DNA from: a phage | Assembly: GCA_033580375.1 (NCBI GenBank) | Contig: GCA_033580375.1_4527.1 | Length of the DNA stretch: 64,000 nt | Strand: one strand, 5' to 3' | Shown: positions 1 to 64,000 of the stretch, one piece after another | Layout of the letters: every line of letters begins with the position of its first letter | Position numbering within the stretch: the stretch's first letter is position 1 | Made by a program: the position numbers and the translations under genes | The notes under the pieces: model-generated | Database searches by the model: none | What the model was told of the DNA's origin: nothing | The model's input: the letters and a program-made list of their open reading frames with translations, nothing else

Positions 1-624
1 TAATAACTCAAAGAATTCTTTGAGGCCTCGTATTGTGTGAACATGTGACGCCCCACATTTGGGACATTTAATAGGGGTTGCCAGATAAATTGATGGCGAT
101 ACCAAAAGATTTTTAATATTGATCATGTCATCTTCTGTTATAAGGCCGTAAAGGTCGTTTATTTCTGCTTCAGTTAAATCTTCAACAGGGATAGACTCTC
201 CATTGACAAAAACAGCCTCAATACATGAAGCAATCATTAATGCGATATTTTTATCGTCAAATAATTTAGGTTGACGGAACTTAATTTTAATACCACTGAA
301 CGAATACCAGGGATCGGCCTGTTCATCTAATTGAGTGTGCAATAAATTCATATATACTTGAAATGAATGCCCACAGGAACAATTCCAGGTGTGTTCTTGA
401 TTCACTTCACCTAATGAATGTGCCCACAGATTTACCAACAATAACTCGGCTTCTTGTTTAGACAAGTTTTTAGCATTAGAGCAATTAGTGATAATATTGT
501 TCACTGCTGATTCAATAGTACCGGTAGCACGAGCACCTATGAGCCCTAAATATTCTTTTAAAGTAAAGGCTCTACAATTCACTTCTTTATCGCCTAAACG
601 TACGGTAAACGTATATTTGTACAT
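1..624 (-). CDS. 26: baseplate hub subunit gp26 (stop codon lies just outside window start)
   Basis: Minus-strand frame open for 208 codons from ATG (comp. 622-624, SD AAAGGAG) to position 1; absent from ORF track because no stop in window; divergent from gene 51 as in T4; C-terminal CPKCG motif. Confidence 0.7.
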   Translation of the reverse strand, partial: MYKYTFTVRLGDKEVNCRAFTLKEYLGLIGARATGTIESAVNNIITNCSNAKNLSKQEAELLLVNLWAHSLGEVNQEHTWNCSCGHSFQVYMNLLHTQLDEQADPWYSFSGIKIKFRQPKLFDDKNIALMIASCIEAVFVNGESIPVEDLTEAEINDLYGLITEDDMINIKNLLVSPSIYLATPIKCPKCGASHVHTIRGLKEFFELL

Positions 625-643
625 GTTAACTCCTTTATTGTGT

Positions 644-655
644 ATTTATAAATAA
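644..655. promoter_or_regulatory. bidirectional T4-type late promoter
   Basis: Perfect palindrome TATTTATAAATA gives the late core TATAAATA on both strands, 16-19 nt upstream of the divergent ATGs of genes 51 and 26. Confidence 0.6.
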
Positions 656-671
656 TAGAAAAGGAGTAATT

Positions 672-1424
672 ATGGCTAATATAATTCGTTGTAAATTACC
701 GGATGGTGTTCATCGTTTTAAGCCGTTCACTGTGGCGGATTATAGAGACTTTTTACTAGTTAGAAATGATATCGAACATCGTTCGCCACAAGAACAAAAA
801 GAAATAATTGCCGATCTGATTGATGATTATTTTGGCGAGTACCCTAAAACATGGCAACCGTTTATATTCCTGCAAGTTTTTGCAGGCTCTATAGGCAAAA
901 CAAAAGTTCCCGTTATTTTCACTTGCCCTAAATGCTCTAAAGAAAAAACTGCACCATTTGAGATATATCAAAAAGAACTAGTCGAACCTGAACTTGATGT
1001 TGCTGGTATAAAAATACGTTTTTCTTTCCCTGAAAAGTTTTATGACAACAAAGCATTAATGATAAGTGAAAACATAAAAGAAATATATTATAATGATGAA
1101 TGGTACCCATGGAATGATTTGACTGAAGAGAACCAAATCCAAGTAATAGAAGCAATAGACATTGACTCGCTCGAGAAGGTTATTGCTTCTATGAACCCTA
1201 TTAATTTGACCCTTAGATTAGGTTGTTGTGAACGACATGTTAAAACATATACTGATATCTTAGAGGTTTTTAAATTGTTAGTTAACCCTGATGAGATTTT
1301 TACATTCTATCAGATAAACCATTCACTAGTAAAGAGTCAATACACATTGGATTCTATTATGCAAATGATTCCTGTTGAACGTGGTATTGCTTTAACATTA
1401 GTAGAAAAGGACCATAAAAAATGA
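672..1424 (+). CDS. 51: baseplate hub assembly catalyst gp51
   Basis: 250-aa ORF (T4 gp51 is 249 aa), SD AAGGAG, position between 26 and 27. Confidence 0.8.
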
Positions 1425-2593
1425 CAGTATTCCAACGTCCAGGATATCCTAACTTAAGCGTTAAATTATACCAAGATTATTCGGCTTGGCAAGAAAATAG
1501 ATATGTTGAACTCGCAGCAACAATAACAACTTTAACCATGCGAGATTCACTATATGGAAGAAATGAAGGGATTCTTCAATTTTATGACACTAAAAACATC
1601 CACACTAAAATGGATGGTAGACAGATAGTTCAAATCTCTGTTTCAAATTCAAACACACCTCTCCAAGTTAGAACTCGAATTTATGGATGTAGACATTATT
1701 CCGTGTCTGTGGACTCAAAAGGTGACAATATTATTGCAATTGAGCTTGGAACAATACATTCTATAGAGAACCTTAAATTTGGGCGACCATTCTTCCCAGA
1801 CGCAGGAGAATCTATACGTGAAATGTTAGGTGTCATATATAAAGACCGTACGTTAATTACTCCGCCAATAAACACTATTAATGCTTATGTTCCTGATATT
1901 CCTTGGACAAGCACATTTGATGATTATTTGGCATATGTCAGAGAATTAGGACTTGCCACAGCGAGTGATAAGTTCGTATTCGTATGGCAAGATATTTTAG
2001 GCGTAAACATGATTGACTACGATACTCTTATTGGCCAGGAAGGCATTAAGATGGTTGTAGGCGAGCCAAATACCGTAGGTCAGTATATTCAAGAGCTTGA
2101 GTATCCATTAGTATGGGATTTTACCTGGATGACTAAAGCTAACCAATTTACAAGAGACCCTATTAAAAACGCCACGGTATTCGCCCATTCATTTTTAGAT
2201 ACATCTATTCCGGTTATTGTTACAGGTGATGGTGATAATGCTATTCTTGTGTCAAGATCCGGCGGATATTCCGAAATGACCTATCGTAATGGATTTGAAG
2301 AAGCAAGTCGTCTTCAGACAATGGCTCAATATGACGGATATGCTAAATGCACTACTACAGGTAATTTTAACATAACGCCTGCTACTAAAATTATATTTGT
2401 TGACCAAAAGAACCAATTCAAATCCGAATTTTACGTAGATGAAGTTATTCATGAGTTATCAAATAACAACTCACAAACTCATCTGTACATGTTTACCAAC
2501 TCAATGGTGTTAGAACCTGTTAACCCAGTTAAGGTTAAAAATGAACTTAAATCTGATTCTACCTCTAAAGAAAATAATTCTACCACAGTCTAA
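1421..2593 (+). CDS. 27: baseplate hub subunit gp27
   Basis: 390-aa ORF, ATGA overlap with gene 51 stop; size and synteny match T4 gp27. Confidence 0.85.
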
Positions 2594-3074
2594 TAAAAAG
2601 GTAATGATTCCTAAATTAGGGCTCAAACATTATAATCTTTTAAAGGACGTTAAAGGTCCCGACGAAAACATGAAAATCTTAGCTGATTCTATTTGTAAAA
2701 ATATGAGTCCTGCAGATTTTGATTTTGCATGTCTACATATATTGGAATTTAATAACAAACTTAAGTCCGAAGTTGAAAAAGACGGATTCACTTATAAACT
2801 AGATGACGTCTATGTATGCCAACGAACAGAATTCCAATTTCAAGGTAATACTTTTTATTTTAGACCTCCAGGCAAATTTGAACAATTCGCTACAATCAGT
2901 GAAATGTTATCAAATTGCTTAATAAAAGTTAATGACGAAGAGAAAGAAATTTCTTTCCTTGAGATGCCTGCTTTTGTAATCAAATGGGCAGAAGACCTTT
3001 CGACAACTATTGCTATTCCAGGCCCTAATGGTCCTATTAAGGGTATAGCAGAAATTATTGGATTGCTTGAATGA
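2541..3074 (+). CDS. 28: baseplate hub distal subunit gp28
   Basis: 177-aa ORF with ATG and SD AAGG, overlaps 3' end of gene 27; size and synteny match T4 gp28. Confidence 0.75.
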
Positions 3075-4843
3075 AACCTGAAGAAATGAAATCCATGCGT
3101 AGAAATAAGGTCATTGCCGATAATAAACCACAAAAAGTAGCTGCTGATGCAGCTACCGATTCATTAGAAGCATTGAATGACATTTCATCAAAACTAGACG
3201 ATGTCCAAGCCGCGTCTGAACTCACATCGCAAAGTGTAGAAGATAAAGGCAACGGAATTATTGAATCAATTGGAGACTTAAAGAATTCGACAGATAATAC
3301 TGCTGAAGGCACAGAGCTTATCGCAGAAGTTATTGAAAAACAAACTGAAGTCACTAAAAGTATAAATGAAGTTTCTAGTGCAATAAGCTCTAAGTTAGAC
3401 CGATTAGCTACATTATTAGAGCAAAAATTACAAACATCTACCGCTATTCAAAATACAGGAGGCACCTCTCTTGAAGTAATTGAGAACGCAATACCTGTTA
3501 AAGTGGTTGAGAATGAAACTTCTGATGAGCTGTTTAAAGCATTCCCTACACCTGAAAAGATTGATAATAAGCCAGACGAAGATTTCTTCCCAGCCCCGGT
3601 TCAAGAAAGTGCTAATTCTACTTCCGATTCTAAAGGTGGAATTAGCTTTAAATTGAGCGATAAAATTGCAATGCTCACCAAAACAGTTCAAACCGGGTTT
3701 AATAAATCAATATCAATTTCAGACAGAATTGCCGGAATGCTTTTCAAATACACTATAACGGCTGCTATTGAAGCAGCAAAAATGGCCGCACTTATTCTTG
3801 GTATTGTTATCGGTATTGATTTATTGATAGTCCATTTCAAATATTGGACAGACAAGTTCACTTCTGCCTGGGATTTATTTGATGAAAACTTTACTAAATT
3901 CTCTGATGAAGCTAAAGAGTGGGGTAAATTCTTAAGTGATATATTCACTTCTATTGACTCGATAAAACAATTGTGGGAAGCTGGAGACTGGGGTGGTTTA
4001 ACCGTTGCTATTGTCAAAGGTGTAGGAACAGCATTAATGAACTTAGGTGAACTAATTCAATTAGGAATGGCTAAACTCTCTGCGTCTATATTGCGTGCTA
4101 TAGGTTTTGGCGATACCGCAGACGAAATAGAAGGACGTGCTTTAGAAGGATTCCAAGAAACTACCGGGAACAAATTAAAGAAAGAAGACCAAGAGAAAGT
4201 CGCTAAATATCAAATGAAGCGCGACGATGGGGAATTAGGAACCGTTTCTAAAGGTCTTGATATGTTACAACGCGGCAAAACATTCGTTACTAACTGGGTT
4301 CGTGGTAATGACAATAAAGAAGAGTTTAGTACAAGCGATGAGCGTGCTGCGGAATCGGCAAAATTAAAAGAGTTACCTGAAGAGGAACGTAAAGAGGCAT
4401 ATATAAAAGCTAATGAAACTCGGGCGGCCTTAGTTAGATTTGAGGATTATATCGATAAAATCGATGTGACTAATCCAGAAAATGCTAAAAACGTCGAGAA
4501 GTCTTATGCTGATTTAAGTAAACTTATTAAAGACCCTGAACTTAATAAAACTCCTATTGTTAAAAAGGAATTAGATGCTAGATTTGAAAAGCTAAATAAT
4601 AAAATGGCTGAAGCCAAAAAAGCTCAGACAACAGTTAAGCCTGAATCTTCAACTAAATCTCCGGAAGCAAAACAAGTTCAGTCAATAGAGAAAGGACGTG
4701 CTTCTGAATCTAAACAACAGCAACCGGTAGCGACGATTAGTAACACAAATAATGTCGTCAAAAAGAATACCGTAGTCCAGAATATGACCCCTGTAACAAG
4801 TACAACGGCTCCTGGAATTTTCCATGCCACCGGTGTTAATTAA
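3071..4843 (+). CDS. 29: baseplate hub subunit / tail length determinator gp29
   Basis: 590-aa ORF, same length as T4 gp29, coiled-coil and low-complexity middle, synteny. Confidence 0.85.
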   Translation: MKPEEMKSMRRNKVIADNKPQKVAADAATDSLEALNDISSKLDDVQAASELTSQSVEDKGNGIIESIGDLKNSTDNTAEGTELIAEVIEKQTEVTKSINEVSSAISSKLDRLATLLEQKLQTSTAIQNTGGTSLEVIENAIPVKVVENETSDELFKAFPTPEKIDNKPDEDFFPAPVQESANSTSDSKGGISFKLSDKIAMLTKTVQTGFNKSISISDRIAGMLFKYTITAAIEAAKMAALILGIVIGIDLLIVHFKYWTDKFTSAWDLFDENFTKFSDEAKEWGKFLSDIFTSIDSIKQLWEAGDWGGLTVAIVKGVGTALMNLGELIQLGMAKLSASILRAIGFGDTADEIEGRALEGFQETTGNKLKKEDQEKVAKYQMKRDDGELGTVSKGLDMLQRGKTFVTNWVRGNDNKEEFSTSDERAAESAKLKELPEEERKEAYIKANETRAALVRFEDYIDKIDVTNPENAKNVEKSYADLSKLIKDPELNKTPIVKKELDARFEKLNNKMAEAKKAQTTVKPESSTKSPEAKQVQSIEKGRASESKQQQPVATISNTNNVVKKNTVVQNMTPVTSTTAPGIFHATGVN

Positions 4844-4851
4844 GGATTATT

Positions 4852-5961
4852 ATGATTAGTGTAAAAGAAATAGTAGTAGATGCAAAGGATTTAAATAAAG
4901 CAATCCCAGTCTCAGAAAGTGCTGGGCAAAGCACTAAAACCGAAACAACTACTAAAACTTATGTTGCTCAATTTCCTACAGGAAGAGCAGCCGGAAATGA
5001 CTCCACAGGAGACTTCCAGGTAACAGACCTTTATAAGAATGGATTATTATTTACCGCGTACAATATGTCTGCACGCGATTCAGGATCCCTCAGGAATTTA
5101 CGTCCGGCATACGCCGGGACTTCATCTAATGGTATCATATCAGATTTAACTGATAATGTGAAAGATGCCGTGACTAAATTCTCAAATGGATTGCTTCCTG
5201 CCGGAGCTAATAAATCTACTATAAATAAAACTCCTGTTGCTAATATCCTTTTGCCGCGTTCTAAATCTGACGTTGATACAACTTCGCATCGTTTTAATGA
5301 TATCGGTGATAGCCTTATTACTAAAGGTGGAGGTACTGCTACAGGTGTTTTAAGTAACATTGCTTCTACTGCAGTCTTTGGTGCATTAGATTCTATTACT
5401 CAAGGGCTTATGGCTGATAATAACGAACAGATTTATACGACTTCTCGTAGTATGTACGGCGGTGCTGAGAACCGTACTAAAGTCTTTACATGGGATTTAA
5501 CTCCACGTTCAACTGAAGACCTTATGGCTATTATAAACATTTACCAATATTTTAACTATTTCTCATATGGCGAGACTGGTAAATCACAATACGCCCAAGA
5601 GATTAAAAGTTATTTAGACGAATGGTACCGTTCAACGTTTATTGAGCCTATGACACCAGACGATGCTGTAAAAAATAAGACATTGTTTGAAAAGATTACT
5701 GCGTCATTAACAAACGTATTAGTTGTAAGCAACCCTACAATTTGGATGGTTAAAAACTTTGGACACACGTCTAAATTTGACGGGTTAACTGATGTATTTG
5801 GCCCATGTCAAATTCAAAGCGTACGTTTTGATAAAACTCCAAATGGACAATTTAATGGTCTCGCTGTTGCTCCTAACTTACCATCAACATTTACGTTAGA
5901 GATAACAATGCGAGAAATTATTACATTAAACCGTTCTTCACTTTATGCGGGGACTTTCTAA
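4852..5961 (+). CDS. 48: baseplate tail tube cap gp48
   Basis: 369-aa ORF, synteny 29-48-54. Confidence 0.8.
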   Translation: MISVKEIVVDAKDLNKAIPVSESAGQSTKTETTTKTYVAQFPTGRAAGNDSTGDFQVTDLYKNGLLFTAYNMSARDSGSLRNLRPAYAGTSSNGIISDLTDNVKDAVTKFSNGLLPAGANKSTINKTPVANILLPRSKSDVDTTSHRFNDIGDSLITKGGGTATGVLSNIASTAVFGALDSITQGLMADNNEQIYTTSRSMYGGAENRTKVFTWDLTPRSTEDLMAIINIYQYFNYFSYGETGKSQYAQEIKSYLDEWYRSTFIEPMTPDDAVKNKTLFEKITASLTNVLVVSNPTIWMVKNFGHTSKFDGLTDVFGPCQIQSVRFDKTPNGQFNGLAVAPNLPSTFTLEITMREIITLNRSSLYAGTF

Positions 5962-6923
5962 TGTACTCTTTAGAAGAATTTAATAACCAAGCTATAAATG
6001 CAGATTTCCAACGAAACAATATGTTTAGTTGTGTATTTGCTACTACACCGTCGACCAAATCGTCTTCACTAATTTCGTCAATTGGTAGTTTTGCTTATAA
6101 TAACTTAGGGTTGGATTCCGATTGGCTAGGATTGACTCAAGGTGATATCAATCAGGGCGTAACAACCCTGATTACAGCAGGAACACAGAAATTAATTCGA
6201 AAATCAGGTGTAAGTAAATATCTGATTGGAGCAATGAGTCAACGTACGGTACAAAGCTTGTTAGGTGAGTTCACAGTAGGATCTTATCTGATAGACTTCT
6301 TCAATATGGCATATAATAATACAGGTTTAATGATTTATTCTGTAAAAATGCCTGAGAACCGATTATCTTATGAAACAGATTTCAACTATAACTCACCGAA
6401 CATCAGAATTACCGGTCGTGAAATGGACCCGTTAGTAATAAGCTTTAGAATGGATTCCGAAGCATCTAACTTTAGAGCAATGCAAGACTGGGTAAACTCG
6501 GTCCAAGACCCTGTAACAGGTCTTCGCGCTTTACCACAAGACGTCGAAGCAGATATTCAGGTTAATTTACATGCACGAAATGGTTTACCACATACCGCTG
6601 TCATGTTCACCGGATGTATTCCTGTTAGTGTCTCTTCTCCTGAGTTAACGTATGATGGTGATAATCAGATAACAGTTTTTGATGTAACATTTGCTTATCG
6701 CGTTATGCAATCAGGTGCTGTAAATAGACAGGCTGCTTTAGAATGGCTGGAATCAGGACTTATTAGTAGTGTTTCAGGAATGTTCGGAAATAATCAAAAT
6801 GATTCTGGGCTAGGAAGTGCAGTATCAAGACTTTCTAGATTAGGTGGGACTGCTGGAGGTGTGTCTAATATAAACACATTGACAGGCGTGGTGAATTCTG
6901 CATCAAGAGTTTTAGGCCTATAA
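5961..6923 (+). CDS. 54: baseplate tail tube initiator gp54
   Basis: 320-aa ORF (same as T4 gp54), overlapping stop/start with gene 48. Confidence 0.85.
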   Translation: MYSLEEFNNQAINADFQRNNMFSCVFATTPSTKSSSLISSIGSFAYNNLGLDSDWLGLTQGDINQGVTTLITAGTQKLIRKSGVSKYLIGAMSQRTVQSLLGEFTVGSYLIDFFNMAYNNTGLMIYSVKMPENRLSYETDFNYNSPNIRITGREMDPLVISFRMDSEASNFRAMQDWVNSVQDPVTGLRALPQDVEADIQVNLHARNGLPHTAVMFTGCIPVSVSSPELTYDGDNQITVFDVTFAYRVMQSGAVNRQAALEWLESGLISSVSGMFGNNQNDSGLGSAVSRLSRLGGTAGGVSNINTLTGVVNSASRVLGL

Positions 6924-6951
6924 GAAAAAAAAAAGGGAGACAACGTCTCCC
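6924..6951. terminator. bidirectional intrinsic terminator
   Basis: A10 tract then hairpin GGGAGA-CAACG-TCTCCC then TTTAGGGGTTTATTT; sits between convergent gene 54 (+) and the alt operon (-). Confidence 0.65.
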
Positions 6952-6960
6952 TTTAGGGGT

Positions 6961-7254
6961 TTATTTACGGAATGAAAGGAATGCTGGTGCTCGGAACGGA
7001 GTATCATCTTTAGAGTATTTAACTAATACAACCATTGGTACCTCTGTTTCTAAATGACCTGTCACTACACCGATAAAAATTTGGTCGGTGTGCTCAGGGT
7101 CACGAAAGTTTTTAAGAGGTTCCATAGCAATATGGAATGCACCTGGGAATACTCGATTCAATTCGTCAATCACGGCTTCGTTAAAAGCATCATCCGCTGG
7201 GATAACATCTTCAACTACTAGTTCTTGACCATTAAAGCGAAGCATAGATTTCAT
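6961..7254 (-). CDS. hypothetical protein (alt-downstream small gene)
   Basis: ORF-track ORF trimmed to internal ATG (MKSMLRF...) with SD GAGGAA; the upstream 24 codons encode an early promoter instead. Confidence 0.5.
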   Translation of the reverse strand: MKSMLRFNGQELVVEDVIPADDAFNEAVIDELNRVFPGAFHIAMEPLKNFRDPEHTDQIFIGVVTGHLETEVPMVVLVKYSKDDTPFRAPAFLSFRK

Positions 7255-7284
7255 AACGTTTTCCTCATGTTGTTGATGGGATGA

Positions 7285-7313
7285 TAGTATCACACATCCA
7301 TGTGCTTGTAAAC
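7285..7313 (-). promoter_or_regulatory. T4-type early promoter
   Basis: Minus strand GTTTAC-N17-TACTAT immediately after alt stop. Confidence 0.5.
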
Positions 7314-9400
7314 TATCCTTGAACAAATTTAAATGGAACCGATTCTAAATCCATTAAAGATGCTAACAGTTTCAATCCTTTAGGTGCACTGTTTATTTCT
7401 ACGAATGAGGCAAAAGATACTGGCTCATTTGATTCGATTTCACCCGTCATAGCAACCACCTCGCCTGTTTCCATGAGAACATCACCGTCGTAAATGACTG
7501 CTTCATCCAACTGGTCTGAGGACATGACTTCGGCTTGAATAAATTTAAGGTTGGATTCTAAACCTGCACCAGTGTCAGATGACGCATCTGTAATTTTATT
7601 TATCTGCAAGAGAATGCCTCTAGGCAAAATAATTTCTTGCTCATTAGGGTGATTACTCAACTGTCCTGGATAAATCACGTTAACTTTATGGGCGCCATCA
7701 ATAGCCCATCCAACGTTAACACGGATTTGTTCTGGTGCATGCATAGCTGTTCTTACTTGACTAGGAGAAATAGTAACACCTTCGTCATTATTGTCAATGT
7801 TAAGCTCTTTGCGAACTTCTTCAGGAGCAAGTCCAAGGGCAACGTTCTCTTTAAACCCGCCGAAAATAATAGGAGCTAGTGAAGTAGAAACATAGTTTCT
7901 GAAGTAGAATACCTTATTTTTAACCATTGCTTCGTAAATAGGCATTCTGATAGACTGAGCTCTATACAACGTTAGTCCTTCAGGTAAACGGTCTCCATTT
8001 AAAAACGCCGAATCAAGACCATCAATAGCGCGTTTAACTTCATCTTCATCTGCAACATCATAAAAATCCGGTTTATAACGACCTAACAACATATTATTGA
8101 TATCGGTATACGCAGAAGAGGCATATTCACGAATAGCTCGTTTTTCAGCAACAGAGTATTGTTTAGGGTCACGATTCATTGTTATATTAAAGGTGCCTCT
8201 AGCCGATTCTCGTGCATAAGTATACATCACATTAGACAAGAACGCTGATTTACGTTGTTTCCAAGTTTTTTCAGATACTTCAGCTAAAACGTCGTCAGCC
8301 AGCTGGAAATTATCACGTCTAAAATCTTCAAACCATTCGTCTTTAATAGAGTCTGCAATTTCATTTGCAGCTTCAACAAAAGCAGCTAATGCTTTAACAG
8401 ATGTTGTTTTTTCAGTTTTAATTTTCTTAGCAAACTTTTCTAAAGTCGGCTTAATAACACTACCATAAGAAACTTCATCAGCAAATCTAAAGGATTCATC
8501 AATACGATTATAAATCTTATTTTCGATATCAGCAACTAAAGTGCCTTTTGCTGTGGACGATGCTTGGGCTAGTACGATTTCATATGCTTCAGGAAGTAAT
8601 TCGGCTGTAGCCGGGCCGCTAACTTCTTTAGCAGAATTTTCGTATTTCTGGAATAGCTCACCTTCTTGGCGATCTGCTTCTAAAGATTGACTTGCTGCAA
8701 TAGCTCGACGAGAAATTTTAGTACGAGCAATAACAGGCTTATCTTTACGTTTTTCTTCTACAGCAGCAATAGAACCAGCTATAGCCGTTTCTTTGGTGAC
8801 TTTTTCGCCAGTCTTTTTACTCACATAAACTTCACCAACATCAGAATCTACTTTCGTGTACAACTCTGTGTTAATGTTAGGGATGCCTTTAATATCTTCA
8901 ATGTTGGCATTTTTACGAACCATCATCACATATGTGTGTTTACCTGTGAATTGATACATTGCAGACAATACTTTAAAACGACCACCAGTTTTAGTAGAAA
9001 CTAAACGAGCAAGAAGAGTTTGAAGTTGTTGTCCACGTCCTTTCAATTTCTTGGTAGGGAATCGGAACAGAACTGCATCCATACGAAGAGCTTTAACCTG
9101 TTCATACACTGTATTGAAAATGGTGTTGATTGCATCAATAGGAGCAGGACCAAGGCCATTTTTCAATTCAGCGAGATTACCCTTTTCAGACAGACTCATA
9201 ATAACAACATGAGCGTATTTGTCGCCAAGTTTAACTTGTTTTACAGCGTCGCCTTCGGAAAGGTAAGAGAATAAACGAACTACGATGTTTGTATCGATAT
9301 CACCAATTTTCCAGACTTGTGGAACTTTAGCTTTAGGGTTCAAATTGATGACAGGAAGACTGCCTTCAGATTCAAACACTTCATTTAATTGTTCAGACAT
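7313..9400 (-). CDS. alt: ADP-ribosyltransferase Alt
   Basis: 695-aa ORF (T4 Alt is 682 aa), position between gene 54 and DNA ligase, SD AAGGA. Confidence 0.8.
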   Translation of the reverse strand: MSEQLNEVFESEGSLPVINLNPKAKVPQVWKIGDIDTNIVVRLFSYLSEGDAVKQVKLGDKYAHVVIMSLSEKGNLAELKNGLGPAPIDAINTIFNTVYEQVKALRMDAVLFRFPTKKLKGRGQQLQTLLARLVSTKTGGRFKVLSAMYQFTGKHTYVMMVRKNANIEDIKGIPNINTELYTKVDSDVGEVYVSKKTGEKVTKETAIAGSIAAVEEKRKDKPVIARTKISRRAIAASQSLEADRQEGELFQKYENSAKEVSGPATAELLPEAYEIVLAQASSTAKGTLVADIENKIYNRIDESFRFADEVSYGSVIKPTLEKFAKKIKTEKTTSVKALAAFVEAANEIADSIKDEWFEDFRRDNFQLADDVLAEVSEKTWKQRKSAFLSNVMYTYARESARGTFNITMNRDPKQYSVAEKRAIREYASSAYTDINNMLLGRYKPDFYDVADEDEVKRAIDGLDSAFLNGDRLPEGLTLYRAQSIRMPIYEAMVKNKVFYFRNYVSTSLAPIIFGGFKENVALGLAPEEVRKELNIDNNDEGVTISPSQVRTAMHAPEQIRVNVGWAIDGAHKVNVIYPGQLSNHPNEQEIILPRGILLQINKITDASSDTGAGLESNLKFIQAEVMSSDQLDEAVIYDGDVLMETGEVVAMTGEIESNEPVSFASFVEINSAPKGLKLLASLMDLESVPFKFVQG

Positions 9401-9420
9401 AGTGTTTTCCTTTTAGTAAT

Positions 9421-9428
9421 AATTTATA
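9421..9428 (-). promoter_or_regulatory. possible late-type promoter upstream of alt
   Basis: Minus strand CATAAATATAAATTATT contains the near-consensus TATAAATT about 20 nt upstream of the alt ATG. Confidence 0.3.
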
Positions 9429-9435
9429 TTTATGC

Positions 9436-9456
9436 CAAAAAGAGCCCGAAGGCTCT
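9436..9456 (-). terminator. intrinsic terminator
   Basis: Hairpin AGAGCC-UUCG-GGCUCU followed by UUUUUGG on minus strand, right after the upstream small ORF. Confidence 0.55.
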
Positions 9457-9644
9457 TAATCCACAATCGGGAGCAAAGTACGATAAACTTCAAAATTAGG
9501 GCCTTTTTCGTACCCATTAACGTTATCTACGAAAACCCGATACGAATTTTCATTAGGAAAATCTAATATAATCTGAGAGCAAGAGGTGGAAACATCTCCA
9601 CCGTCCTTCTTAGCTACAATAACTGTTTCTAAATAAGCTTTCAT
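9456..9644 (-). CDS. hypothetical small protein
   Basis: ORF-track ORF begins at GTG; trimmed to internal ATG (MKAYLET...) that overlaps the ligase stop as TAATG. Confidence 0.4.
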   Translation of the reverse strand: MKAYLETVIVAKKDGGDVSTSCSQIILDFPNENSYRVFVDNVNGYEKGPNFEVYRTLLPIVD

Positions 9645-11137
9645 TATAAACCTGTCTGGGACCACGGTCCAAATACGTCTTCAAATGAATCCGCTTCTGT
9701 TTTATCAAAACGGAACCCTTTAATAATTGGAAGGAAAATACCTACAGTACCTTCACGGCCTTTAGAATGAACCCAACCATTACATTCGCAATCAGCAATA
9801 CGTCCGATCAATTTACCTTCACGAGCTTCGGTCATTAATCGTTCACGGTCTAAATCATGACGCTCGTCTAAAGGAATAAGAACCTTTACACCGTCAACTG
9901 TTTTATGAGTTGTATCTTTAAAACCTGAACCACAATCAGTTGTAATACGACGACAACGTGATACGAGTTCGACACCACCCAATTTGTTAGGGTCTTTAGA
10001 GTGTTCATAGTATCCTACAACTTCTAAAGCGATATCAATAACTTCTTTAAATTTAATTAGGTTCTTAGAGCGTTTGTTTTCCCAATATGAATCACGGTTT
10101 TTAAGGATAATACCTTCAAGACCTTGGTCAACATATTTTTTATAAACCACTTTAGCTTCGTCAAGATTACGAACTAACTGATTTTCAATTGGCTCAATTC
10201 GCTTAAAGCCTTCAGCCATATTTTCAAGAGCAGCAAAACGAACATCGTATTTCTGACCTTTAATTTTGCCATCAGAATAGACTTCATCTAAAGGAACATA
10301 GTCCCAGGCTTGAAGAACCATACCTTCCGCTTCTTTAGGAGAAATAGTCCCTTGAAGAGATTTATTTGCTAAACCGTTTGAAGTGCTACGGTCTGCAACT
10401 TGTACTTCTTCGGATTCTTCATTATCACCAAATAAGAACGACAGGTCATTTCCTGAGCTCACAGCCTTTTTAATATCAAATGAATGATAAACTAATTCAC
10501 CGTCGATTAAAACCCCATTAGGGTGTCTTTCACGAGCTTCTTTAGTCATTTCCATTAGTTCATCCGCTAATAGAGTAAGACCATGGTATTCATTACCAGC
10601 ACGAGAAAAAAATTGGACACCGTCATCGCGAACTTCAGCGAAACAACGAGCACCATCTGCTTTTAATTGGGCAAATGCGGGCCATTTAATATTTTTAGTA
10701 ATCAATTTCTCATCATATGCAGATGCTAACATCTGTGGTTGCAATTGAATAAGTCCTGGCCACACCTTATTCGCGATAGACACTGAAGCACCTACTTCAA
10801 GGTCGCGCATCATTACACGACGAAGGACTTCTACATCATCAGGTTTACCGTCAGCGATATAACCCATGAGCTCTTTAATTGCTGCATTACCAGTGAGTTT
10901 ACGAGTGGCTAATGTGAACTCAATAAAATCCAACATGTCATCTAATTCAAGAAGACCATATGCTTGGGACCTTTCACCTGGTCCTGGCCATTTCTTAATA
11001 TAATACTGGATACCACGTGCATATGTTAAACGATACACACGTTCAAGTAATTTGTTGTCCTTATTTTTCTTAAGGATTTCCTGTTTTGTTTTAGTAGAAC
11101 CGATCGCAGCTATTTGGTTTAAAATATCTAAAATCAT
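9644..11137 (-). CDS. 30: ATP-dependent DNA ligase gp30
   Basis: 497-aa ORF with adenylation motif KADGARC; size and position match T4 gene 30. Confidence 0.9.
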   Translation of the reverse strand: MILDILNQIAAIGSTKTKQEILKKNKDNKLLERVYRLTYARGIQYYIKKWPGPGERSQAYGLLELDDMLDFIEFTLATRKLTGNAAIKELMGYIADGKPDDVEVLRRVMMRDLEVGASVSIANKVWPGLIQLQPQMLASAYDEKLITKNIKWPAFAQLKADGARCFAEVRDDGVQFFSRAGNEYHGLTLLADELMEMTKEARERHPNGVLIDGELVYHSFDIKKAVSSGNDLSFLFGDNEESEEVQVADRSTSNGLANKSLQGTISPKEAEGMVLQAWDYVPLDEVYSDGKIKGQKYDVRFAALENMAEGFKRIEPIENQLVRNLDEAKVVYKKYVDQGLEGIILKNRDSYWENKRSKNLIKFKEVIDIALEVVGYYEHSKDPNKLGGVELVSRCRRITTDCGSGFKDTTHKTVDGVKVLIPLDERHDLDRERLMTEAREGKLIGRIADCECNGWVHSKGREGTVGIFLPIIKGFRFDKTEADSFEDVFGPWSQTGL

Positions 11138-11403
11138 TTGATATCCTCGATTTTGGTTACGGTTCTATTATAAGCCACTTCATCTAGAAGCGATTTCAGC
11201 GTTTTCTGATAAGTGGTAACCCGTTTACCGAGTCCTTCAACATAATATTCTGAAATGTAGATGAACCCTTGTTCAACACACTCTTTAAATATTTCTGCGT
11301 CTTTTACTGAACGAAACAATGTCCAGTCTCGAAAGAACATGTTAACATGACCATAGTCACGTGTGGTATTTTTGCCATCTGTAATATCATGAACTACAAA
11401 CAT
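11134..11403 (-). CDS. hypothetical protein (30.1 position)
   Basis: 89-aa ORF, ATGA overlap with ligase start. Confidence 0.55.
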   Translation of the reverse strand: MFVVHDITDGKNTTRDYGHVNMFFRDWTLFRSVKDAEIFKECVEQGFIYISEYYVEGLGKRVTTYQKTLKSLLDEVAYNRTVTKIEDIK

Positions 11404-11412
11404 AATTAACCC

Positions 11413-12231
11413 TTAACAATTTATAGTCCATTTAGACGAATCTAAAGGAAAGTTTTGAATCGTCCGCCATGGCTGCATATCGGTTGGTCCTGGGGTTCGC
11501 CAGGTATATGGAGTACGTGTTGTCGAGGGGCCACCAATTTGATTAGGCCATGCACCTGGACTTGTTGCACCAGATTCTTTAAGCAAATCCGCCAATCGTT
11601 TTAAAAGGTCTTCACGATCTGAATCTGAATTATTCTTAGGCAGAACCAAACGAGATTCAATATCATCCCACGTGTGTACACGTTGTGCAGTACGAGGAAT
11701 ATCATCACGTTCACCACGGGCCAACCAATAAATCGGTACATTAAGAATTTCTGCCGCATGGTCACAATGATGAGCTAAATCGTCAACGTAACAAATTACG
11801 TTATATTTTGTTTTAGCTAGTTCGAATAATTGTTCCTTTGAAGAATCATGACCACACATCATTACTTCAGAGAAAGCGCCTGGGAACAAAGCATTCAAAT
11901 TAAATTGTCTATTCAATCGAGCATCAATTGAATCACCTAACGCCGTTACGGCTACAAAATTATAGTCTTCTTTTAGTTTATTGATAACTCGAAGAGCATC
12001 CGAATAAGGCGCTAAGTAACGAATAAAATCAGAGCGATTATATTTTTCTATTAATTGTTTACCAAGGTTATCGTCGGTATTGAATAGTTTACCAGGAGAA
12101 ATAAATTTTTCGTCCTGAATCATTTTTAAAATATGTTCTAATGGAAGATTATATTTTTGGGCAAAATAAGGAAGTCCAGATTGCCAGCTTAAACATACAC
12201 CATCAATATCAGTCAAAATAGTAGGCTTCAT
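11413..12231 (-). CDS. hypothetical protein (30.2 position), N-terminal DxDG HAD-like motif
   Basis: 272-aa ORF, ATG start, N-terminal LTDIDGV motif. Confidence 0.6.
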   Translation of the reverse strand: MKPTILTDIDGVCLSWQSGLPYFAQKYNLPLEHILKMIQDEKFISPGKLFNTDDNLGKQLIEKYNRSDFIRYLAPYSDALRVINKLKEDYNFVAVTALGDSIDARLNRQFNLNALFPGAFSEVMMCGHDSSKEQLFELAKTKYNVICYVDDLAHHCDHAAEILNVPIYWLARGERDDIPRTAQRVHTWDDIESRLVLPKNNSDSDREDLLKRLADLLKESGATSPGAWPNQIGGPSTTRTPYTWRTPGPTDMQPWRTIQNFPLDSSKWTINC

Positions 12232-12686
12232 AAAGAGTCTCTTAATAGGTTTAACACATCAATAAATTCAGCTTCGGTTAGTATTGTATCATCTTTTGTT
12301 AGGTGGCTGGCCATGCTATGCTTCAAAATTTTTCCTTTAGAGGCTTGTAAGGCATCGCGAAACCCCTTGTTTTGGATCGCTGCTTCAAAATATGCATTTG
12401 TGTATAATTCTTTCCACGCTTCAGAGTATCTTGAAAATGGAACTCCTAACCAGAAGAGAGTCCCATGGTCCTGAGCTCTTGCATAAGACCTTCCAGCTTG
12501 CTGTGCAGCCAATCCAGACAACCCAAATATACGTCTTTGTTGTTCAACATTTTTCACCTTACATCCTTGGAGAAATCCTTCAAGACCTCCGAATTGAATA
12601 CCATCCATGACAAAAGGCCATTGGGCGAAATTACTTAATGCACATGACGGCCATTTGAAATTACTTCTTATTTCTAATTCAGACAT
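12228..12686 (-). CDS. NADAR / YbiA-like (DUF1768) protein
   Basis: SNFAQWPFVMDGIQF resembles the YbiA motif SNFAAWPIKVDG; ORF-track start is GTG, trimmed to ATG (MSELEI...). Confidence 0.5.
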   Translation of the reverse strand: MSELEIRSNFKWPSCALSNFAQWPFVMDGIQFGGLEGFLQGCKVKNVEQQRRIFGLSGLAAQQAGRSYARAQDHGTLFWLGVPFSRYSEAWKELYTNAYFEAAIQNKGFRDALQASKGKILKHSMASHLTKDDTILTEAEFIDVLNLLRDSL

Positions 12687-12897
12687 CTTTAACACTTATA
12701 ATTTCAACATCAGCCCAATGACCATAACCAGGTATACGGTCTTCGATAGATAAATTTCCGTCATTTTTAGGCATTTTAATTGACGTAACGTATGGTTCTA
12801 AACGGTTTTCTGCATAATATGGAAAAACATCTGTTACACGATAAGTAACTTCAATCATTTCCGTACCAAACAATTTCTTGATTAATTTTTTAAGCAT
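12679..12897 (-). CDS. hypothetical protein
   Basis: 72-aa ORF, 8-nt overlap with downstream gene. Confidence 0.5.
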   Translation of the reverse strand: MLKKLIKKLFGTEMIEVTYRVTDVFPYYAENRLEPYVTSIKMPKNDGNLSIEDRIPGYGHWADVEIISVKDV

Positions 12898-12901
12898 TTT
12901 A

Positions 12902-13189
12902 TTAGAACCTCATCTGAAAGCCATGTGATTTAACATTACCGCCGCCGATATCAGAAATGTTAATTTCACTTGCAATCGAAGGATCGATGTCAATTTCACG
13001 ATTAAGTTTAGTGATAGCTAAAGTATCATGCCCATTTACTGTACGAAACTCCAAAGGACATACTACGTTGACATAGTGTTTAATTGACTCGCTAGTAGGT
13101 TGTAAATGGGCCGGAAGGTCTTTAGGTGCTTTAGAGAAAACAACTTCACAAAAGTTTTTGCGGGTATCAAAATAAGTGGTCATAAACAT
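12902..13189 (-). CDS. hypothetical protein
   Basis: 95-aa ORF with SD GAGGA, preceded by terminator hairpin. Confidence 0.55.
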   Translation of the reverse strand: MFMTTYFDTRKNFCEVVFSKAPKDLPAHLQPTSESIKHYVNVVCPLEFRTVNGHDTLAITKLNREIDIDPSIASEINISDIGGGNVKSHGFQMRF

Positions 13190-13205
13190 AATATTTTCCT
13201 CAATA

Positions 13206-13221
13206 GGGAGCCGAAGCTCCC
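13206..13221 (-). terminator. terminator/attenuator hairpin
   Basis: GGGAGC-UUCG-GCUCCC between two minus-strand genes; weak U tract. Confidence 0.45.
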
Positions 13222-13228
13222 AGTTAAA

Positions 13229-13594
13229 TTAGATATCGAATTCATTAAGAACTACATCAAAGATTGCTTCGAGATGTTCAGGTTTAGCTCGGTTACTCAG
13301 GATATGACGAATCCAAGTTTTAACCAGAAGTTTACGATTGACACCGTTCCAGCAAGGATGAGTACCTAAATCACGCTGACGGAAATCATCATCTAATGCA
13401 ATTTTGAAGTTGGAACCTTCCATCGTGATTGAAAGCGTGATGCCATTTTCAAATCGCATATAAACGTAATTAGGAGTCATGCACTGTTCGATTTCACAAA
13501 CTGTACCGTTTTTGTGTTTCCATAAGCAAATAACTTCAGAAGAACCAGCGATACCGTTAGAAACATATTTACGTTCGAAGTTGATGTAGTTCAT
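13229..13594 (-). CDS. hypothetical protein (CMTP-motif paralog A)
   Basis: 121-aa ORF, SD GGAGAATAAAATG, shares a CMTP motif and upstream cassette with the next gene. Confidence 0.6.
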   Translation of the reverse strand: MNYINFERKYVSNGIAGSSEVICLWKHKNGTVCEIEQCMTPNYVYMRFENGITLSITMEGSNFKIALDDDFRQRDLGTHPCWNGVNRKLLVKTWIRHILSNRAKPEHLEAIFDVVLNEFDI

Positions 13595-13635
13595 TTTATT
13601 CTCCAGATGTTTAAGTTGTTTGTTGGTACAGGTCT

Positions 13636-13664
13636 ATAATAACATAACCTGTACCAAAGTAAAC
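13636..13664 (-). promoter_or_regulatory. T4-type early promoter
   Basis: Minus strand GTTTAC-N17-TATTAT. Confidence 0.55.
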
Positions 13665-13668
13665 TGTT

Positions 13669-14037
13669 TTATGCAACTTTAATCCAATTGTCTAAATTTA
13701 AAACACCTTTGGCTTTCATTTTTTCGATCAGGTTATCTGCTGTAATGCGTCCATTTTGATACCATGTAACATCTTCAGAGTAACCAGTTTCTTCGTCAAC
13801 ATATGTTTCTGAACGAATTTTGCCGGTAATAATAGTTTTTAATTCGTATGTGTCACCTGTGAAAAAGTTTGCTAACACAATTTTCCAAGAGAAATCATTT
13901 GAAGGACCTTCAGGGGTCATACAACCTACGATCTCAAATTGCTCTTTGTATAACATCCACTGGAATTCTTTAATTTCGATAGCTTTATAACCGTCGTGGT
14001 CTTTACATTCGATGTATGAGTTCAGATTGATTTTCAT
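13669..14037 (-). CDS. hypothetical protein (CMTP-motif paralog B)
   Basis: 122-aa ORF, SD GGAGAATAAAATG. Confidence 0.6.
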   Translation of the reverse strand: MKINLNSYIECKDHDGYKAIEIKEFQWMLYKEQFEIVGCMTPEGPSNDFSWKIVLANFFTGDTYELKTIITGKIRSETYVDEETGYSEDVTWYQNGRITADNLIEKMKAKGVLNLDNWIKVA

Positions 14038-14079
14038 TTTATTCTCCAGATTGTTTTATTGATTAGGTGGTACAAGTCT

Positions 14080-14108
14080 ATAGTAACACATCCTACAGGA
14101 GAGTAAAC
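14080..14108 (-). promoter_or_regulatory. T4-type early promoter
   Basis: Minus strand GTTTAC-N17-TACTAT. Confidence 0.55.
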
Positions 14109-14144
14109 ATCTTTTTAAACTTTTTCTGCCCTAAACGCACAAAA

Positions 14145-14162
14145 GGGAGACCGAAGTCTCCC
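14145..14162 (-). terminator. intrinsic terminator
   Basis: GGGAGAC-UUCG-GUCUCCC then UUUUGUGCGUUUAGGGC on minus strand, downstream of the small basic ORF. Confidence 0.6.
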
Positions 14163-14167
14163 TAAAA

Positions 14168-14344
14168 TTATGCAACAACCTTTCCAAAACGAGAAGCATC
14201 ATCTCGAAGAACTGCACGTGCTCTGCGCATGATCTTCTCAACTGTTTGATTAATACGAGAGTTCGACCCACGCTTGTATCCAGCGCGTTTAGAATCACCG
14301 ACTTTCTTTTCAACTGCTTTCTTTGCTTTAGTTTGTTTTGCCAT
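14168..14344 (-). CDS. small lysine-rich basic protein (58 aa), not in ORF track
   Basis: ATG...TAA frame MAKQTKAKKAVEKKVGDSKRAGYKRGSNSRINQTVEKIMRRARAVLRDDASRFGKVVA ending just before the terminator; below the track length cutoff. Confidence 0.4.
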   Translation of the reverse strand: MAKQTKAKKAVEKKVGDSKRAGYKRGSNSRINQTVEKIMRRARAVLRDDASRFGKVVA

Positions 14345-14716
14345 TATAAATTCTCTTTAAATGAAAATGCAGGACTTATTGACATTGCCTGCTCAAGCCC
14401 TCAAGGGGAACATAGGTTTTTGGATATTTAACGACCAGGATAACCATAAACCCGTCATCATACCTTATAGCTCTTATCTGTTGCACACCGTTAGCTTAAA
14501 GGTTCCGGGTTCGATTTCTCGAGGATAAGATATATACTGATGGATATATAGGCCTTGAGGCGTACTCCCGATTAGCCATCACCTCGGGGTAGCATGCACT
14601 TACCGCTATAAGAACAACATTCAAGAGGTACACCGTAAAATTGTCGGGGCGGTACTTCTAAAACATACCGATTCGCAAATCGATAATCAGACAATTCGAC
14701 GGCTCCTCGATTTAAC
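14345..14716. other. ORF-free, relatively GC-rich island (candidate structured RNA or regulatory region)
   Basis: About 370 bp with stops in all minus frames, GC-richer than flanks, several short inverted repeats and a tRNA T-loop-like GGGTTCGATT. Confidence 0.3.
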
Positions 14717-14965
14717 TTACTTCAGGGTAATAACAAAATGACGAACTGCTTTACGAGCTGCTGAAGCCAGAGGCTTAGCATATTTCAATTCATCTTTCTG
14801 AGCCAGTACATCACGAAGATCGGCCTGTGCTGGATTCAGATGTTTGAAATATCGCAGGATTTCCAGTGCTTCGGCTTCAACATCAATTGACGCGCCGTAG
14901 TTTTCGTGGCCATTATTCCATGCATGGCGTTGCAGTTCAAGAGCGTGTTGTAATTGTTTAATCAT
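14717..14965 (-). CDS. rIII: rIII lysis inhibition accessory protein
   Basis: 82-aa ORF (same as T4 rIII), adjacent to gene 31. Confidence 0.7.
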   Translation of the reverse strand: MIKQLQHALELQRHAWNNGHENYGASIDVEAEALEILRYFKHLNPAQADLRDVLAQKDELKYAKPLASAARKAVRHFVITLK

Positions 14966-15081
14966 TTTAAATTCTCAATTCGAGATAATATTTAGTAGCC
15001 ACGTTCGTCTGAATTTCACCTTCTTTCGACAGGTCTCTCAGTTGTAGGCTACCGCTTAGAAGAGTGTTCTCTTCATATAGT

Positions 15082-15089
15082 TATTTATA
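15082..15089 (-). promoter_or_regulatory. T4-type late promoter (TATAAATA) upstream of rIII
   Basis: Minus strand TATAAATA immediately after gene 31 stop, about 115 nt upstream of rIII ATG. Confidence 0.45.
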
Positions 15090-15422
15090 TCACTTATAAA
15101 GACACGGAATAGCTTTATAGTGGCATGTTACGAATTTCTGTTTAATTTCTTTAGGTTGTTTAAGACCTAAAGCCACAAATGGATGTGGAACATTTCGAAT
15201 TTGTCCAACTGGTAGTGGAGTCAAATCACCGACTTCAACAAAACCTTCAGGAACATCAGGACCTACAGAATGAACTACACATAGTTCAGGAACTTCACCT
15301 TGAACACGTTTACCAATCACAAGTCCTGATTCGGTAACTTCTTCATCACCTGCTTGAGCGGGTTCAGAAACCAGAATGACATATTCACCAACAGCACGAA
15401 TTGGGAGTTGTACTTCAGACAT
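15090..15422 (-). CDS. 31: co-chaperonin gp31 (GroES-like)
   Basis: 110-aa ORF near-identical in pattern to T4 gp31 as recalled (MSEVQ...[16 protein letters not shown]...[11 protein letters not shown]). Confidence 0.9.
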
Positions 15423-15453
15423 CTTATTTCCTTGTTGTTTGACGATAGATTAA

Positions 15454-15478
15454 TAATACCATACTATTCGTAAAGCAT
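15454..15478 (-). promoter_or_regulatory. candidate MotA-dependent middle promoter for gene 31
   Basis: Minus strand MotA-box-like ATATGCTTTAC then 12 nt then TATTAT. Confidence 0.4.
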
Positions 15479-15479
15479 A

Positions 15480-15788
15480 TTACATAAGAAGCAAACGTTC
15501 GACCGGAGTACCATCAACCGAAATTACTTTATCAAGGCGGAAAGAACGCCACTGACCTAACTTGGTATCGAATGCTCGAACTGATTCACGAGGTTCATAA
15601 CGAACTTCTGTTGCCGGATTGTTATTTTCGTATTTGACTTCAAGTTCGTCGCGAGAAGCAAACATCGTACGAACATCACCGTTAGCCTTTTCAAATACAA
15701 CACAATGAACGCCTACAGACAGAATAGTTTTAATACGTTCACGAAGAACCATAGTTTCTTGTTCAGTTAAAATCATATTATTCACCAC
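15480..15788 (-). CDS. hypothetical protein
   Basis: 102-aa ORF between cd and gene 31. Confidence 0.55.
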   Translation of the reverse strand: MVNNMILTEQETMVLRERIKTILSVGVHCVVFEKANGDVRTMFASRDELEVKYENNNPATEVRYEPRESVRAFDTKLGQWRSFRLDKVISVDGTPVERLLLM

Positions 15789-16359
15789 AAAAGTTTCGGA
15801 TTTGTTCCCAATTCAGAGAACGAAGATTATTACGAGAGTACTGAATTACTTCAATACCAGCTTGTTTTAGAATGTCTGCCCAATTTTCAGGAGATCGGTC
15901 ATATAATTCTGCATATACAACCTTTTTAATACCTGACTGCGTAATAGCTTTAGTACAATCAGGACATGGAGAAAGCGTCGTATATAACGTAGCACCTTCA
16001 ATAGAATTACCTTTACGAGCGGCAAACAAAATTGCATTCAATTCTGCATGGATTTCATTATTAGCAGACCATGCACTATGAGCAGCTCGATGTTCTTTGG
16101 CTAAAACAAAATTATCTACCCGTCCAAATGCTGTAGTGCCTTCTTTATGTCCAGCAACGATGACTGGGATTGGTTTATTCTTCAACCAACCGTTTTCAGA
16201 TGCATGTTCGCAACAGTTAACGCCACCTGCAGGTGAACCGTTATATCCAGTAGAGATAATGCGTCCATCTTTTTCAATGACGGCACCAACTTTCCATGAA
16301 CAACATTTTGATTCTTGAGAAATCAGATATGCAATCTGAAGGTATGTGCTAGCTTTCAT
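15778..16359 (-). CDS. cd: dCMP deaminase
   Basis: 193-aa ORF (T4 Cd is 193 aa), zinc-binding HAELNAI and PCPDC motifs. Confidence 0.9.
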   Translation of the reverse strand: MKASTYLQIAYLISQESKCCSWKVGAVIEKDGRIISTGYNGSPAGGVNCCEHASENGWLKNKPIPVIVAGHKEGTTAFGRVDNFVLAKEHRAAHSAWSANNEIHAELNAILFAARKGNSIEGATLYTTLSPCPDCTKAITQSGIKKVVYAELYDRSPENWADILKQAGIEVIQYSRNNLRSLNWEQIRNFCGE

Positions 16360-17351
16360 TATTGAACCTTATTAATATAAGTTAACAGCTCTTTAGTTTG
16401 TTCCCAACTGATGCACGCATCGGTAACGGAAACGCCATAGGACATATTATCAGAAATTTTTTGATTTCCTTCATGTAGGAACGATTCTATCATAATTCCT
16501 TTGACCAAATCATTAGCTGCTAAATTTTTACCAATACCAATTTGATTGCTATAATGCCCTTCAGCGTTTGCATGGCTACAGTCAACCATTACATAATGAT
16601 TCAGACCTACTGCCCTTGCTTTGTTAGAAGCTTCTTGAATATCAGAAGAATGATAGTTCGGGCCGTTGGTCCCGCCACGCAATACGATATGCGTATTCTG
16701 ATTACCTTCAGCTTCAACAATGCCTACAGTACCATCGACGTCCATACCCATATACCGATGAGGCCAGGCGGCACTATACATCGCGTCTGTAGCTACTTTA
16801 ATAGAACCATTGGTTGCGTTCTTGAAGCCTACGCACATCGGTAGACCTGAAGCAATTTCACGATGTGTCTGACTTTCAGTCGTACGGGCGCCAATAGCAA
16901 CCCATGAGAAAATACCAGAAAGATACTTAATCGTGAATGGGTCTAATACTTCAGTTGCTAATGGAAGTCCCATACGTAGAAGTTTACGACACAATGTTCG
17001 TGCAACTATAAGACCGTGGTTCATATCAAAACTTCCGTCAAGATATGGATCATTTACAAGACCTTTCCAACCTACGGTAGTTCGAGGCTTTTCAAAATAA
17101 ACGCGCATCACTAACAGAACATTAGGAAGACGAGTTTGAAGTTCAGCCAGACGTTTGCCGTATTCAACAGCAGCAATAGGGTCATGAATTGAACAAGGAC
17201 CTACAACAATAAGTTTGCGTGGGTCTTCACCGTTCATAATCGAATTAACTTGTTCGCGATGAGAAGCCACTTGTGATGCGTAAGCTTCCGACAAAGGAAT
17301 AATCTCAGCCAGTTCTTTTGGAGAAATAAGTTTTCCGACGACAGGTAACAT
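16359..17351 (-). CDS. class I DAHP synthase (3-deoxy-7-phosphoheptulonate synthase, AroG/F/H-type)
   Basis: Signature blocks KPRTTVGWKGL, GARTTESQ, HREIASGL; metal ligands in GPCSIH, DCSHAN, HEGNQ and VTDACI all present; ATG with SD AAGGA. Confidence 0.85.
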   Translation of the reverse strand: MLPVVGKLISPKELAEIIPLSEAYASQVASHREQVNSIMNGEDPRKLIVVGPCSIHDPIAAVEYGKRLAELQTRLPNVLLVMRVYFEKPRTTVGWKGLVNDPYLDGSFDMNHGLIVARTLCRKLLRMGLPLATEVLDPFTIKYLSGIFSWVAIGARTTESQTHREIASGLPMCVGFKNATNGSIKVATDAMYSAAWPHRYMGMDVDGTVGIVEAEGNQNTHIVLRGGTNGPNYHSSDIQEASNKARAVGLNHYVMVDCSHANAEGHYSNQIGIGKNLAANDLVKGIMIESFLHEGNQKISDNMSYGVSVTDACISWEQTKELLTYINKVQ

Positions 17352-17471
17352 AACAATCCTTAGGAGATATAAACAGATTCTGATTCAACAATACCTTTAC
17401 CCGGATTAGACAGGCTAAGTTGGTAGTGCTCAGATTTATGACCATTCTCTATAGTAATGAGATAGCTCTCA

Positions 17472-17708
17472 TTATAGTGTTCCATATACTCGAGTTGCTT
17501 CAACAAGACCATCACTGCCTAATTTAAGATTAGTAATTTGGTCACCATCTTTAGGATTAACGATTATGAGAAAAGAACGTGGAGATTCTTGAATAACTCG
17601 TAATGTTGCATCTTGGAAACGTTCAGACACTTTATTGATGAGTGCTTGAGCAAATTCTTTTACTTTAATCTGAAATTCGTGTACTGTAATTGGGTTTTCA
17701 CTTAGCAT
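17472..17708 (-). CDS. hypothetical protein
   Basis: ORF-track ORF trimmed to internal ATG (MLSENPITVHEF...) with SD GAGGAA; the upstream part is an early promoter. Confidence 0.45.
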   Translation of the reverse strand: MLSENPITVHEFQIKVKEFAQALINKVSERFQDATLRVIQESPRSFLIIVNPKDGDQITNLKLGSDGLVEATRVYGTL

Positions 17709-17736
17709 TTCTATTTCCTCATTTGTTGGTAGAGTT

Positions 17737-17766
17737 ATAGTATCACAACTCCACCATGTTGTAAAC
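17737..17766 (-). promoter_or_regulatory. T4-type early promoter
   Basis: Minus strand GTTTAC-N18-TACTAT. Confidence 0.5.
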
Positions 17767-18042
17767 TTAAATTGCAAAACATTTAATTTCTTGTGAATCG
17801 AAATCAACTTCACACTGAATTACTAGTTCAGCATCAAGACCAAACACAACAATCACATGAGCCGAGCTGGGCAACAATGTAACAGACACAGAATCCACTT
17901 GGTCAGGCACCAGAGTATTCAAAACGTAGAGTAGTTCAGAGTGGACCTTAAGCTCGGTAGCAGTATCCAGCTTATCAAAGAAATGATTTGCGATAATCTG
18001 ACTAAAAACGACCTTTACAATTTCAGAATATTTAGGGAACAT
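17767..18042 (-). CDS. hypothetical protein
   Basis: 91-aa ORF in minus-strand early cluster. Confidence 0.5.
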   Translation of the reverse strand: MFPKYSEIVKVVFSQIIANHFFDKLDTATELKVHSELLYVLNTLVPDQVDSVSVTLLPSSAHVIVVFGLDAELVIQCEVDFDSQEIKCFAI

Positions 18043-18049
18043 AATTACC

Positions 18050-18274
18050 TCAGTGTACAGTATTTACTTTAACTCGAACAACAAATTGCTCGGTCGGTTC
18101 GCCTACAGGAACAAACTCTACATGATATTCGCCTTTGTAACGAGTATTCAGGTCGTTACGAATTTCGGTAAGCTTGTTGATTAATGTAGAACTCATATTA
18201 AGTCCTACTAGTTTACGAAGCATTTTGTATGCTTCATCTTCGATTTCATGATGTTTATCGTACATAATTTTCAT
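18050..18274 (-). CDS. hypothetical protein
   Basis: 74-aa ORF. Confidence 0.5.
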   Translation of the reverse strand: MKIMYDKHHEIEDEAYKMLRKLVGLNMSSTLINKLTEIRNDLNTRYKGEYHVEFVPVGEPTEQFVVRVKVNTVH

Positions 18275-18445
18275 TTAACCATTCAATTGCCTGGTCGACG
18301 TTATCAAATATACCACCGTCCAAACGTTCTTCATGCTCATAGTCCAGCACATCAATACCGAACTGTCCATTTACTAAAGGCCAGGCTACAAACAAATATT
18401 CTTTATGCTGTTCGATGGCCTCAATCACTTCATATAATCGTTTCA

Positions 18446-18446
<1 letters not shown>
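18255..18446 (-). CDS. hypothetical protein
   Basis: 63-aa ORF, overlaps neighbours. Confidence 0.45.
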
Positions 18447-19532
<1,086 letters not shown>

Positions 19533-19533
<1 letters not shown>

Positions 19534-19832
19534 TATTTTATTCCTAAGAAAGTTTCAAGAATACGAATGTTATGCTCGCGCCGGTCTTTATTAATTTCAG
19601 CAACGTTTTTATTAATTGACGTACTTCTAACGTTTGAAGAAATAAATTTAATCATATGACTTTTGAGTTGTTGCAAATCCAACCCTTTTTCTTTAGCCGC
19701 TTTACGAAGAGCTTTACCTGCTTCATCTAGTGCCTTTGCAGCATCTTTGTCATAATTGTCAAGTGACGTTCCACGGCAGATATCAATATACTCATCAGAC
19801 CGTTTTATGTAATTCTCTAGTAATGTTTTCAT
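19533..19832 (-). CDS. hypothetical protein
   Basis: 99-aa ORF with SD GAGGAA, preceded by early promoter. Confidence 0.55.
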
Positions 19833-19860
19833 TTAGATTTCCTCAATTATCCATAGGAGC

Positions 19861-19890
19861 ATTATACTCTGCTCCCGAGAGTTTGTAAAC
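19861..19890 (-). promoter_or_regulatory. T4-type early promoter
   Basis: Minus strand GTTTAC-N18-TATAAT. Confidence 0.55.
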
Positions 19891-20114
19891 TATTTTACTA
19901 AAGATTCGATATACTCATGAAGAGCTTTAGTCGCTACTGCCCACTTGTTCTGATATTCATTTTTCAGATTAGCACGAGACTGAACTAACAAGCGGTCATT
20001 AGTCGGAGGCAAAGATTCTAATCGTTGAATCTGACGGCCATAAATCATAGCCGCCATTTCAGAGTCATAGATAAGTCCTTTAAGGTATTCATGCTGTTCT
20101 TTAGTCATTGACAT
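19890..20114 (-). CDS. hypothetical protein
   Basis: 74-aa ORF. Confidence 0.5.
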   Translation of the reverse strand: MSMTKEQHEYLKGLIYDSEMAAMIYGRQIQRLESLPPTNDRLLVQSRANLKNEYQNKWAVATKALHEYIESLVK

Positions 20115-20395
20115 TTTTCCTCTTTTAAACCACTACGATAATAACATAACATAGTCTTCTGGTCATGTACATATCTTTTTACGTCGTTTAACCAGATACG
20201 AAATTCTTGAGAGTCTTCAAATGGCATTCCAACCCATGGATTACCATCAATAATCTTTACTTGCCATTTCTGGTTATATTCAACAATAGATTCAGGCCAT
20301 TGCGGATGTAAAGTTTCTTTAGGGCTTAAGGGCACATCCTGGGCACATCCAGCCAAAATGCCAATAGATAATACAACTGCGGTTAATTTAATCAT
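20105..20395 (-). CDS. o-spanin (outer-membrane lipoprotein)
   Basis: Signal peptide with lipobox LAGC, 96 aa, start overlaps the i-spanin stop; sits where T4 has its spanin pair between alc and pseT. Confidence 0.65.
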   Translation of the reverse strand: MIKLTAVVLSIGILAGCAQDVPLSPKETLHPQWPESIVEYNQKWQVKIIDGNPWVGMPFEDSQEFRIWLNDVKRYVHDQKTMLCYYRSGLKEEKCQ

Positions 20396-20748
20396 TCTGA
20401 GAGCTTCCTGAGGTCTTCTGCAAAGGAATCGAAGGACCTGTTGATTTGTTTTTCAACCAATCCTGGTTTACTTGCCACCACGTTCTTCTTCTTCGAATCC
20501 TTACGGAGCTTTTCATTTTCAGCCTTAAGTTGGTCAACTAAAACACGGTTCTTATAAGTCATTTCTTCGATTGACTGATATTGAACTTTGAAGTCGTCTA
20601 ATACTTTAGCATTGTTTTTAGCAGCCTCTTTAACAGAAGCCAATTCAGTATTCAACGAATCAACTTTGTTGTTTAAGACACCTATTGTTACAGTAGAAAC
20701 TAGAGCAAAAGCTGCTACTATAGCATAAATCGGATTTACTTTAAGCAT
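20392..20748 (-). CDS. i-spanin (inner-membrane component)
   Basis: N-terminal TMD IYAIVAAFALVSTVTIGVL followed by a coiled-coil-like charged region, 118 aa. Confidence 0.65.
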   Translation of the reverse strand: MLKVNPIYAIVAAFALVSTVTIGVLNNKVDSLNTELASVKEAAKNNAKVLDDFKVQYQSIEEMTYKNRVLVDQLKAENEKLRKDSKKKNVVASKPGLVEKQINRSFDSFAEDLRKLSE

Positions 20749-21236
20749 GTTTTAATAATCTCAATGATTTCATCTCGGGATAATCCATTGATAAGAACGG
20801 TTTTCAAACCATCACACTGGATTTTGTACGATTCAAACAATACACACAACTCTTCTGCTGTATGATACTGGCTTGAAATTCCGAGGCGGTTGAATTTGTC
20901 GGTAAGAGGGTCGCAAATAATGTAGAATTTTATACCTGCGATATGTACGTTTGGTTGACTAATATTAATGAACACATTAGCGTCATATTTAGTCAAATTG
21001 TTTTGAAGAAATTCTACCATGGCATTAACTGCTTCTGGCATCGCTTCGCGTTTCTCTTCAGCGTATCGGGTGGAATACTCTTTTTGTTTTACTTTCTTTT
21101 TAAGATTTTTGGCCAGTGTAACACGGAGGTCAGTAAGATAACCAACTGGACGTCCTTTCTTAAAGACTCGGATTCCGTCAGTTGTGTCTCCAAAAGCGGT
21201 TACGACCATATCGTTAGTAATCAATTGCATATTCAT
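20736..21236 (-). CDS. alc: Alc, inhibitor of host transcription
   Basis: ORF-track ORF trimmed to internal ATG (MNMQLITNDM...) with SD GAGGAG, giving 166 aa (T4 Alc is 167 aa). Confidence 0.7.
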   Translation of the reverse strand: MNMQLITNDMVVTAFGDTTDGIRVFKKGRPVGYLTDLRVTLAKNLKKKVKQKEYSTRYAEEKREAMPEAVNAMVEFLQNNLTKYDANVFINISQPNVHIAGIKFYIICDPLTDKFNRLGISSQYHTAEELCVLFESYKIQCDGLKTVLINGLSRDEIIEIIKTCLK

Positions 21237-21266
21237 AATTTTCTCCTCGTGTTGTTGATAAAAGCC

Positions 21267-21296
21267 ATAGTAACACCTTCCTTGGTGTTTGTAAAC
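21267..21296 (-). promoter_or_regulatory. T4-type early promoter
   Basis: Minus strand GTTTAC-N18-TACTAT between rnlA stop and alc. Confidence 0.5.
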
Positions 21297-21298
21297 CA

Positions 21299-22432
<1,134 letters not shown>

Positions 22433-22449
22433 TCAGTTAGTTTTTTTAA

Positions 22450-22479
22450 ATTGTACCACAATCCTTGTGGTATGTAAAC
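22450..22479 (-). promoter_or_regulatory. T4-type early promoter
   Basis: Minus strand GTTTAC-N18-TACAAT. Confidence 0.5.
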
Positions 22480-22889
22480 TACTTTTTCTTATGTTGGATA
22501 TTCCAAGGCGGGTTGAACTTTTTGATAAAAAGCGGTTCTTCAAGGTCCATTGTTGCGATGGTCATTGAACCAAGTTCGTTGGTGACTGAAAGGTCAAAAC
22601 ATTGGCGGGCCCAGAATTCAACCTTTTTGCCTTGCATTAAGGCATCCAAAATCATAAGTGATTTTCTTGAATCTGAAGTCTGGTCTTTTCGATTTATGGC
22701 TGTTCGATAATAGTTAATGCGTTTCTTTAAATTCTTGGTTTTACCAATATACACAAGTTCGTCATCTATAGCAATAGCGTATATGACATTTTTCTTATTA
22801 GGGGCATCAACGGTTTTAATTGTTGCATCTTCTAATAGCTCCAATTCTATATATTTAATAAAGGAATATTCGGCGGCAATATCTTTCAT
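22479..22889 (-). CDS. denA: endonuclease II
   Basis: 136-aa ORF (same as T4 DenA), GIY-YIG-like N-terminus (VIYAIAIDDELVYIGKTKNLKKR). Confidence 0.85.
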   Translation of the reverse strand: MKDIAAEYSFIKYIELELLEDATIKTVDAPNKKNVIYAIAIDDELVYIGKTKNLKKRINYYRTAINRKDQTSDSRKSLMILDALMQGKKVEFWARQCFDLSVTNELGSMTIATMDLEEPLFIKKFNPPWNIQHKKK

Positions 22890-22897
22890 AATAAAGT

Positions 22898-22911
22898 GGG
22901 ACCGAAGTCCC
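22898..22911 (-). promoter_or_regulatory. RNA hairpin in the nrdB-denA spacer
   Basis: GGGAC-UUCG-GUCCC 7 nt upstream of the denA ATG, no following U tract. Confidence 0.4.
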
Positions 22912-22915
22912 GTCC

Positions 22916-24091
22916 TTAGAAATATTTTTTGTATGAATTGATTACATTTTGGTCTACATCATTATCAATTTGTGCAACAAGATAAGAACTGATTTCAACT
23001 TCCTGAGGAGCTGCTTGAACTAAATCAGAGTTCAGATATTCACGAATCCAAGGATACGGATGTTTGGTCGGAGCATCAGTAATTGGACACGGCAAACCAC
23101 ACTGTTTCATACGAGACACAGTCAAGTAATCAACAAAAGCACACATACTCTGTGTATTGATACCTGGACATGTACCGTCTTTAAAGAGGTGCGCAGCCCA
23201 TTCCTTCTCTTGACTATTTACTTCCATAAAAATGTCAACTGCTTCTTGTTCACATTCTTTAGCAATTTGAACCCACTCATCGCCGTCAGTACCAGATTGA
23301 AGTTGACGGATAATGTACTGAGTACCCTTAAGGTGGAGTTGTTCGTCACGAGCAATGAACTTCATAATCTTTGCATTGCCTTCCATAATTTCCATATTTT
23401 TATGGAAGTTGAAAGTACATGCAAATGATACGTAAAAACGAATAGCTTCTAAGGCGTTGATAACGTGCAAACAGAGATAAAGAGATTTCATTAGCTCACG
23501 CTTGGCGTTAAACATTATTTCTTCGTACATCTCAATATCATTCTGCTGGCATGAGCCTAGTGAATACTCATAATTTTCCTTAGCATTTTCCCAATGGCGA
23601 GTCTTGATTAGAACATCATCATAATATTTACCTATTGATTCAGCTCGTTTCATGATTGCTTCGTCTAATACAATTTCATCAAATACCTTAGATGGATCGG
23701 TATAAAGATTTCGCATAATATGAGTATATGAACGAGAGTGAATAGTTTCACTGAATGTCCATGTTGCAACCCATGTATCTAATGAAGGGTCAGAAATAAG
23801 TGCCATAAGTACCGCAGATGGGGCCCTGCCTTGTATAGAATCTAATAATGATTGATACTTAAGATTGTTTGTAAAGATGTCCTGTTGGAACTGAGGAAGC
23901 TTATTGAACTGCGCAGAGTCCAACATCAAGTTTACCTCTTCTGGGCGCCAAAAAAATGAGAGAGATTTTTCAGTAAGGTCTTCAAAAACTTTATGACGTT
24001 GGATATCGTAACGTGCAATGCCTAAACCAGAACCAAAAAACATCGGTTCATTTAAAACATCAACTTGTTGGGTGTTAAAAACTGTGCTCAT
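22916..24091 (-). CDS. nrdB: ribonucleotide reductase small subunit (uninterrupted, no intron)
   Basis: 391-aa continuous ORF with class Ia R2 features; no group I intron. Confidence 0.9.
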   Translation of the reverse strand: MSTVFNTQQVDVLNEPMFFGSGLGIARYDIQRHKVFEDLTEKSLSFFWRPEEVNLMLDSAQFNKLPQFQQDIFTNNLKYQSLLDSIQGRAPSAVLMALISDPSLDTWVATWTFSETIHSRSYTHIMRNLYTDPSKVFDEIVLDEAIMKRAESIGKYYDDVLIKTRHWENAKENYEYSLGSCQQNDIEMYEEIMFNAKRELMKSLYLCLHVINALEAIRFYVSFACTFNFHKNMEIMEGNAKIMKFIARDEQLHLKGTQYIIRQLQSGTDGDEWVQIAKECEQEAVDIFMEVNSQEKEWAAHLFKDGTCPGINTQSMCAFVDYLTVSRMKQCGLPCPITDAPTKHPYPWIREYLNSDLVQAAPQEVEISSYLVAQIDNDVDQNVINSYKKYF

Positions 24092-24729
24092 TTAAAATCC
24101 TTAAATTTACATTTATCATAATGCCATCTTAAAGCATTACCCTTATTAACTTTCTTGCCACAATGTGGACATGGCGGATATTCAGTACCAGATTTAGTCT
24201 TTTCAGATATTAACAATTTTGTTTTATCTGTATGTGGTACACCTCTTGTTGGAGATATTGTACCATACATAGGATTAAGCACACCAAGTTTAGACTTTGA
24301 TATATTTTCACAGTGTTCTTTAGATTTAGGCTTTCTCATCCGTTGGATATGTAAATCTGTAAATTGTCGTCCTTTCAAAGCTTCGCTGATTTTAGCTTTG
24401 GTTTCCTCAGACATTTCACGTCCAGTCATAGCCTCTGATAGAAGTTTCTTGCCTAATTCGTATAGCCTAGAAGAAACGTTATAATTTCTCCCTTTATTGG
24501 TCAAACACATCATACCAAAGGCTTGTTTAAGACCAGGATAAGAATTGAATTTGGTTAATAATCTATGAGCTAAAAAGTGTTCACGACCAGTTAAATCCAC
24601 AAGGTTTTCAACATCATTGGTTCCTCCTAAACATTTAGGAATTATATGATGAGTCTCTTTATATTCGGATAAAGGTTCCCGAGCCTTCGCCCGGGAAATT
24701 AGGTCATTATAGATTTTTTGATAATTCAT
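24088..24729 (-). CDS. mobE: free-standing HNH homing endonuclease (MobE-like)
   Basis: HNH motif HHIIPKCLGGTNDVENLVDLTGREHFLAH plus C-terminal CPHCGK zinc motif; wedged between nrdA and nrdB with overlapping stop/start codons. Confidence 0.75.
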   Translation of the reverse strand: MNYQKIYNDLISRAKAREPLSEYKETHHIIPKCLGGTNDVENLVDLTGREHFLAHRLLTKFNSYPGLKQAFGMMCLTNKGRNYNVSSRLYELGKKLLSEAMTGREMSEETKAKISEALKGRQFTDLHIQRMRKPKSKEHCENISKSKLGVLNPMYGTISPTRGVPHTDKTKLLISEKTKSGTEYPPCPHCGKKVNKGNALRWHYDKCKFKDFK

Positions 24730-26984
24730 TACAATTTACACGCAGAGCAATCTTCGGCTTTAGGTGTTTCTAATTCATAGTCATCTGTACCTGACCCATC
24801 ACGAGTGTTATGATAGTAGAGGTTTTTTCCGCCAAAGTACCAGAAGTAAAGCAGATCGTCAAGCATTACTGACATTGGCACTTTACCTTTCTCAAATACT
24901 GTCGGGTCATAGTAAGTATTAGCAGAAGCAGATTGGCACACCCATTTCAACATGATAGCAACTTGGGTCAAATAAGGTTTATTACCTTTCTTAGCAAGTT
25001 TCCACGCGTAGTCGTAAAGACTCATGTTATGTTCGATATTAGGAACAACCTGACGGAAGTTGCCTTCTTTAGATTCTTTAATACTTACAGGTCCACGAGG
25101 TGGTTCTATACCGTTTGTGCTATTTGAGACTTGACTGCTTGATTCGCATGGCATGAGAGCACTAAGTGTACTGTTACGAATTCCGTGTTCTTTGAGTTCA
25201 GCTCGAAGTTCTTCCCAGTCACAGACGTAGTTCGGAGCTGCGATTTGGTCAATCTTTTTATTGTACCAGTCGATAGGTAATTCGCCTCTAGACCATTTAG
25301 TGTCTGAATAATACTCACAAGGTCCTTTTTCTTTGGCGAGCTTGATTGAAGCTTTGATAAGGCCATATTGTAATCTCTCGAACAATTCATGAGTCAAATC
25401 GTTAGCGTCTTCATATGAAGCAAAGTTAGAAGCTAACCATGCGGCATAGTTCGTCACACCAACACCGAGATTTCGACGCTTTTTAGCTTTTAAAGCTTCT
25501 GGAACCGGATAATCTTGATAGTCTAACAGGTTATCAAGTGCACGTACTTGTACTTCAGCAAGTTCATTAATTTTATCTTGGTCTTGCCAATCAAATTTAT
25601 CTAATACAAAAGCAGATAACGTGCATAAACCAATTTCAGCATCAGGACCATTCACATCATTAGTTGGAATAGCGATTTCACAACATAAGTTACTCTGACG
25701 AATTGGAGCTTTTTCACGAATAAATGGAGTGTAGTTGTTCGTGTTATCAACAAACTGTGGATAAATTCGAGCAGTACCAGAACGTTCAGTCATGAACAAT
25801 TCAAAGAGTTCTAGTGCTTTGATTCTTTTCTTTCTGATTGTTGGGTCTTTTTCAGCTTTCTCATAAAGCTCACGGAATTTATCTTGATCTTCAAAGAATG
25901 AGTAATATAGTTCGCCTGACATTTCGTGAGGGCTAAATAAAGTAATATAATCATTTTTACCAAGGCGTTCCATCATAAGGTCATTAATCTGAATTCCGTA
26001 GTCCATATGTCGAATACGGTTTTCATCCACGCCTTTGTTATTTTTCAGAACTAATAGGTTCTCTACTTCTAAGTGCCACATTGGATAATACGCTGTAGCA
26101 GCACCACCACGAATACCACCTTGAGAACAAGATTTTACTGCAGTTTGGAAATGTTTCCAGAATGGAATAACACCCGTATGTCGAACTTCACCCATACCGA
26201 TCTTAGAACCTTCTGCACGAAGCATACCAACGTTGATACCGATACCAGCTCGTTTAGAAATATATTCAATAATTGATGCTGAAGTTTTGTTAATAGATTT
26301 TAACGAATCGCCGGCTTCAATAACTACACAACTAGAGAACTGGCGAGTTGGAGTACGAGCACCTGCCATAATTGGGGTAGGCAATGAAACTTGATGAGTA
26401 GAAACAGCATCATAAAAACGAATAATATGTTTCAAACGGTCATGAGTTTCGTCTTGATGTAAGGCCATACCAATAGCCATGATAGCAAACTGTGGAGTTT
26501 CATAAATCTTCCCAGTTGTTTTATCTTTAACCAGGTATTTTTCTTTAAGCTGCATAGCACCAGCATAAGTCAGATCAAAATCTCGTTCATGTTTAATCTG
26601 AGAATCGAGATAAATGATTTCTTCTGCAGAATATCTAGACAACAACTCAGGGTCGTATTTGCCTTCATTAACACAATACGAGATATGGTCGATAAAAGCA
26701 GGAGGTTCAAACTGTCCGTACACATCTTTACGAAGTGCAAACATTAATCCTTTAGCGGCAACATATTGATAATCAGGTTCTTCGACAGAAATCGAGTTGG
26801 CTGCAACTTTAATACAAATCTTCTGAATATCTTTAGTGCTCATCCCGTCAACAAGATGGGTCTTAATTTCTTCGTACAATTCATATGGGTCGATTTGTGT
26901 TCCTTCACATTGCCAAGTTAATACTTGAATAATTTTCTGTGCATCAAAATTTTGGGATACCCCACTGCTCTTAGTTACTTGCAT
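24729..26984 (-). CDS. nrdA: ribonucleotide reductase large subunit
   Basis: 751-aa ORF with class I R1 active-site motif NLCCEI and C-terminal CSACKL; SD GAGGA. Confidence 0.9.
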   Translation of the reverse strand: MQVTKSSGVSQNFDAQKIIQVLTWQCEGTQIDPYELYEEIKTHLVDGMSTKDIQKICIKVAANSISVEEPDYQYVAAKGLMFALRKDVYGQFEPPAFIDHISYCVNEGKYDPELLSRYSAEEIIYLDSQIKHERDFDLTYAGAMQLKEKYLVKDKTTGKIYETPQFAIMAIGMALHQDETHDRLKHIIRFYDAVSTHQVSLPTPIMAGARTPTRQFSSCVVIEAGDSLKSINKTSASIIEYISKRAGIGINVGMLRAEGSKIGMGEVRHTGVIPFWKHFQTAVKSCSQGGIRGGAATAYYPMWHLEVENLLVLKNNKGVDENRIRHMDYGIQINDLMMERLGKNDYITLFSPHEMSGELYYSFFEDQDKFRELYEKAEKDPTIRKKRIKALELFELFMTERSGTARIYPQFVDNTNNYTPFIREKAPIRQSNLCCEIAIPTNDVNGPDAEIGLCTLSAFVLDKFDWQDQDKINELAEVQVRALDNLLDYQDYPVPEALKAKKRRNLGVGVTNYAAWLASNFASYEDANDLTHELFERLQYGLIKASIKLAKEKGPCEYYSDTKWSRGELPIDWYNKKIDQIAAPNYVCDWEELRAELKEHGIRNSTLSALMPCESSSQVSNSTNGIEPPRGPVSIKESKEGNFRQVVPNIEHNMSLYDYAWKLAKKGNKPYLTQVAIMLKWVCQSASANTYYDPTVFEKGKVPMSVMLDDLLYFWYFGGKNLYYHNTRDGSGTDDYELETPKAEDCSACKL

Positions 26985-27018
26985 ATATTCCTCGGTATAG
27001 GTTGATAGACATTACTCC

Positions 27019-27042
27019 AAACGGGATAGTATTTATCCCGTT
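27019..27042 (-). promoter_or_regulatory. stable RNA hairpin upstream of nrdA
   Basis: 9-bp perfect stem AACGGGATA / TATCCCGTT with 5-nt loop, about 35 nt upstream of the nrdA ATG. Confidence 0.45.
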
Positions 27043-27071
27043 AATTTATTATACACTTTTAAACTGAAGCG

Positions 27072-27326
27072 TTAATTATTCTTAGCAATAATTTCTTTGT
27101 ATTCTTTAGGAGTCAAGACCGTGATATCGAAATAAACCAATGGTTCTTTTTCCATACCGAATCCACCACAAAATTCACGATATTCATAAATTCGTTCATG
27201 TGAATAACAAACGAATCGTTCACCTTTAACTGTGATTTCACTATTTGGTGAAGGGATATCCAGTTCACTTGGATTTTTCATTTCAAAAATTGTGGTGCCA
27301 TATGAATTAATAAAACGTAAAATCAT
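27072..27326 (-). CDS. hypothetical protein
   Basis: 84-aa ORF between td and nrdA. Confidence 0.5.
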   Translation of the reverse strand: MILRFINSYGTTIFEMKNPSELDIPSPNSEITVKGERFVCYSHERIYEYREFCGGFGMEKEPLVYFDITVLTPKEYKEIIAKNN

Positions 27327-27327
27327 T

Positions 27328-28188
27328 TTATACCGCCATTTTAGCTTTGATAGCTGGATGTGATTCGTAATTTTTAAGAACGAAATCAGAATGTGTCATC
27401 GTTCCAGTAACCCAGTCCATTTGGATTTTTGTAGGCCAATTCTCAAAATTACCAGGCCAATTAATTTCAAGAGAACACAACTCTTTAGGTTCACGACGAA
27501 GAACTTCTTTGCATTGCTCTACGTGGTTGCTGTAGATATGCGTATTGCCGCCTGAGAATACTAAATCACCCGGGATAAGATTACACATCTTAGCCACAAT
27601 ATGCGTCAAGGCAGCGTACGAGGCAATGTTGAACGGCAAGCCCAAGAAAACATCAACACTTCTCTGATACCATTGTAAATCAAGATGTCCATTACGCACA
27701 TTGAACTGATAGAACATGTGGCAAGGAGGAAGAGCCATTTGATTTATTTCAGCTGGATTCCAGGCAGAAACAATTTGACGACGATCAGTTGGTAATTTTT
27801 TAATACGGTCGATTGTTTCAACTAATTGGTCCACACCACCGAAATCACGCCATTGTTTACCATATATAGGACCAAGTTCACCACTATGATAACCAAGGTC
27901 TTTTGCCTGATTTTCGTAATTATCGTCCCAAATAGTTTTACCTTCAATTAGACTACCATGAGTACGAAGTCGTAATTCATTAACATTAGTAGAACCAGAC
28001 ATGAACCATAGTAACTCGGCAATACAAGCTTTCCATGCTAATTTCTTAGTTGTTACTGCAGGGAATCCTTTAGTCAGATCCCAACGTAATTTAGTTCCGA
28101 ATAGGGCAATAGTGCCTGTGCCTGTACGGTCGTCTGTTTCGTAGCCATTTTCAAAAATGTCTTTAATTAAATCTTGGTATTGTTTCAT
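27328..28188 (-). CDS. td: thymidylate synthase (uninterrupted, no intron)
   Basis: 286-aa continuous ORF with active-site PPCH motif; same length as spliced T4 Td. Confidence 0.9.
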   Translation of the reverse strand: MKQYQDLIKDIFENGYETDDRTGTGTIALFGTKLRWDLTKGFPAVTTKKLAWKACIAELLWFMSGSTNVNELRLRTHGSLIEGKTIWDDNYENQAKDLGYHSGELGPIYGKQWRDFGGVDQLVETIDRIKKLPTDRRQIVSAWNPAEINQMALPPCHMFYQFNVRNGHLDLQWYQRSVDVFLGLPFNIASYAALTHIVAKMCNLIPGDLVFSGGNTHIYSNHVEQCKEVLRREPKELCSLEINWPGNFENWPTKIQMDWVTGTMTHSDFVLKNYESHPAIKAKMAV

Positions 28189-28233
28189 TTAGTACCTTAT
28201 ATAAATTATAATACATTTTATGAAGCTAAATAA

Positions 28234-28593
28234 TCAATACAGTTTAGCATCAAATTTTCTTTCGATTTCAGGAGTGAAATATAATTCTTTACCACGTTTA
28301 GAAAAGCGACCAATAATATGATAATTATTCTCATCAAATGTGATATTGCCAATATCCGTAGCTTTCAACCAAATATCGATATTTCTATCCAGCTTTATGT
28401 CAAAATTCCAATACGGAGAACTATTACCGAAAATACTACAAGCGGATTCAGTGAAACAACTGCTATAAATCTTGTCTTTAGGAACTACTAATTGATAGAC
28501 GCCTTTAATAAACTGGGGACCCTGCCACTTTGGCTGTTTCTCATCTTTTTCTAATAGAATAGGGTAATAATTAAAGTTCATATTTTCCGCCAC
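28234..28593 (-). CDS. hypothetical protein (inserted between frd and td)
   Basis: 119-aa ORF in an interval that in T4 holds no gene. Confidence 0.5.
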   Translation of the reverse strand: MAENMNFNYYPILLEKDEKQPKWQGPQFIKGVYQLVVPKDKIYSSCFTESACSIFGNSSPYWNFDIKLDRNIDIWLKATDIGNITFDENNYHIIGRFSKRGKELYFTPEIERKFDAKLY

Positions 28594-28601
28594 GCGTTAT
28601 T

Positions 28602-29431
<830 letters not shown>

Positions 29432-29441
29432 ATTATTTTCC

Positions 29442-29699
29442 TTAAACAGACTTTTTCACAATTTTCCAATCAGCTTTAAACGATTCAACGTCAGAGTGGT
29501 GAATCCAGAATCCTGCACTTTCGCCGTCTTCGTAGAGTGGACATCCGTCACATTCTTCGTTCCAACCCATTTCACGTAAAGCTTCTTCAGCTTGTTCAAG
29601 TAGTTCAGCATCTTTACCAACGACGTTGAAGTACCATTTACCTTTAACTTCAGAATCTTTGATGCTCTGACGTTGTAATCTCATTTTATTCTCCTTCAC
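29442..29699 (-). CDS. hypothetical protein
   Basis: 85-aa ORF. Confidence 0.5.
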   Translation of the reverse strand: MKENKMRLQRQSIKDSEVKGKWYFNVVGKDAELLEQAEEALREMGWNEECDGCPLYEDGESAGFWIHHSDVESFKADWKIVKKSV

Positions 29700-29746
29700 T
29701 TTTGATTTGATAGGGCTATGTTATAGTAGCCCTATCTTGTTATAAA

Positions 29747-30139
29747 CTACTTTTTAAAAGTTTTTTGCAAAAGTTTGATGATTTCGTCGACGTTGGTTTC
29801 ATCTACGATACAATGGATTTTTGTTACACCTAAAGTTATACCTTCGTTAGTAGGTTGAGGCTTTACTAAATCTACCTCAGTAAAGTATTTGAACTCGTCA
29901 GGATAAATCTCAAAATAAGTTTCAATTTCACCACCGGCAGAACATACAGTACCATCTTCCATAGTTACACTTACTACGTTTGGCGTATCATTATCATAAT
30001 CAGGTTCCATTCCGTTTACAACAAAACTGGGCCCGTGGAGTTCAATCAATTTTAACATCTTAGCGTTATTATGTGGTGCTTCTTGAACAAAGTCGTCTTT
30101 AAATAAAGGGTTAATGATATAAGATTTTCCGATTTCCAT
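29747..30139 (-). CDS. hypothetical protein
   Basis: 130-aa ORF with SD GAGGAA, preceded by early promoter. Confidence 0.55.
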   Translation of the reverse strand: MEIGKSYIINPLFKDDFVQEAPHNNAKMLKLIELHGPSFVVNGMEPDYDNDTPNVVSVTMEDGTVCSAGGEIETYFEIYPDEFKYFTEVDLVKPQPTNEGITLGVTKIHCIVDETNVDEIIKLLQKTFKK

Positions 30140-30168
30140 TTTGATTTCCTCATGTTGTTGATAAGTCT

Positions 30169-30197
30169 ATACTAACACATCCAGGGAAGAAGTAAAC
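30169..30197 (-). promoter_or_regulatory. T4-type early promoter
   Basis: Minus strand GTTTAC-N17-TAGTAT. Confidence 0.5.
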
Positions 30198-30224
30198 AAC
30201 TTTTTCGGTAATTTACAGATACTC

Positions 30225-30246
30225 AAAAGGGAGACCGAAGTCTCCC
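30225..30246 (-). terminator. intrinsic terminator after gene 32
   Basis: GGGAGAC-UUCG-GUCUCCC followed by UUUUGAG on minus strand; the 18-nt palindrome is identical to the one at 14145-14162. Confidence 0.65.
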
Positions 30247-30252
30247 GATTTA

Positions 30253-31155
30253 TTATAGACCAGCTAACAGGTCATCGAGGTCGCCATCATCAGAGGATGA
30301 GGTAGAGCTCATGAAGTCATCTTCAGTTTTTGCAGAACTAAAGGCTTCCATGTCTTTATCAAAATCGTCAAGGTCAGAAGCAACTTTATCTGCAACAGAA
30401 GCTGCTGCGGCTGCTGCACCACCAAGAGCGGCAGTACCAAGAACCTTAGCGAAAGATTCATTTAATTTTTCAAAAGATTTGAACTGGTCTTTAGCCGTCA
30501 AAGTAGTAAGGTCTACCATCTGGTCATACAGTTCTTTCTGGAATGCTTCGTCATTAATACGAGGAATTTCAGATTGACCCAAGAATTTAGATTCGTCATA
30601 GTTGCTAAAACCGGAAACCTGCTTAGCTTTCAGAACGAAGTTAGCACCTTCAAACGGACAAGTAACATCAACTGGAGTTTCACCCATTTCGGTATCAACT
30701 GCAATCATTGCATTGATTTTGTCCCAAATCTTTTTACCGAAACGATATTTAAATACTTTACCTTCGTTATCTGGAGCTTGAGGGTCTTTAACAACCAGAA
30801 TATTAGCCCAATAAGAAGTTTTACGTTTCAGTTGAGAATATTCAGTTTTGTTGGTATTGTACAGGTCATTTTTACTAATGTACTGACATACAGGACAAGA
30901 GTCGTAATCACCGTGTGTAGAAGAGCAATTTTCAATATACCATTTACCATTTTTCTTGAAACCGTGGTTAACAAGAATTGCAAATGGTAGTGCATCATCA
31001 GTTTTTGCTGGCAAGAAACGAATTACCGCTTGACCATTACCTGATGCATCTAGCTTCAGCTTCCATTCGCCTTTATCTTCTGAAGAGAAACCTTTGTTAC
31101 CGTTCAGTTTAGCCATTTGAGCAGCGAGGTCAGCAGTAGATTTACGTTTAAACAT
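30253..31155 (-). CDS. 32: single-stranded DNA-binding protein gp32
   Basis: 300-aa ORF (T4 gp32 is 301 aa), zinc-binding Cys/His cluster, acidic C-terminal tail. Confidence 0.9.
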
Positions 31156-31235
31156 TATATTTACCTTTATTTAGATTATTTAATTTATTTAATTTATTTA
31201 CAGTTGGTTGCTACGACACTTATACCTCGTAGCTG
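31156..31235 (-). promoter_or_regulatory. gene 32 autogenous translational operator
   Basis: mRNA reads GCUACGAGGUAUAAGUGUCGUAGC (hairpin/pseudoknot) then repeated UAAAUAAAUUAAAUAAAUUAAAUAA up to the AUG. Confidence 0.65.
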
Positions 31236-31280
31236 GTATGATTTATTTATAAAGTAATTTTAACACACAAGAAATAAAGC

Positions 31281-31934
31281 TTAATACTTACATGATTTGA
31301 TTGTTTCTATGAACAATTTCTTAGCAGCATTTCCATCGATTTGAAGTATTTTTCGATATGCCTTTAATTTGGTAGAATAATTTTGCCAGACTAAATTGTC
31401 GGTAAGTTCGTCATGCTTATCTATAATATTCAAGAATGAATCCAACAACAAGAAGGTTTCAAATGAAATTATATTGCTTTGTAGCAATTTAAATATGTAG
31501 CTCGACTGAACTTTATTATTATAATCAAATATCTCTTGAAGCGCACTAACTTCCACCTTCTTACTGAAATAGTAGATGTTACGTACATCTTCAGCAAACG
31601 TCTCCTTGGCCTGTTTGAGACGTCCAATATATTCCCTATAGAAAACTAATGCATCAGCGTCTGAGATCTCACCAATCCATGCATCTTGGTTAGCAACTAA
31701 GTTACTGATGAATATCAAAGTGAGTTCCTTTAACTTATATTTCTCTGATAGTTTCTCAAAGAAATATTTATCTCGGCGTTTTTGATACGCATTATCCGAA
31801 ACACGCATGCACCAGTTATATTTGATTACGTCATACCGACCATTAAAATGTTGTTTGCACATCAAGTATAGTTTGTATACCGATTTTCCATTAATATAAC
31901 GTTCTCCATCAGGAGGCATGCGTATTTTAATCAT
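31281..31934 (-). CDS. 59: helicase loader gp59
   Basis: 217-aa ORF (same as T4 gp59), synteny 32-59-33. Confidence 0.85.
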   Translation of the reverse strand: MIKIRMPPDGERYINGKSVYKLYLMCKQHFNGRYDVIKYNWCMRVSDNAYQKRRDKYFFEKLSEKYKLKELTLIFISNLVANQDAWIGEISDADALVFYREYIGRLKQAKETFAEDVRNIYYFSKKVEVSALQEIFDYNNKVQSSYIFKLLQSNIISFETFLLLDSFLNIIDKHDELTDNLVWQNYSTKLKAYRKILQIDGNAAKKLFIETIKSCKY

Positions 31935-32269
31935 AATAAGAAATCTAACGTATTAGTTTTTTCACCACGAGCAACTGATGGGCGAAGCATGTTTTCGTCA
32001 ATTGCTTCACTTGTAATTTTTTCAACAATTCCTGTAGGAATAAATTTAGCAAATTGTGTTTCTGGAATAGAATTTTCTTCCAAGAAAGCAGTTGTTGCTT
32101 CTAAATAAGACATACCAAATTGTTCAACCATGGATTCGATAATGAATCCGTTTTCTTGACGGTCAAGCAATTTAGCGATATCATCTTTATCGTGTTTTAC
32201 TGCTAATTCTTGTTCAGATAAACCGGTCTCATCAACCGGTTTAATATCACTTAGTGAAAACTGTGTCAT
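31931..32269 (-). CDS. 33: late transcription co-activator gp33
   Basis: 112-aa acidic ORF (same as T4 gp33), synteny. Confidence 0.8.
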   Translation of the reverse strand: MTQFSLSDIKPVDETGLSEQELAVKHDKDDIAKLLDRQENGFIIESMVEQFGMSYLEATTAFLEENSIPETQFAKFIPTGIVEKITSEAIDENMLRPSVARGEKTNTLDFLL

Positions 32270-32516
32270 AAAGCTCGACTACCTCTTCGTTTTCAGCTTC
32301 AAATTGGTCACGAGCATCTTTATGATAAAGAGCTAACAAACGATTAAACATTTTTCCATCGACGCCAAGCTCTTCTTTAGCACGAGTACGAATGTCTTTA
32401 ATCAGTTCATTATAACCAGAAATTTTAAGTTTGTTATCAGAAGCTTCTTTGACTAGTTTAGCCAGTTCTTCACCATGCACATCTTGATTAAATTCAACTG
32501 CTTCTTTCTTAGCCAT
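32247..32516 (-). CDS. dsbA: double-stranded DNA-binding protein DsbA
   Basis: ORF-track ORF trimmed to ATG (MAKKEAVEF...) with SD GAGGT, giving 89 aa as in T4. Confidence 0.7.
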   Translation of the reverse strand: MAKKEAVEFNQDVHGEELAKLVKEASDNKLKISGYNELIKDIRTRAKEELGVDGKMFNRLLALYHKDARDQFEAENEEVVELYDTVFTK

Positions 32517-32523
32517 GTTTACC

Positions 32524-33441
32524 TCAGAATTCATTAATTACACTTGTTAATTTAGAAAGTCCAGATTTTACAAAGTACGAATAAATCTTGCCTTTAGGTT
32601 GTGGTTTATATGAGTTATAATACTCTATAATGGTTGAAGCAATATTATCAGGGATATAATCAAAATCAATGAGAATCAAATTTTCTTGATACCGTTTATA
32701 TTCTTCTGCACTTAATAATACTTCAGCTTGAGAACGGTCATTGGCAATTGCTTCAATAATTGATGTTTTCATGCTTGGAGTTCGTTCACCATCAACTCTG
32801 GTAAACCAGAAGTCGCCACGAACTCGAACAGATGCAACACCATCTTTACGGTCGCCTTTAAGAATTTTAGTCATGCAATCAATTTCAGCAGAACCATTCT
32901 TAATTTTAACCCATTTTTTCTGCGGTGGCGACCACTGTTTAACGTTAGGGTATTTGTGTAATTGTGTAAAGTCACCATCTGATGCAACAATACACACCTT
33001 ATGACCAGCTAATGACAAATATTTAGTTAATACACCGATATGGTCATCCGCTTCGTATTTGTCAATATCCATTACAACGTATGGCATATATTTCTTAATC
33101 TCATCAACGACTTGATGGAGTGCAGTAAAATATCCTTCCCAATCCCACTTTGAAGCTTCACGATCAGTTTTACGATTTTTCTTGTAATAGTAAGCAAAGT
33201 CGCGTCGCCAATACCCAGAAGTAGCGTTATCCATGCACAATACAAATTTTGTATAACCTTGCTTACGGAACATCACTACGTTTTTACGAATTGAATTCAA
33301 GACCACATGGCGAACCATCGGAACAGTAATTTTATCACCGTCTTCAAAGTTGTTTAATGCAGCTGCCAATGCAATGTTACTAAAGTCGGCAAGTGCAATA
33401 CCTTCTTTGTAATCTTCATCCAACATCATTTCTAAATCCAT
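32524..33441 (-). CDS. rnh: RNase H (5'-3' flap exonuclease)
   Basis: 305-aa ORF (same as T4 RNase H), synteny next to gene 34. Confidence 0.85.
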   Translation of the reverse strand: MDLEMMLDEDYKEGIALADFSNIALAAALNNFEDGDKITVPMVRHVVLNSIRKNVVMFRKQGYTKFVLCMDNATSGYWRRDFAYYYKKNRKTDREASKWDWEGYFTALHQVVDEIKKYMPYVVMDIDKYEADDHIGVLTKYLSLAGHKVCIVASDGDFTQLHKYPNVKQWSPPQKKWVKIKNGSAEIDCMTKILKGDRKDGVASVRVRGDFWFTRVDGERTPSMKTSIIEAIANDRSQAEVLLSAEEYKRYQENLILIDFDYIPDNIASTIIEYYNSYKPQPKGKIYSYFVKSGLSKLTSVINEF

Positions 33442-33474
33442 ATGAACCTCTTGTTCAGTTAGTCAACTTGGACC

Positions 33475-33504
33475 ATAGTAACATACTAGTTCGAAAGCGT
33501 AAAT
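33475..33504 (-). promoter_or_regulatory. T4-type early promoter for rnh
   Basis: Minus strand ATTTAC-N18-TACTAT. Confidence 0.45.
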
Positions 33505-33519
33505 AGTCTTTTACTCATT

Positions 33520-33527
33520 TATAAATA
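33520..33527 (+). promoter_or_regulatory. T4-type late promoter for gene 34
   Basis: TATAAATA about 34 nt upstream of the gene 34 ATG. Confidence 0.6.
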
Positions 33528-33561
33528 GTAAAATAGAACACATGATGATAAGAGGACTACC

Positions 33562-36500
33562 ATGGTTGACATCAAACGTAAGTTCAGGGCCGAAGATGGT
33601 CTTGACGCAGGCGGTGATAAGATAGTTAACGTTGCGCTTGCTGACCGCACAGTTGGCACCGATGGCGTGAACGTTGACTTTTTGGTGCAAGAAAACACCG
33701 TACAGAATTATGACGAGACGCGCGCGTATACAAAAGATTTTATTGTTCTTTATGATAATCGTTTTTATCAAGCTTTAAACGATATTCCAGCTCCGGCAGG
33801 CCCTTTCTCTTTGGCTAAATGGAAGGCAACTCGTACAGATGCAGAATGGATTACAGTTCAAGGCGGAGATTTCCAATTATCAGTAGGTAACTCTATCGCG
33901 GTTGATACTTCAGCTGGCACTGATATTAATTTCACTTTGCCTCAAAATCCTTTAGATGGCGATACAGTTATTTTGTCTGATATTGGTGGTAGAGTAGGCT
34001 ATGTAAAAGTTCAAATTACTGCAGAGGCTCAAAGTATTGTAAACTTTAGAGGACAACAGGTTCGTTCAGTTTTAATGACGCACCCAAAATCTAAAATGGT
34101 CTTCATTTTTAGCAACCGCCTATGGCAAATGTATGTTTCTGATTACGAACGTAATGCAGTCACAGTAACTCCTGCTAAGCCATATCAGGCGCAACCTAAT
34201 GATTTTATCATTCGACGTTTTACATCAGCCGCTCCTATTAATATTACATTGCCTCGTAATGCTAATAATGGCGATATTATTAATTTAGTTGATTTAGACA
34301 AATTAAACCCATTATATCACACAATTGTCAAAACTTACGATGATACAACTTCTATACGAGAAGCTGGTGTTCATGTAGCAGAAGGACGTAATACTGCGGA
34401 AGCATTCTTTGTTTATGATTCTGCTAATAGCTTATGGCGTGTTTGGGAAGGTGACCAGAAATCTCGTTTACGTATAGTTCGTAATGATACTGATTTACGC
34501 CCTAATGAAGAAGTTCTTGTTTTTGGAACTAATAATGATACAATCTCAACGGTAAATCTTACTTTGCCTACAGATATTTTGTCTGGTGATACTGTTAAAA
34601 TATCGTTGAATTATATGCGTAAAGGGCAAACTGTAAAAATTAAAGCTGCTGAAGGCGATACAATTGCTAGCAGTATTTCTTTATTACAGTTCCCAAAACG
34701 TTCGGAGTATCCACCTGATGCACAATGGGTTTCTGTTAGTGAGCTGGAATTTAATGGTGATACTTCGTATGTACCTGTACTTGAGTTAGCTTATATAGAA
34801 GATTATTCATCTGAAACAAAATATTGGGTAGTTCAACAAAACACCGTAACCGTCGAACGAGTCGATGCATCGAGCAATACCACTCGAGCTCGTTTAGGTG
34901 TTATTGCTCTTGCTTCTCAAGCGCAAGCAAATGTCGATTTAGAAAATGCTCCTGGTAAAGAACTGGCTATTACTCCGGAAACATTAGCAAATCGTACAGC
35001 AACTGAAACTCGTCGTGGTATTGCTCGTATTGCAACAACTGCACAAGTTAACCAGAATACCGATTTTGCATTCCAAGACGACTTGATTATTTCTCCTAAG
35101 AAATTGAACGAACGTACAGCAACTGAAACCCGTAGAGGTGTTGCTGAAGTTGCAACTCAGGCTGAAACTAATGCTGGCACAGATGATACCACTATTATTA
35201 CTCCTAAGAAATTGGATGCCCGTCAAGGTTCTGAAGTTTTATCTGGTATTGTAAAATACACATCTACGACTGGTACTACAGCTGCTACTATTCGTGGTAA
35301 TGCTGGGACTAACGTTTATAACAAAGCCGTAGATAATTTAACTATTTCTCCAAAGGCTCTTGACCAGTATAAAGCTACCCCTACTCAACAGGGCGCAGTA
35401 ATTCTTGCTATTGAAAGTGAAGTTATCGCTGGCGAATCACAAGCCGGTTGGGCTAATGCTGTAGTGACCCCTGAAACTCTGCATAAGAAAACTTCTACTG
35501 ATGGACGTATTGGTTTAATTGAAATTGCTACGCAAGCAGAAACTAACACTGGAACTGATTATACTAGAGCAGTAACGCCTAAGACGTTAAATGATAGGAA
35601 AGCTACGGAAGGATTATCCGGCATAGCCGAAATTGCTACGCAAGTTGAATTTGATACTGGAACTGACGATACTCGTATCTCGTCTCCACTGAAAATTAAA
35701 ACTCATTTTGATTCTTCTGACCGTACCAGTGTTAATTCTGATTCCGGACTTATTGAAGAAGGAACCTTGTGGAACCATTATACTCTTGATATTTCTAAAG
35801 CAAATGAAACACAACGTGGTACACTTCGTGTAGCGACCCAAGCAGAATCTAATGCAGGAACTTTAGATGATGTTCTTATTACTCCTAAAAAGCTTTTAGG
35901 GACTAAGTCCACTGAAACGTCTGAAGGCGTGATTAAGGTTGCTACTCAGGCTGAAACTGTAACAGGAACTTCTGCTAATACTGCTGTATCTCCTAAGAAT
36001 TTAAAATGGATTGTCCAGAATGAACCAACATGGGCTGCTACTACTGCAATAAGAGGTTTTGTTAAAACTTCATCTGGTTCAATCACATTCGTTGGTAATG
36101 ATACAGTTGGTTCAACACAACCTTTAGAATCATATGAAAAAAATAGCTATGCTATATCTCCATATGAATTAAACCGTGTACTTGCTAACTATTTGCCATT
36201 GAAAGCTAAAGCCGTAGATAGTAATCTGTTAGATGGTCTAGATTCTCTTCAGTTCATCCGTAGAGACATCGACCAGACGGTTAATGGTTCTTTAAGTCTT
36301 ACTAAACAGACCAACCTGAGTGCTCCTTTAGTATCTACAAGCACTGCTTCTTTTGGGTCCGAAGCATCTGTTACTCGTAGATTAACTCTTAATGACTCTA
36401 GCGGTTCTGAAATAGTTTTCACTAAAGGAACCCAATCTCTTAGTAATAAAGAGAATTTCGTTGTTAGAGCATGGGGTAATAGCGCTACAGATGGTGCCCG

Positions 36501-37395
36501 TGATACAATATTTGAAGCTGGTGACGAAACCGGATACCATTTCTATTCTCAGCGCGCTTCTGATAATAAAGTATCATTTAATATTAATGGAACGCTTTAT
36601 TCAACAGGTATTGTTTCTACAAATGGATTAAATGTTACAGGTGTTTCTACCTTTACCGGGCCTATTAGTGCTACAGGTGAAATTGTTTCTAGTTCTCCTA
36701 TTGCATTCAGAGCTATTAACGGTAACTATGGTGTTATGCTTTATAATGCTGGTGACAGTTCTTATATTGCATTAACTAACTCAGGTGACCAGACCGGGAC
36801 GTTTAATAACTTACGCCCGATCACGATTAACAATGCCACAGGCTTAGTTCGTCTTGACAATGGTGTTCAAATCACAAGTGGTGCAACAATAACTACCGGT
36901 GGGTTAACTGTAAATAACAGAATTATTTCTAACGGCGTTAAAACTGCCACTGTTTATACCGATAAACCAACAGCTTCTACTGTAGGTTTTTGGTCTATTG
37001 ACATTAACGATTCTGCTGTATATAGCCAATTCCCTGGTTACTGGACGCGTGATAACAAAGGTAACCGTGACCAAGAAATTAAATATCCTGGTACTTTGAC
37101 TCAATTTGGTAATAGCTTAGATTCGCTTTATCAGGATTGGATTTGTTATCCTACAGGTGCAAATGGTGGTAGTATTCGTTATACTCGTACATGGCAGAAA
37201 AATAAAGATGCTTGGACCTCATTTGCAATGGTATTTGATAGTGGCAACCCACCTTCACCTAGCGATGTCGGTGCTATCCCATCTGATAATGCTGTGATTG
37301 GAAACCTTACTGTTCGAGACTTCTTACAATTAGGAAATGTGAGAATTGTTCCAGACCCGGTTAACAAAACAGTTAAATTTATATGGGTTGAATAA
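33562..37395 (+). CDS. 34: long tail fibre proximal subunit gp34
   Basis: 1277-aa ORF (T4 gp34 is 1289 aa); about 7 internal repeats of T-E-x-R-G-x-a-x-(I/V)-A-T-Q-A-E-x-N-x-G-T-D. Confidence 0.9.
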   Translation: MVDIKRKFRAEDGLDAGGDKIVNVALADRTVGTDGVNVDFLVQENTVQNYDETRAYTKDFIVLYDNRFYQALNDIPAPAGPFSLAKWKATRTDAEWITVQGGDFQLSVGNSIAVDTSAGTDINFTLPQNPLDGDTVILSDIGGRVGYVKVQITAEAQSIVNFRGQQVRSVLMTHPKSKMVFIFSNRLWQMYVSDYERNAVTVTPAKPYQAQPNDFIIRRFTSAAPINITLPRNANNGDIINLVDLDKLNPLYHTIVKTYDDTTSIREAGVHVAEGRNTAEAFFVYDSANSLWRVWEGDQKSRLRIVRNDTDLRPNEEVLVFGTNNDTISTVNLTLPTDILSGDTVKISLNYMRKGQTVKIKAAEGDTIASSISLLQFPKRSEYPPDAQWVSVSELEFNGDTSYVPVLELAYIEDYSSETKYWVVQQNTVTVERVDASSNTTRARLGVIALASQAQANVDLENAPGKELAITPETLANRTATETRRGIARIATTAQVNQNTDFAFQDDLIISPKKLNERTATETRRGVAEVATQAETNAGTDDTTIITPKKLDARQGSEVLSGIVKYTSTTGTTAATIRGNAGTNVYNKAVDNLTISPKALDQYKATPTQQGAVILAIESEVIAGESQAGWANAVVTPETLHKKTSTDGRIGLIEIATQAETNTGTDYTRAVTPKTLNDRKATEGLSGIAEIATQVEFDTGTDDTRISSPLKIKTHFDSSDRTSVNSDSGLIEEGTLWNHYTLDISKANETQRGTLRVATQAESNAGTLDDVLITPKKLLGTKSTETSEGVIKVATQAETVTGTSANTAVSPKNLKWIVQNEPTWAATTAIRGFVKTSSGSITFVGNDTVGSTQPLESYEKNSYAISPYELNRVLANYLPLKAKAVDSNLLDGLDSLQFIRRDIDQTVNGSLSLTKQTNLSAPLVSTSTASFGSEASVTRRLTLNDSSGSEIVFTKGTQSLSNKENFVVRAWGNSATDGARDTIFEAGDETGYHFYSQRASDNKVSFNINGTLYSTGIVSTNGLNVTGVSTFTGPISATGEIVSSSPIAFRAINGNYGVMLYNAGDSSYIALTNSGDQTGTFNNLRPITINNATGLVRLDNGVQITSGATITTGGLTVNNRIISNGVKTATVYTDKPTASTVGFWSIDINDSAVYSQFPGYWTRDNKGNRDQEIKYPGTLTQFGNSLDSLYQDWICYPTGANGGSIRYTRTWQKNKDAWTSFAMVFDSGNPPSPSDVGAIPSDNAVIGNLTVRDFLQLGNVRIVPDPVNKTVKFIWVE

Positions 37396-37403
37396 GAGGT
37401 TAT

Positions 37404-38528
37404 ATGGAAAAATTTATGGCAAGGTTTGGACAGGGATACGTCCAAACGCCGTTTTTATCGGAAAGCAATTCAGTTAGATTTAAGCTAAGTATAGCGGGTT
37501 CATGCCCGCTTTCAACAACTAATCCGTATATTTTGTTCCAAAATGAGCCTTTAGGGTTGCAGTCTTTTGGTATTGGACTAAATGTTAGGGTAATAAATCC
37601 GGAAAATGGAACTATAGTTGATAGTAAATTATACAATTTTGCGCCTACAAATAATGCAACTTCAGCTGCATTTATTTCGTTTGTTAATACATACGCAGAT
37701 AATTTCATTTTCGCATTTATTTCTAATAACAAATTTAATTTGCCACCAGAAATAATTGAATGGTTTAAAGCTGCTGGGAGTTCAGTTATACCGTCAATTG
37801 AAGTTGCTAGTCTTGTTGATATTTCATATTCAGCGTTTTATGTTTCAGGTAAAAATACTATTGCATTGGAACACATAAAATACAGTAATAAGAAAACAAT
37901 TTCTGATTACTCAACTCCATTAGATATTGTATATGACTCTATTGCTGATATAGGTGCTACCGGCTATCCTAGACGTACATACGAAGCTCTAGAAACGTTT
38001 TTATCTCCTGTTGGAGGAACTAACAATGAAATAAAAAGGGTGCCTACATCATCCCTTGTTACTCCTATCGCAAACTATGGATTAAAGCCTACAGATTTTC
38101 TTTATTTGAAATTTCAATTAATGGCTGATGAAGCATTACTAGAGGAAGGAACCACAAGACTTTCAATTCGTTTCTTTAAGTCTCCATCTAGCTCTCCTAT
38201 ATCGTCTAAAGATATAAACTTTGACGGAACTGCTGGGGTGTGGAAGCTGTATGAAGAATACGTTGAAATACCAGCTGAAGCCGATGGTTTTACAGTATAT
38301 TGTTACCGTACGGCCCCAGTCGGTCAAGGTGGACTAAGAAATGTTATTTTCACTGAAGTATCATGTAACGGAAGTATAGCAAAACCTGCCGAGTTTGGCC
38401 TAAATGGTATTCGTGCTAATTACATCGATGAATCATTAACCGGTAATGATATAATGGACTTGCCTACTCAGTTATCTAACGACACGGGTAAGGTATTTGG
38501 GCAGGAATTTAAAGAGTACACAGAATAA
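37404..38528 (+). CDS. 35: long tail fibre hinge connector gp35
   Basis: 374-aa ORF, synteny. Confidence 0.8.
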   Translation: MEKFMARFGQGYVQTPFLSESNSVRFKLSIAGSCPLSTTNPYILFQNEPLGLQSFGIGLNVRVINPENGTIVDSKLYNFAPTNNATSAAFISFVNTYADNFIFAFISNNKFNLPPEIIEWFKAAGSSVIPSIEVASLVDISYSAFYVSGKNTIALEHIKYSNKKTISDYSTPLDIVYDSIADIGATGYPRRTYEALETFLSPVGGTNNEIKRVPTSSLVTPIANYGLKPTDFLYLKFQLMADEALLEEGTTRLSIRFFKSPSSSPISSKDINFDGTAGVWKLYEEYVEIPAEADGFTVYCYRTAPVGQGGLRNVIFTEVSCNGSIAKPAEFGLNGIRANYIDESLTGNDIMDLPTQLSNDTGKVFGQEFKEYTE

Positions 38529-38529
38529 A

Positions 38530-38549
38530 GGAGACTTCGGTCTCCTTTT
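38530..38549 (+). terminator. intrinsic terminator after gene 35
   Basis: GGAGAC-UUCG-GUCUCC followed by UUUUCG. Confidence 0.6.
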
Positions 38550-38553
38550 CGCG

Positions 38554-38561
38554 TATAAATA
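38554..38561 (+). promoter_or_regulatory. T4-type late promoter for gene 36
   Basis: TATAAATA 26 nt upstream of the gene 36 ATG, SD AAGGAG. Confidence 0.6.
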
Positions 38562-38587
38562 CTTTAATATTAATAAGGAGACACGAA

Positions 38588-39244
38588 ATGGCCGATTTAA
38601 AAGCCGGAAGTACAGTTGGTGGTTCCGTCATATGGCATCAAGGCAATTTTCCTTTAATGCCAGCTGGCGATGACATCCTATATAAAACATTTAAATTATA
38701 CACTGAATATAACAAGCCAAAAGCGGCTGATAACGATTTCGTATCTAAAGCAAACGGCGGGACATATCTCAAAAAGGTAATCTTTAACGAAGGTGTTGCA
38801 GTCAAAACAGCAGATGACCAAACGAATGGTATTTTTTCTGGTGGTGGTGACGCCGCGACATTCGACCAAACAAACATGGATATTGTTTCGTGGTATGGTA
38901 TTGGGTTTAAATCATCTCAAGGTACCGGTGAAAGAACTGTTGTAATTGATACTCGCACCGGTAATATAAGTTCTAAAGGCGTTATTGAAGCATCTCAATT
39001 CAGAGCCACAACGTTAGCACCTTTAAATAATTACGACCTTACTCGCAAAGATTATGTTGATAGTCAAATAAATACAGTTAATGCTAATGCAAACAGTCGT
39101 GTACTCCGTTCAGGAGATACAATGACCGGTGCGCTAACCGCCCCAAACTTTTTCTCACAGAATCCTGCATCTCAACCCTCGCATGTTCCGCGATTTGACC
39201 AAATTGTTATTAAGGATTCTGTTCAAGATTTCGGCTATTATTAA
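38588..39244 (+). CDS. 36: long tail fibre distal connector gp36
   Basis: 218-aa ORF (T4 gp36 is 221 aa), synteny. Confidence 0.8.
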   Translation: MADLKAGSTVGGSVIWHQGNFPLMPAGDDILYKTFKLYTEYNKPKAADNDFVSKANGGTYLKKVIFNEGVAVKTADDQTNGIFSGGGDAATFDQTNMDIVSWYGIGFKSSQGTGERTVVIDTRTGNISSKGVIEASQFRATTLAPLNNYDLTRKDYVDSQINTVNANANSRVLRSGDTMTGALTAPNFFSQNPASQPSHVPRFDQIVIKDSVQDFGYY

Positions 39245-39252
39245 GAGGACTT

Positions 39253-42200
39253 ATGGCTACTTTAAAACAAATACAATTTAAAAGAAGCAAAACCGCAGGC
39301 GCACGTCCTGCCGCTTCAGTATTAGCCGAAGGTGAATTGGCTATAAACTTAAAAGACCGTGTACTTTTTACCAAAGATGACCAAGGAAATATTATTGATC
39401 TTGGTTTTGCTAAAGGCGGTAGTATTGACGGGAATGTTATTCACACAGGTAATTATAACCAAACTGGCGATTATACTTTAAATGGCACCTTCACTCAGAC
39501 AGGTAATTTTAATTTAACTGGTATTGCTCGAGTAACTCGTGATGTTATTGCCGCCGGGCAGATTATGACTGAAGGCGGAGAACTTATTACAAAAAGTTCA
39601 GGTACAGCACATGTTCGTTTTTTCGATAACAATAGTCGCGAACGTGGAATCATTTATGCCCCGGCTAATGATGGTTTAACTACACAAGTACTTAATATCA
39701 GGGTTCAAGACTACGCCGCTGGTGATGAAAGCACCTATGCATTTTCGGGCAGTGGACTATTTACTTCACCTGAAGTATCAGCATGGAAATCTATTTCGTC
39801 TCCACAAATTCTGACCGATAAAGTTATTACAAATGGGAAGAAGACGGGCGATTATGATATCTATTCATTATCAAATAACACTCCATTGGCAGAAAGCGAA
39901 ACGGCTATTAACCACCTCCGTGTTATGCGAAATGCTGTAGGAGCAGGTATTTTCCACGAAGTTAATGTTAATGACGGAATAACCTGGTATTCCGGAGATG
40001 GCTTAGACACTTATCTTTGGTCGTTTACCTGGTCCGGTGGATTGAAAGCCGGTCATTCTATCGCTGTAGGTCTTCCAGGCGGTCCAAAAGGATATTCTGA
40101 ATTAGGAACGGCCTCAATTGTTCTTGGTGATAATGATACCGGATTTAAGTGGCATCAGGATGGATATTTCCATACAGTAAACAACGGAACAAAAACTTTC
40201 ATTTACGGTCCTGCGGAAACACAAAGCCTTAGAAAAATGGTTATGGGTTATTCTCCAGATGGGCTTCTTATGACAACGCCACCGACAGAAAACTATGCTT
40301 TGGCCACTGTTGTTACTTACCATGATAATAACGCATACGGCGACGGTCAGACTCTTTTAGGATATTATCAAGGCGGTAATTATCATCACTATTTCCGCGG
40401 TAAAGGTACTACAAACATTAATACTCACGGCGGTTTGTTAGTTACTCCAGGTAATATTGATGTTATTGGCGGTTCTGTTAATATAGATGGTAGAAATAAT
40501 TCTTCTACACTAATGTTTAGAGGCAACACAACAGGATACAGCTCGGTTGATAATATGGATATTAAAGTTTGGGGTAATACGTTTGTTGATCCAAGCGGAG
40601 GTATCCGTAAAAACATTATGGAAATTTCTGATGCAACTAGCTGGATGAGCTATATTCAAAGACTTACTACTGGCGAAGTAGAAATGAACGTTAATGGTTC
40701 ATTTGAATCATCTGGTGTTACTGCTGGAGATAGAGGAGTTCACACAACAGGTGAAATTTCATCTGGAGCAGTGAATGCTCTTCGCATTTGGAATGCAGAT
40801 TATGGAGCCATTTTTAGACGTTCAGAAGGAAGTCTTCATATTATTCCAACTGCTTACGGTGAAGGTAAACACGGTGATATCGGTCCACTTCGCCCGTTTA
40901 GTATGGCTTTAGATACCGGTAAAGTTACTATTCCGGATTTACAATCAAGTTACAATACGTTCGCTGCTAACGGTTATATTAAATTTGTTGGTCATGGAGC
41001 GGGTGCCGGTGGTTATGACATTCAATATTCTCAAGCGGCTCCTATTTTCCAGGAAATCGATGATGATGCTGTAAGCAAATATTATCCTATTGTTAAACAG
41101 AAGTTTTTAAACGGTAAATGCGTTTGGTCTTTAGGTACTGAAATTAATTCGGGTACATTCGTTATTCATCATCTGAAAGAAGATGGTTCACAAGGCCATA
41201 CGTCTCGTTTTAATCAAGACGGTACTGTTAACTTCCCAGATAACGTTTCTGTCGGCGGCGGTGAAGCTACTATTGCTCGTAATGGTAACATCTGGTCTGA
41301 TATCTGGAAAACGTTTACTTCAGCAGGCGACGTAACTAATATTCGCGATGCTATTGCTACTCGCGTTGCCAAAGAAGGCGACACGATGACCGGCACTCTT
41401 TGGATTAATAAAGATGCCGCTGGAATAGTTCTTAATCCTCCTTTGACCAGTGATTCATCATTTATTCGTTCTGATACGGCCGGGGCCAATAATTGGTATA
41501 TTGGTAAAGGCGGTGCCGACAATGGTCTAGGTTTTTACAGTTACATTACACAAGGCGGTGTATACATAACAAATACCGGTGAAATATCGCTTTCTCCTCA
41601 AGGACAAGGAACATTTAATTTTAATAGAGACCGCCTTTATATAAATGCTAGTCAATGGGTTGCACATAAATCTGGCGCTTGGGGCGACCAATGGGGCTTA
41701 GAAGCTCCTGTATTTGTGGATTTTGGCTACGTCGGTAATGATAGTTATTATCCTATTATTAAAGGAAAATCTGTTATTACGAATGAAGGATACGTGTCAG
41801 GCGTTGATTTTGGTATGCGCCGTACCCCTAATATGTGGGCACAAGGTATTATCCGTGTAGGCAACCAGGAAAACGGTTCAGACCCACAAGCCATCTATGA
41901 ATTCCACAGTAACGGTACTTTTTATGCCCCTAGCCTACTTAAGAGCAACAGAGTATCAGCAGGTGGCGGTGACCCCGTATGGGCCGGGCCATGTATTGTT
42001 CTTGGCGATAATGACACAGGTCTAGTTTGGGAAGCAGATGGTATTTTCAACGCATATGCAAACGGACAAGGTGTATTCAGTTTTAGAGCCGGTCTCGCAC
42101 AAACATTTGGTAACGTAGCGTTAAACGTTAACGCAGGTATGTATGTTCGTGATAACATTGATGTTAACGACGTTTATATCCGTTCTGATATTCGCTGTAA

Positions 42201-42504
42201 GTCAGAAATTAAGCTTATTAAGAACGCTCAAGAGAAATCTAAACTCTTAGGCGGCTATACTTATCTGCTTAAAAACTCTGTTACAGACGAAGTTAAACCA
42301 TCTGCAGGTTTAATTGCTCAGGAAGTTCAAGAAGTATTGCCTGAACTTGTTTCTGAAGATAAAGAGACCGGACTGCTTCGTTTGAACTATAACGGTATTA
42401 TTGGTTTAAATACTGCCACTATCAACGAGCATACTGACGAAATCAAGGAATTGAAATCTGAAATTGCTGAGTTGAAAGCATTAATTAAATCATTGATAAA
42501 ATAA
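39253..42504 (+). CDS. 37: long tail fibre distal subunit gp37 with C-terminal intramolecular chaperone (S74-like) domain
   Basis: 1083-aa ORF; C-terminal ~106 aa (from RSDIRCKSEI, containing GLIAQEVQEVLPELV) matches the endosialidase-type auto-cleaving chaperone domain. Confidence 0.85.
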   Translation: MATLKQIQFKRSKTAGARPAASVLAEGELAINLKDRVLFTKDDQGNIIDLGFAKGGSIDGNVIHTGNYNQTGDYTLNGTFTQTGNFNLTGIARVTRDVIAAGQIMTEGGELITKSSGTAHVRFFDNNSRERGIIYAPANDGLTTQVLNIRVQDYAAGDESTYAFSGSGLFTSPEVSAWKSISSPQILTDKVITNGKKTGDYDIYSLSNNTPLAESETAINHLRVMRNAVGAGIFHEVNVNDGITWYSGDGLDTYLWSFTWSGGLKAGHSIAVGLPGGPKGYSELGTASIVLGDNDTGFKWHQDGYFHTVNNGTKTFIYGPAETQSLRKMVMGYSPDGLLMTTPPTENYALATVVTYHDNNAYGDGQTLLGYYQGGNYHHYFRGKGTTNINTHGGLLVTPGNIDVIGGSVNIDGRNNSSTLMFRGNTTGYSSVDNMDIKVWGNTFVDPSGGIRKNIMEISDATSWMSYIQRLTTGEVEMNVNGSFESSGVTAGDRGVHTTGEISSGAVNALRIWNADYGAIFRRSEGSLHIIPTAYGEGKHGDIGPLRPFSMALDTGKVTIPDLQSSYNTFAANGYIKFVGHGAGAGGYDIQYSQAAPIFQEIDDDAVSKYYPIVKQKFLNGKCVWSLGTEINSGTFVIHHLKEDGSQGHTSRFNQDGTVNFPDNVSVGGGEATIARNGNIWSDIWKTFTSAGDVTNIRDAIATRVAKEGDTMTGTLWINKDAAGIVLNPPLTSDSSFIRSDTAGANNWYIGKGGADNGLGFYSYITQGGVYITNTGEISLSPQGQGTFNFNRDRLYINASQWVAHKSGAWGDQWGLEAPVFVDFGYVGNDSYYPIIKGKSVITNEGYVSGVDFGMRRTPNMWAQGIIRVGNQENGSDPQAIYEFHSNGTFYAPSLLKSNRVSAGGGDPVWAGPCIVLGDNDTGLVWEADGIFNAYANGQGVFSFRAGLAQTFGNVALNVNAGMYVRDNIDVNDVYIRSDIRCKSEIKLIKNAQEKSKLLGGYTYLLKNSVTDEVKPSAGLIAQEVQEVLPELVSEDKETGLLRLNYNGIIGLNTATINEHTDEIKELKSEIAELKALIKSLIK

Positions 42505-42509
42505 TAAAA

Positions 42510-42523
42510 GGGCCTTCGGGCCC
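42510..42523 (+). promoter_or_regulatory. hairpin between genes 37 and 38
   Basis: GGGCC-UUCG-GGCCC immediately followed by SD GGAGG and the gene 38 ATG. Confidence 0.45.
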
Positions 42524-42534
42524 TGGAGGTTTTT

Positions 42535-43314
42535 ATGGCAGTAGTAGGAATACCTGGTTGGATTGGAACATCAGCAGTGGCTGAAACAGGTCAACGTTGG
42601 ATGTCAGCAGCTTCTAGAGAATTACGTCTAGGGAACCCATCTTGGATGTCACAATTCGCTGGACGTTCAAGAGAAATTATTCACACTCTTGGAGCAGACC
42701 ATAATTTTAATGGTCAATGGTTCCGTGACCGTTGTTTTGAAGCCGGTGGCGCTCCTATAGTGTTTAATATCACAGGCAACTTAGTATCATATTCTAAAGA
42801 CGTTCCTTTATTCTTCATGTATGGTGATACTCCTAACGAATATGTTACTTTGAATATTCATGGTGGTGTTCATATGTGGGGCCGAGGTGGTAATGGTAGC
42901 GTAAATGGAAGCCCAGGCACTAATGGTGGCGACGTAATCCAAAATGATATTGGTGGACGACTTCGCATTTGGAACTATGGCGTTATTGCATCAGGTGGCG
43001 GTGGCGGCGGTGCAGTGTCGTTAAAGAATAGCTGGGATGCGTATGCTACGGCTGGTGGCGGTGGTGGTAGACCATTTGGTCTCGGCGGTGCTGGCGTTAA
43101 TTGGCCTGGCGGCAATGCTAGTTATGACGCCCCGGGCGGCGCCGGTTACACTTCCCAATTCGGCGGAGGCAATGGCGGTGATGCTGGGGGCGCTGGTGGT
43201 GACGGATGGGGCAGTCACTTATCTAGATCTGGTGGTGGTGCTCCTGGTAGAGCAGTATTCGGAAGTTCACCTTCATGGGGTGCTACAGGCACAATCTATG
43301 GCTCCTGGATTTAA
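42535..43314 (+). CDS. 38: T2-type receptor-recognising adhesin gp38
   Basis: 259-aa ORF with conserved N-terminus ([11 protein letters not shown]...[35 protein letters not shown]) and glycine-rich blocks GGGGGG / [14 protein letters not shown] / [15 protein letters not shown]. Confidence 0.85.
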
Positions 43315-43332
43315 ACGATAATACCTCTCAAT

Positions 43333-43340
43333 TATAAATA
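43333..43340 (+). promoter_or_regulatory. T4-type late promoter for holin t
   Basis: TATAAATA about 20 nt upstream of the t ATG, SD GGAGG. Confidence 0.6.
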
Positions 43341-43359
43341 TTGATAAATGGGAGGTAAT

Positions 43360-44019
43360 ATGGCAGCACCAAAAGTATCATTTTCGCCTAGTGATATTTT
43401 ATTTGGGTTGCTAGACCGCATTTTCAAAGATAACGCCTCTGGAAATATTCTTATTTCCAGAGTTGCTGTTGTAGTTCTTTTGTTCCTAATGGCACTAATA
43501 TGGTACAAAGGGAGTATTTTTATGGATTATTACGTGAGGTCGAAATATGATACTTACACAGAAGTAATTCAAAAAGAAAGAAATACACGATTTGAATCTG
43601 CGGCTTTAGAACAACTACAAATAGTCCACGTCACATCAAGGGCGGATTTTAGTTCGGTGTATTCTTTCAGACCTAAAAATCTAAATTATTTCGTCGACCT
43701 TATTGCGTATGAAGGTAAGTTACCTAGCACAGTAACTGAAAAATCTATGGGAGGATTTCCTGTCGATAAAACGACAGCAGAATATTCGGTCCATTTAAGT
43801 GGACTTCACTTTACTTCTAAAACAGATTTTGCTTTCTTACCTACCAAATCAAAAACTCCGGAACTGGCATATATGTATAGTTGTCCTTACTTCAATTTGG
43901 ATAACATATATGCTGGAACTGTTTCTATGTATTGGTACAAGGGGTCGGATGTGTTAAATGAAGAACGCTTGGCAGCAATATGCAACCAAGCAGCAAGGAT
44001 ATTAGGGCGGGCTAAATAA
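43360..44019 (+). CDS. t: holin T
   Basis: MAAPKVSFSPSDILFGLLDRIFKDNA... matches T4 holin as recalled; start moved from track ATG (43348) to ATG after SD GGAGG; single N-terminal TMD. Confidence 0.9.
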   Translation: MAAPKVSFSPSDILFGLLDRIFKDNASGNILISRVAVVVLLFLMALIWYKGSIFMDYYVRSKYDTYTEVIQKERNTRFESAALEQLQIVHVTSRADFSSVYSFRPKNLNYFVDLIAYEGKLPSTVTEKSMGGFPVDKTTAEYSVHLSGLHFTSKTDFAFLPTKSKTPELAYMYSCPYFNLDNIYAGTVSMYWYKGSDVLNEERLAAICNQAARILGRAK

Positions 44020-44292
44020 TTAGTTGTTAGAATACATCGTCAAATGGCGATAAATATTTTCAAAACCTTCATTGAATTCACTAATCAGTGTTTTCTTTTC
44101 TTCGGCAGTTAAATTTGTAATTAGTTTTCTGAACGAATTCTGATTTAGCTGTCGACCATCTTTTTTAATTCCAATCTCATTCAAGAATCCGATGAAATTT
44201 GCTCGGTCTTCAACAATATCTTCCCTCGAGAATTTAATCAAAATAGAAGCAACAGTAATAATTTCACGTACAATTTCAATATCTTTATTCAT
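44020..44292 (-). CDS. asiA: anti-sigma70 factor AsiA
   Basis: 90-aa ORF (same as T4 AsiA), N-terminal MNKDIEIVREIITVASILIKFSREDIVEDRANF. Confidence 0.9.
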   Translation of the reverse strand: MNKDIEIVREIITVASILIKFSREDIVEDRANFIGFLNEIGIKKDGRQLNQNSFRKLITNLTAEEKKTLISEFNEGFENIYRHLTMYSNN

Positions 44293-44326
44293 AACGTTTT
44301 ATTCATTCCATTTGGTTGATACGATT

Positions 44327-44356
44327 ATAGTACCATTATCAGTGTTGATTGTAAAC
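44327..44356 (-). promoter_or_regulatory. T4-type early promoter for asiA
   Basis: Minus strand GTTTAC-N18-TACTAT(AAT). Confidence 0.5.
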
Positions 44357-44500
44357 AGCTTTTTCTACACTTTTAACGTAATCAGTGTAGTCTTCCTGTT
44401 CATACGAGTGTAAGGCCAAGAACATGGCTAATAGTTCATTATAGACTAAAGCCTCACGCTCACGTTCTGCCTCTACTACGTTCTGAAGATTATGGCTCAT
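44339..44500 (-). CDS. hypothetical small protein
   Basis: Track ORF trimmed to ATG (MSHNLQ...) with SD AAGGAA; 53 aa. Confidence 0.35.
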   Translation of the reverse strand: MSHNLQNVVEAEREREALVYNELLAMFLALHSYEQEDYTDYVKSVEKAVYNQH

Positions 44501-44501
44501 A

Positions 44502-44789
44502 TCATTCCTTATAACTATCAATGTAGTCCTGTATGTCAAAGAATGACATTTCATATTCTAGGACATTAAGAGCCCGTTCTTCAGTATAGTCAGAACCAAA
44601 TACGATAGTGATTTCACCAGGCTTCATATGATTGAAATCGACACTAAAAGGAATACGAGAACATACTTCGTCTGCCATATCTGCAACAACACTACGATAT
44701 ACTTCTCGGTTAACCTGATAAAGCTCTGCAAGTTCTTCGCAACGAATAACAAGTTCAGTAGCAGGATTTTCTTTGATTTTAGTAAACAT
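44502..44789 (-). CDS. hypothetical acidic protein (Arn position)
   Basis: 95-aa acidic ORF in the asiA-motA interval where T4 carries arn; identity not verified. Confidence 0.45.
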   Translation of the reverse strand: MFTKIKENPATELVIRCEELAELYQVNREVYRSVVADMADEVCSRIPFSVDFNHMKPGEITIVFGSDYTEERALNVLEYEMSFFDIQDYIDSYKE

Positions 44790-44863
44790 AGTCTTTACCC
44801 TTATGTTTTTGTTTACGCTTAGATTGAAGTTCCGATTTCTTCTTGTCCTTATGGACAGAAGCC

Positions 44864-45091
44864 TTATTGAAATCGTGTTTTGCTACAAGATTGTTCATAA
44901 TGATTTATAACCTCATTTAAACATTTATCGGTAAAAGAAAACTTTTTAGCCACAGAACATTCGATAATGTGTTCTTTCAAATCTTTAGAGTCGGTATAAC
45001 CCATCTCAGTAATAAAGTGGCGAATTAAAGCTTTATTCTTATCATTAACAGAATTAAAATAATCTGCTTTAGAATCAATTATTCTCATCAT
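44864..45091 (-). CDS. hypothetical protein
   Basis: 75-aa ORF. Confidence 0.45.
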   Translation of the reverse strand: MMRIIDSKADYFNSVNDKNKALIRHFITEMGYTDSKDLKEHIIECSVAKKFSFTDKCLNEVINHYEQSCSKTRFQ

Positions 45092-45356
45092 CTAATTTCC
45101 TTAATTGATATTGCAACGAGCTAATAATTTCTTCGTTCATTTTAATATACATGTCACGCAAGAAAGGTTTTAACCCTTCACGAATAATTGCTAATGTATC
45201 ACCTTTACATAAATTAACCAAATAAGGATGATCTAAAGCGTCCCAACCAGGCTGATTAGCATACATGCCATAGTTTTCTTCCATCATATGATTAAGACGT
45301 TTGATATCTTGGATACGTGATTCAATAGCATCTTTCTGGAGTTGTTTAATATTCAT
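45075..45356 (-). CDS. hypothetical protein
   Basis: 93-aa ORF. Confidence 0.5.
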   Translation of the reverse strand: MNIKQLQKDAIESRIQDIKRLNHMMEENYGMYANQPGWDALDHPYLVNLCKGDTLAIIREGLKPFLRDMYIKMNEEIISSLQYQLRKLDDENN

Positions 45357-45817
45357 TAATAAAGGTCCTCTGAATAAAGTTCTTTCTCACTTCCACCACG
45401 TTCAATACGCACCTGTCCAGCATACGTTGCAATAATCATTGCTTCTTCGCGCGTCCAGTAATTAGAGTATTGGTCAATAAAGCCTTGGTCGTCACCACAA
45501 ACTTGTTGCGAGACTAATTGAGGACCAACTATATCAAGTACTTCAGCCATATCTTTAGAGTAATGACGAACTCCAGGAATAACCAGAGTTCCACCACTCT
45601 TCAATTTAAACCTATTAGCTGCACATACTATAACACGTTGAACTTTTTGGTCATTATTCCAATAACACGTTTGCCAACAGATTTCAGGAACTTCATTCAT
45701 TATATCATCAGCAGAATAATTATAACCGTAGGACTGGAATTTTTCTGCTAGACTTTCAGGAGTCTCACGAGACAAGGCCAAATCTAATAGCTCTAAACGT
45801 TCTTTAAATGATTTCAT
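45356..45817 (-). CDS. hypothetical protein
   Basis: 153-aa ORF, ATGA-type overlaps with neighbours. Confidence 0.55.
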
Positions 45818-46143
45818 TTAAACCATTCCTTAATACGTTGCCAAATAGATTTTTGTGCTTGTTTATTTACACCAATCGAACGAATAACAGGTTGTGACTG
45901 CTGATATTCTTTATAATCTTCTTTATAGATTTCGTAAGCCGCATCAACAAATGAACTGATCGCTGCCATGTAGTTTTTACGAAGGCCAAATGGCGCATCA
46001 TTATTTTCACGAATAACCGTATATTGGCCTGCTTTAATCTTTACAATTGTCCCTAAATAAGCCCCGTGGTACCAAATATCCCATCCTTCCTGAGTAGGTT
46101 CTGCACATTTACGAAGTTCGTTAATAATATTCAGCTTATTCAT
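45814..46143 (-). CDS. hypothetical protein
   Basis: 109-aa ORF. Confidence 0.5.
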
Positions 46144-46153
46144 TATGTATTCC

Positions 46154-46786
46154 TCACAGTACGTTAGTTACAAGGGTAATGATTTCTTTGGACACATTAG
46201 GGAAGTCAATGTAAGTATATTTACCACCGATCTTAATCTTAACATCATTTTCAAGAGAAGTAAACAGCTTTGATTCAGTTTCTGACATGTTGTATGCAAA
46301 GATTCTAAGAGCGCCGTCTCGTCGAATTTCAATTTGGCGAATGCCTAGAACTCGTTTTGCAAATCGAACTTCTAAGTTACTACGGTTTTCACCAATTTCT
46401 TTAACTTCAACTTTATCTTTAATATTTTCAAAAACAAAGTTTGCTAATTCATGCATTTCAGGAGTAACTCCACGTGCTTTTCTGGTGTTACGTTTCTGAA
46501 GAAGTTCTGGAGCATTTTCTTGAGCAAATAGGTCTGCAGCTTTTTGGATAATATCCATTGCTTCGCCGGTTGCCACAAGTCCATCACCAGATTTTTCGAC
46601 TAAACCTTTCTTAATCAATACACCAATGTTAGAGTTAACAACTGATGCATTGTATTCTGCTTCCAGAGCTTCACGGACATTGGCAGCAGTGGTGAAGTTG
46701 TTCTTAATGATATAAACCATTATTGCAGCAGTTTTTTCATTCAGAGCGTTTTCAGAAGCTTTGATGATGTAAGTAACTTTAGACAT
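46154..46786 (-). CDS. motA: middle transcription activator MotA
   Basis: 210-aa ORF (T4 MotA is 211 aa), MSKVTYIIKAS...VNSNIGVLIKKGLVEKSGDGL matches T4 MotA as recalled. Confidence 0.9.
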   Translation of the reverse strand: MSKVTYIIKASENALNEKTAAIMVYIIKNNFTTAANVREALEAEYNASVVNSNIGVLIKKGLVEKSGDGLVATGEAMDIIQKAADLFAQENAPELLQKRNTRKARGVTPEMHELANFVFENIKDKVEVKEIGENRSNLEVRFAKRVLGIRQIEIRRDGALRIFAYNMSETESKLFTSLENDVKIKIGGKYTYIDFPNVSKEIITLVTNVL

Positions 46787-46823
46787 TTTATTTCTCCAAA
46801 TTAGTATTTGTTTTGATAGGTCT

Positions 46824-46852
46824 ATAATATCACGTTTGAAGCAAAAGTAAAC
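46824..46852 (-). promoter_or_regulatory. T4-type early promoter for motA
   Basis: Minus strand GTTTAC-N17-TATTAT with extended -10 TGn. Confidence 0.55.
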
Positions 46853-46889
46853 TTTATTTTGGGCTCTTTTTCAAAAGCCCTGGTAAAAT

Positions 46890-47105
46890 TTACAAACTCA
46901 TTTCTTTAATAAGGCCAATAAGTTTTGCCTTTTTAGAACGAAGCTTTTCTAAATGATATCCGTTTGAACCGCGAACAACTAAAGAATTGATTTCAACTTC
47001 TAAGAAATTTAATTCTTCAACAAGTGCTTTACGGGGAGCATTCATACCAGGTTTAACTTTACCAAAACGAGTAGTTGTGTTTTGGGTTAATTTCATTTTA
47101 GACAT
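46890..47105 (-). CDS. hypothetical basic protein
   Basis: 71-aa ORF with its own upstream early promoter. Confidence 0.5.
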   Translation of the reverse strand: MSKMKLTQNTTTRFGKVKPGMNAPRKALVEELNFLEVEINSLVVRGSNGYHLEKLRSKKAKLIGLIKEMSL

Positions 47106-47144
47106 TTTATTTCTCCAATTTGGTTGTTTTGTTTTGATAGGTCT

Positions 47145-47173
47145 ATAATATCACGTTTGAAGCACATGTAAAC
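47145..47173 (-). promoter_or_regulatory. T4-type early promoter
   Basis: Minus strand GTTTAC-N17-TATTAT; near-duplicate of the motA promoter. Confidence 0.55.
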
Positions 47174-47180
47174 TGTTTTG

Positions 47181-47214
47181 TGAAAAAAATGCACAAAAGG
47201 GAGCCGAAGCTCCC
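47181..47214 (-). terminator. intrinsic terminator after gene 52
   Basis: GGGAGC-UUCG-GCUCCC followed by UUUUGUGCAUUUUUUU on minus strand. Confidence 0.65.
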
Positions 47215-47290
47215 TAATCGCGATTGTCCAACCAATACAGCCAAATCACTAGTGCAGCTATTGCACCGAGAAATCCTAAGGCTAGGGCAC

Positions 47291-48616
47291 TCAAAGTGCC
47301 TCCAAGTCTTTAGTGTACTCTGTCACAACATCAGTAGACTTCCAATACTCGTTTTCTTCTTTCTTAGCTTTAGCTTCTTCTGCTAGTTTACGTGCTTCGT
47401 CGGAAGTGATATGGAAGATGTTAAGACCTACCAGTTTATCGACATGTTCTTTATACATTTCGATTTGTGCTAGCTCTTCAGTCAAAGCTTTACGGGTCTT
47501 GCCTTGAATCACAATTTCGCCACTGATAACTTTTTTGATGAAGTGTGCCTTAGCAAAAGCAAGTTTAAATGCTTTTTCAGATTCAAGGATTTTGTTGTCA
47601 ATACGTTTCTGAACGTAAGTCTTACGGACTTCAACAAAATCTTTGATTAAGTCTACTACATTATCATAGACCGCTAATTTACCCTTTTCATTAATCACTG
47701 TGATGTTTTGTGAACGACGTTCGATGAGACTAAAATCTTTCATGATTTTTTCATGACGTAGCTCTTCATCATCAGGAAGCGAGTACTCTTTACGGAACTT
47801 CACCTTAAACCCAAAGCCGTGTTCACCACAATCGTCTTCCCATGAGATTAGTCCTTTGTCTTCCAACGGGTCAAGAACCTTACTCACATACGTTTCACGG
47901 TCGAATTTATATGGGATTTCAGTTATCTGCATTTGAGTGCGAGATGTGAACTTATATGTTCCGTGAATCTCATAACGCCCATCAACTTCATGTACTTCAC
48001 CACGGAATTCCGGGAATTCAACTTTTGGCTTAGTGACATTTTTACCTTGAAGAGCTTGTAATACTGCCTTTTTGACAGATTTAAAACTATGAGGCAGAAT
48101 ATTTGTTGCGTAACCGGTTGCAATACCGGAGACACCATTCAAAAGAACTGTCGGAATAATAGGAAGATAGAATTTTGGTGGAACGTGTTCTTTATCTTCA
48201 TGAGCTGGAGCATATTCAGTATCTTTATAGACATTATAGAAATTTTTACTTACACGAGCAAAAATATAACGAGATGCTGCAGCTTTTTGGACTGTTCTAG
48301 AACCAAAGTTGCCTTGGCCATCTAACAGTGGATAGTTGTTGTTCCATGTGTTAGCCATCAATGCGCCTGCATCTTGTGCAGAAGATTCACCATGGTGATA
48401 ACCTAAATCTGCAACACCACCCGCAATTGACGCAAGTTTATGAAATTTTTCTTTATTACCACGAGCCAAATCTAATGCACGATGAACCACAAAACGTTGA
48501 ACCGGCTTAAATCCATCAATCATATTTGGGATTGCACGGTTTTCAACGGTGTACATCGCGTATGCTAAGGCTTCGTTATCAATAATACTTTTTAGATTAC
48601 GAGAATTCAATTGCAT
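47291..48616 (-). CDS. 52: DNA topoisomerase II medium subunit gp52
   Basis: 441-aa ORF (T4 gp52 is 442 aa), GyrA-like N-terminal region. Confidence 0.9.
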   Translation of the reverse strand: MQLNSRNLKSIIDNEALAYAMYTVENRAIPNMIDGFKPVQRFVVHRALDLARGNKEKFHKLASIAGGVADLGYHHGESSAQDAGALMANTWNNNYPLLDGQGNFGSRTVQKAAASRYIFARVSKNFYNVYKDTEYAPAHEDKEHVPPKFYLPIIPTVLLNGVSGIATGYATNILPHSFKSVKKAVLQALQGKNVTKPKVEFPEFRGEVHEVDGRYEIHGTYKFTSRTQMQITEIPYKFDRETYVSKVLDPLEDKGLISWEDDCGEHGFGFKVKFRKEYSLPDDEELRHEKIMKDFSLIERRSQNITVINEKGKLAVYDNVVDLIKDFVEVRKTYVQKRIDNKILESEKAFKLAFAKAHFIKKVISGEIVIQGKTRKALTEELAQIEMYKEHVDKLVGLNIFHITSDEARKLAEEAKAKKEENEYWKSTDVVTEYTKDLEAL

Positions 48617-48620
48617 ATTT

Positions 48621-48761
48621 TCACCATATTAATGAACGAATAATCATTATAACATCTGAAATGAAAAGCACTACTTGGATTAGTCCAAACATCACACCGT
48701 AGTACAGAACCGTAAGCAACAACAAGAGCCCGAAGGCTCCTGCTAAGATGTTCTTAATCAT
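48621..48761 (-). CDS. small membrane protein (46 aa), not in ORF track
   Basis: ATG...TGA frame MIKNILAGAFGLLLLLTVLYYGVMFGLIQVVLFISDVIMIIRSLIW; start overlaps the upstream small ORF stop (TAATG). Confidence 0.45.
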   Translation of the reverse strand: MIKNILAGAFGLLLLLTVLYYGVMFGLIQVVLFISDVIMIIRSLIW

Positions 48762-48907
48762 TACTCGCCTTTTAACACGTTAATAAGAGCTAAGACCGCT
48801 AAGGTACCTTGTGATACGGCCTGTTGAAATACTGTTGTTTCGCCCGTAACTAAAGTGTTAACGAATAAAAACGACCAACACAGCAATGCAATAATCCATG
48901 CTACCAT
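48761..48907 (-). CDS. small membrane protein (48 aa), not in ORF track
   Basis: ATG with SD GAGGT; MVAWIIALLCWSFLFVNTLVTGETTVFQQAVSQGTLAVLALINVLKGE; T4 ac/52.1 position. Confidence 0.45.
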   Translation of the reverse strand: MVAWIIALLCWSFLFVNTLVTGETTVFQQAVSQGTLAVLALINVLKGE

Positions 48908-48932
48908 TTTAATTACCTCAAAAATAAATTAA

Positions 48933-48952
48933 AGGCCTAACTTAATAGGTCC
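48933..48952 (-). terminator. possible terminator after ndd
   Basis: Imperfect hairpin GGACCUA...UAGGCCU followed by UUUAAUUUAUUUUU. Confidence 0.3.
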
Positions 48953-48959
48953 GTATAAA

Positions 48960-49406
48960 TTAGTAACTCTGCAGAATGAATTTGAAATTATCAGCCAGAA
49001 GACGGTTCATTTCAGTGAGTGTTTGATATTCTGACGTATGGTTGCGAGTGAATGCCAGAGCCAATTGACCTTTACCATAACCAGTAGTCAGTGGTTTCAT
49101 GTTCTTAGCTGCAACAAAGATTACATCATATTCAGTATTGTTAGTGGCCATGGTACGAGCTAGTTGTGAACGGCCTTGACGAATGTGAGAAAGAATTGCA
49201 TCTAACCCTTGTTTAGAACGTTGACGTCCTACAAAGAATCGTGCTGCTACTTGACGCCAGTCAGATGAACCTTTAACGAAGAAGTAAAAACCTTCACGAG
49301 AACGAAACTCTTTAGAAACTTCAGAACCGTATTCGCCATTACGAACTACTGCAACAACTTCACCGCCAACTTCCAGAAGGTCTTTACGAGTTAAATATTT
49401 GGACAT
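48960..49406 (-). CDS. ndd: nucleoid disruption protein Ndd
   Basis: 148-aa ORF; C-terminal half (RSKQG...LSHIRQ.RSQLART...[38 protein letters not shown]) matches T4 Ndd as recalled. Confidence 0.8.
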
Positions 49407-49450
49407 GCTAATTTCCTCAATTGATTAATGTTTTTGTAATCCATGAGAGC

Positions 49451-49480
49451 ATTATACTCTGCTCTCAAGAGTTTGTACAA
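49451..49480 (-). promoter_or_regulatory. T4-type early promoter for ndd
   Basis: Minus strand (T)TGTACA-N17-TATAAT. Confidence 0.45.
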
Positions 49481-49482
49481 TT

Positions 49483-49683
49483 TTATTCGGCTATATCAGA
49501 ACGTTCAAAAAGCTCTTCAACAGTTAAACATTCAGTGTCATCTTCAATAAAGAATCGAGTCCAACACGTTGGGGCGATACAGTTATGAGTTTGTCCGGCG
49601 ATAGAAGCTACACGAATAAGCTGCTGACCATTATTCAGAACAAATTTTTCGCCAATTTCAACATCTTTAAAAAGCTTAGCCAT
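49483..49683 (-). CDS. hypothetical protein
   Basis: 66-aa ORF, ATG start. Confidence 0.5.
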   Translation of the reverse strand: MAKLFKDVEIGEKFVLNNGQQLIRVASIAGQTHNCIAPTCWTRFFIEDDTECLTVEELFERSDIAE

Positions 49684-49743
49684 TTTGTGTTCCTCATGTT
49701 TCAGTAAGACTACTATACTATAATCCTACCGTGATGTAAACAA

Positions 49744-49854
49744 TTAAATTACATTAAAATATGTTAAAGCCAACCATGTTCCAGTGAACGAACATGCAAT
49801 GTAAAAAACCGTATCACAAATTGTTTTTAGTACAATAAGAAGTGCATTTTTCAT
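49744..49854 (-). CDS. candidate hydrophobic micro-protein (36 aa)
   Basis: ATG with SD GAGGT; MKNALLIVLKTICDTVFYIACSFTGTWLALTYFNVI; ATGA overlap with upstream micro-ORF. Confidence 0.3.
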   Translation of the reverse strand: MKNALLIVLKTICDTVFYIACSFTGTWLALTYFNVI

Positions 49855-49937
49855 AAGTACCTCAATGCAATTGAAAATATTATACAAATCATAGGGATAC
49901 TAAGCAACCATATTCCGATCCACATTTTAGAGCTCAT
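49851..49937 (-). CDS. candidate hydrophobic micro-protein (28 aa)
   Basis: MSSKMWIGIWLLSIPMICIIFSIALRYL; ATGA overlap with the stop of the upstream 87-aa ORF. Confidence 0.3.
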   Translation of the reverse strand: MSSKMWIGIWLLSIPMICIIFSIALRYL

Positions 49938-50197
49938 ATCTCAACTTCCGCGAGTTCCATATATCCTTTGCTGATAACCTCTTTAAGGTCTTTAGAAAGA
50001 ATAACATCAAAATGGTCGTTCATATGTCCATTAACCAGACGAGTTATTTCGGCTTCAGATGACATATAAGGCACGTCCGAGTCCCAATGAGATAGGCCTA
50101 AATGGGTATAAATCATCCCTTCGTCGTCTGCAGTGTTGTACATTGAAACAAACTCACCTGTCACTTTATGTTTTGCGTAGAAAAATTTAAATTTCAT
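49934..50197 (-). CDS. hypothetical protein
   Basis: 87-aa ORF, preceded by a promoter-like sequence. Confidence 0.5.
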   Translation of the reverse strand: MKFKFFYAKHKVTGEFVSMYNTADDEGMIYTHLGLSHWDSDVPYMSSEAEITRLVNGHMNDHFDVILSKDLKEVISKGYMELAEVEI

Positions 50198-50223
50198 GAT
50201 GTTATCCTCTTTTAGATAGGACT

Positions 50224-50253
50224 ACTGTATCATAGTCCTACTTAGTTGTAAAC
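50224..50253 (-). promoter_or_regulatory. candidate early promoter
   Basis: Minus strand GTTTAC-N18-TACAGT (weaker -10). Confidence 0.35.
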
Positions 50254-50265
50254 ACTTTTATGAAA

Positions 50266-50823
50266 TTAAAGTTGAAGATACCACCCGTTGTAGTTGCTCT
50301 TGCGGACGATTTTCTTTAGGTCTTCATGGTCTCCCACGAACTTTATAGAATAAGAGAAGACGTCAGGTGAGGTTTCTTTGACATTCAATATAATAATACA
50401 GTCTGCAACTCGATGATTCAGGAATGGCCCTATGTTGATTCCGTTGCCACCCGGATAATCACCACTGTATCCTGTGGTAACAGAAATCCATTTAGAATCC
50501 ATCTGATGTGTCTTGACTTCTACACGAATTCCACAATATTTGGGATGGGCTAACACGTCCCATGCATATGTGTACGGGTCTTCTACGTCTTCATTACCTT
50601 TATTAACATATCCGTCTAGCCAATTTGCTACTACATACTCTGCAAAGACTGCAACCTTACAACGTCGAACTACATCTTCTTTGTTTTGGTCTGGATTTTG
50701 GCTCAATGAATACCGAGCAGTGTCAGCAATCTTCACTTTCATTTCACTAGTCAAAAACTCATTCGACAGGATAAATGTCGGAAGATTCTTCAGTCTCAAC
50801 AGTCCCAAGTTCGTCTTTACCAT
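50266..50823 (-). CDS. denB: endonuclease IV DenB
   Basis: Track ORF trimmed to ATG (MVKTNLG...) with SD GAGGT, giving 185 aa as in T4; position between rIIB and ndd. Confidence 0.65.
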   Translation of the reverse strand: MVKTNLGLLRLKNLPTFILSNEFLTSEMKVKIADTARYSLSQNPDQNKEDVVRRCKVAVFAEYVVANWLDGYVNKGNEDVEDPYTYAWDVLAHPKYCGIRVEVKTHQMDSKWISVTTGYSGDYPGGNGINIGPFLNHRVADCIIILNVKETSPDVFSYSIKFVGDHEDLKKIVRKSNYNGWYLQL

Positions 50824-51046
50824 AGATACCTCTGATGTGTAGTTCGCCAAAATAAATGCGGTCTCCTTCTTCAAGATAGTTAGCATCTACCGGTGGGATT
50901 TCAATAACAACTTCGTCGCATTCTAACCAGCCATAGTGTGCATCACCAGGATGTTTTACCAATTTAGCACAATAAACTGATTTACACTTATGATGACCAC
51001 GAAGATTAGCAATTTTGGATTCTGATACGTCAAATGGATGAATCAT
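50759..51046 (-). CDS. hypothetical protein (start uncertain)
   Basis: Track ORF starts at TTG inside the terminator hairpin; trimmed to first ATG (MIHPFDV...); overlaps the proposed denB start. Confidence 0.35.
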   Translation of the reverse strand: MIHPFDVSESKIANLRGHHKCKSVYCAKLVKHPGDAHYGWLECDEVVIEIPPVDANYLEEGDRIYFGELHIRGIYGKDELGTVETEESSDIYPVE

Positions 51047-51052
51047 AATTAC

Positions 51053-51084
51053 CCCTAAAGAAAAAAAGGGGACCGAAGTCCCCA
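51053..51084 (-). terminator. intrinsic terminator after rIIB
   Basis: GGGGAC-UUCG-GUCCCC followed by a U7-8 tract on minus strand. Confidence 0.65.
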
Positions 51085-51088
51085 ATTA

Positions 51089-52024
51089 TTATTCTGCAAA
51101 TAATTCAGTAACGTCTGAAATTACTTCATAACGACAAGTACGCATCTTAGCATCGCCATAGTCAACTGGGATAGATACAACATCGCGCGGATGAACTTTA
51201 ACCTTAACAACTTTATCTGAGCTAGAACCAAAGTAACGAATATATGATTTAGCGCAAACATGTAGACCACGGGAGCAGGTTTGCGTATCATCATCGTTAA
51301 CACGAGTACGAGGCATTGAAACAACTTTACCTGGTGAGTTATCAAATGTACCGCTATAGCAATCTAAATAATCTTTACGAACTACTTTCCACGCGTAGAA
51401 ATGCCCATCTTCAGTGATTTCAATATCATTTGCAACCAAGAAGTCGAATAAACGTTGTACAGCTTTTTCGCTCGGGTTTTCTAACAGGTTTTCAAGGAAC
51501 GGCAGATAGAATTTAAAGTCTTCGCCTTTTTCCATGGAATCAATAATACGATTAACCAGACCTGAACGAATTTCTATACCTTGATAAAATAAACTACCAC
51601 CTTCAATAGTAACATTACCATCAACAAACTTAGTAATAGCTTTCTTGACGTTAATAAGTTCAACAGCTTTACTAAGGTTTCCTGCGACCAGATTAGCTTT
51701 AATTTCTTCAAAATTTGCATGACTTGATGGGGTCGCATTGTATGCTACGCGTCCTTCAATGATTGAAATAAATTTAGATGACGCGTTCCATATGATTTCT
51801 GGACGATGTCCGCCGATAATAGGTTCATCATTTTCTGGGACCTGTTCTTCGTCTTCAAATTCAGCGGCTTTCTCTTCAGCTTTAAAATTCTTAACAATCT
51901 TACGAAGAGTATCTGTTGAAATGTCGAAGTAATCGGCAATTTCTTTACGAGTCCATTTGCCTGATTCAACCAGGCCATAAGCTTCTAACTGTTCTTCTTG
52001 GGGCAAGCATTTGATATTGTACAT
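51089..52024 (-). CDS. rIIB: rIIB membrane-associated protein
   Basis: 311-aa ORF (T4 rIIB is 312 aa), synteny rIIA-rIIB. Confidence 0.85.
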   Translation of the reverse strand: MYNIKCLPQEEQLEAYGLVESGKWTRKEIADYFDISTDTLRKIVKNFKAEEKAAEFEDEEQVPENDEPIIGGHRPEIIWNASSKFISIIEGRVAYNATPSSHANFEEIKANLVAGNLSKAVELINVKKAITKFVDGNVTIEGGSLFYQGIEIRSGLVNRIIDSMEKGEDFKFYLPFLENLLENPSEKAVQRLFDFLVANDIEITEDGHFYAWKVVRKDYLDCYSGTFDNSPGKVVSMPRTRVNDDDTQTCSRGLHVCAKSYIRYFGSSSDKVVKVKVHPRDVVSIPVDYGDAKMRTCRYEVISDVTELFAE

Positions 52025-52033
52025 AATGTTTCC

Positions 52034-54247
52034 TTATTTGGCTGCTTCCACAGCCTTCATGAATTTAACGATTTGAGCGACCTGTTCTTTGGAAAGAGTA
52101 CCACGTCGTCCCATGTATTCTGACACAATATGATAATTGGTTTCGAATTCAATAACCATTTTATCATCATTATCGTAAGCATTATCTTTAAGCTTATCGA
52201 AAATTTTAGCACACAATTCTAACTTTTTATTCAGTTCTCTGTTAGTAGCACCTGAGAATCGATTCCATCCCCAACGATTATTTACTGTTGAGAGTTTTGC
52301 AAAATCTTTACTGATTTCTTTGTTTTTAGAGCTAAAATACTTACTAAGGAAGTTAAGCTCTTCATTACGAGTAATATGATTCAAATAAGGTTGAGCTCTA
52401 CGACTTGGTGATACATACTCATCATAATCCACTTTATCGATTAGCGTAATATAGTCGTTAATTGATTTTTCGAACAAGCATTCTACTTCGCCAAGTTTAC
52501 GAACTTTCTTAGCAATCTGTGGACGAACTACAGTGAACTCTTTAATACCTGACAAATCAGCAATACGGGTCAAGAAATTGGAGTCATAGTTCAACCAACC
52601 TTTATCTGCGTCAAGACATTCAGCATTAGAACGATTACGAACTATAGCATAACCTTGGATTTCATCTGCTTCACTTGCCGGAATAAAGAGGTCTTCTGAT
52701 ACCCAAACATCGTTTTCATTCTTAAAGAATCGATGAGCACTTGGCGATTTAGGACGAGGCTCATTAGTCCGTTTCCTGACTTCAATCCATGGCTTAACGA
52801 TTTGTAAAAGCTCTGAAGTCTTGTACATGTTAATGTTGTCGCCATCAAAGATAACTTTAAGGCGTTCCAGAAGTTTCATTGCATCTTCGTCTGTAGGGTC
52901 AACGAATAGTACGCTTTTACCAAAACCGCGTGGAACTTTACCGGTTAATTTAACCTCGTCTTTAGACATTTCAATTGAATTAAGAGCTCGCATTAATGGA
53001 ACGCGTCCCTTAACGTCGTCAATAACAATTTCAACGTTTTTAATGTTAATGCCAATCAGGCTGTTAATTGAAATAGTTGATGATGAGCTACCACTTTCAC
53101 GAATACGACGAAGACGAGGGGATTCAACGATATCGTATACGACGCCAAGATTACACCACTCAGGCCCCATTTTAAAACGTTTGTACAACTCAGAATAAGT
53201 TAGTTGTTCTTTAGAGTATTTCAGTGATTCAATATTAGACCCGGCCTTTTCCATGTATTTACGAGCGGTATAACCAAGAGAATCAATTTCACGGAACACA
53301 TGACGTGGGTATTTACAATCAATCCATTTCTTAGAATCTTCAGCGAACAATTTAGCATCGATTTCTGCAACGCGTTTATGGATATTTGCTACTGTACGTT
53401 TATCAAATGACAACGCTTCACGAGACGGAGCTACATCTAGTTCACCCATAGGGAATTTAATATAAGCTGTAGTGCATCGCGTCATCATCCATGTTTGTTC
53501 TTTAATAACACTTCCGATTGGATATACAATACCGCCGTAAACAGCCATGATATTACCACGTTCACCCCATGGAGCTTCCTTGGCCAAATATACATCGTCA
53601 AATTCTGGGAAGTATTTGATATCTTTAACACCACGAACTTCTGCAATATCACCGAGAGGACGCATAACATAAGCAATTTCGGATGCGAACTTTTCAAAAT
53701 CTTCTGGGTTAACCGGCACAACTACTTCTACACCCGTACGGTCATCAGGGCCCATTTTATCTACGAAGGTTGGCTTAATTTGTGGACCTGTGTCATCTTG
53801 GTAGATTACGTAACCACGAACTTCGCCGTTGTGATAAGACGTAAGGTTAAACGTATCGGTATATGCTAGTGGAGCTTTAGAGCCTAGACCGAATCCACCA
53901 ATGAAATCGTTACTCGATGTTTTAGTTGAAGCAAAATATGAGTTATAGATTCCTGGCTCTTCGTCATTACCTCGAATAGTGAAATCACTCATACCAGGAC
54001 CAAAGTCTCGAACTACAAAGCGTGGGTCTAAACGACCTGGAGCCTGAACAATAAACTTATCAGTGCAACCATTAAGAATTTGTCCATCAATACAGTTTGT
54101 GATTAATTCACGTACACAAGCCAATTCTTTGTTTGTATAAAGGTCATTAGACAAAATCTTATAAACTTTACTATTGCCTTGAATAGTGAATGCCGTGCTC
54201 TTACCGCCTGAACCAATAATCGTTTCTTTAGCCGTTTCAATAATCAT
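52034..54247 (-). CDS. rIIA: rIIA membrane-associated protein
   Basis: 737-aa ORF with N-terminal GHKL-type ATPase-like region; size and synteny match T4 rIIA. Confidence 0.85.
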   Translation of the reverse strand: MIIETAKETIIGSGGKSTAFTIQGNSKVYKILSNDLYTNKELACVRELITNCIDGQILNGCTDKFIVQAPGRLDPRFVVRDFGPGMSDFTIRGNDEEPGIYNSYFASTKTSSNDFIGGFGLGSKAPLAYTDTFNLTSYHNGEVRGYVIYQDDTGPQIKPTFVDKMGPDDRTGVEVVVPVNPEDFEKFASEIAYVMRPLGDIAEVRGVKDIKYFPEFDDVYLAKEAPWGERGNIMAVYGGIVYPIGSVIKEQTWMMTRCTTAYIKFPMGELDVAPSREALSFDKRTVANIHKRVAEIDAKLFAEDSKKWIDCKYPRHVFREIDSLGYTARKYMEKAGSNIESLKYSKEQLTYSELYKRFKMGPEWCNLGVVYDIVESPRLRRIRESGSSSSTISINSLIGINIKNVEIVIDDVKGRVPLMRALNSIEMSKDEVKLTGKVPRGFGKSVLFVDPTDEDAMKLLERLKVIFDGDNINMYKTSELLQIVKPWIEVRKRTNEPRPKSPSAHRFFKNENDVWVSEDLFIPASEADEIQGYAIVRNRSNAECLDADKGWLNYDSNFLTRIADLSGIKEFTVVRPQIAKKVRKLGEVECLFEKSINDYITLIDKVDYDEYVSPSRRAQPYLNHITRNEELNFLSKYFSSKNKEISKDFAKLSTVNNRWGWNRFSGATNRELNKKLELCAKIFDKLKDNAYDNDDKMVIEFETNYHIVSEYMGRRGTLSKEQVAQIVKFMKAVEAAK

Positions 54248-54259
54248 ATTTTTCTCTCA

Positions 54260-54460
54260 TCACAAGTTACGTTTAAAAATTTCTGCTACTTCAAGAAGTT
54301 CTTCTTTAGTGGCTGTATCGGTTTGTATTTTATATCGAATTTCTTTAAAGCGTTCTTTAAAGGACTCTGCTGACTCGATATCAAAAAATCTTTGGATAAG
54401 CCGGAATTCCCGGAGCACTGCTTTATCAAAAAGTTCCAAGTCCACGTTATATGTTCTCAT
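54260..54460 (-). CDS. hypothetical protein (rIIA.1 position)
   Basis: 66-aa ORF with SD AAGAG. Confidence 0.5.
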   Translation of the reverse strand: MRTYNVDLELFDKAVLREFRLIQRFFDIESAESFKERFKEIRYKIQTDTATKEELLEVAEIFKRNL

Positions 54461-54552
54461 AATATTCTCTTCAGTAGATTCCTAGGGCACTATTACTAAA
54501 GACCATATAATCTATCATCTTATGTGTAATAGCGCCTCAGGCGATTCAGGAT

Positions 54553-55653
54553 TTACGCTGTGAAGATTTTATCCCACATTGCAACAACTGCATCTCGGTT
54601 ATACTTCTTCCATACTGCTTCAGCACGTTTAACTCGAGCTTCGTACGTGTCAGTGAATTCTAATACAGCTTTTGTGTAAAGCGCAACTACTTCTTTCTTA
54701 GGAGTAGAGGAATCAATTTCTACACGCACAGTATCTGGGTCATATTCGAATGTCGCATGCGGATAATCCTTAAAAACTAACTGAATTACAGGGACACCTT
54801 TAGAGATGGCTTCAATAGAACTATTCTCTACCGTACCCGTGTCAGGACACGTATTAATAAGTGCTTTAGCTGTTTTAAGACGTTCCATGATTTCACTGTG
54901 TGGAGCATCAATAATAACAGGATACTTAGCTGGTGGTGCCCATTTGCTTGGACAATAACCAATACCATTTTCGCCTAGTGCTTTAATCGCTTCAAGAGCA
55001 ACATCAGTACGACGCATCTTAGTGTCATAACGTTGAGCACTAATAATCAAATCAGTTGCTGGAAGAACTTCAGGTTTCTCATTCAAACAAATAACCGGAT
55101 AATCTTCGGCTTCAAACAACGGATTTGCTCGCCAATAATCATAATCAATTTTGTCAGTCAGACCCGAAGTCATATAACAATATTTACGTTCAAATTCACG
55201 GAAGGCTTTAGTAGGAGCATAACTCTTACCACCATTCTTATGAATTTGAATAGTCTGGTCCCAAATTTGAACAATGCCACGAGATACCGGTTCAAATGGT
55301 GTTGCCATAAAATTCTTATGAACTTTAGAGAGACCTGCGTCTTTAATTGCCTGAACGGTTAGTTTGGTCGGTTCCATTGTAACAACGAAATCGTACTCAT
55401 TAATGCCGGCTAGTTCAACAATCTTACGAGCCATAGTATAACTCATACCTAGACTGAATTTAGTCAGATGACCAACAGGATGGTGTGTAACTTTCCAATC
55501 ACCAAATGTGTCATTATCAAAACCAATATAATCAATATCAGCACCGATGGACACAAGATATTTCAACACATTTAAATGTACTGCTTCAAGACCACCTTGT
55601 ACACGCTCTGGGTTAAACGGGACTGCGCGAGATGGGATAAACATAACTTTCAT
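54553..55653 (-). CDS. putative GT-B fold glycosyltransferase (candidate DNA hydroxymethylcytosine sugar transferase)
   Basis: 366-aa ORF; C-terminal ...TGTVENSSIEAISKGVPVIQL resembles the nucleotide-sugar binding region of GT-B enzymes; occupies the rIIA-39 interval. Confidence 0.45.
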   Translation of the reverse strand: MKVMFIPSRAVPFNPERVQGGLEAVHLNVLKYLVSIGADIDYIGFDNDTFGDWKVTHHPVGHLTKFSLGMSYTMARKIVELAGINEYDFVVTMEPTKLTVQAIKDAGLSKVHKNFMATPFEPVSRGIVQIWDQTIQIHKNGGKSYAPTKAFREFERKYCYMTSGLTDKIDYDYWRANPLFEAEDYPVICLNEKPEVLPATDLIISAQRYDTKMRRTDVALEAIKALGENGIGYCPSKWAPPAKYPVIIDAPHSEIMERLKTAKALINTCPDTGTVENSSIEAISKGVPVIQLVFKDYPHATFEYDPDTVRVEIDSSTPKKEVVALYTKAVLEFTDTYEARVKRAEAVWKKYNRDAVVAMWDKIFTA

Positions 55654-55676
55654 AATTAAGCCTTATTAAAATTAAA

Positions 55677-55696
55677 ATGAAGCTCCCGAAGGAGCT
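55677..55696 (-). terminator. terminator/attenuator hairpin after gene 39
   Basis: AGCUCC-UUCG-GGAGCU overlapping the gene 39 stop, followed by UCAUUUUAAUUUUAAU. Confidence 0.45.
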
Positions 55697-57513
55697 TAGG
55701 ACATCCATTCTTTACGAAGTTCTGAATCATCACCCAACAACATTTCAAAGAGTTCTTTCCAATTTTCAGGAAGTTTAACTACGTCGTACACAGGGTTTTG
55801 AATCATTTCACGATATTCTGACTTTTCAAGGGAGCCCAATCCCTTGATGTATCGAATACTATGCTTAGGCAGTGTATCTTTAGCTTCTTCATACTCAGCT
55901 ACAGTATAAAACCATTTTTGAGATTTGCCAATTTGTGCAATAATTACAGGCGTTTTAACGAAGCGAATACGTCCTTGTTCAAACAATTCAGGCCAATTAC
56001 TAAAGAAAGCAAGCAAAGCCGGATAAATACTTCCAAGGCCGTCATGATCGGCATCGGTCATAATTGCAATATTACGATAGTTCGTATTCTCTGCCTTTTC
56101 ACCAAGAATAAGACCTGTGATAGCACAGATATCAAAGAGCTCTTTGTTCTTCATCATATCAGCATATGACATACCCCAGCTATTCATCACCTTACCACGT
56201 AATGGGAATCCACCGTGTAGTTCACGGTCACGAACATCAATGAGATAACCAATTGCCGAATCACCTTCTGTTAAAAACAATGTCGTATCTGCATCTTTAC
56301 CACATTGGTTAGCTTTAATATGCTTATGAACCTTAGCTTTAGTTGCCTTTTTAGCGGCTTTAGTTTCTGCAGCCTTTTCTGCCGCTAATTTACGAGCTAA
56401 TGCTGCTTCAACAATAGGCATAATCAAGGCTTCGTTTTTAAGAAGTGCCTGAGCAATTTTCTTAGCATCTAATTGGATATGATTACGAATATCACCATAC
56501 GTTGACGTTAAACGTTCTTTAGTCTGAGAATCAAAACGCATGTTACTCATGTCTCTAATAAACATCAACATTGTGAGGCATTCTTTAACACGAGCTTTAG
56601 TGACTTCAATACCCTTATATTTCTTTTTAATACCGGGCAAAAGATGTTCGCAGATATCATCCATTACACATTCAACATGATGACCACCATTTTTAGTATG
56701 GATGTTATTCACATAAGTTAAATGACGGAAGCCATCTGGTGATGTTGTGAATGCTATAGAGACTTTATCATTTTCTTGAATGATGTTATCTTCACCAAAT
56801 TGTTTAGCAAATCGTTTAAAATTGCCATCAACCTTTTTACCATTAAATGTGAACTTGATATCAGGATAAACGACTGCCAATGTTTGAAGTCGGTCTAAAG
56901 TAATATCTAAATAAATTTGAGATAAATTATGCTCTTCAAATGAAGTGAAATCAGGAGTGAAGATTACTTTAGTGCCTTTACCTTTAGATTTCTTAGAAGA
57001 CCATGATTTGTTTTCCATTCCGTTTGAACAGTTAACAGTGATTTCATTTTCACCATCTGACGTGATGCCTGTAAACAACGTAGAGAAGATATTAGTTAAA
57101 CTACTCCCGACGCCGTTCATACCACCAGTCTTGCGTTCAGAGTCATCACCAAAGTTACCACCGGCCTTTGGAATAGTCCAGGCTGCTACAGGCCCAGGAA
57201 TTTGTTCGCCCGTTTGGTCGGTAACTAAACCTTGAGGAATACCACGTCCGTTATCTTCCACCGAAACTTGATTATTTTTAATTTGCACATCAATTTTATT
57301 TGCAAACTTAAATGATGTACGAATAGCTTCATCAACCGAGTTGTCAATAATCTCATCGATTAATTTTACCAGACCAGGAACATATTCAACTTGTTGATAT
57401 TTACCAAACAAAAAACGTTCATGTGCTTCTTTAGCAGAAGAACCAATATACATACCACTACGTTTCTTAATATGTTCTACATCTGACAATACCTTAATTT
57501 CATTTTTAATCAT
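55696..57513 (-). CDS. 39: DNA topoisomerase II large subunit gp39 (uninterrupted 39+60 type)
   Basis: 605-aa ORF, GyrB-like ATPase N-terminus and Toprim region in one frame; SD GAGGAG. Confidence 0.9.
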   Translation of the reverse strand: MIKNEIKVLSDVEHIKKRSGMYIGSSAKEAHERFLFGKYQQVEYVPGLVKLIDEIIDNSVDEAIRTSFKFANKIDVQIKNNQVSVEDNGRGIPQGLVTDQTGEQIPGPVAAWTIPKAGGNFGDDSERKTGGMNGVGSSLTNIFSTLFTGITSDGENEITVNCSNGMENKSWSSKKSKGKGTKVIFTPDFTSFEEHNLSQIYLDITLDRLQTLAVVYPDIKFTFNGKKVDGNFKRFAKQFGEDNIIQENDKVSIAFTTSPDGFRHLTYVNNIHTKNGGHHVECVMDDICEHLLPGIKKKYKGIEVTKARVKECLTMLMFIRDMSNMRFDSQTKERLTSTYGDIRNHIQLDAKKIAQALLKNEALIMPIVEAALARKLAAEKAAETKAAKKATKAKVHKHIKANQCGKDADTTLFLTEGDSAIGYLIDVRDRELHGGFPLRGKVMNSWGMSYADMMKNKELFDICAITGLILGEKAENTNYRNIAIMTDADHDGLGSIYPALLAFFSNWPELFEQGRIRFVKTPVIIAQIGKSQKWFYTVAEYEEAKDTLPKHSIRYIKGLGSLEKSEYREMIQNPVYDVVKLPENWKELFEMLLGDDSELRKEWMS

Positions 57514-57549
57514 GTTGTCTCCTCGTTATGAAGGTATTCTATCATCCGA

Positions 57550-57576
57550 AATCTAAAGCAAAAAGGGCCGAAGCCC
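57550..57576 (-). terminator. intrinsic terminator
   Basis: GGGC-UUCG-GCCC followed by UUUUUGCUUUAG on minus strand. Confidence 0.5.
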
Positions 57577-58002
57577 TTATTTAAATTTAATTTTCTGAAG
57601 TGCATCAATTGCAGCCAAACGCCCTTGTTCACTTTTAACTGTAATGACCACATCGCCTGATATGATCACCGAACCATCAACAAATTCTATAGAGCCTTTT
57701 TTGAAACCGACAGCTGTATCTTGTTCCGGGACTTCTTCAAAGAATTTAAATTCTGCACCATAAAGCAGAATATCACCTTGCATACTATGAATAGTTCGGC
57801 CATAATCGCCTACGGCTTCTACAGCAATAACCGAAACGCCGTAACCAATCATCTCTTCCACAATAAAATCTTTGGACAATAAAGTAGTATGCAGATTAGT
57901 ATTAAGACGTTTACCAGTCGTATTAAGAATTCTCAAGAAATTATCTTCCTGTCCTTTGATAATACGGTATTTCTTGCCAATTTCAAAACCTTTAAAAGCC
58001 AT
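57577..58002 (-). CDS. hypothetical protein
   Basis: 141-aa ORF. Confidence 0.5.
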   Translation of the reverse strand: MAFKGFEIGKKYRIIKGQEDNFLRILNTTGKRLNTNLHTTLLSKDFIVEEMIGYGVSVIAVEAVGDYGRTIHSMQGDILLYGAEFKFFEEVPEQDTAVGFKKGSIEFVDGSVIISGDVVITVKSEQGRLAAIDALQKIKFK

Positions 58003-58004
58003 AA

Positions 58005-58184
58005 TTATCCCTTCTTAAGTAAGTCGTAAAAACCACCGTTCACATGTTTAGGAGCAGAAACCCGACGAGTAGACAGACGGTGACATTCAGGGCAAACATC
58101 GTTTTCTCGTTCAGAAATCCTTTTAATTTTTTCATATTCATGACCACAATCTTCAGATTGACATTTATAGTCGTATAACGGCAT
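58005..58184 (-). CDS. FmdB-like zinc-ribbon protein (59 aa), not in ORF track
   Basis: MPLYDYKCQSEDCGHEYEKIKRISERENDVCPECHRLSTRRVSAPKHVNGGFYDLLKKG; Cys pairs CxxxxC and CxxC; SD AAGGAA. Confidence 0.5.
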   Translation of the reverse strand: MPLYDYKCQSEDCGHEYEKIKRISERENDVCPECHRLSTRRVSAPKHVNGGFYDLLKKG

Positions 58185-58186
58185 TA

Positions 58187-58597
58187 TTATTCCTTAAAAT
58201 GTGCTTTCAACATTTGATACAAAGACCATGCCTGGTCGTTATTTTCGATAGTAATCGTCATCACCGGAAATTCGGTCAATTCATCAAGTTCTCCAGAGTC
58301 TTGCTCTTCAGACGCTTGATATGGATTTCCAACTTCATCAAAAAACTCTGCTTCACTAGTAGAGAGCCAGATAAAGTTTTCATCAAGAATATCACCACCA
58401 GTGGCGTATCCAACCATGCCAGTAGATGTCACAATTTTAGTAGGTCGTCCAAGATGGTCAACATCTAATACTTTAAATGGTTCCATGCCAAGACGTCGTG
58501 CATAAATCCCATTATCAGTGTGGTTTTTAATAAACTCTTCTTGGGCACGTTTATCTTTAAATTGGTACCATGAGTTAACGCGGAATTTATTAGCCAT
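58187..58597 (-). CDS. hypothetical protein
   Basis: Track ORF begins at TTG; trimmed to ATG (MANKFRV...) that overlaps the upstream stop by 1 nt. Confidence 0.5.
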
Positions 58598-58824
58598 TAG
58601 TAAGTTTCCTTCCAATAAGTTGTACCATTTTCAGTGATTTCACGGAAGATACCATAGATAGGCATTTCATCACCGAGTTTTTCGTAAACGTAAACCACTT
58701 CAGTGTAGCATAAAAATTCAGTCCAGTTTTTCTGTACAACAACTAAATCAGGATTAAATAGAACATCTTCAAACTCATCGATGTTTGAATCAGTAGTTAC
58801 GTTTTTAATGATTTGACGTTTCAT
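58597..58824 (-). CDS. hypothetical protein
   Basis: Track ORF trimmed to ATG (MKRQIIKNV...) with strong SD AAGAGGAG. Confidence 0.45.
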
Positions 58825-58881
58825 AATATTCTCCTCTTGTTTTGATAGGTCTATAGTATCATAGCCCATAGTTGTTGTACA

Positions 58882-59406
58882 TCATTTTAGCAAAATAAAA
58901 TCAACTTGTTCTGCCAATGAACGTCTGAACATTAATTGACAACTTCCGAGGATGAAATCAGGTGCTTCATAGACCGCGATGTAGTATCCTTTAGCTTTCA
59001 AGAGTTCAACATCTACCTGGTCATCAAACCATGCATAAACCGCGTCAACACTTTCAAATCCAAAATAGAACCCTTGAGCCCAATCTTCACTCAATTCAAA
59101 TGTGTGCTCAATTCTATAGTATCTTAAGATATTTTTTTCAAGGAGTTTATCTTCATTTACTGTAGGACGATTAGGGACATTATAGTTGTCGCCGTGATGG
59201 TAGAAATTACCTGAGAGTATTCCATGTTTATCAAGGAACTCCCATGTTTCTTCAGAGTTGTCGGTGCCCGACCAACCGTATGGCGAACGAGGTTCTTTAT
59301 TCCAAGAGGTTTCCCAAATTCTGACGGCTTTACCGTCTTCAATAGCAATTCCTGGTAATGATTCACGTTGAGTACAAAAACTACGTTCTACGCGGTAAAC
59401 TAACAT
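58882..59406 (-). CDS. hypothetical protein
   Basis: 174-aa ORF with SD GGAGAA and its own early promoter. Confidence 0.5.
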   Translation of the reverse strand: MLVYRVERSFCTQRESLPGIAIEDGKAVRIWETSWNKEPRSPYGWSGTDNSEETWEFLDKHGILSGNFYHHGDNYNVPNRPTVNEDKLLEKNILRYYRIEHTFELSEDWAQGFYFGFESVDAVYAWFDDQVDVELLKAKGYYIAVYEAPDFILGSCQLMFRRSLAEQVDFILLK

Positions 59407-59432
59407 ATTATTCTCCTCTGGTTGATATGGTT

Positions 59433-59461
59433 ATAATATCAAAACCAGAGGAGAAGTAAAC
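59433..59461 (-). promoter_or_regulatory. T4-type early promoter
   Basis: Minus strand GTTTAC-N17-TATTAT. Confidence 0.5.
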
Positions 59462-59465
59462 AACT

Positions 59466-59885
59466 TTATGCGAAAGCAGCCGGGCTATATTTTTTAATTT
59501 GGAATTCAGGAACTACCATGAACTGACCAGCGAAAACGATGTTATAAAGCTTAACACCATCTTCTACCCAACGGTCGCTAATAAATCCGGCGATTTGCTT
59601 AGTTTTCCATGGCGTTCCATCGGTTGCCGCAGCAATAGTGAATTCGTGGTCTTTTTCAACAGAAACTGATCTGCATAGTCCCCATTTGAACGCTTTTTCT
59701 TCTGGTTCAATGAATTGGCTTGAGACGTAACCAATGTTGCCATCAGCATCACGAACTTTAACTTGATGTGGACTAAAGAGTCCACAACTTACAGAAAGAA
59801 CTTCAACCAACTTCCCAGCAACTTTAGAGCGAGAAGCAACAGGTACATATACGTAATCACCAATAGAGAGATTTGCAATATTCAT
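59466..59885 (-). CDS. hypothetical protein, tandem paralog 1 of 3
   Basis: 139 aa; shares N-terminal SRSKVAGKLVEV and C-terminal GFISDRWVEDGVKLYNIVFAGQF blocks with the next gene. Confidence 0.55.
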   Translation of the reverse strand: MNIANLSIGDYVYVPVASRSKVAGKLVEVLSVSCGLFSPHQVKVRDADGNIGYVSSQFIEPEEKAFKWGLCRSVSVEKDHEFTIAAATDGTPWKTKQIAGFISDRWVEDGVKLYNIVFAGQFMVVPEFQIKKYSPAAFA

Positions 59886-59894
59886 AATAATTCC

Positions 59895-60380
59895 TTAAGC
59901 TTTACGAGGAGACACATAACGAGTGATTTCGGATTCTTTAACAACTCTGAAGTCACCTAAGAATACGATATTGTATAACTTTTCACCATCTTCAACCCAT
60001 TGGTCACTAATGAAGCCACACATAGTATCAGTTTTGCTTGGATAACCGTATTCATCGATGAAGTCAAATTCTTTATCAGTCTGGAATTCAACACCTTTAC
60101 ACAAGGCCCATTTGAACTGTGCATTATGCTCTGTGGATTCAACTTTTTCTCTTGAAGCAAAAGCACTACTCACAGGCGTTTCCAAGAACTTTGCACGAAC
60201 ATAAGCAAATTTGGTTTCCTGTGTCCCAAAACTAGGAATAATACGAACTTTTACCTCAGAATCTTCATCTTTAACGCCTTCTTTAAGTTGAATACTTACA
60301 ACTTCGACCAATTTTCCTGCGGCTTTAGAACGAGATTTGTTAGATACGCGAACGATTTCACCAATAATACCAAGATTCAT
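59895..60380 (-). CDS. hypothetical protein, tandem paralog 2 of 3
   Basis: 161 aa; SRSKAAGKLVEV ... GFISDQWVEDGEKLYNIVFLGDF. Confidence 0.55.
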   Translation of the reverse strand: MNLGIIGEIVRVSNKSRSKAAGKLVEVVSIQLKEGVKDEDSEVKVRIIPSFGTQETKFAYVRAKFLETPVSSAFASREKVESTEHNAQFKWALCKGVEFQTDKEFDFIDEYGYPSKTDTMCGFISDQWVEDGEKLYNIVFLGDFRVVKESEITRYVSPRKA

Positions 60381-60412
60381 AATTTCTCTCTCTCTTTGTT
60401 TAAATTGAATTC

Positions 60413-60442
60413 ATTATACTCCGTCCATCCTTGGATGTACAA
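60413..60442 (-). promoter_or_regulatory. candidate early promoter
   Basis: Minus strand TGTACA-N17-TATAAT; shares CCAAGGATGG..GGAGTATAAT with the promoter at 60971-61000. Confidence 0.4.
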
Positions 60443-60444
60443 CA

Positions 60445-60939
60445 TTAATTAAGGATATTAACCACAGCACTACGTGGAACTACACTAAAATCACCTGCAT
60501 GAACAACGTTCAGAAGTTCAACACCGTCTTCAATCCACTGGTCAGTTACCCATCCATTTACTGGATAAGCGAACGGGCGTCGAATTGAAACATATTTACA
60601 CAGCAAATCAGTAGGCTCAATAGGCTTAATCAGAGTACCGTACATACAAGCGATATCCATATCAATACAGACGTCTTTAACGGGTTCTACTTCTTCAATC
60701 AACAGTTCAAAGTCGGTGCTTGGAAGGGCGGTAGTAGAAATTGTATCGTATGAATTTTTAATTTCTAAGAATAACCAAGGGCCTTCAGCTTGTTTGATGA
60801 AGTTAACAATAGTGAAACTATTACCTTGAGTGGCACCTAAAATTTCACAAAACTTTTCGTAAGCTCGCACTGAAGCACTGTACCAGTTGATTTGTTTTTC
60901 GTCTTTCAGGATGTAAGTAGCCGTAGTATTGATATTCAT
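60445..60939 (-). CDS. hypothetical protein, tandem paralog 3 of 3 (C-terminal domain only)
   Basis: 164 aa; C-terminal GWVTDQWIEDGVELLNVVHAGDF matches paralogs 1 and 2. Confidence 0.55.
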   Translation of the reverse strand: MNINTTATYILKDEKQINWYSASVRAYEKFCEILGATQGNSFTIVNFIKQAEGPWLFLEIKNSYDTISTTALPSTDFELLIEEVEPVKDVCIDMDIACMYGTLIKPIEPTDLLCKYVSIRRPFAYPVNGWVTDQWIEDGVELLNVVHAGDFSVVPRSAVVNILN

Positions 60940-60970
60940 AATGTTTTTCCTGTTTGGTTAAGATAGAAAG

Positions 60971-61000
60971 ATTATACTCCAACCATCCTTGGTTGTAAAC
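60971..61000 (-). promoter_or_regulatory. T4-type early promoter
   Basis: Minus strand GTTTAC-N18-TATAAT. Confidence 0.5.
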
Positions 61001-61005
61001 TGATT

Positions 61006-61683
61006 TTATCGCTGTTTTACACTTAACGGGTCAGGATTCTCAGGGACATCTTCAAGACCAAGCGCATAACGCTGAGCATATTTTAACATCAAAATATCTT
61101 TAGCACAATCATGAATACTATCATGGGCAACGAATCCTTTTAGCGTACCCATCGGTAATGGACACATACTTAATCCTCGTGTCAACGAGTAAGCTTCGAT
61201 TGCCGTACGAATATCGCGTTGAGCCCAGAATTTAACCGGTTCTAATTTATCAGTATCAATATCTGGTTCAAGAACACCTTCATCACGATAGAGGTCACGA
61301 ATCAAATCGACCAAGATCGGGAAGTCAAAGCTCATACCACGGCACCACATTTGTGATTTCCATTGGTCAACTTTATTAGCTCGACAATAATCTAAAAAGA
61401 TTTTAATGCCTTCAAGCGTAGTGACATCGTCTTCAGACGGGGCCAGGTTTTTACGTGCTTCTGCCGATTGTTCTTTCCACCATTTCATAGTGGATTTAGC
61501 GAAAACTCGCTTCCCTTTTTGAGAAGCTAAATTAAATTTAATTCGCTTACCTCGTTGAACAAGTTCTTCGAATGTTTCAACAATTTCAGGGTCGGAATTA
61601 TATGCAATAACCGCAAGGTCAATAACAGCCGCTTTTGATGTATTGCCGAATGTTTCAAAATCTATAATAACATCAGTGCTCAT
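61006..61683 (-). CDS. dexA: exonuclease A (DEDDh 3'-5' exonuclease)
   Basis: 225-aa ORF (T4 DexA is 227 aa), N-terminal IIDFETFG motif, next to dda. Confidence 0.8.
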   Translation of the reverse strand: MSTDVIIDFETFGNTSKAAVIDLAVIAYNSDPEIVETFEELVQRGKRIKFNLASQKGKRVFAKSTMKWWKEQSAEARKNLAPSEDDVTTLEGIKIFLDYCRANKVDQWKSQMWCRGMSFDFPILVDLIRDLYRDEGVLEPDIDTDKLEPVKFWAQRDIRTAIEAYSLTRGLSMCPLPMGTLKGFVAHDSIHDCAKDILMLKYAQRYALGLEDVPENPDPLSVKQR

Positions 61684-61692
61684 AATTTTCTC

Positions 61693-63006
61693 TCAAATAA
61701 AATGGACGTCAAAACGACCACGAGTTGTGCCGACATACAATAGTTGTTTAGCTAATTCTGAATCGGCATAATGGATACACGGTGTATAAACAAAGGCCGT
61801 GTCAACAGACATACCCTGAGCCTTATGGAAGGTTGATACTGGTAGTGCCTTCACCTTAGTGAACATACGTTTAGCATCCCAGAATTCACTCCATGGAGCT
61901 TTACCACCTTTATTCCAGAATTTGTATGTTTCTGCGGTCTTAGCCAAAAACAAATTGAATTTATAAAGCTCTTCTTCGGAAGAAATAACCTTTATATCCT
62001 CGCGGACGTATTCTTCATCATCCCCATATGTTTCTACTGTAAGATTCCAGTATCGTATCATATATTCGCCTGAAACACCACGTGCTTTAACGAATGTAGA
62101 CGTTTCTACAGCATCTCGAATACGAACGAATTGCCCGTTATTGAAAAGCATTTCGGTCATATTTTTGCCATCTAGCTTATATGTCTTAGTAAATGGCTCT
62201 TGTAGAACAATGACCTCGTCTTTAATAAATGGTTTTTCTGTTTCAAGAAGTTTTCGGCGAATAATTGAATTCAACTTGTCAACCGACTTATTTGTGAATG
62301 CCATCATTCGATTTTCGAAAAGGTCTTCAGGAGTTTTAACGACATTAAAATAGTTCATCATATACGATTTAAGGTCTGTATATCCATGAACACCATGTCC
62401 GTCAACTACTTTATCATAAATCCATTTGCCATTACGAATATCAGTCGCAACATCAATAATTGGTGCATTGCTACGTTTAACTTCTGTAAGGTTGCATTGC
62501 ACGAAGTCTTTGTGAGTGAAGAAAGGACTTAGATACGCAGTGGATTCGCCTGGGTCTACAGGTCGAATCTGACATCGGTCACCAATTCCAATTACTGTGC
62601 ACCATTTAGGGATACTAGCTAACATTATTTTAAACAGAGAACGGTCACACATTGATGCTTCATCAAATAACAGTACACGACACAAGGCTAAGTCGGGAAC
62701 CTTTTTCTGTTCAAACAATACGTTTTCTTCGTATGTGGTTGGGTTGATTTTAAGAATGCTATGAATGGTTGATGCTTCTTGTCCGGCAAGTTTGCTTAGA
62801 ACCTTTTTAGCAGCGTGTGTTGGTGCTGCTAAAATAATACCTGATTCTCCAGAAGAAATAAGGGCTTCAACGATGAATCTAGTAAGGGTTGTTTTACCTG
62901 TACCAGCAGGCCCATTAATAGTTACATGATGTTTCTTTTCTTTAATAGCGTTCATAACAACGTTGAAGGCGTTTTTCTGGCCGTCAGTCAAATCATCAAA
63001 TGTCAT
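61693..63006 (-). CDS. dda: Dda DNA helicase (SF1B)
   Basis: 437-aa ORF (T4 Dda is 439 aa), Walker A GPAGTGKTT, DEAS box. Confidence 0.9.
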   Translation of the reverse strand: MTFDDLTDGQKNAFNVVMNAIKEKKHHVTINGPAGTGKTTLTRFIVEALISSGESGIILAAPTHAAKKVLSKLAGQEASTIHSILKINPTTYEENVLFEQKKVPDLALCRVLLFDEASMCDRSLFKIMLASIPKWCTVIGIGDRCQIRPVDPGESTAYLSPFFTHKDFVQCNLTEVKRSNAPIIDVATDIRNGKWIYDKVVDGHGVHGYTDLKSYMMNYFNVVKTPEDLFENRMMAFTNKSVDKLNSIIRRKLLETEKPFIKDEVIVLQEPFTKTYKLDGKNMTEMLFNNGQFVRIRDAVETSTFVKARGVSGEYMIRYWNLTVETYGDDEEYVREDIKVISSEEELYKFNLFLAKTAETYKFWNKGGKAPWSEFWDAKRMFTKVKALPVSTFHKAQGMSVDTAFVYTPCIHYADSELAKQLLYVGTTRGRFDVHFI

Positions 63007-63314
63007 CGTAAAGTCCCTGCAATTGGAATACTAACAATACGGCCTGTGTCCAGGATTCGTTGATATAATCTTTGCGTCTCCGCATCTAGTTTAATGTGTT
63101 TCATTTCAAGCTTATTAAACCAGAACTTACGCGGAGTTTCGACCATTCTTAGAACTCCCATTTTTAAATCTGTTTTATACTGTGTTTTCAAAGTATCGAA
63201 AACTTTATCTGCAATATCCTTTCTAAAAAATACTGCAGGACGATGCTCATCAAGTGGAACCGGGACAGTAAATCCTTCCATATCTCGATAAACTATTGCA
63301 TATACATAAACCAT
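63003..63314 (-). CDS. hypothetical protein (dda.1 position)
   Basis: 103-aa ORF, ATGA overlap with dda. Confidence 0.5.
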   Translation of the reverse strand: MVYVYAIVYRDMEGFTVPVPLDEHRPAVFFRKDIADKVFDTLKTQYKTDLKMGVLRMVETPRKFWFNKLEMKHIKLDAETQRLYQRILDTGRIVSIPIAGTLR

Positions 63315-63316
63315 AA

Positions 63317-64000
63317 TTAACCTTTAATTAGTTGGAATAATGATGCGCTAAGTGGTAAGCCACGTTTCAATTTTAATTTACCAATGAAACCAATCTTTTC
63401 AAAACGTTGCAAACCTTGGATAACTTTATCATATGTATCGAAAAGCGATTCAGCGTCAGTTAATTTAGTTTTAGTTTTCCAGTCAGAGCCTTTAAGAAGA
63501 ACGTTGAGTTTAGTAAGTTCATGGCCTTCTGCTTGATGTGAGCCATTAATGCGTGCCTTCAAAGCAACAATTCTAAGTTTAGATTCGTTAGATAAAGGTT
63601 GATTTTTCATCATGTTAGCCATATGCTTAACACGATTTTCACGTTTTGCTCGGATTTTTAAAATAGTACCATAAACCTTTTTAATTTGGGCCCATTTCTT
63701 CTCATCAAGATTAAGTTTCTCTACTTTACGGACAGAAGGATTAGCGATACGTCTTGCAATGGCATCACGTTTCTCAATAAGTTCTTCTAATGTTAAATCA
63801 GAACGAGCCGTGTTATATTTTTTCTTAACTGGGATAACATTACCTTTAATGTAGCCGATATCGTTATCAAAACGTTCTAAGGATAATTTCTCACCTTCAA
63901 CAGAGTTATTGAAAGATTCACCTGAGTAAGCGCAGACCTTTTGATCAAGAATGTTTTTAAGGTAATTAAAGTCTAAGTTAAAATCCTTAGAGCGTCTCTT
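63317..64000 (-). CDS. hypothetical protein, 5' end outside window (degenerate HNH-like motif)
   Basis: Minus frame is open from the window end through the listed 63317-63622 ORF (at least 228 codons); contains KVCAYSGE...LSLERFDNDIGYIKGNVIPV; srd position. Confidence 0.45.
   Translation of the reverse strand, partial: KRRSKDFNLDFNYLKNILDQKVCAYSGESFNNSVEGEKLSLERFDNDIGYIKGNVIPVKKKYNTARSDLTLEELIEKRDAIARRIANPSVRKVEKLNLDEKKWAQIKKVYGTILKIRAKRENRVKHMANMMKNQPLSNESKLRIVALKARINGSHQAEGHELTKLNVLLKGSDWKTKTKLTDAESLFDTYDKVIQGLQRFEKIGFIGKLKLKRGLPLSASLFQLIKG

Follow-up and report, generated by a model that had tools for sequence, protein, structure and literature searches.

Several described tail-fibre tips resemble the one examined here. 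In phages T2 and T6, a proteolytically processed gp37 is capped by gp38, a protein of ~260 aa in which five glycine-rich motifs (GRMs) are combined with four hypervariable segments (HVSs), according to the published accounts (Drexler et al., 1986; Trojet et al., 2011, PMC3157838), the second of which cites the processing for T2. By Pfam, an S74 domain is found in the gp37 of T2, T6, S16, and Bas47, and is absent from T4 gp37; T2 uses FadL as receptor, unlike the OmpF predicted for the phage under study. The receptor of T6 is Tsx. Phage S16 has the same two-gene design, an S74-bearing gp37 followed by gp38 (PDB 6F45; Dunne et al., 2018, via PMC7917993 and PMC12892980); its receptor is Salmonella OmpC. 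In the S16 structure, the N-terminal tryptophans of gp38 are prongs that dock into the gp37 tip (PMC7917993). The receptor-binding domain of PP01 gp38 (PDB 9V85) binds O157 OmpC through loop E, which enters the OmpC cleft (PMC12892980). A further group of gp38 adhesins (Bas47, RB51, fPS-2/fPS-90, and FL33/FL34) binds OmpF. In phage T4, gp38 is likewise encoded between g37 and t but is an assembly chaperone, and T4 gp37 is the adhesin at its own tip and ends in Collar and fibre repeats.

On the + strand of the window (the whole stretch of 64,000 nucleotides analysed), the open reading frames and Pfam matches give the gene order g34-g35-g36-g37-g38-t: gp34 (33562-37395), gp35 (37404-38528), gp36 (38588-39244), g37 for the distal subunit of the long tail fibre (39253..42504; 1083 aa), g38 for the tail-fibre tip adhesin (42535..43314; 259 aa, 26.2 kDa), and, after gp38, holin t. 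The genome is ~95% identical to Escherichia phages OLB35 and AlbertHofmann (Bas47), and NCBI already holds the exact gp37 (ELV3995608.1, named only generically as “tail fiber domain-containing protein”) and the exact gp38 (ELV3995609.1, “receptor-recognizing protein”). The g38 start lies immediately downstream of the S74-bearing g37, 30 bases after its stop; T2, T6, S16, Bas47, and RB51 likewise have g38 directly behind such a g37. The gap contains a hairpin (A-GGGCC-UUCG-GGCCC-U; 42509..42524) and, 3' of it, a GGAGG ribosome-binding site (42525-42529); T2, T6, S16, T4, fPS-2, and FL33 also have a hairpin at this position, with stems that differ in sequence and pairing that is kept. The region is very probably the distal tip module of a T-even long tail fibre of the T2/T6/S16 kind, and nothing was found that contradicts a design consisting of an S74-bearing gp37 and a gp38 adhesin. 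The initial annotation had delimited this segment as 42184-43314, which is exact to the base: the gp37 codon for Ser978 starts at 42184, and the gp38 stop codon (TAA) ends at 43314.

The assignment of gp38 to the T2/T6/S16 adhesin type is supported by both family membership and fold. Pfam GP38 (PF05268) matches residues 47-259 (277.6 bits, E 1.1e-82) and Gp38_N (PF21721) matches residues 1-42 (74.3 bits, E 7.7e-21), each against a cut-off of 25 bits. The alignment with the adhesins of T2, T6, and S16 that the initial annotation had proposed gave 52%, 65%, and 50% identity, respectively, and confirmed the adhesin type. Sequence searches of the PDB retrieved PP01 9V85 (E 2e-72; 63% identity) and S16 6F45_D (E 6e-51), and an AF2 model of gp38 (pLDDT 90, pTM 0.83) was superposed by Foldseek on 9V85, the best structural match (E 5e-25, TM 0.91 by target, rmsd 1.5 Å), and on 6F45_D (E 2e-22, TM 0.83/0.87), with no other PDB entry below E 1. 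The model thus predicts a polyglycine-II sandwich fold for the C-terminal half. The Gp38_N domain (42535..42660) includes W9, W22, and W37, which are invariant in an eight-sequence alignment, and through it a single copy of gp38 would cap the gp37 tip. Kinship with the T4 assembly chaperone was rejected: the best BLASTP match of gp38 to T4 gp38 has an E of 0.13 (60 residues, 18% identity), T4 gp38 has no Pfam match, and S74 is absent from T4 gp37.

Glycine makes up 36.5% of residues 116-241 of gp38 vs 12% of residues 1-115. Column entropy over 118 gp38 sequences delimits five GRMs and four HVSs, the latter forming five loops (A-E), with ~0 bits in the GRMs (in GRM4, at the Gly positions) vs about 2-3 bits in the HVSs; the Gly positions are invariant across all 118 homologues. 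GRM1 (aa 116-121, GRGGNG; 42880-42897) is followed by HVS1 or loop A (aa 122-130, SVNGSPGTN; 42898..42924; 1.2-2.8 bits), which maps to W119-I124 of PP01 loop A. GRM2 (aa 154-159; 42994-43011) precedes HVS2 or loop B (aa 160-173; 43012..43053), where entropy peaks for the whole protein (2.2-3.1 bits) and which contains the stretch of lowest confidence in the model (pLDDT 64 at residues 161-170). Between GRM3 (aa 174-185; 43054-43089) and GRM4 (aa 212-222; 43168-43200) lies HVS3 (aa 186-211; 43090..43167), which corresponds to PP01 loops C and D; loop C (186-191, AGVNWP) and loop D (202-211, including Q208) are separated in it by conserved residues 192-201. HVS4 or loop E (aa 223-233; 43201..43233; 1.7-2.6 bits) maps to PP01 loop E and is followed by GRM5 (aa 234-241; 43234-43257). 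The PP01 loop definitions transfer directly to this gp38, although loops B, D, and E differ from those of PP01 in sequence and length; S16 gp38 has the same fold but differs in all five loops. An N-terminal attachment region followed by glycine blocks and variable segments, as the initial annotation described it, is therefore borne out by the Gp38_N and GP38 matches and by the five GRMs and four HVSs.

In the C-terminal half of gp38, the polyglycine-II sandwich of five GRMs would present the five loops to an outer-membrane porin, and OmpF is the likely receptor because near-identical adhesins (Bas47, RB51, fPS-2, and FL33) use OmpF. The adhesins of the OmpF-binding group are 90-96% identical to this gp38 over all 259 residues. 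Identity is 95.8% with AlbertHofmann/Bas47, in which ompF dependence was complemented (PMC8594841); 92% with fPS-2 and 90% with fPS-90, which use OmpF plus LPS (PMC7917993); and 90.7% with FL33; the RB51 adhesin shares a 90% cluster with this gp38. The phage probably also depends on the LPS core. However, the OmpF assignment stays a prediction, since single loop substitutions switch porins, and it is the weak step of the explanation: from every OmpF-tested relative, gp38 differs by at least 10 residues, nearly all in loops A, B, C, and E. RB51 uses OmpF, and Q206L by itself retargets it to OmpW (bioRxiv 10.64898/2026.04.02.716166).

It is possible, if on balance unlikely, that the architecture is as described and the receptor is not OmpF but OmpW, OmpC, LamB, or a particular OmpF variant. 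In addition to the effect of Q206L in RB51, such a shift would be consistent with nine residues at which gp38 differs from Bas47, RB51, fPS-2, and FL33 (S122, S126, K164, D168, A169, Y170, A186, A220, and S227), including four in HVS2 (K164, D168, A169, and Y170); A186, A220, and S227 are absent from all five close relatives examined (ESh24, Bas47, fPS-2, FL33, and RB51), and S227, in loop E, is replaced by Asn in four of four close relatives compared. Furthermore, phage Bp7, with a related adhesin (identical in type through residue 222), is reported to use LamB/OmpC; however, Bp7 is a poor guide because the C-terminus of its deposited gp38 is frameshifted. Against a receptor other than OmpF, the four relatives at 90-96% identity were tested independently and are all OmpF users, Q208 (the counterpart of RB51 Q206) is retained, and loop D is the same as in Bas47 and RB51. 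The allele combines the loop-A/B sequence of Shigella phage ESh24 with the loop D of OmpF binders, and because single loop changes retarget adhesins of this cluster, it might recognise a porin, or an OmpF variant, other than the one used by Bas47 and RB51, which we consider rather doubtful. Binding to OmpF remains the preferred prediction. The reading of host range from the gp38 loops, put forward in the initial annotation, holds in that the loops would determine the porin; secondary LPS receptors and the defences of the host contribute to host range as well, which the gp38 loops do not govern alone.

The gp37 tail is assigned, with support from its sequence, to the S74-type intramolecular chaperones. 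Codon 978 (tct, Ser978) begins at base 42184, directly after cgt (Arg977), and from there to the g37 stop exactly 106 residues are encoded (SDIRCKSEI...KSLIK). This segment (S978-K1083; 42184..42501; 11.75 kDa), the last 106 of 1083 residues, forms the extreme C-terminus of the fibre protein. Pfam Peptidase_S74 (PF13884) matches residues 978-1033 (45.4 bits, E 9.8e-12; curated cut-off 22 bits) over model positions 1-57 of 58, and Gp34_trimer matches residues 453-550. The tail aligns with S16 gp37 (6F45_A, E 5e-31), which has the same chaperone subtype (…GLIAQEV…LRLNYNGI…LNTAAIN.HT.EI.ELK…) in a protein of 749 aa vs 1083 aa here, and its profile also reaches MYRF 7DC3 (7e-10), tail fibre 8JOV (4e-7), and the GA-1 chaperone 3GUD (2.5e-3). 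The gp37 of AlbertHofmann, 91.5% identical overall, has the same chaperone domain and length, whereas fPS-2 and FL33 have another chaperone subtype, together with another gp38 N-terminal variant. The string GLIAQEVQEVLPELV quoted in the initial annotation is present in the tail, as is the predicted coiled coil: a clean heptad repeat spans residues 1057-1083 (42421..42501), a sequence pattern with I1057/I1064/I1071/I1078 at a positions and H1060/L1067/L1074/L1081 at d positions, and the T2 chaperone lacks such a long heptad tail. The proposed likeness to endosialidases would hold at the level of the S74 family; directly, no endosialidase chain was retrieved in PDB sequence searches of the tail up to E 10, and the link to the chaperone of K1F endosialidase, with which the family was founded, is transitive, via the Pfam family and 3GUD (E 0.0025).

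The precursor of 116.8 kDa would be matured by self-cleavage, with the S74 chaperone assisting trimerisation and folding at the C-terminal fibre end. The residues S978, D979, R981, and K983 (S-D-x-R-x-K) are invariant in an alignment of eight T-even gp37 proteins, and the GA-1 chaperone, which starts SDERHK, has them too. In MEROPS family S74, the conserved Ser and the Lys five residues downstream have catalytic roles. After folding, Ser978, with Lys983 as catalytic partner, would cut the Arg977-Ser978 bond between bases 42183 and 42184, releasing the 11.75-kDa fragment and leaving a mature gp37 of 105 kDa that ends in DVYIR (D973-R977; 42169..42183). The fPS phages, T6, and FL33 have this sequence too; it aligns with the DLNVS immediately N-terminal to the cut in S16, where autocleavage occurs at DLNVS^SDRRIKK (PMC7917993). 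The equivalent site is DVYIR^SDIRCK, with Ser978 aligned with the Ser at the S16 cut, in agreement with the conserved Ser noted in the initial annotation; S16 has Ser ahead of the cut, in place of the Arg in this gp37.

Since the motif contains a Cys (SDIRCK) that few of the aligned sequences would lead one to expect, the S74 domain of the predicted self-cleaving gp37 could be imagined as a non-cleaving relic, with gp37 staying full length and gp38 serving in assembly only, as in T4. We consider this highly improbable, given that Ser978 and Lys983 are intact and invariant, that AlbertHofmann, a viable OmpF-dependent phage, has the same SDIRCK, and that gp38 is without similarity to the T4 chaperone and has a full receptor-binding fold in its model. 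As for the notion that the glycine-rich half of gp38 is no folded domain but low-complexity sequence or the product of a wrongly called frame, the local GC of up to 0.57 (a rise due to the glycine-rich half), a 94-aa open reading frame in another frame (43037-43321), and a 65-aa one on the opposite strand lend it next to no credence, as it is refuted by the Pfam match in the called frame, the entropy profile with its invariant Gly positions, and the superposition on crystal structures, and the alternative frame is the one that appears in the Bp7 entry, which is evidently frameshifted.

Published work already covers the two-component design of the tip, its self-cleaving chaperone, the fold rich in glycine, and the cluster of OmpF binders, and the locus adds no new biology. 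The region sets the primary receptor and with it part of the host range of the phage, which is of use in phage typing and in the choice of therapeutic phages, and the loop coordinates indicate where to look for the prediction or engineering of specificity.

A complete T-even long-tail-fibre locus was identified on the plus strand of the window by ORF calls and Pfam: gp34 (33562-37395; 1277 aa), gp35 (37404-38528; 374 aa), gp36 (38588-39244; 218 aa), gp37 (39253-42504; 1083 aa) and gp38 (42535-43314; 259 aa), followed by the holin gene t, listed as a plus-strand ORF at 43348-44019 (223 aa as listed). DNA identity is 94-96% over 24 kb to Escherichia phages OLB35, AlbertHofmann (classified as Mosigvirus) and KMB38, and to Shigella phage Shf125875. 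The ORF-tool start of t (ATG at 43348) is probably wrong; the start is probably ATG 43360 (MAAPKVSF…, with GGGAGG before it), for a product of 219 aa, the length in AlbertHofmann. Between g38 and t, at 43333-43340, is the T4 late-promoter consensus TATAAATA, and a predicted late promoter is annotated at the matching place in the fPS-2 record. The initial annotation had placed a T2-type adhesin system, comprising an auto-cleaving chaperone domain on gp37 and a glycine-rich gp38, at 42184-43314, and both boundaries are exact: the gp37 Ser978 codon, right after Arg977, starts at 42184, and the gp38 stop codon ends at 43314.

Residues 978-1033 of gp37 score 45.4 bits (cut-off 22 bits) against Pfam PF13884 (Peptidase_S74, "chaperone of endosialidase"). 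The domain is also present in gp37 of T2, T6, S16 and AlbertHofmann, whereas T4 gp37 lacks it and ends in Collar and fibre repeats. Across eight aligned T-even gp37 C-termini, an S-D-x-R-x-K motif is invariant (S978-D-I-R-C-K983 in the window), and the nearest solved relative of the gp37 tail is S16 gp37 (PDB 6F45; E 5e-31); together with the Pfam match, these bear out the S74-type chaperone proposed for the C-terminus. A profile built from the eight sequences matches the MYRF auto-processing domain (7DC3; 7e-10), the tail fibre 8JOV (4e-7) and the GA-1 neck-appendage chaperone (3GUD; 2.5e-3), the N-terminus of which is SDERHK. Neither the single sequence nor the eight-sequence profile gave a direct match to the K1F endosialidase in PDB sequence searches up to E 10. 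The final 27 residues form a heptad repeat with Ile in the a positions and Leu in the d positions (except H1060, the first d), consistent with the suggested coiled-coil tail.

S16 gp37 undergoes autocleavage at DLNVS^SDRRIKK, and cleavage at DVYIR^SDGRLKI has been predicted for fPS phages (PMC7917993). The corresponding window sequence, DVYIR^SDIRCK, leads us to predict self-cleavage at Arg977|Ser978, which would leave a mature fibre subunit of 105.0 kDa and release a fragment of 11.75 kDa. That T2 gp37 is proteolytically processed was already known from Drexler et al. (1986), as cited in PMC3157838.

At least three S74 chaperone subtypes occur among T-even gp37 proteins: an S16-like form (window, Bas47 [AlbertHofmann], ESh24 and RB51), a form with the C-terminal end …ARKISNYFKF (T6, fPS-2 and FL33), and a shorter form (T2). 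The chaperone subtype is paired with one gp38 N-terminal variant in the window, Bas47 and ESh24, and with another in T6, fPS-2 and FL33; in RB51, however, the window-type chaperone occurs alongside a gp38 N-terminus that is S16-like, so the coupling is not strict, and co-variation of the two was rejected. The remainder of gp37 (shaft, 39253-42183) is a mosaic: identity to ESh24 is at least 86% per 50-residue block to residue 700, falls to 36-52% over residues 701-900 and rises again towards the C-terminus, whereas identity to AlbertHofmann dips (66-82%) at residues 151-350 instead. A Gp34_trimer domain match at gp37 residues 453-550 is shared with gp37 of T2, T4 and T6.

The gp38 protein matches Pfam Gp38_N (residues 1-42) and GP38 (residues 47-259; E 1e-82), and is 52%, 65% and 50% identical to gp38 of T2, T6 and S16, respectively. 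Sequence comparison of the window gp38 with the chaperone gp38 of T4 detected no similarity (E 0.13), which argues for an adhesin of the T2/S16 type rather than the T4 type, as had been proposed. Both solved adhesins are matched by sequence (PP01, 9V85, E 2e-72; S16, 6F45_D, E 6e-51), and an AlphaFold2 model (59 homologues; mean pLDDT 90, pTM 0.83) superimposes on the PP01 receptor-binding domain (TM 0.91 by target; rmsd 1.5 Å) and on S16 gp38 (TM 0.83/0.87), with no other PDB match below E 1 in the structure search. W9, W22 and W37 are invariant in the alignment and, with the Gp38_N match, support a conserved N-terminal attachment region; in PMC7917993, these tryptophans are described as prongs for docking onto the tip of gp37.

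Column entropy over an alignment of 118 full-length gp38 sequences retrieved by the protein search separates glycine-rich motifs (GRMs; approximately 0 bits) from variable stretches (2-3 bits), as anticipated. The five GRMs are at residues 116-121 (GRGGNG), 154-159 (GGGGGG), 174-185 (12 residues), 212-222 (Gly positions conserved) and 234-241 (GGAPGRAV), and the four hypervariable segments (HVS1-HVS4) are at residues 122-130 (42898-42924), 160-173 (43012-43053), 186-211 (43090-43167) and 223-233 (43201-43233), all on the plus strand. The middle of HVS3 (192-201) is conserved; when HVS3 is split there, the four segments correspond to loops A-E, the five structural loops of PP01 gp38 (PMC12892980). 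Loop B is the sole low-confidence stretch of the model (pLDDT 64). The same architecture was described by Trojet et al. (PMC3157838).

Two further ORFs within g38, one in an alternative frame (43037-43321, +) and one antisense (43021-43218, -), are regarded as by-products of GGN-rich sequence. Within the 30 bases that separate g37 from g38 is a hairpin, GGGCC-UUCG-GGCCC (42509-42524), just 5' of a GGAGG ribosome-binding site. A hairpin lies at the matching spot in T2, T6, S16, T4, fPS-2 and FL33, and the stems differ yet still pair, with UUCG, UUUG, UACG or AAAU loops. A scan flagged the hairpin as a terminator, a role rejected on the basis that the T-run starts six bases past the stem and that the folding energy is ordinary for the composition (z -1.37). 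We leave it as a conserved intercistronic hairpin. Stable hairpins of such kind were reportedly noted in T4 intercistronic regions by Tuerk and colleagues in 1988.

Bp7 gp38 as deposited (protein P0006; 263 aa) matches the window adhesin as far as residue 222 and then reads …ITYLDLAVVLLVERYSEV…, which is the reading of the alternative frame open in the window at 43037-43321 (+); the deposited C-terminus thus appears to be frameshifted within the glycine-rich region. A 303-aa protein from a 25,747-bp E. coli contig in NCBI (P0080) is chimeric, with approximately 157 residues of gp38 up to the GRM2 GGGGGG followed by an FL33-type gp37 tip and S74 chaperone (…CNDVYIRSDRRLKIN…); it may reflect either a genuine rearrangement or an artefact, of assembly or of recombination, across the glycine run. 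Public accessions for gp38 of RB51 and RB68 share one identical sequence (P0122), whereas a Q206L difference between these phages has been reported (bioRxiv 10.64898/2026.04.02.716166); thus, the laboratory stock of RB68 may not match its public record.

The initial interpretation of the gp37/gp38 region is supported, as every tested feature agrees with what has been published on the T2/T6/S16 adhesin system, none of whose defining features failed. Exact copies of gp37 (ELV3995608.1, "tail fiber domain-containing protein") and gp38 (ELV3995609.1, "receptor-recognizing protein") are already in NCBI; the contig that encodes both is 169,481 bp long and labelled Escherichia coli. We regard the tip module as ordinary and already known. 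By homology, we infer the putative gp37 cleavage, the gp38 capping stoichiometry and receptor binding.

The window gp38 sits in a tight group, tested members of which use OmpF: AlbertHofmann/Bas47 (95.8% identity to the window gp38; OmpF, complemented, and LPS core dependent; PMC8594841), fPS-2 and fPS-90 (92% and 90%; OmpF plus LPS; PMC7917993), FL33 and FL34 (90.7% for FL33; OmpF; PMC12032242), and RB51 (same 90% cluster; OmpF; 2026 preprint, bioRxiv 10.64898/2026.04.02.716166). In RB51 gp38, Q206L is necessary and sufficient for a switch from OmpF to OmpW (same preprint); the equivalent Gln208 is kept in the window gp38, and its loop D has the same sequence as in Bas47 and RB51. The window allele is identical to no receptor-tested one. 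It differs from ESh24 at six residues, all within HVS3, GRM4 or HVS4, and from Bas47 at 11, of which eight are in HVS and one is at GRM4 variable position 220. A186, A220 and S227 occur in none of the five close relatives compared (ESh24, Bas47, fPS-2, FL33 and RB51). Up to residue 222, the Bp7 adhesin is identical in type to that of the window, and by the title of PMC7307102 Bp7 is reported to use LamB and OmpC. Because of the unmatched allele, these three peculiar residues and the Bp7 report, we hold with reasonable rather than high confidence that the window phage would use OmpF as its receptor.

Follow-up and report, generated by a model that had tools for sequence, protein, structure and literature searches.

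Homologs of T4 ac and 52.1 in a Mosigvirus-like phage, with an mRNA hairpin and a predicted middle promoter inside the 52.1 frame

The window, by which we mean the whole stretch of 64,000 nucleotides of phage DNA that was analysed, carries on its minus strand two small consecutive reading frames, of 48 and 46 codons, between ndd and gene 52, as the original prediction had stated. The details on which that prediction relied, namely a TAATG overlap of the two frames, a GAGGT Shine-Dalgarno sequence before the first and a 4-nt gap between the second and the gene 52 ATG, are all present in the sequence. A single base of TAATG is common to the ac stop and the 52.1 start, and the gap, AAAT, lies between the 52.1 stop and the ATG at 48616. 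The features of the locus are the following:

48960..49406, minus strand: ndd (nucleoid disruption protein), the upstream neighbour; Pfam Phage_T4_Ndd, E=4.8e-88; phrog_1102.
48919..48915, minus strand: Shine-Dalgarno sequence GAGGT of ac, 7 nt 5' of the ac ATG; read from the sequence.
48907..48761, minus strand: ac homolog (ORF1), ATG start, 48 aa and a TAA stop; protein MVAWIIALLCWSFLFVNTLVTGETTVFQQAVSQGTLAVLALINVLKGE; read from the sequence.
48761..48621, minus strand: 52.1 homolog (ORF2), ATG start, 46 aa and a TGA stop; protein MIKNILAGAFGLLLLLTVLYYGVMFGLIQVVLFISDVIMIIRSLIW; DUF7396.
48745..48720, minus strand: mRNA hairpin in 52.1, codons 6-14, with a stem of 9-11 bp and a UUCG loop, as obtained by folding.
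48646..48670, minus strand: putative MotA-dependent middle promoter P52 of gene 52, at 52.1 codons 31-39; predicted from sequence identity.
48621..48625, minus strand: Shine-Dalgarno-like GGTGA of gene 52, overlapping the last Trp and the stop codons of 52.1; read from the sequence.
47291..48616, minus strand: gene 52 (topoisomerase II medium subunit), the downstream neighbour; Pfam DNA_topoisoIV, E=4.6e-78; phrog_551.

The 1.2 kb around ac and 52.1 share 99.5% identity with the Escherichia phages phiE142 and phiC120, and about 98% with many Mosigvirus genomes: the source is a Mosigvirus-like T-even phage. Its gene order, ndd–ac–52.1–52, differs from the ndd–stp–ac–52.1–52 order of T4 by the absence of stp before ac, and no stp was found anywhere in the six-frame ORF listing of the window. 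The original prediction had located the two frames where T4 has its ac/52.1-type small genes, and this assignment is upheld by synteny, by matches to phrog_2501, phrog_3595 and DUF7396, and by the annotations of relatives. The pair is already known in T-even phages, and is found here in a Mosigvirus form devoid of stp.

Small hydrophobic frames are common by chance. Within the window, 91 ATG-initiated ORFs of 40-60 aa are found in the six frames, and the two ORFs rank 2nd and 5th among them by hydropathy, alongside plainly spurious frames. Since length and hydrophobicity prove nothing by themselves, the case for ac and 52.1 homologs rests on comparative evidence. What raises the two frames above chance is their maintenance across genera, their matches to curated profiles, and an excess of synonymous over nonsynonymous change in every comparison between genera. 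The original prediction had proposed tBLASTn as a check, and conservation is indeed what such a search reveals: run against the phage collection, which was used to define family breadth, it returned 274 records for Ac and 716 for 52.1, both frames being kept across genera. A word-indexed protein search, too shallow to estimate breadth, yielded only 4 clusters with Ac as the query and 9 with 52.1. On these grounds we regard ORF1 and ORF2, with near certainty, as genuine genes, orthologous to T4 ac and 52.1.

The ac homolog matches phrog_2501 ('acridine resistance protein') with E=2.4e-22 in the PHROG profile search, as do T4 Ac (E=2.2e-25) and members of the Yersinia, Klebsiella and Dhakavirus types (E=1e-17 to 1e-23), and near-identical phages label ORF1 'acridine resistance protein'. 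Pairwise alignment gives only 32% identity to T4 Ac (NP_049877), with the central block VFxQAxxQG kept, including Q33-G34; G34 corresponds to G38 of the T4 protein. Across five Ac subtypes, the motif TGET[ST]V[FI]xQAxxQG recurs in a frame of 47-52 aa. The family evolves fast: between genera pN ranges from 0.30 to 0.46 and pS from 0.59 to 0.79, pN remaining lower than pS. No Pfam hit at E<=1, no NCBIfam entry and no PDB relative was found for the ac homolog; more generally, neither Ac nor gp52.1 has a match in NCBIfam, PADLOC or PDB sequences.

The window and T4 proteins are alike in size (48 and 51 aa), in their placement between ndd and 52.1, in the phrog_2501 match, in the transmembrane helix-turn-helix organization and in the central motif [ST]V[FI]xQAxxQG; in both phages the ac stop overlaps the 52.1 start. 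They differ at the turn, which is TGET in the window and IDAS in T4, and at the N-terminus, where the window protein is four residues shorter. The overlap with 52.1 is also different, being 1 nt (TAATG) in the window and 8 nt (ATGATTAA) in T4. In size, helix-turn-helix fold, Gly motif, location between ndd and 52.1 and orientation on the same strand, the ac homolog is thus a regular member of the family.

The two products had each been described as one transmembrane helix, which is roughly correct, but AF2 models and hydropathy add detail in both cases. For the ac homolog, AF2 (pLDDT 77) places a helix at residues 2-21, a break at G22-E23 and a weaker second helix at 24-46; by hydropathy only the first helix (residues 2-20) provides a good membrane span, and the turn is formed by T21-G22-E23-T24. 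Ac would accordingly be drawn as a 48-residue inner-membrane protein, made of a transmembrane helix, a turn and a second helix. For gp52.1, the model (pLDDT 96.5) is one continuous helix of 44 residues, from 2 to 45. Such a helix is too long for one span; it may therefore be tilted or kinked, or the chain may fold as a hairpin or as a transmembrane plus an interfacial segment. The protein is nearly all hydrophobic; among its polar residues, Q29, D36 and S43 follow one another at intervals of 7 and share one face with S35 and R42. This polar stripe hints at a helix-helix interface. To our knowledge gp52.1 has no known function; our best guess is that it may oligomerise within the membrane or else bind a membrane protein of the host.

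Identification of the 52.1 homolog is straightforward. Its match to Pfam DUF7396 (PF24129) scores 75.3 bits over a cut-off of 27 and spans residues 1-46 of 46, and it matches phrog_3595 with E=1.8e-21, the same family as T4 gp52.1 (NP_049876, 46 aa). The two proteins have the same length and are 70% identical, residues 19-39 being fully so, while the N-terminal third differs (LAGAFGLLLLL in the window, LGYSLALAALL in T4). In both phages 4 nt separate the stop from the gene 52 ATG, a stable hairpin occupies the 5' third of the frame, and the MotA box and -10 element of P52 fall at the same codons.

Selection on the 52.1 frame was evaluated on the 22 loci in which the gene is complete. Besides the window and T4, these comprise 15 of 16 IMG/VR contigs (L018, the other one, breaks off within 52.1), one Klebsiella Jiaodavirus, one Yersinia phage and three Mosigvirus-like records from GenBank. 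In all 22 the frame is 46 codons long, with no indel or stop. Third codon positions are variable in 38 of the 46 codons, second positions in only 14. Window and T4 differ with pS 0.73 and pN 0.20, an omega of about 0.09, and in the C-terminal half pN falls to 0.08 against a pS of 0.66. Between genera pS is near saturation (0.66-0.79) and pN stays at 0.05-0.31; dN/dS is about 0.05-0.26 in comparisons where dS could be estimated. This pattern is the signature of a translated protein under strong purifying selection.

Proteins as tiny and hydrophobic as these are expected to be missed by mass spectrometry. In a T4 proteome study both Ac and gp52.1 are 'NA', that is, undetected by this technique (PMC9697503 Table S2), and the lack of a gp52.1 peptide would suit a different reading of ORF2, as a regulatory spacer holding an early terminator and P52, open by chance. 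A stable hairpin and a promoter do sit within the frame, MH243438 annotates a 'terminator' there and no CDS, and a 52.1 CDS is also missing from LR027383, KU255730 and MN101229. A spacer, however, does not account for a frame unbroken in every complete locus, for silent change near saturation next to low pN with variation concentrated at third positions, for a curated Pfam family covering the sequence, or for a start codon that always falls on the stop of whichever gene lies upstream. A fortuitously open spacer was rejected on frame conservation, selection and Pfam membership, and we consider it extremely unlikely.

Comparison of the loci indicates that the interval from ndd to 52.1 is a swap-zone of tiny membrane-protein genes, of which 52.1 is the fixed end. 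Mosigvirus genomes carry ac only, T4-type phages stp and ac, and other genera a phrog_5941 protein of 57-59 aa, stp, sometimes an Ac-type protein, and a phrog_9347 protein of 53-55 aa. At the fixed end, the first eight bases of 52.1, ATGATTAA, are invariant in 18 unique sequences. Read in the other two frames they contain TGA and TAA, and any upstream gene therefore terminates on the 52.1 start. The resulting overlap of upstream stop and 52.1 start is TAATG in the window and ATGA or ATGATTAA elsewhere. On the other side, the gap from the 52.1 stop to the next ATG is 4-9 nt: 4 nt in most loci, 9 nt in three (L016, L017 and L021).

The conserved start-on-stop overlap and the short gap fit translational coupling of ac, 52.1 and gene 52. 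Expression may then be pictured as a coupled chain, in which ac would be translated from its own GAGGT, 52.1 by re-initiation at TAATG, and gene 52 from its start four nucleotides past the 52.1 stop. Both small genes would be transcribed with ndd on early transcripts; in T4, ac and 52.1 transcripts are of the early class (PMC9697503 Table S2).

Gene 52 has, in addition, a middle promoter of its own, a known feature which in the window is predicted to lie within the 52.1 frame. Codons 31-39 read GTG CTT TTC ATT TCA GAT GTT ATA ATG, and contain a MotA box TGCTTTT (48670..48664), a 12-nt spacer and the -10 element TATAAT (48651..48646), with an expected start at about 48641-48639. The arrangement TAGTGCTTTT, 12 nt, TATAAT, at 48673..48646, fits the MotA middle-promoter consensus, (w)(w)(w)TGCTTtA at 12±1 bp from a good -10 (Hinton 2010, PMC2988021). 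None of the critical bases varies among the 18 unique sequences, not even at the third positions of V31, L32 and V37, which are 4-fold degenerate; variation in this stretch is limited to the third positions of F33, S35 and I38.

P52 has been mapped experimentally in T4, and its presence in the window is deduced from sequence identity: the MotA box TGCTT, the 12-nt spacer and the -10 fall at homologous 52.1 codons in the two phages, the -10 being TATAAT in the window and TATTAT in T4. The mapped T4 start is printed as '65227', between entries 153011 and 166702 (Hinton 2010 Table 1, PMC2988021). This evidently stands for 165227, a digit having been dropped, which is nt 123 of T4 52.1; the T4 TATTAT ends 7 nt before genome position 165227.

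The second signal within 52.1 is the mRNA hairpin. Its 3' arm runs into a U-rich tract of Leu codons, UUGUUGUUGCUU, which is interrupted and partly pairs with the stem. Evaluated against synonymous recodings, the native RNA is much the stabler, which speaks for selection on the structure: the window hairpin gives z=-4.0/-3.3 and the T4 structure z=-3.3/-4.8, while the mean z is -0.04 in 154 control windows taken from ndd, ac and gene 52, none of which falls below -3.0. The hairpin is built from different sequence in Mosigvirus, T4-type phages and Jiaodavirus. The single long UUCG hairpin of the window is replaced in T4-type phages by two tandem hairpins, with 100% of cells paired over 12 distinct sequences, several switches between G-U and Watson-Crick pairs and one double change from C-G to U-A; the second of them is devoid of a U-tract. 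In the Klebsiella phage the stem AGCGGCU/AGCCGCU is followed by UUGCUUUUAAUUUUG.

Other results count against the hairpin. The 76-nt hairpin region is not significant against dinucleotide shuffles (z=-1.44), the Klebsiella hairpin fails to reach significance in the fixed test window (z=-1.4), and no match was found in Rfam. Nor was the 52.1 hairpin flagged by a simple promoter/terminator scanner, which saw no enrichment of sites in this region. In its favour, the same hairpin is annotated as a 'terminator' in MH243438. A further 'terminator', placed by that record between ndd and ac, was rejected, being no stabler than shuffled sequences (z=-0.37).

We infer that the hairpin is likely to be a leaky terminator or attenuator, or else an RNA-stability element upstream of P52. 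Together with the U-rich tract it probably attenuates, from the 5' third of 52.1, early read-through into gene 52. A bolder proposal treats the 141-nt frame as three overlapping codes, a selected membrane protein, P52 and a rebuilt hairpin, with the hairpin serving as a translation-sensitive attenuator and ATGATTAA as a universal docking point; we hold this combination to be speculative and, on the whole, unlikely.

The ac gene is among the oldest phage markers, and we know of no proven mechanism for it to date. The drug-resistance phenotype originally invoked for such small membrane proteins is real for ac, but its sense is reversed: the wild-type product confers sensitivity to acridines and resistance arises from its loss. 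In T4, ac knockouts plate on acriflavine, the G38R substitution leads to resistance, and plasmid-borne Ac sensitises E. coli to acriflavine (by about 3 logs) and to ampicillin (bioRxiv 10.1101/2025.06.30.662393). The acridine phenotype is established only for T4 and T2 (bioRxiv 10.1101/2025.06.30.662393, PMC13250531); for the window protein it is assumed. Homology with T4 Ac suggests that this protein would raise the acridine content of the infected cell, and that its loss would yield acridine-resistant phage.

How Ac would do so is a matter of two main proposals. The 2025 preprint, in which an ESMfold model of T4 Ac shows two short helices, puts forward a block of AcrAB-TolC by Ac in place of the earlier notion that uptake is increased; this model rests on that one preprint, which contains no binding or efflux assay (bioRxiv 10.1101/2025.06.30.662393), and a 2026 PNAS paper restates the block as an assumption (PMC13250531). 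A functional analogy, and nothing beyond that, can be drawn with AcrZ, the E. coli AcrB accessory protein, whose roughly 49 residues make up a membrane peptide with a single transmembrane helix: if the preprint model holds, Ac would likewise bind the transmembrane domain of AcrB. The two have no detectable sequence relationship, and AcrZ tunes the substrate preference of the pump, while Ac would act as its inhibitor. Binding and blocking of the host pump by Ac, in the manner of a small accessory membrane peptide, is the mechanism favoured at present; it appears to us possible, with a probability approaching but not exceeding an even chance.

The classical view of the 1960s is that Ac, without contacting the pump, becomes embedded in the inner membrane and there increases passive permeability or the uptake of dye. 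It agrees with early work proposing an early, energy-dependent membrane change that raises acriflavine uptake (cited in bioRxiv 10.1101/2025.06.30.662393), and with the nature of Ac, a hydrophobic helix-turn-helix peptide of the bilayer-perturbing kind. The absence of any Pfam hit at E<=1, meaning no detectable similarity to known pump-accessory peptides, points the same way. However, ampicillin, to which plasmid-expressed Ac also sensitises cells, is a substrate of AcrAB-TolC; moreover, one substitution such as G38R is enough to inactivate Ac, and the central motif is kept across genera. These observations favour a specific protein contact over generic membrane damage, neither point being decisive, and we judge the permeability view somewhat unlikely.

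Two broader roles have to be weighed against a pump block. In the first, Ac and/or gp52.1 would act on host membrane lipid metabolism and underlie the phosphatidylglycerol stimulation induced by T4, the acridine phenotype being a side effect. The T4 sa-delta-9 deletion, which removes 52.1, ac, stp, ndd, ndd.1-6 and denB, does abolish the stimulation of phospholipid synthesis after infection (PMC6071114), and several of the deleted genes encode membrane proteins. Yet twelve genes are gone in this mutant and nothing singles out ac or 52.1, nor was similarity to lipid enzymes or regulators found in Pfam or NCBIfam; such a role is quite improbable. The mutant keeps about 50% of the wild-type yield (PMC6071114), from which it follows that ac and 52.1 are dispensable in the laboratory.

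In the second, the two products would be membrane factors of superinfection exclusion, a role originally suggested for small membrane proteins of T-even phages at large, or of anti-defence. Early expression, documented for T4 (PMC9697503), residence in a hypervariable cassette adjoining stp, which is known to trigger the PrrC system of the host, and the fast evolution of Ac, as expected of host-interaction genes, would all be in keeping with this. Nevertheless, searches of PHROGs, Pfam and PADLOC linked neither Ac nor gp52.1 to exclusion, giving no match to PADLOC, Imm/Sp-type families or defence-related profiles, and no such phenotype is reported in the literature found on ac and 52.1. We regard a function of this kind as highly improbable. 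The preferred explanation, which combines two genuine genes, their probable coupled expression and the signals inside 52.1 with the less certain efflux block by Ac, is in our estimate very probable as a whole.

A 52.1 CDS is omitted in LR027383, KU255730, MN101229 and MH243438, and several GenBank entries for close relatives leave the gene out or name it wrongly. The practical value of these results is therefore one of annotation quality: 52.1 is real and strongly conserved, yet it is left out or misnamed, and in at least one record an automated 'terminator' call takes the place of the CDS. This omission or misnaming, the threefold use made of the 52.1 sequence and the invariance of the ATGATTAA junction are modest additions, not discoveries.

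The consequences for the biology of T-even phages are conditional on the mechanisms discussed above. If the three codes do overlap within 52.1 as proposed, early read-through into the topoisomerase gene would occur only while ribosomes coupled from ac melt the hairpin, and ATGATTAA would let any small-gene cassette swap in upstream with coupling intact. If Ac blocks AcrAB-TolC, its divergent subtypes, catalogued here as Mosigvirus, T4, Yersinia, Klebsiella and Dhakavirus-type and 30-60% identical around one motif, would constitute a natural mutagenesis series for a phage-encoded efflux-pump inhibitor.

The first 8 nt of 52.1 show no variation among 18 unique sequences. Both other reading frames of this octamer, ATGATTAA, hold stop codons, so that the upstream gene, whatever its frame, ends on the 52.1 start. 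The sequence elements considered here, and the positions of 52.1 in relatives, are the following.

Elements in and near 52.1 (window coordinates unless stated; L numbers denote loci compared from relatives)
48754..48761, minus strand: ATGATTAA, first 8 nt of 52.1, columns 1-8 of the 52.1 alignment (A5), all 52.1 loci
48646..48670, minus strand: MotA box and -10 of the gene 52 middle promoter, inside 52.1 codons 31-39
48720..48745, minus strand (T4, L003: 3797..3834, minus strand): mRNA hairpin in the 5' third of 52.1, from fold stability
49451..49479, minus strand: sigma-70-like TGTACA-17-TATAAT just 5' of ndd, consensus match only
52.1 in relatives: L001 2241..2381; L002 2240..2380; L022 1040..1180; L020 1410..1550; L021 1232..1372

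Upstream of this junction, ndd and 52.1 are separated by a cassette of very small genes for membrane proteins, whose content varies (L006-L019, L020, L021): stp, present or absent, Ac-type genes (phrog_2501), phrog_9347 (53-55 aa) and phrog_5941 (57-59 aa). In the window the interval holds ac alone, and no stp was found in the entire 64 kb. The match just 5' of ndd is a candidate early promoter of an ndd-ac-52.1 unit. A 47-aa metagenomic protein from ENA (P0013) carries the C-terminal two-thirds of gp52.1 behind an in-frame Ndd N-terminus, MKYMTVTDLNNAGAT; it looks like the product of a natural deletion that took out stp, ac, the 52.1 start and the bulk of ndd, and recalls the acridine-selected 'sa' deletions of T4.

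In public records 52.1 is unevenly annotated (L001, L002, L020, L021 and L022): LR027383, KU255730, MH243438 and MN101229 lack a 52.1 CDS, MH243438 carrying a 'terminator' at its site, while PP693301 names it 'recombination endonuclease subunit'. In some relatives, among L006, L007, L016, L017 and L021, the ORF after 52.1 starts MADVIDTLFKQ... or MSDV..., the usual gp52 N-terminus being MQLN... or MELT...; the gap separating 52.1 from this ORF is 9 nt in L016, L017 and L021, versus 4 nt in most loci. The atypical start may reflect either a gene inserted here or a gp52 whose N-terminus is a variant form.

Within 52.1, the critical bases of the gene 52 middle promoter are unchanging, fourfold degenerate sites included. 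The MotA box and -10 of the window are the counterpart of T4 P52, whose start site, given as '65227' in Table 1 of Hinton 2010 (PMC2988021), must be read as 165227.

Compared with RNAs recoded synonymously for an identical peptide, the hairpin in the 5' third of 52.1 has a far higher stability (z about -4); none of 154 control windows fell below -3.0. Its stem sequences differ among Mosigvirus, T4-type and Klebsiella Jiaodavirus phages, and T4-type phages feature two tandem hairpins at this position. The structure may act as a leaky terminator or attenuator upstream of gene 52.

What the first reader, a model, noticed from the sequence alone, without database searches (positions are those of the whole stretch)
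54553..55653. GT-B type glycosyltransferase between rIIA.1 and gene 39
A 366-aa early gene with a C-terminal segment (TGTVENSSIEAISKGVPVIQL) typical of the nucleotide-sugar-binding half of GT-B glycosyltransferases. It does not resemble T4 alpha- or beta-glucosyltransferase as far as I can recall them, and T4 has no such gene at this locus. T-even phages with hydroxymethylcytosine DNA use dedicated sugar transferases for anti-restriction, so this is a candidate alternative DNA-modification enzyme. It is flanked by a hairpin after gene 39 and an inverted repeat before rIIA.1.
Basis: partly seen in the sequence, partly recalled or inferred. Interest (0 to 1): 0.55.

Follow-up and report, generated by a model that had tools for sequence, protein, structure and literature searches.

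The report
Known phage DNA arabinosyltransferase (RB69 gp3)

Summary
A 366-aa ORF lies at 54553..55653 (-) between rIIA.1 and an unsplit gene 39, with a UUCG hairpin upstream and an 11-bp-arm inverted repeat downstream.

The window is from a Mosigvirus (RB69-like phage). The protein is 98.6% identical to RB69 ORF003c/gp3. It is about 98% identical to the phage HY126 glycosyltransferase, solved apo and with UDP (PDB 9IQZ/9IR0, released 2025).

Thomas et al. 2018 proposed this gene as the RB69 arabinosyltransferase. Work from 2025-26 shows Mosigvirus DNA carries mono- and di-arabinosyl-5-hydroxycytosine, not hmC. That work assigns gp3 as the putative second, chain-extending arabinosyltransferase.

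My distribution data fit that role. The family occurs only in Mosigvirus (one copy, two sugars) and in Acinetobacter T4-like phages (two copies inside the arabinosylation cluster, three sugars). The "first" transferase family is much more widespread.

Verdict: interpretation supported, thing already known, low interest.

The parts
54553..55653 (-). CDS, 366 aa. Orthologue of RB69 ORF003c/gp3 and of the phage HY126 glycosyltransferase (PDB 9IQZ/9IR0). GT-B (GT4-like) UDP-sugar transferase and putative second DNA arabinosyltransferase.
54778..54840 (-). Codons for residues 272-292 (TGTVENSSIEAISKGVPVIQL). This is the near-invariant nucleotide-sugar-binding block of the C-terminal Rossmann domain, the region of the GT4 'EX7E' helix. 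Here the spacing is E276-x4-E281.
   Evidence: Invariant columns in alignments A1, A2 and A3. The position in the model is strand 264-268 followed by helix 277-284. Assigning it to donor binding is inference from the GT-B fold and from the UDP complex of the orthologue (9IR0).
55661..55664 (-). Shine-Dalgarno-like AAGG, 7 nt upstream of the ATG.
   Evidence: Read directly from the sequence.
55680..55697 (-). UUCG-tetraloop hairpin (7-bp stem) overlapping the gene 39 stop codon and followed by a U-rich tract. Terminator-like or an mRNA-stabilising element between gene 39 and the transferase gene.
   Evidence: Annotated as a putative terminator in phage ATK47.
54481..54541 (-). Long stem-loop (11-bp perfect or near-perfect arms plus extensions) in the 92-nt spacer between the transferase stop codon and the rIIA.1 start.
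   Evidence: RNA fold dG -28.1 kcal/mol, z -3.47, 0 of 200 shuffles as stable. Function not tested.
54260..54460 (-). rIIA.1, the downstream flanking gene (context only).
   Evidence: PF24210 at 2e-30.
55696..57513 (-). Gene 39, the unsplit topoisomerase II large subunit and upstream flanking gene (context only).
   Evidence: Pfam DNA_gyraseB, HATPase_c and Toprim.

Best explanation
The ORF encodes the Mosigvirus DNA arabinosyltransferase known as RB69 ORF003c/gp3 (HY126 glycosyltransferase, PDB 9IQZ/9IR0).

It is a soluble two-Rossmann-domain GT-B enzyme of GT4-like architecture. Its C-terminal domain binds a UDP-sugar, most likely UDP-arabinofuranose. Phage enzymes encoded about 20 kb away, outside this window, make that donor.

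After replication, another transferase (RB69 gp46:47 type) attaches the first arabinose to the 5-hydroxyl of 5-hydroxycytosine in phage DNA. This enzyme then adds a second arabinose onto the first, giving the di-arabinosyl-5-hydroxycytosine that dominates Mosigvirus DNA. The bulkier sugar coat shields the DNA from restriction enzymes and some CRISPR-Cas systems.

Shown here: gene reality, orthology, GT-B fold and phyletic pattern. Shown in the literature: UDP binding by the 98%-identical orthologue, the mono/di-arabinosyl-5hoC chemistry of Mosigvirus DNA, and in vitro arabinose addition to DNA by the Acinetobacter-phage paralogues with UDP-Araf. Inferred: that this protein performs specifically the second addition, and that it acts on polymeric DNA.
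For: - Orthology: 361/366 identical to RB69p003. About 98% identical over the full length to PDB 9IQZ/9IR0, 'phage HY126 glycosyltransferase' apo and 'with UDP'. Same synteny, rIIA.1 - GT - 39, in RB69, ESh27, ATK47 and Bas46.
- Pathway association: in Acinetobacter phage DLP1 the two homologues (42% and 40% identity) sit inside the arabinosylation cluster. That cluster also holds A5P isomerase, NDP-sugar pyrophosphorylase, a HAD phosphatase, a ThyA-like 5hodCMP synthase, the first GT and a kinase. RB69 carries the same cluster at the T4 gene 42/b-gt locus and lacks a-gt at the 47-55 locus.
- Copy number tracks sugar number. The family is found only in Mosigvirus (one copy; DNA is mono- plus di-arabinosylated) and in Acinetobacter T4-like phages (two copies; tri-arabinosylated), 212 records in all. 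The first-GT family is in 349 records, including Klebsiella, Serratia, Proteus, Yersinia and Enterobacter phages that lack this family.
- Literature: Thomas 2018 proposed ORF003c as the arabinosyltransferase (PMC6024577). Lee et al. 2026 list RB69p003 as 'beta-arabinosyltransferase 2'. They show DLP3 gp76+gp77 add a third arabinose to RB69 DNA with UDP-Araf (PMC13326640). [quoted passage not shown] Bas46/47 are doubly arabinosylated (PMC12923530).
- Selection: dN/dS about 0.04 versus RB69. None of the substitutions relative to RB69 or HY126 touches a family-invariant column of alignment A2.
Against: - I found no accessible text reporting a direct assay of RB69 gp3 or this protein. In PMC13326640 its role is explicitly a proposal.
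- The two papers most likely to hold the experiment are not in the library: He et al. 2026 Nat Chem Biol and Mahler et al. 2025 Cell Host Microbe.
- DLP3 gp76 and gp77 were inactive individually and worked only together. A lone family member may therefore need a partner.
- The closest structural neighbours are retaining GT4 enzymes, while the literature labels the second linkage beta. The stereochemical course is unresolved.
- The rest of the pathway lies outside this 64-kb window, so its presence in this particular phage is inferred from relatives that are at least 97% identical.
- No Pfam or NCBIfam glycosyltransferase model reaches significance.
Confidence: 0.78

Rival explanations
1. It is the primary base-modifying transferase, attaching the first arabinose directly to the modified cytosine. 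This was the original 2018 proposal and is the BASEL annotation 'hmC-arabinosyltransferase'.
Against: A different GT family (RB69 gp46:47 / DLP gp79 type) lies next to the 5hodCMP synthase in every arabinosylating phage. It is found in 349 records, and Lee et al. report that mono-arabinosylated Thanatos encodes a single syntenic ara-GT of this type. The gp3 family is limited to lineages with two or three sugars. The modified base is 5-hydroxycytosine, not hmC. DLP3 homologues of this family extended already-arabinosylated DNA and showed no activity on bare 5hoC DNA.
Confidence: 0.12
2. It is a glycosyltransferase for a non-DNA acceptor, such as a host envelope lipid or polysaccharide, a small molecule or a protein, and is only coincidentally present in arabinosylating phages.
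For: The best structural neighbours act on lipids, small molecules or sugars: PimA, BshA, tetrahydrobiopterin glucosyltransferase and sucrose-phosphate synthase. In Mosigvirus the gene sits about 20 kb from the arabinosylation cluster. One record annotates it as a PimA-like mannosyltransferase (H10).
Against: In Acinetobacter phages both paralogues are embedded in the DNA arabinosylation cluster, and the DLP3 pair modifies DNA in vitro. The family exists essentially only in such phages: 11 representatives among 1.84 billion proteins. The number of copies parallels the number of sugars on the DNA.
Confidence: 0.06
3. It is a divergent glucosyltransferase acting on hydroxymethylcytosine, a functional analogue of T4 a-gt/b-gt placed at a new locus.
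For: It has a GT-B fold and binds UDP like AGT and BGT. The genomic background is T-even-like.
Against: Mosigvirus DNA contains arabinose on 5-hydroxycytosine and no glucosyl-hmC (PMC13326640, PMC13390438). The gene 42 homologue in RB69 is a 5hodCMP synthase. There is no sequence similarity to a-gt or b-gt.
Confidence: 0.02

Closest known systems
RB69 ORF003c / gp3 (NP_861693.1), putative 'beta-arabinosyltransferase 2'
   Same: 361/366 residues identical, same length, same position between rIIA.1 and gene 39.
   Different: Five conservative or peripheral substitutions (E16D, T56N, N85H, I230A, T327I), none in family-invariant columns.
Phage HY126 glycosyltransferase, PDB 9IQZ (apo) and 9IR0 (UDP complex), released 2025-07-16. 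From the HY126 'Afh' arabinofuranosyl-hydroxycytosine pathway work (He et al. 2026, Nat Chem Biol, not readable here).
   Different: Six substitutions (E16D, N85H, Y158H, G163A, I230V, S316F). I could not read which reaction the authors assigned to it.
Acinetobacter phage DLP3 gp77 and gp76 (DLP1 ADLP1_075/074), arabinosyltransferases 2/3
   Same: Same family (42% and 40% identity over the full length). UDP-Araf-dependent extension of arabinosylated 5hoC in DNA has been shown in vitro for the pair.
   Different: Two paralogues are encoded inside the arabinosylation cluster and make a tri-arabinosyl product. Mosigvirus has one copy, at a distant locus, and stops at two sugars.
GT4-type GT-B glycosyltransferases (PimA 2GEJ, BshA 6N1X/3MBO, sucrose-phosphate synthase 6KIH, BH4 glucosyltransferase 5ZER)
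   Different: Only 11-14% identity. No Pfam GT4 or Glycos_transf_1 hit. The canonical EX7E spacing is absent. There is a family-specific conserved segment at residues 117-151. The acceptor is a sugar on DNA.
T4 alpha-glucosyltransferase (a-gt, 1Y6F) and beta-glucosyltransferase (b-gt)
   Different: No sequence similarity. Different loci. The sugar is glucose rather than arabinofuranose. They act on the hmC hydroxymethyl group, whereas this enzyme probably acts on a pre-attached sugar.

Membership tests
GT-B fold glycosyltransferases | Two Rossmann-like beta/alpha/beta domains with an inter-domain cleft | tested here: met
GT-B fold glycosyltransferases | The C-terminal domain binds the nucleotide of an NDP-sugar donor | not testable with these tools
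   Not assayed here. The 98%-identical HY126 protein was deposited in complex with UDP (9IR0). The conserved 272-292 block lies in the C-terminal domain.
CAZy GT4 / Pfam Glycos_transf_1 (PF00534) and Glyco_trans_4 | A significant match to the family HMMs | tested here: not met
   There are no Pfam or NCBIfam hits for the protein or its homologues. Only sub-threshold hints appear: PF20706 at E 0.003-0.07 in two relatives, and PF00534/PF13692 at E 0.01-0.05 in the borderline protein P0015.
CAZy GT4 / Pfam Glycos_transf_1 (PF00534) and Glyco_trans_4 | EX7E motif in the C-terminal domain | tested here: not met
   The sequence shows E276-NSSI-E281 (E-x4-E). The residue eight positions before E281 is G273. 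A structural equivalent cannot be excluded.
RB69 gp3 / HY126 GT family (PHROG 8302) | Full-length homology to the family | tested here: met
   PHROG 8302 at 3e-222 over residues 1-366. 98.6% identical to RB69p003 and about 98% to 9IQZ.
RB69 gp3 / HY126 GT family (PHROG 8302) | Conserved position between rIIA.1 and gene 39 in Mosigvirus | tested here: met
Phage DNA arabinosyltransferases of the 5-hydroxycytosine pathway | The genome also encodes a 5hodCMP synthase, the first arabinosyltransferase and UDP-arabinose biosynthesis genes | tested here: inconclusive
   Those genes fall outside the 64-kb window. They are present in RB69 and, in the Acinetobacter phages, directly adjacent to the family members. 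The first-GT gene is present in Mosigvirus records generally.
Phage DNA arabinosyltransferases of the 5-hydroxycytosine pathway | Transfers arabinose from UDP-Araf to (arabinosyl-)5hoC in DNA | not testable with these tools
   In the readable literature this is shown only for the paralogue pair DLP3 gp76+gp77. For gp3 it is a proposal.
T4 a-gt / b-gt DNA glucosyltransferases | Sequence homology to a-gt or b-gt | tested here: not met
   BLASTP E>7. hhalign probability 0.3% and 0.2%.
T4 a-gt / b-gt DNA glucosyltransferases | Location at the 47-55 (a-gt) or 42-uvsX (b-gt) locus | tested here: not met
   The gene lies between rIIA.1 and 39. The T4 loci are shown. RB69 has no a-gt between 47 and a-gt.2.

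The most novel reading that the evidence does not exclude
The single Mosigvirus copy of this family may be a stand-alone, sugar-on-sugar DNA arabinofuranosyltransferase. It would use a GT4-like (normally retaining) scaffold to make the reported beta linkage. It would recognise its DNA-borne acceptor through the family-specific, near-invariant segment 117-151. It may have been acquired separately from the core pathway as a modular 'upgrade' that lengthens the sugar coat. If the published structural work has not already settled the stereochemical course and the acceptor-recognition mode, these would be new enzymology.
Probability: 0.2. Interest if true: 0.35.

Novelty: already known. Interest (0 to 1): 0.12.

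Why it matters
DNA arabinosylation is a recently clarified alternative to T4-type glucosylation. It protects phage DNA from type II restriction, the Brig1 glycosylase and some CRISPR-Cas systems, while exposing it to GmrSD/BrxU-type enzymes. The gene matters for predicting which defence systems a therapeutic Mosigvirus will evade and for engineering such phages. However, the gene, its fold, its structure and its probable role are already in the literature and in the PDB. This window adds only another near-identical allele.

Tried and rejected
- Sequence-profile routes to a function all failed. Pfam, NCBIfam and PADLOC gave no hits. A family profile against all PDB sequences hit only 9IQZ. hhalign against T4 a-gt and b-gt gave nothing.
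- Single-sequence AlphaFold failed (pLDDT 38). The model became usable only with a 7-sequence alignment.
- Deepening the alignment was limited by the family's size. I found 5-6 clusters at 90% identity and 11 representatives among 1.84 billion proteins.
- A dedicated promoter was looked for and not found. There is no good sigma-70-like site and no MotA box within 450 nt upstream, so 'early gene' remains unverified.
- I tried to read the two most relevant experimental papers, Mahler 2025 and He 2026. Neither is held. Searches for 9IQZ, Aat/Bas46 and AfhE/AfhF gave only citing papers or noise.
- Scans for tRNAs and Rfam families in the window were empty.
- I considered and rejected the idea that it is a T4-type hmC glucosyltransferase. 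I also rejected, as less likely, the idea that it is the first base-modifying transferase (see rivals).

Full report
**Observation.** Downstream on the coding strand lie rIIA.1 (54260..54460; PF24210, 2e-30) and rIIA (52034..54247). Upstream lies a 605-aa unsplit topoisomerase II large subunit, gene 39 (55696..57513; GyrB, HATPase and Toprim domains).

Both flanking structures exist. A 7-bp UUCG-tetraloop hairpin, AAGCTCC-TTCG-GGAGCTT (55697..55680), overlaps the gene 39 stop codon and is followed by a U-rich tract. The ATK47 record annotates it as a putative terminator. A much stronger stem-loop with 11-bp arms (54541..54481) lies in the spacer before rIIA.1, with dG -28.1 kcal/mol, z -3.5 and no shuffle folding as well.

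An AAGG Shine-Dalgarno sits 7 nt before the ATG. I found no promoter-like site of its own. 'Early gene' is therefore plausible through read-through from gene 39 but was not shown.

**Source and gene reality.** The locus is 97-99% identical at the DNA level to 164 phage records, all Mosigvirus (RB69-like). The best match is Shigella phage ESh27 at 98.9%. The protein differs from RB69 ORF003c (RB69p003) at 5 of 366 residues. Across the ORF there are 35 synonymous and 5 non-synonymous codon differences to RB69. This gives dN/dS of about 0.04, so the gene is under strong purifying selection.

T4 has no counterpart here. Its locus reads rIIA.1 - 60 - 60.1 - mobA - 39.

**What the protein is.** Sequence-profile libraries are blind to it. 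There is no Pfam, NCBIfam or PADLOC hit, and only PHROG 8302, 'unknown function'.

The family is also very small. It has 5-6 clusters at 90% identity among 5.8 billion proteins. A full HMMER profile search of 1.84 billion proteins returned only 11 representatives.

A search of PDB sequences found a near-identical solved protein, 9IQZ/9IR0. Foldseek describes these as 'phage HY126 glycosyltransferase' and 'phage HY126 glycosyltransferase with UDP', released 2025-07-16.

Foldseek agrees. At the sequence level there is nothing in common with T4 a-gt or b-gt: BLASTP E>7 and hhalign probability below 1%.

It lies in the C-terminal Rossmann domain, where GT-B enzymes bind the donor. The canonical GT4 EX7E spacing is not kept (E276-x4-E281). 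R208-x5-R214 resembles the GT4 diphosphate-binding pair; this last point is inference.

**What it does.** The literature already covers this gene.
- Thomas et al. 2018 found arabinose in RB69 DNA. Using custom HMMs, HHpred and Phyre2, they nominated ORF003c as the arabinosyltransferase (PMC6024577).
- Lee et al. 2026 showed that the base is 5-hydroxycytosine, made as 5hodCMP by a flavin-dependent ThyA homologue. The arabinose is ether-linked to it. RB69 DNA carries mono- and di-arabinosylated forms.
- Lee et al. list RB69p003 as putative 'beta-arabinosyltransferase 2' and gp46:47 as transferase 1. They state this as a proposal (PMC13326640).
- The same paper shows that the Acinetobacter phage DLP3 proteins gp76 and gp77, together, add a third arabinose to RB69 DNA from UDP-Araf in vitro.
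- The Durham-collection paper reports a Mosigvirus with mono:di at 1:4. [quoted passage not shown]
- Bas46 and Bas47 are doubly arabinosylated according to Mahler et al. 2025, as cited in PMC12923530. The Bas46 record annotates this gene as 'putative hmC-arabinosyltransferase'.
- The HY126 structures belong to the work of He et al. 2026 on the 'Afh' pathway, cited. I could not read that paper or Mahler et al..

**Independent support from distribution and context.** tblastn finds the family in 212 phage records. About 156 are Mosigvirus, with one copy at 95% identity or above. Fifty-five are Acinetobacter T4-like phages, with two copies at about 42% and 40%. One is a Tegunavirus.

In Acinetobacter phage DLP1 the two copies sit inside the arabinosylation cluster. 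Their neighbours are arabinose-5-phosphate isomerase, the NDP-sugar pyrophosphorylase, a HAD phosphatase, the ThyA homologue, the first transferase and a nucleotide kinase.

The first-transferase family has no similarity to this protein. It is much more widespread, at 349 records. These include Klebsiella, Serratia, Proteus, Yersinia and Enterobacter phages, and other Escherichia phages that lack the gp3 family.

Copy number therefore tracks sugar number. Phages with no copy carry one sugar, as for Thanatos, which is mono-arabinosylated with a single transferase. One copy goes with two sugars in Mosigvirus, and two copies with three in DLP3. This is what a chain-extending transferase predicts, and it argues against this protein being the base-modifying enzyme.

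RB69 also lacks a-gt at the 47-55 locus. It carries the gp45-55 arabinosylation cluster at the position of T4 gene 42/b-gt. No canonical glucosyltransferase is available to explain the modification.

**Caveats.** No accessible text reports a direct assay of gp3 itself. The DLP3 paralogues were inactive singly. The nearest structural neighbours are retaining enzymes, while the second linkage is described as beta. The remainder of the pathway lies outside this window.

Residues 117-151 are nearly invariant in the family yet poorly modelled, with pLDDT below 50. I interpret this segment as a family-specific acceptor-recognition element, but that is inference.

**Verdict.** Two corrections apply. 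The chemistry is arabinose on 5-hydroxycytosine, and this is probably the second-step enzyme. The gene is already known, proposed in 2018 with a structure deposited in 2025 and its pathway role discussed in 2025-26. Interest is therefore low.

Noticed in passing
window 59466..59885, 59895..60380, 60445..60939 (all minus strand): Three tandem paralogues of the MotB 'modifier of transcription' family (PF17613; E 3e-21, 5e-53, 1e-08). T4 has a single motB at the equivalent place. ESh27 annotates three adjacent 'transcriptional regulators'.
   Followed up: partly
window 55696..57513 (-): Gene 39 is one unsplit 605-aa topoisomerase II large subunit. In T4 the same protein is split into gp39 and gp60 by the mobA/60.1 insertion, with the gene 60 translational bypass. 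This is known for RB69. It means the transferase gene occupies the position taken by gene 60 in T4.
   Followed up: partly
window 57563..57578: A second UUCG-tetraloop hairpin (AAGGGC-TTCG-GCCCTT) lies just upstream of the gene 39 start. It scores as terminator-like on both strands. It has the same style of element as the hairpin after gene 39.
   Followed up: no
window 54481..54541 (-): The stem-loop between the transferase gene and rIIA.1 is unusually stable for its composition (dG -28 kcal/mol, z -3.5). It has no U-tract after it. It could be an RNA processing or stability element, or a translational element for rIIA.1. Conservation in other Mosigvirus was not examined separately.
   Followed up: partly
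residues 117-151 of the 54553..55653 protein: The segment ATPFEPVSRGIVQIWDQTIQIHKNGGKSYAPTKAF is nearly invariant across the family down to 36% overall identity. It is the least confident part of the AlphaFold model, with pLDDT 30-41. It is probably a family-specific acceptor-binding element not represented in other GT-B structures.
   Followed up: no
L004 (Acinetobacter phage DLP1) 1076..8296; phage collection: The 'first' arabinosyltransferase family (DLP1_077 / RB69 gp46:47 type) occurs in 349 phage records across many enterobacterial T4-like genera. This is far beyond the 212 records holding the gp3-type family. It suggests many phages carry only mono-arabinosylated DNA or use other, unidentified extension enzymes.
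   Followed up: partly
window 1..64000: There are no tRNA genes and no Rfam family at gathering threshold anywhere in the 64-kb window. rIIA (737 aa) has no Pfam match at all.
   Followed up: yes

Follow-up and report, generated by a model that had tools for sequence, protein, structure and literature searches.

The closest described relatives of the genes considered here are motB and motB.1 of phage T4 and their counterparts in RB69. T4 MotB is toxic on expression, binds DNA nonspecifically and copurifies with H-NS/StpA (Patterson-West et al. 2018, 2021; PMC6070864, PMC7827196). The protein alters the H-NS footprint, has a 2-fold effect on burst size and, when overexpressed, derepresses part of the H-NS regulon (PMC6070864, PMC7827196). 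Homologues of MotB fall into groups that share the same C-terminal domain and carry different N-terminal domains, T4 MotB.1 being one of these (Patterson-West et al. 2021, PMC7827196). The same work suggested that one of the two genes, motB or motB.1, perhaps arose by duplication of the other (PMC7827196), and reported two motB genes and one motB.1 in RB69. The N-terminal domain of MotB.1 is an LSm-like barrel that is common to GoF and Frd.2, and T4 deleted for motB.1 showed no laboratory phenotype (Kim et al. 2025, PMC12152347). Paralogy, domain exchange and the exact three-gene arrangement described below are already known. The finding itself adds little, as family and arrangement are on record in Pfam, in PHROGs, in the RefSeq annotation and in two papers.

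The window analysed is a stretch of phage DNA of 64,000 nucleotides (64 kb). Over the 5.6 kb surrounding the locus it has 96-98% DNA identity to Mosigvirus phages such as ESh27, Shf125875 and phiC120, and the annotation agrees; by this similarity the window is assigned to Mosigvirus, the RB69-like T4-type phages. The minus strand carries, in order, dda, dexA, C, B, A, a motB.2 homologue, cef, goF, 39.2, a goF-like ORF (57577-58002, minus strand) and the gene for the topoisomerase large subunit. Gene C (60445-60939, minus strand, 164 aa) is the motB.1 homologue, gene B (59895-60380, minus strand, 161 aa) the motB orthologue, and gene A (59466-59885, minus strand, 139 aa) a second, shorter motB copy of the RB69 ORF010c type. 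The deposited annotation of Shf125875 describes C as 'similar to RB51 and RB69 motB.1', B as 'motB' and A as 'RB69ORF010c, similar to motB'. A sequence-only reading of this DNA, made without database searches, had placed three minus-strand ORFs at these coordinates and had located them in the hyperplastic 39-dexA interval; the ORFs are present, and genome comparison and annotation confirm that they lie in this variable part of a T4-type genome. The locus is very probably the motB.1-motB-motB(ORF010c) early-gene cluster of Mosigvirus, whose SH3-like two-domain products would be linked to H-NS by homology. Directly downstream of the array lies gene D (58882-59406, minus strand), the motB.2 homologue. 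Despite that name it was rejected as an array member: BLASTP finds no relation to the paralogs (E 0.42), and the gene belongs to a separate PHROG.

Genes A, B and C are paralogous. The C-terminal block that the sequence-only reading had seen in all three is present as GFISDRWVEDGVKLYNIVFAGQFMVV (A), GFISDQWVEDGEKLYNIVFLGDFRVV (B) and GWVTDQWIEDGVELLNVVHAGDFSVV (C). It forms the core of a shared C-terminal barrel, GW(V/I)(T/S)DQW(V/I)EDG..L.N(V/I)V..G.F.VV. The wider family motif, G(W/F/Y)(V/I)(T/S)D(Q/R)W(V/I)E(D/N)G...L.N.V, occurs in all three genes, and the columns G, D, W, E, G, L, N and V are invariant across 34-43 family members. BLASTP relates A to B with an E of 1e-29 (42% over 151 aa), A to C with 5e-11 and B to C with 2e-10. 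An N-terminal block, SRSK(V/A)AGKLVEV, is common to A (SRSKVAGKLVEV) and B (SRSKAAGKLVEV), and the N-terminal half of C gives no alignment with A or B; both the shared block and the unrelated N-terminal half of C had been pointed out before and are borne out by alignment. A profile of the C-terminal domain, searched against the six-frame translation of the 64-kb window, recovers three copies only (E 1e-24 to 8e-36) and no further copy, the next best match having an E of 1.6.

The guess that the family is of the MotB type proved right. Pfam PF17613 (motB), with a gathering threshold of 25 bits, is matched above that threshold by A (76.6 bits), B (179.8 bits) and C (35.7 bits, residues 84-159), and a precomputed PF17613 match is present in every homologue retrieved in a large protein search. 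The MotB-like phrog_1671 matches A (E 5e-50) and B, and phrog_2333 matches C (E 6e-82). Among T4 proteins, MotB is matched by B at 57% identity (E 6e-59) and by A with an E of 8e-25; C matches MotB.1 over 134 aa at 37% identity (E 4.7e-25), and was aligned with the intact 143-aa T4 form P0011. The KOW-like N-terminal domain that distinguishes MotB proper (Category 1; Patterson-West 2021) is found in the SRSKAAGKLVEV region. C has the features of the MotB.1 subfamily (Category 2), namely homology to T4 MotB.1 over its full length and a non-KOW N-terminal domain joined to a MotB C-terminal domain. Many phages of Mosigvirus and some of Tequatrovirus possess the 139-aa subfamily of A, and its identity over many phages is 82-98%. 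No remnant of gene A was detected by tblastn in the 170-bp cef-motB gap of T4, where short blastn matches lie near the promoter-like part only.

Structural models agree with the earlier suggestion of a small beta-barrel: AlphaFold2 predicts two small SH3-like barrels connected by a disordered linker. The model of C, built on a 37-sequence alignment, has a mean pLDDT of 79.9. It comprises a beta-rich N-terminal domain (residues 1-84, pLDDT 80-89), a disordered linker (85-107, pLDDT below 50) containing the DMDIACMYGTLI motif, and a C-terminal barrel of five strands (108-164, pLDDT about 90). In the model of B, residues 1-66 form a basic, KOW/SH3-like barrel, residues 70-86 a disordered linker, and residues 88-157 the C-terminal barrel, where pLDDT exceeds 90. 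A combines a KOW-like N-terminal domain with the MotB C-terminal domain, almost without a linker. By analogy with T4 MotB.1, the N-terminal barrel of C would be LSm-like, as in GoF and Frd.2, a fold family marked by a bent antiparallel beta-sheet of five strands. Profile comparison by hhalign gave probabilities below 5% for this domain against GoF, from shallow profiles of few sequences, and below 10% against GoF and the goF-like ORF at 57577-58002, again with few sequences; that ORF has a weak match to the MotB.1 PHROG (E 7e-4). A sequence search of the PDB with MotB returned no match at E up to 1.

Domain shuffling had been suggested for the third gene, and it is indeed a chimera, with an N-terminal half homologous to that of T4 MotB.1 (E 5e-25) and a C-terminal domain of the MotB type. 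In an alignment of 34 family members, at least three N-terminal arrangements precede one and the same C-terminal domain. These include (i) the MotB.1-type N-terminal domain in forms of 143-169 aa, (ii) longer forms of 177-183 and 244-252 aa, and (iii) a KOW-type N-terminal domain with a MotB.1-type C-terminal domain in 144-149-aa forms, some of them from Klebsiella and Enterobacter phages.

The length of MotB.1 differs between database records. In the T4 reference record the protein ends at 119 aa (...GGWVTDQWIGRWR), and the remainder of the conserved block, EDGVELLNVVHAGEYSVVPRSAVVAILN, stands in the +1 frame; because of one extra base, the annotated protein is without most of its C-terminal domain. 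Every resequenced T4 genome has one base fewer here, and one of them, MT984581, encodes an intact protein of 143 aa. In the RB69 reference, two single-base insertions relative to the window split motB.1 into ORFs of 132 aa and 29 aa. To judge from these comparisons, single-base differences in the old reference records account both for the RB69 '29-aa Category 3 peptide' and for a T4 MotB.1 of 119 aa, and natural MotB.1 is predicted to have a complete MotB C-terminal domain. Kim et al. (2025, PMC12152347) used the 13.8-kDa (119-aa) form, based on NC_000866.4, and the corrected length bears on the interpretation of the published MotB.1 assays.

Two of the genes are preceded by nearly identical promoter-like sites. 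The string CCAAGGATGGnnGGAGTATAAT occurs twice on the minus strand without mismatch, upstream of B (60413-60434) and upstream of C (60971-60992); no other site was found in the 64-kb window even at 3 mismatches, with 0.01 expected by chance. The early-type sigma-70 promoter of C (60971-60999, minus strand) reads TTTACA-17-TATAAT and scores 11/12 against the consensus TTTACW-N17-TAYWAT; its spacer holds the palindrome CAACCA-AGGA-TGGTTG. The promoter of B (60413-60441, minus strand), TGTACA-17-TATAAT, scores 10/12 and has a spacer of the same class, the palindrome carrying one mismatch. Between the two, 20 of the 22 core bases and 14 of the 17 spacer bases are alike. In ESh27 the B promoter has a perfect palindrome, CATCCA-AGGA-TGGATG, a compensatory pair change relative to the CAACCA/TGGTTG of the C promoter. 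Every Mosigvirus relative fetched has the C promoter conserved before motB.1. Gene A lacks a separate promoter; only 9 nt lie between the stop codon of B and its start, which is preceded by AAGGA. This short gap and the AAGGA ribosome-binding site indicate that A is probably co-transcribed with B. A third promoter-like site, TTTACT-16-TATTAT (59433-59460, minus strand), belongs to the motB.2 homologue and not to the paralog array; the TTTACTTC promoter before motB.2 is also found in T4, RB3 and Sf24, there at a different gene position. No MotA box (TGCTT) was seen in the array sequence. At the sequence level, the array has what marks T4-type early genes, a sigma-70-type promoter directly upstream and no MotA box. 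In T4 and RB3, motB has a spacer of another class (TTTACA AACTCTTGGGACCAGAG TATAAT), and motB.1 directly follows motB.2 without its own promoter. This second spacer class, ACTCT..AGAGT, recurs at distant promoters as well as at T4 and RB3 motB. It is represented in the window at 19861 and 49451, 30 kb apart, where two promoters before unrelated genes agree at 15/17 spacer positions and 37/50 positions overall.

Compared gene-wide with seven relatives, the array genes of the window have Nei-Gojobori dN/dS values of 0.16-0.27 (A), 0.18-0.28 (B) and 0.18-0.30 (C); the corresponding values are 0.02-0.15 for dexA and dda and about 0.1 for goF. The array genes are less constrained than the enzymes and are clearly under purifying selection gene-wide. 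In FL18, mar005P1 and AV112, the dS of motB is 0.56-0.80 and that of the adjacent motB.1 only 0.08-0.18. In the Tequatrovirus Sf24, the MotB.1 protein is 95% identical and DexA 69%. To judge by such differences in divergence between genes, alleles of single genes have evidently been exchanged by recombination, as far as such sequence comparisons can tell.

How the array and its paired promoters arose can be explained in different ways. One proposal, built on the sequence-only reading, is a recent tandem triplication in which each copy brought its promoter with it, diversifying selection then following from an arms race against host defences. The three genes are adjacent, as this proposal would have it; the match between the B and C promoters is close, with no other match to the string in the window; and the dN/dS of the array exceeds that of dexA and dda. 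Yet the paralogs have reached saturation at synonymous sites (pS 0.64-0.86; dS at least 1.7 or undefined), which makes the duplications old, and the joint presence of motB and motB.1 in T4, RB3, Sf24 and RB69-like phages dates duplication to before the genus split. With synonymous sites saturated, a neutral match of 20/22 promoter bases could not have survived from the gene duplication. The different spacer class of T4 and RB3 motB and the lack of an own promoter at motB.1 in these phages also count against joint inheritance, as does the promoter pair at 19861 and 49451, which is more alike and yet drives unrelated genes. Thus the shared string upstream of two genes stands, but the supposed joint duplication of gene and promoter does not. 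Diversifying selection fares no better, gene-wide dN/dS lying well below 1 in all three genes, in the purifying range. A recent triplication is accordingly very improbable; in place of a simple tandem triplication, the comparisons point to ancient duplications with module exchange, before the T4/RB69 split. Smaller still is the chance that one or more copies are decaying, non-functional duplicates, an account that can draw on the frameshifted motB.1 of the T4 and RB69 reference records, on the lack of the third copy, A, in T4, and on the T4 motB.1 deletion without laboratory phenotype (PMC12152347). Against decay, the window and every other relative fetched have the three ORFs intact, and dN/dS is 0.16-0.30; none of the resequenced T4 genomes shows the T4 frameshift; and the 139-aa type of A is retained across many phages at the high identity given above.

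The likeliest account of the shared promoter string, with roughly an even chance of being correct, is a PeSL-like exchange of promoter cassettes, or gene conversion, between nearby early promoters, the palindromic spacer being kept by selection. It covers the promoter string only and is compatible with explaining the genes as a motB cluster. The 6-bp inverted repeat of the spacer, with its compensatory difference in ESh27, suggests that the palindrome itself is maintained. The recurrence of the ACTCT..AGAGT spacer class at distant promoters and at T4/RB3 motB is consistent with such exchange, as is motB.2, which carries its own TTTACTTC promoter and differs in position between T4-type and RB69-type genomes. 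Strong allele mosaicism (motB against motB.1 dS; Sf24 motB.1 against dexA) argues in the same direction, and PeSL shuffling is described for T4-type hyperplastic regions (PMC2839356, PMC4122927). On the other side, the stem-loop of published PeSLs is described as adjoining the promoter and not as lying inside the spacer, and plain convergence on a favoured promoter sequence could also produce the similarity. Promoter-cassette dynamics explain the shared string better than co-duplication with the genes.

A host-takeover role had been proposed for the family, and it fits the published work on T4 MotB (PMC6070864, PMC7827196); for the anti-defence role proposed with it, no evidence was met in the literature consulted. 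The following model can be put forward. (i) Transcription would begin right after infection from two early promoters recognized by host sigma-70, one serving C and the other the B-A pair. (ii) B, and probably A, would act as an early nucleoid-associated protein that binds DNA without sequence preference, by analogy with T4 MotB. (iii) B (and probably A) would likewise associate with nucleoid-bound H-NS/StpA, change H-NS on DNA and modestly raise phage yield. (iv) The basic KOW domain would probably provide the DNA contact, and the shared acidic C-terminal barrel would probably be a common module for protein interaction or oligomerisation. (v) In C, this barrel would be joined to an N-terminal barrel of another kind, possibly directed at RNA.

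The fourth step is suggested by charge. The MotB N-terminal domain has a pI of 9.7, whereas in B and C the pI of the C-terminal domain is 4.6-4.7, and C as a whole has a net charge of -10; from the basic KOW domain and the acidic C-terminal domain we infer nucleic-acid contact through the former and a protein module in the latter. Published HHpred results, which relate the C-terminal domain to the cold-shock OB family, point against this division. The DNA affinity of the window MotB may also differ from that of T4 MotB, as its overall pI is 5.6 and not 9.2. A more speculative reading, itself rather doubtful, takes the acidic C-terminal barrel as a docking or oligomerisation module and not a DNA-binding one, and the linker peptide D(M/F)D(I/V)A(C/S)MYGTL(I/V) as a movable linear motif for a second partner; this peptide lies in the disordered linker of C and before the N-terminal domain in other family members. 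Three cargoes, two KOW-type and one with an LSm-like barrel, may then be brought to one host target, for example H-NS/StpA nucleoprotein. If docking were the function, the published negative results for T4 MotB.1, obtained with the 119-aa form in which this module is missing, may not describe the natural 143-aa protein.

Comparison with the described systems shows both close agreement and local differences. B and T4 MotB, at 57% identity, are equal in length, combine a KOW-like N-terminal domain with a C-terminal barrel, and share their genomic surroundings and a position after an early promoter; they differ in pI (5.6 for B, 9.2 for T4 MotB), and the B promoter is of another spacer class. The two domains of T4 MotB recur in A, a shorter paralogue that T4 lacks. 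C and T4 MotB.1 (Category 2) align over their full length, both having a beta-rich N-terminal domain and a MotB-type C-terminal domain. The 164-aa C, however, has a linker insertion of roughly 20 residues, DMDIACMYGTLIKPIE, that is absent from the 143-aa T4 MotB.1. Gene C also has a promoter to itself, immediately behind dexA; T4 motB.1 comes after motB.2 and has none. Promoter-cassette exchange finds its published parallel in PeSL cassettes (Arbiol 2010; Comeau 2014). The likeness consists in repeated, near-identical TTTACW-N17-TAYWAT early promoters, a hyperplastic region and differences in gene order; the window differs in having the inverted repeat inside the promoter spacer, and the parallel is drawn as a resemblance, not as membership of the class. 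The nearest counterpart is the motB.1/ORF012c/motB/ORF010c cluster of RB69 (NC_004928), from the same genus, with the same gene order and about 95% DNA identity; motB.1, split in the RB69 record, is one intact 164-aa ORF in the window.

Divergence changes sharply from one gene to the next across motB (59895-60380), motB.1 (60445-60939) and dexA. When window positions 59895-60939 are compared with the relatives L004-L007, motB has a dS of 0.56-0.80 beside a dS of 0.08-0.18 for motB.1 in FL18, mar005P1 and AV112. The MotB.1 protein of the Tequatrovirus Sf24 is 95% identical to that of the window, the neighbouring dexA 69%. This mosaic points to the exchange of single-gene cassettes across genera.

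Published reference records of motB.1 differ from the window gene in reading frame. In T4 NC_000866.4 (record positions 7149-7650, or 3650-4151 of comparison sequence L001), one extra G within the most conserved motif yields a 119-aa product ending GGWVTDQWIGRWR*, and the remainder of the MotB C-terminal block continues in the +1 frame. The motB.1 stretch is 1 nt shorter in all resequenced T4 records and in RB55 and RB59; MT984581.1 (L010 190-621), the sole resequenced T4 record translated, encodes an intact 143-aa MotB.1. The MotB.1 assays in print were done with the 13.8-kDa reference form (Kim et al. 2025, PMC12152347). In RB69 NC_004928 (L009 3377-3873, against window 60445-60939), motB.1 is divided because single bases have been inserted at two places, with CCG-TTC becoming CCGTTTC and GACGG-TG becoming GACGGTTG. 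The annotated 29-aa ORF RB69p012, the 'Category 3 peptide' of Patterson-West 2021 (PMC7827196), is the motB.1 C-terminus read out of frame. For motB itself, RefSeq gives Shf125875 a 175-aa protein (L002 2896-3423), whose start lies upstream of the -10 element of the promoter. Met15 of that annotation, taken as the start of the 161-aa window protein, better suits the promoter and ribosome-binding site.

Residues 93-104 (60626-60661) of window MotB.1, in its disordered linker, form the short and conserved peptide D(M/F)D(I/V)A(C/S)MYGTL(I/V). Among the family proteins compared (P0004, P0030, P0035, P0039 and P0058), it precedes the N-terminal domain at position 4, 19 or 88; T4 MotB.1 lacks it. 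The peptide behaves like a movable linear motif.

Two near-identical minus-strand early promoters (19861-19889 and 49451-49479) lie 30 kb apart, share 37 of 50 bases and precede unrelated genes. Their sequence is TTTACA/TGTACA AACTCT.G.GAGCAGAG TATAAT GCTC, and T4 and RB3 motB are preceded by the same spacer class. Within the spacer lies an inverted repeat, ACTCT...AGAGT. The -10 element is flanked by a further repeat (GGAGC/GCTCC or GAGAGC/GCTCTC), in which the changes are compensatory.

The motB.2 homologue (58882-59406), unrelated to MotB despite its name, retains its own TTTACTTC.. promoter (59433-59460) though its genomic position varies: it occupies the gap between the second motB copy and cef in the window, versus the dexA/motB.1 gap in T4 (L001 4162-4718), RB3 and Sf24. 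The interval also holds a second paralogous pair, goF (58187-58615) and an RB69 ORF005c-type gene (57577-58002). Both match phrog_622 (1e-38 and 2e-20, respectively), and the ORF005c-type gene weakly matches the MotB.1 PHROG (E 7e-4). This pair, together with the weak match, fits the published GoF/MotB.1 LSm-like family.
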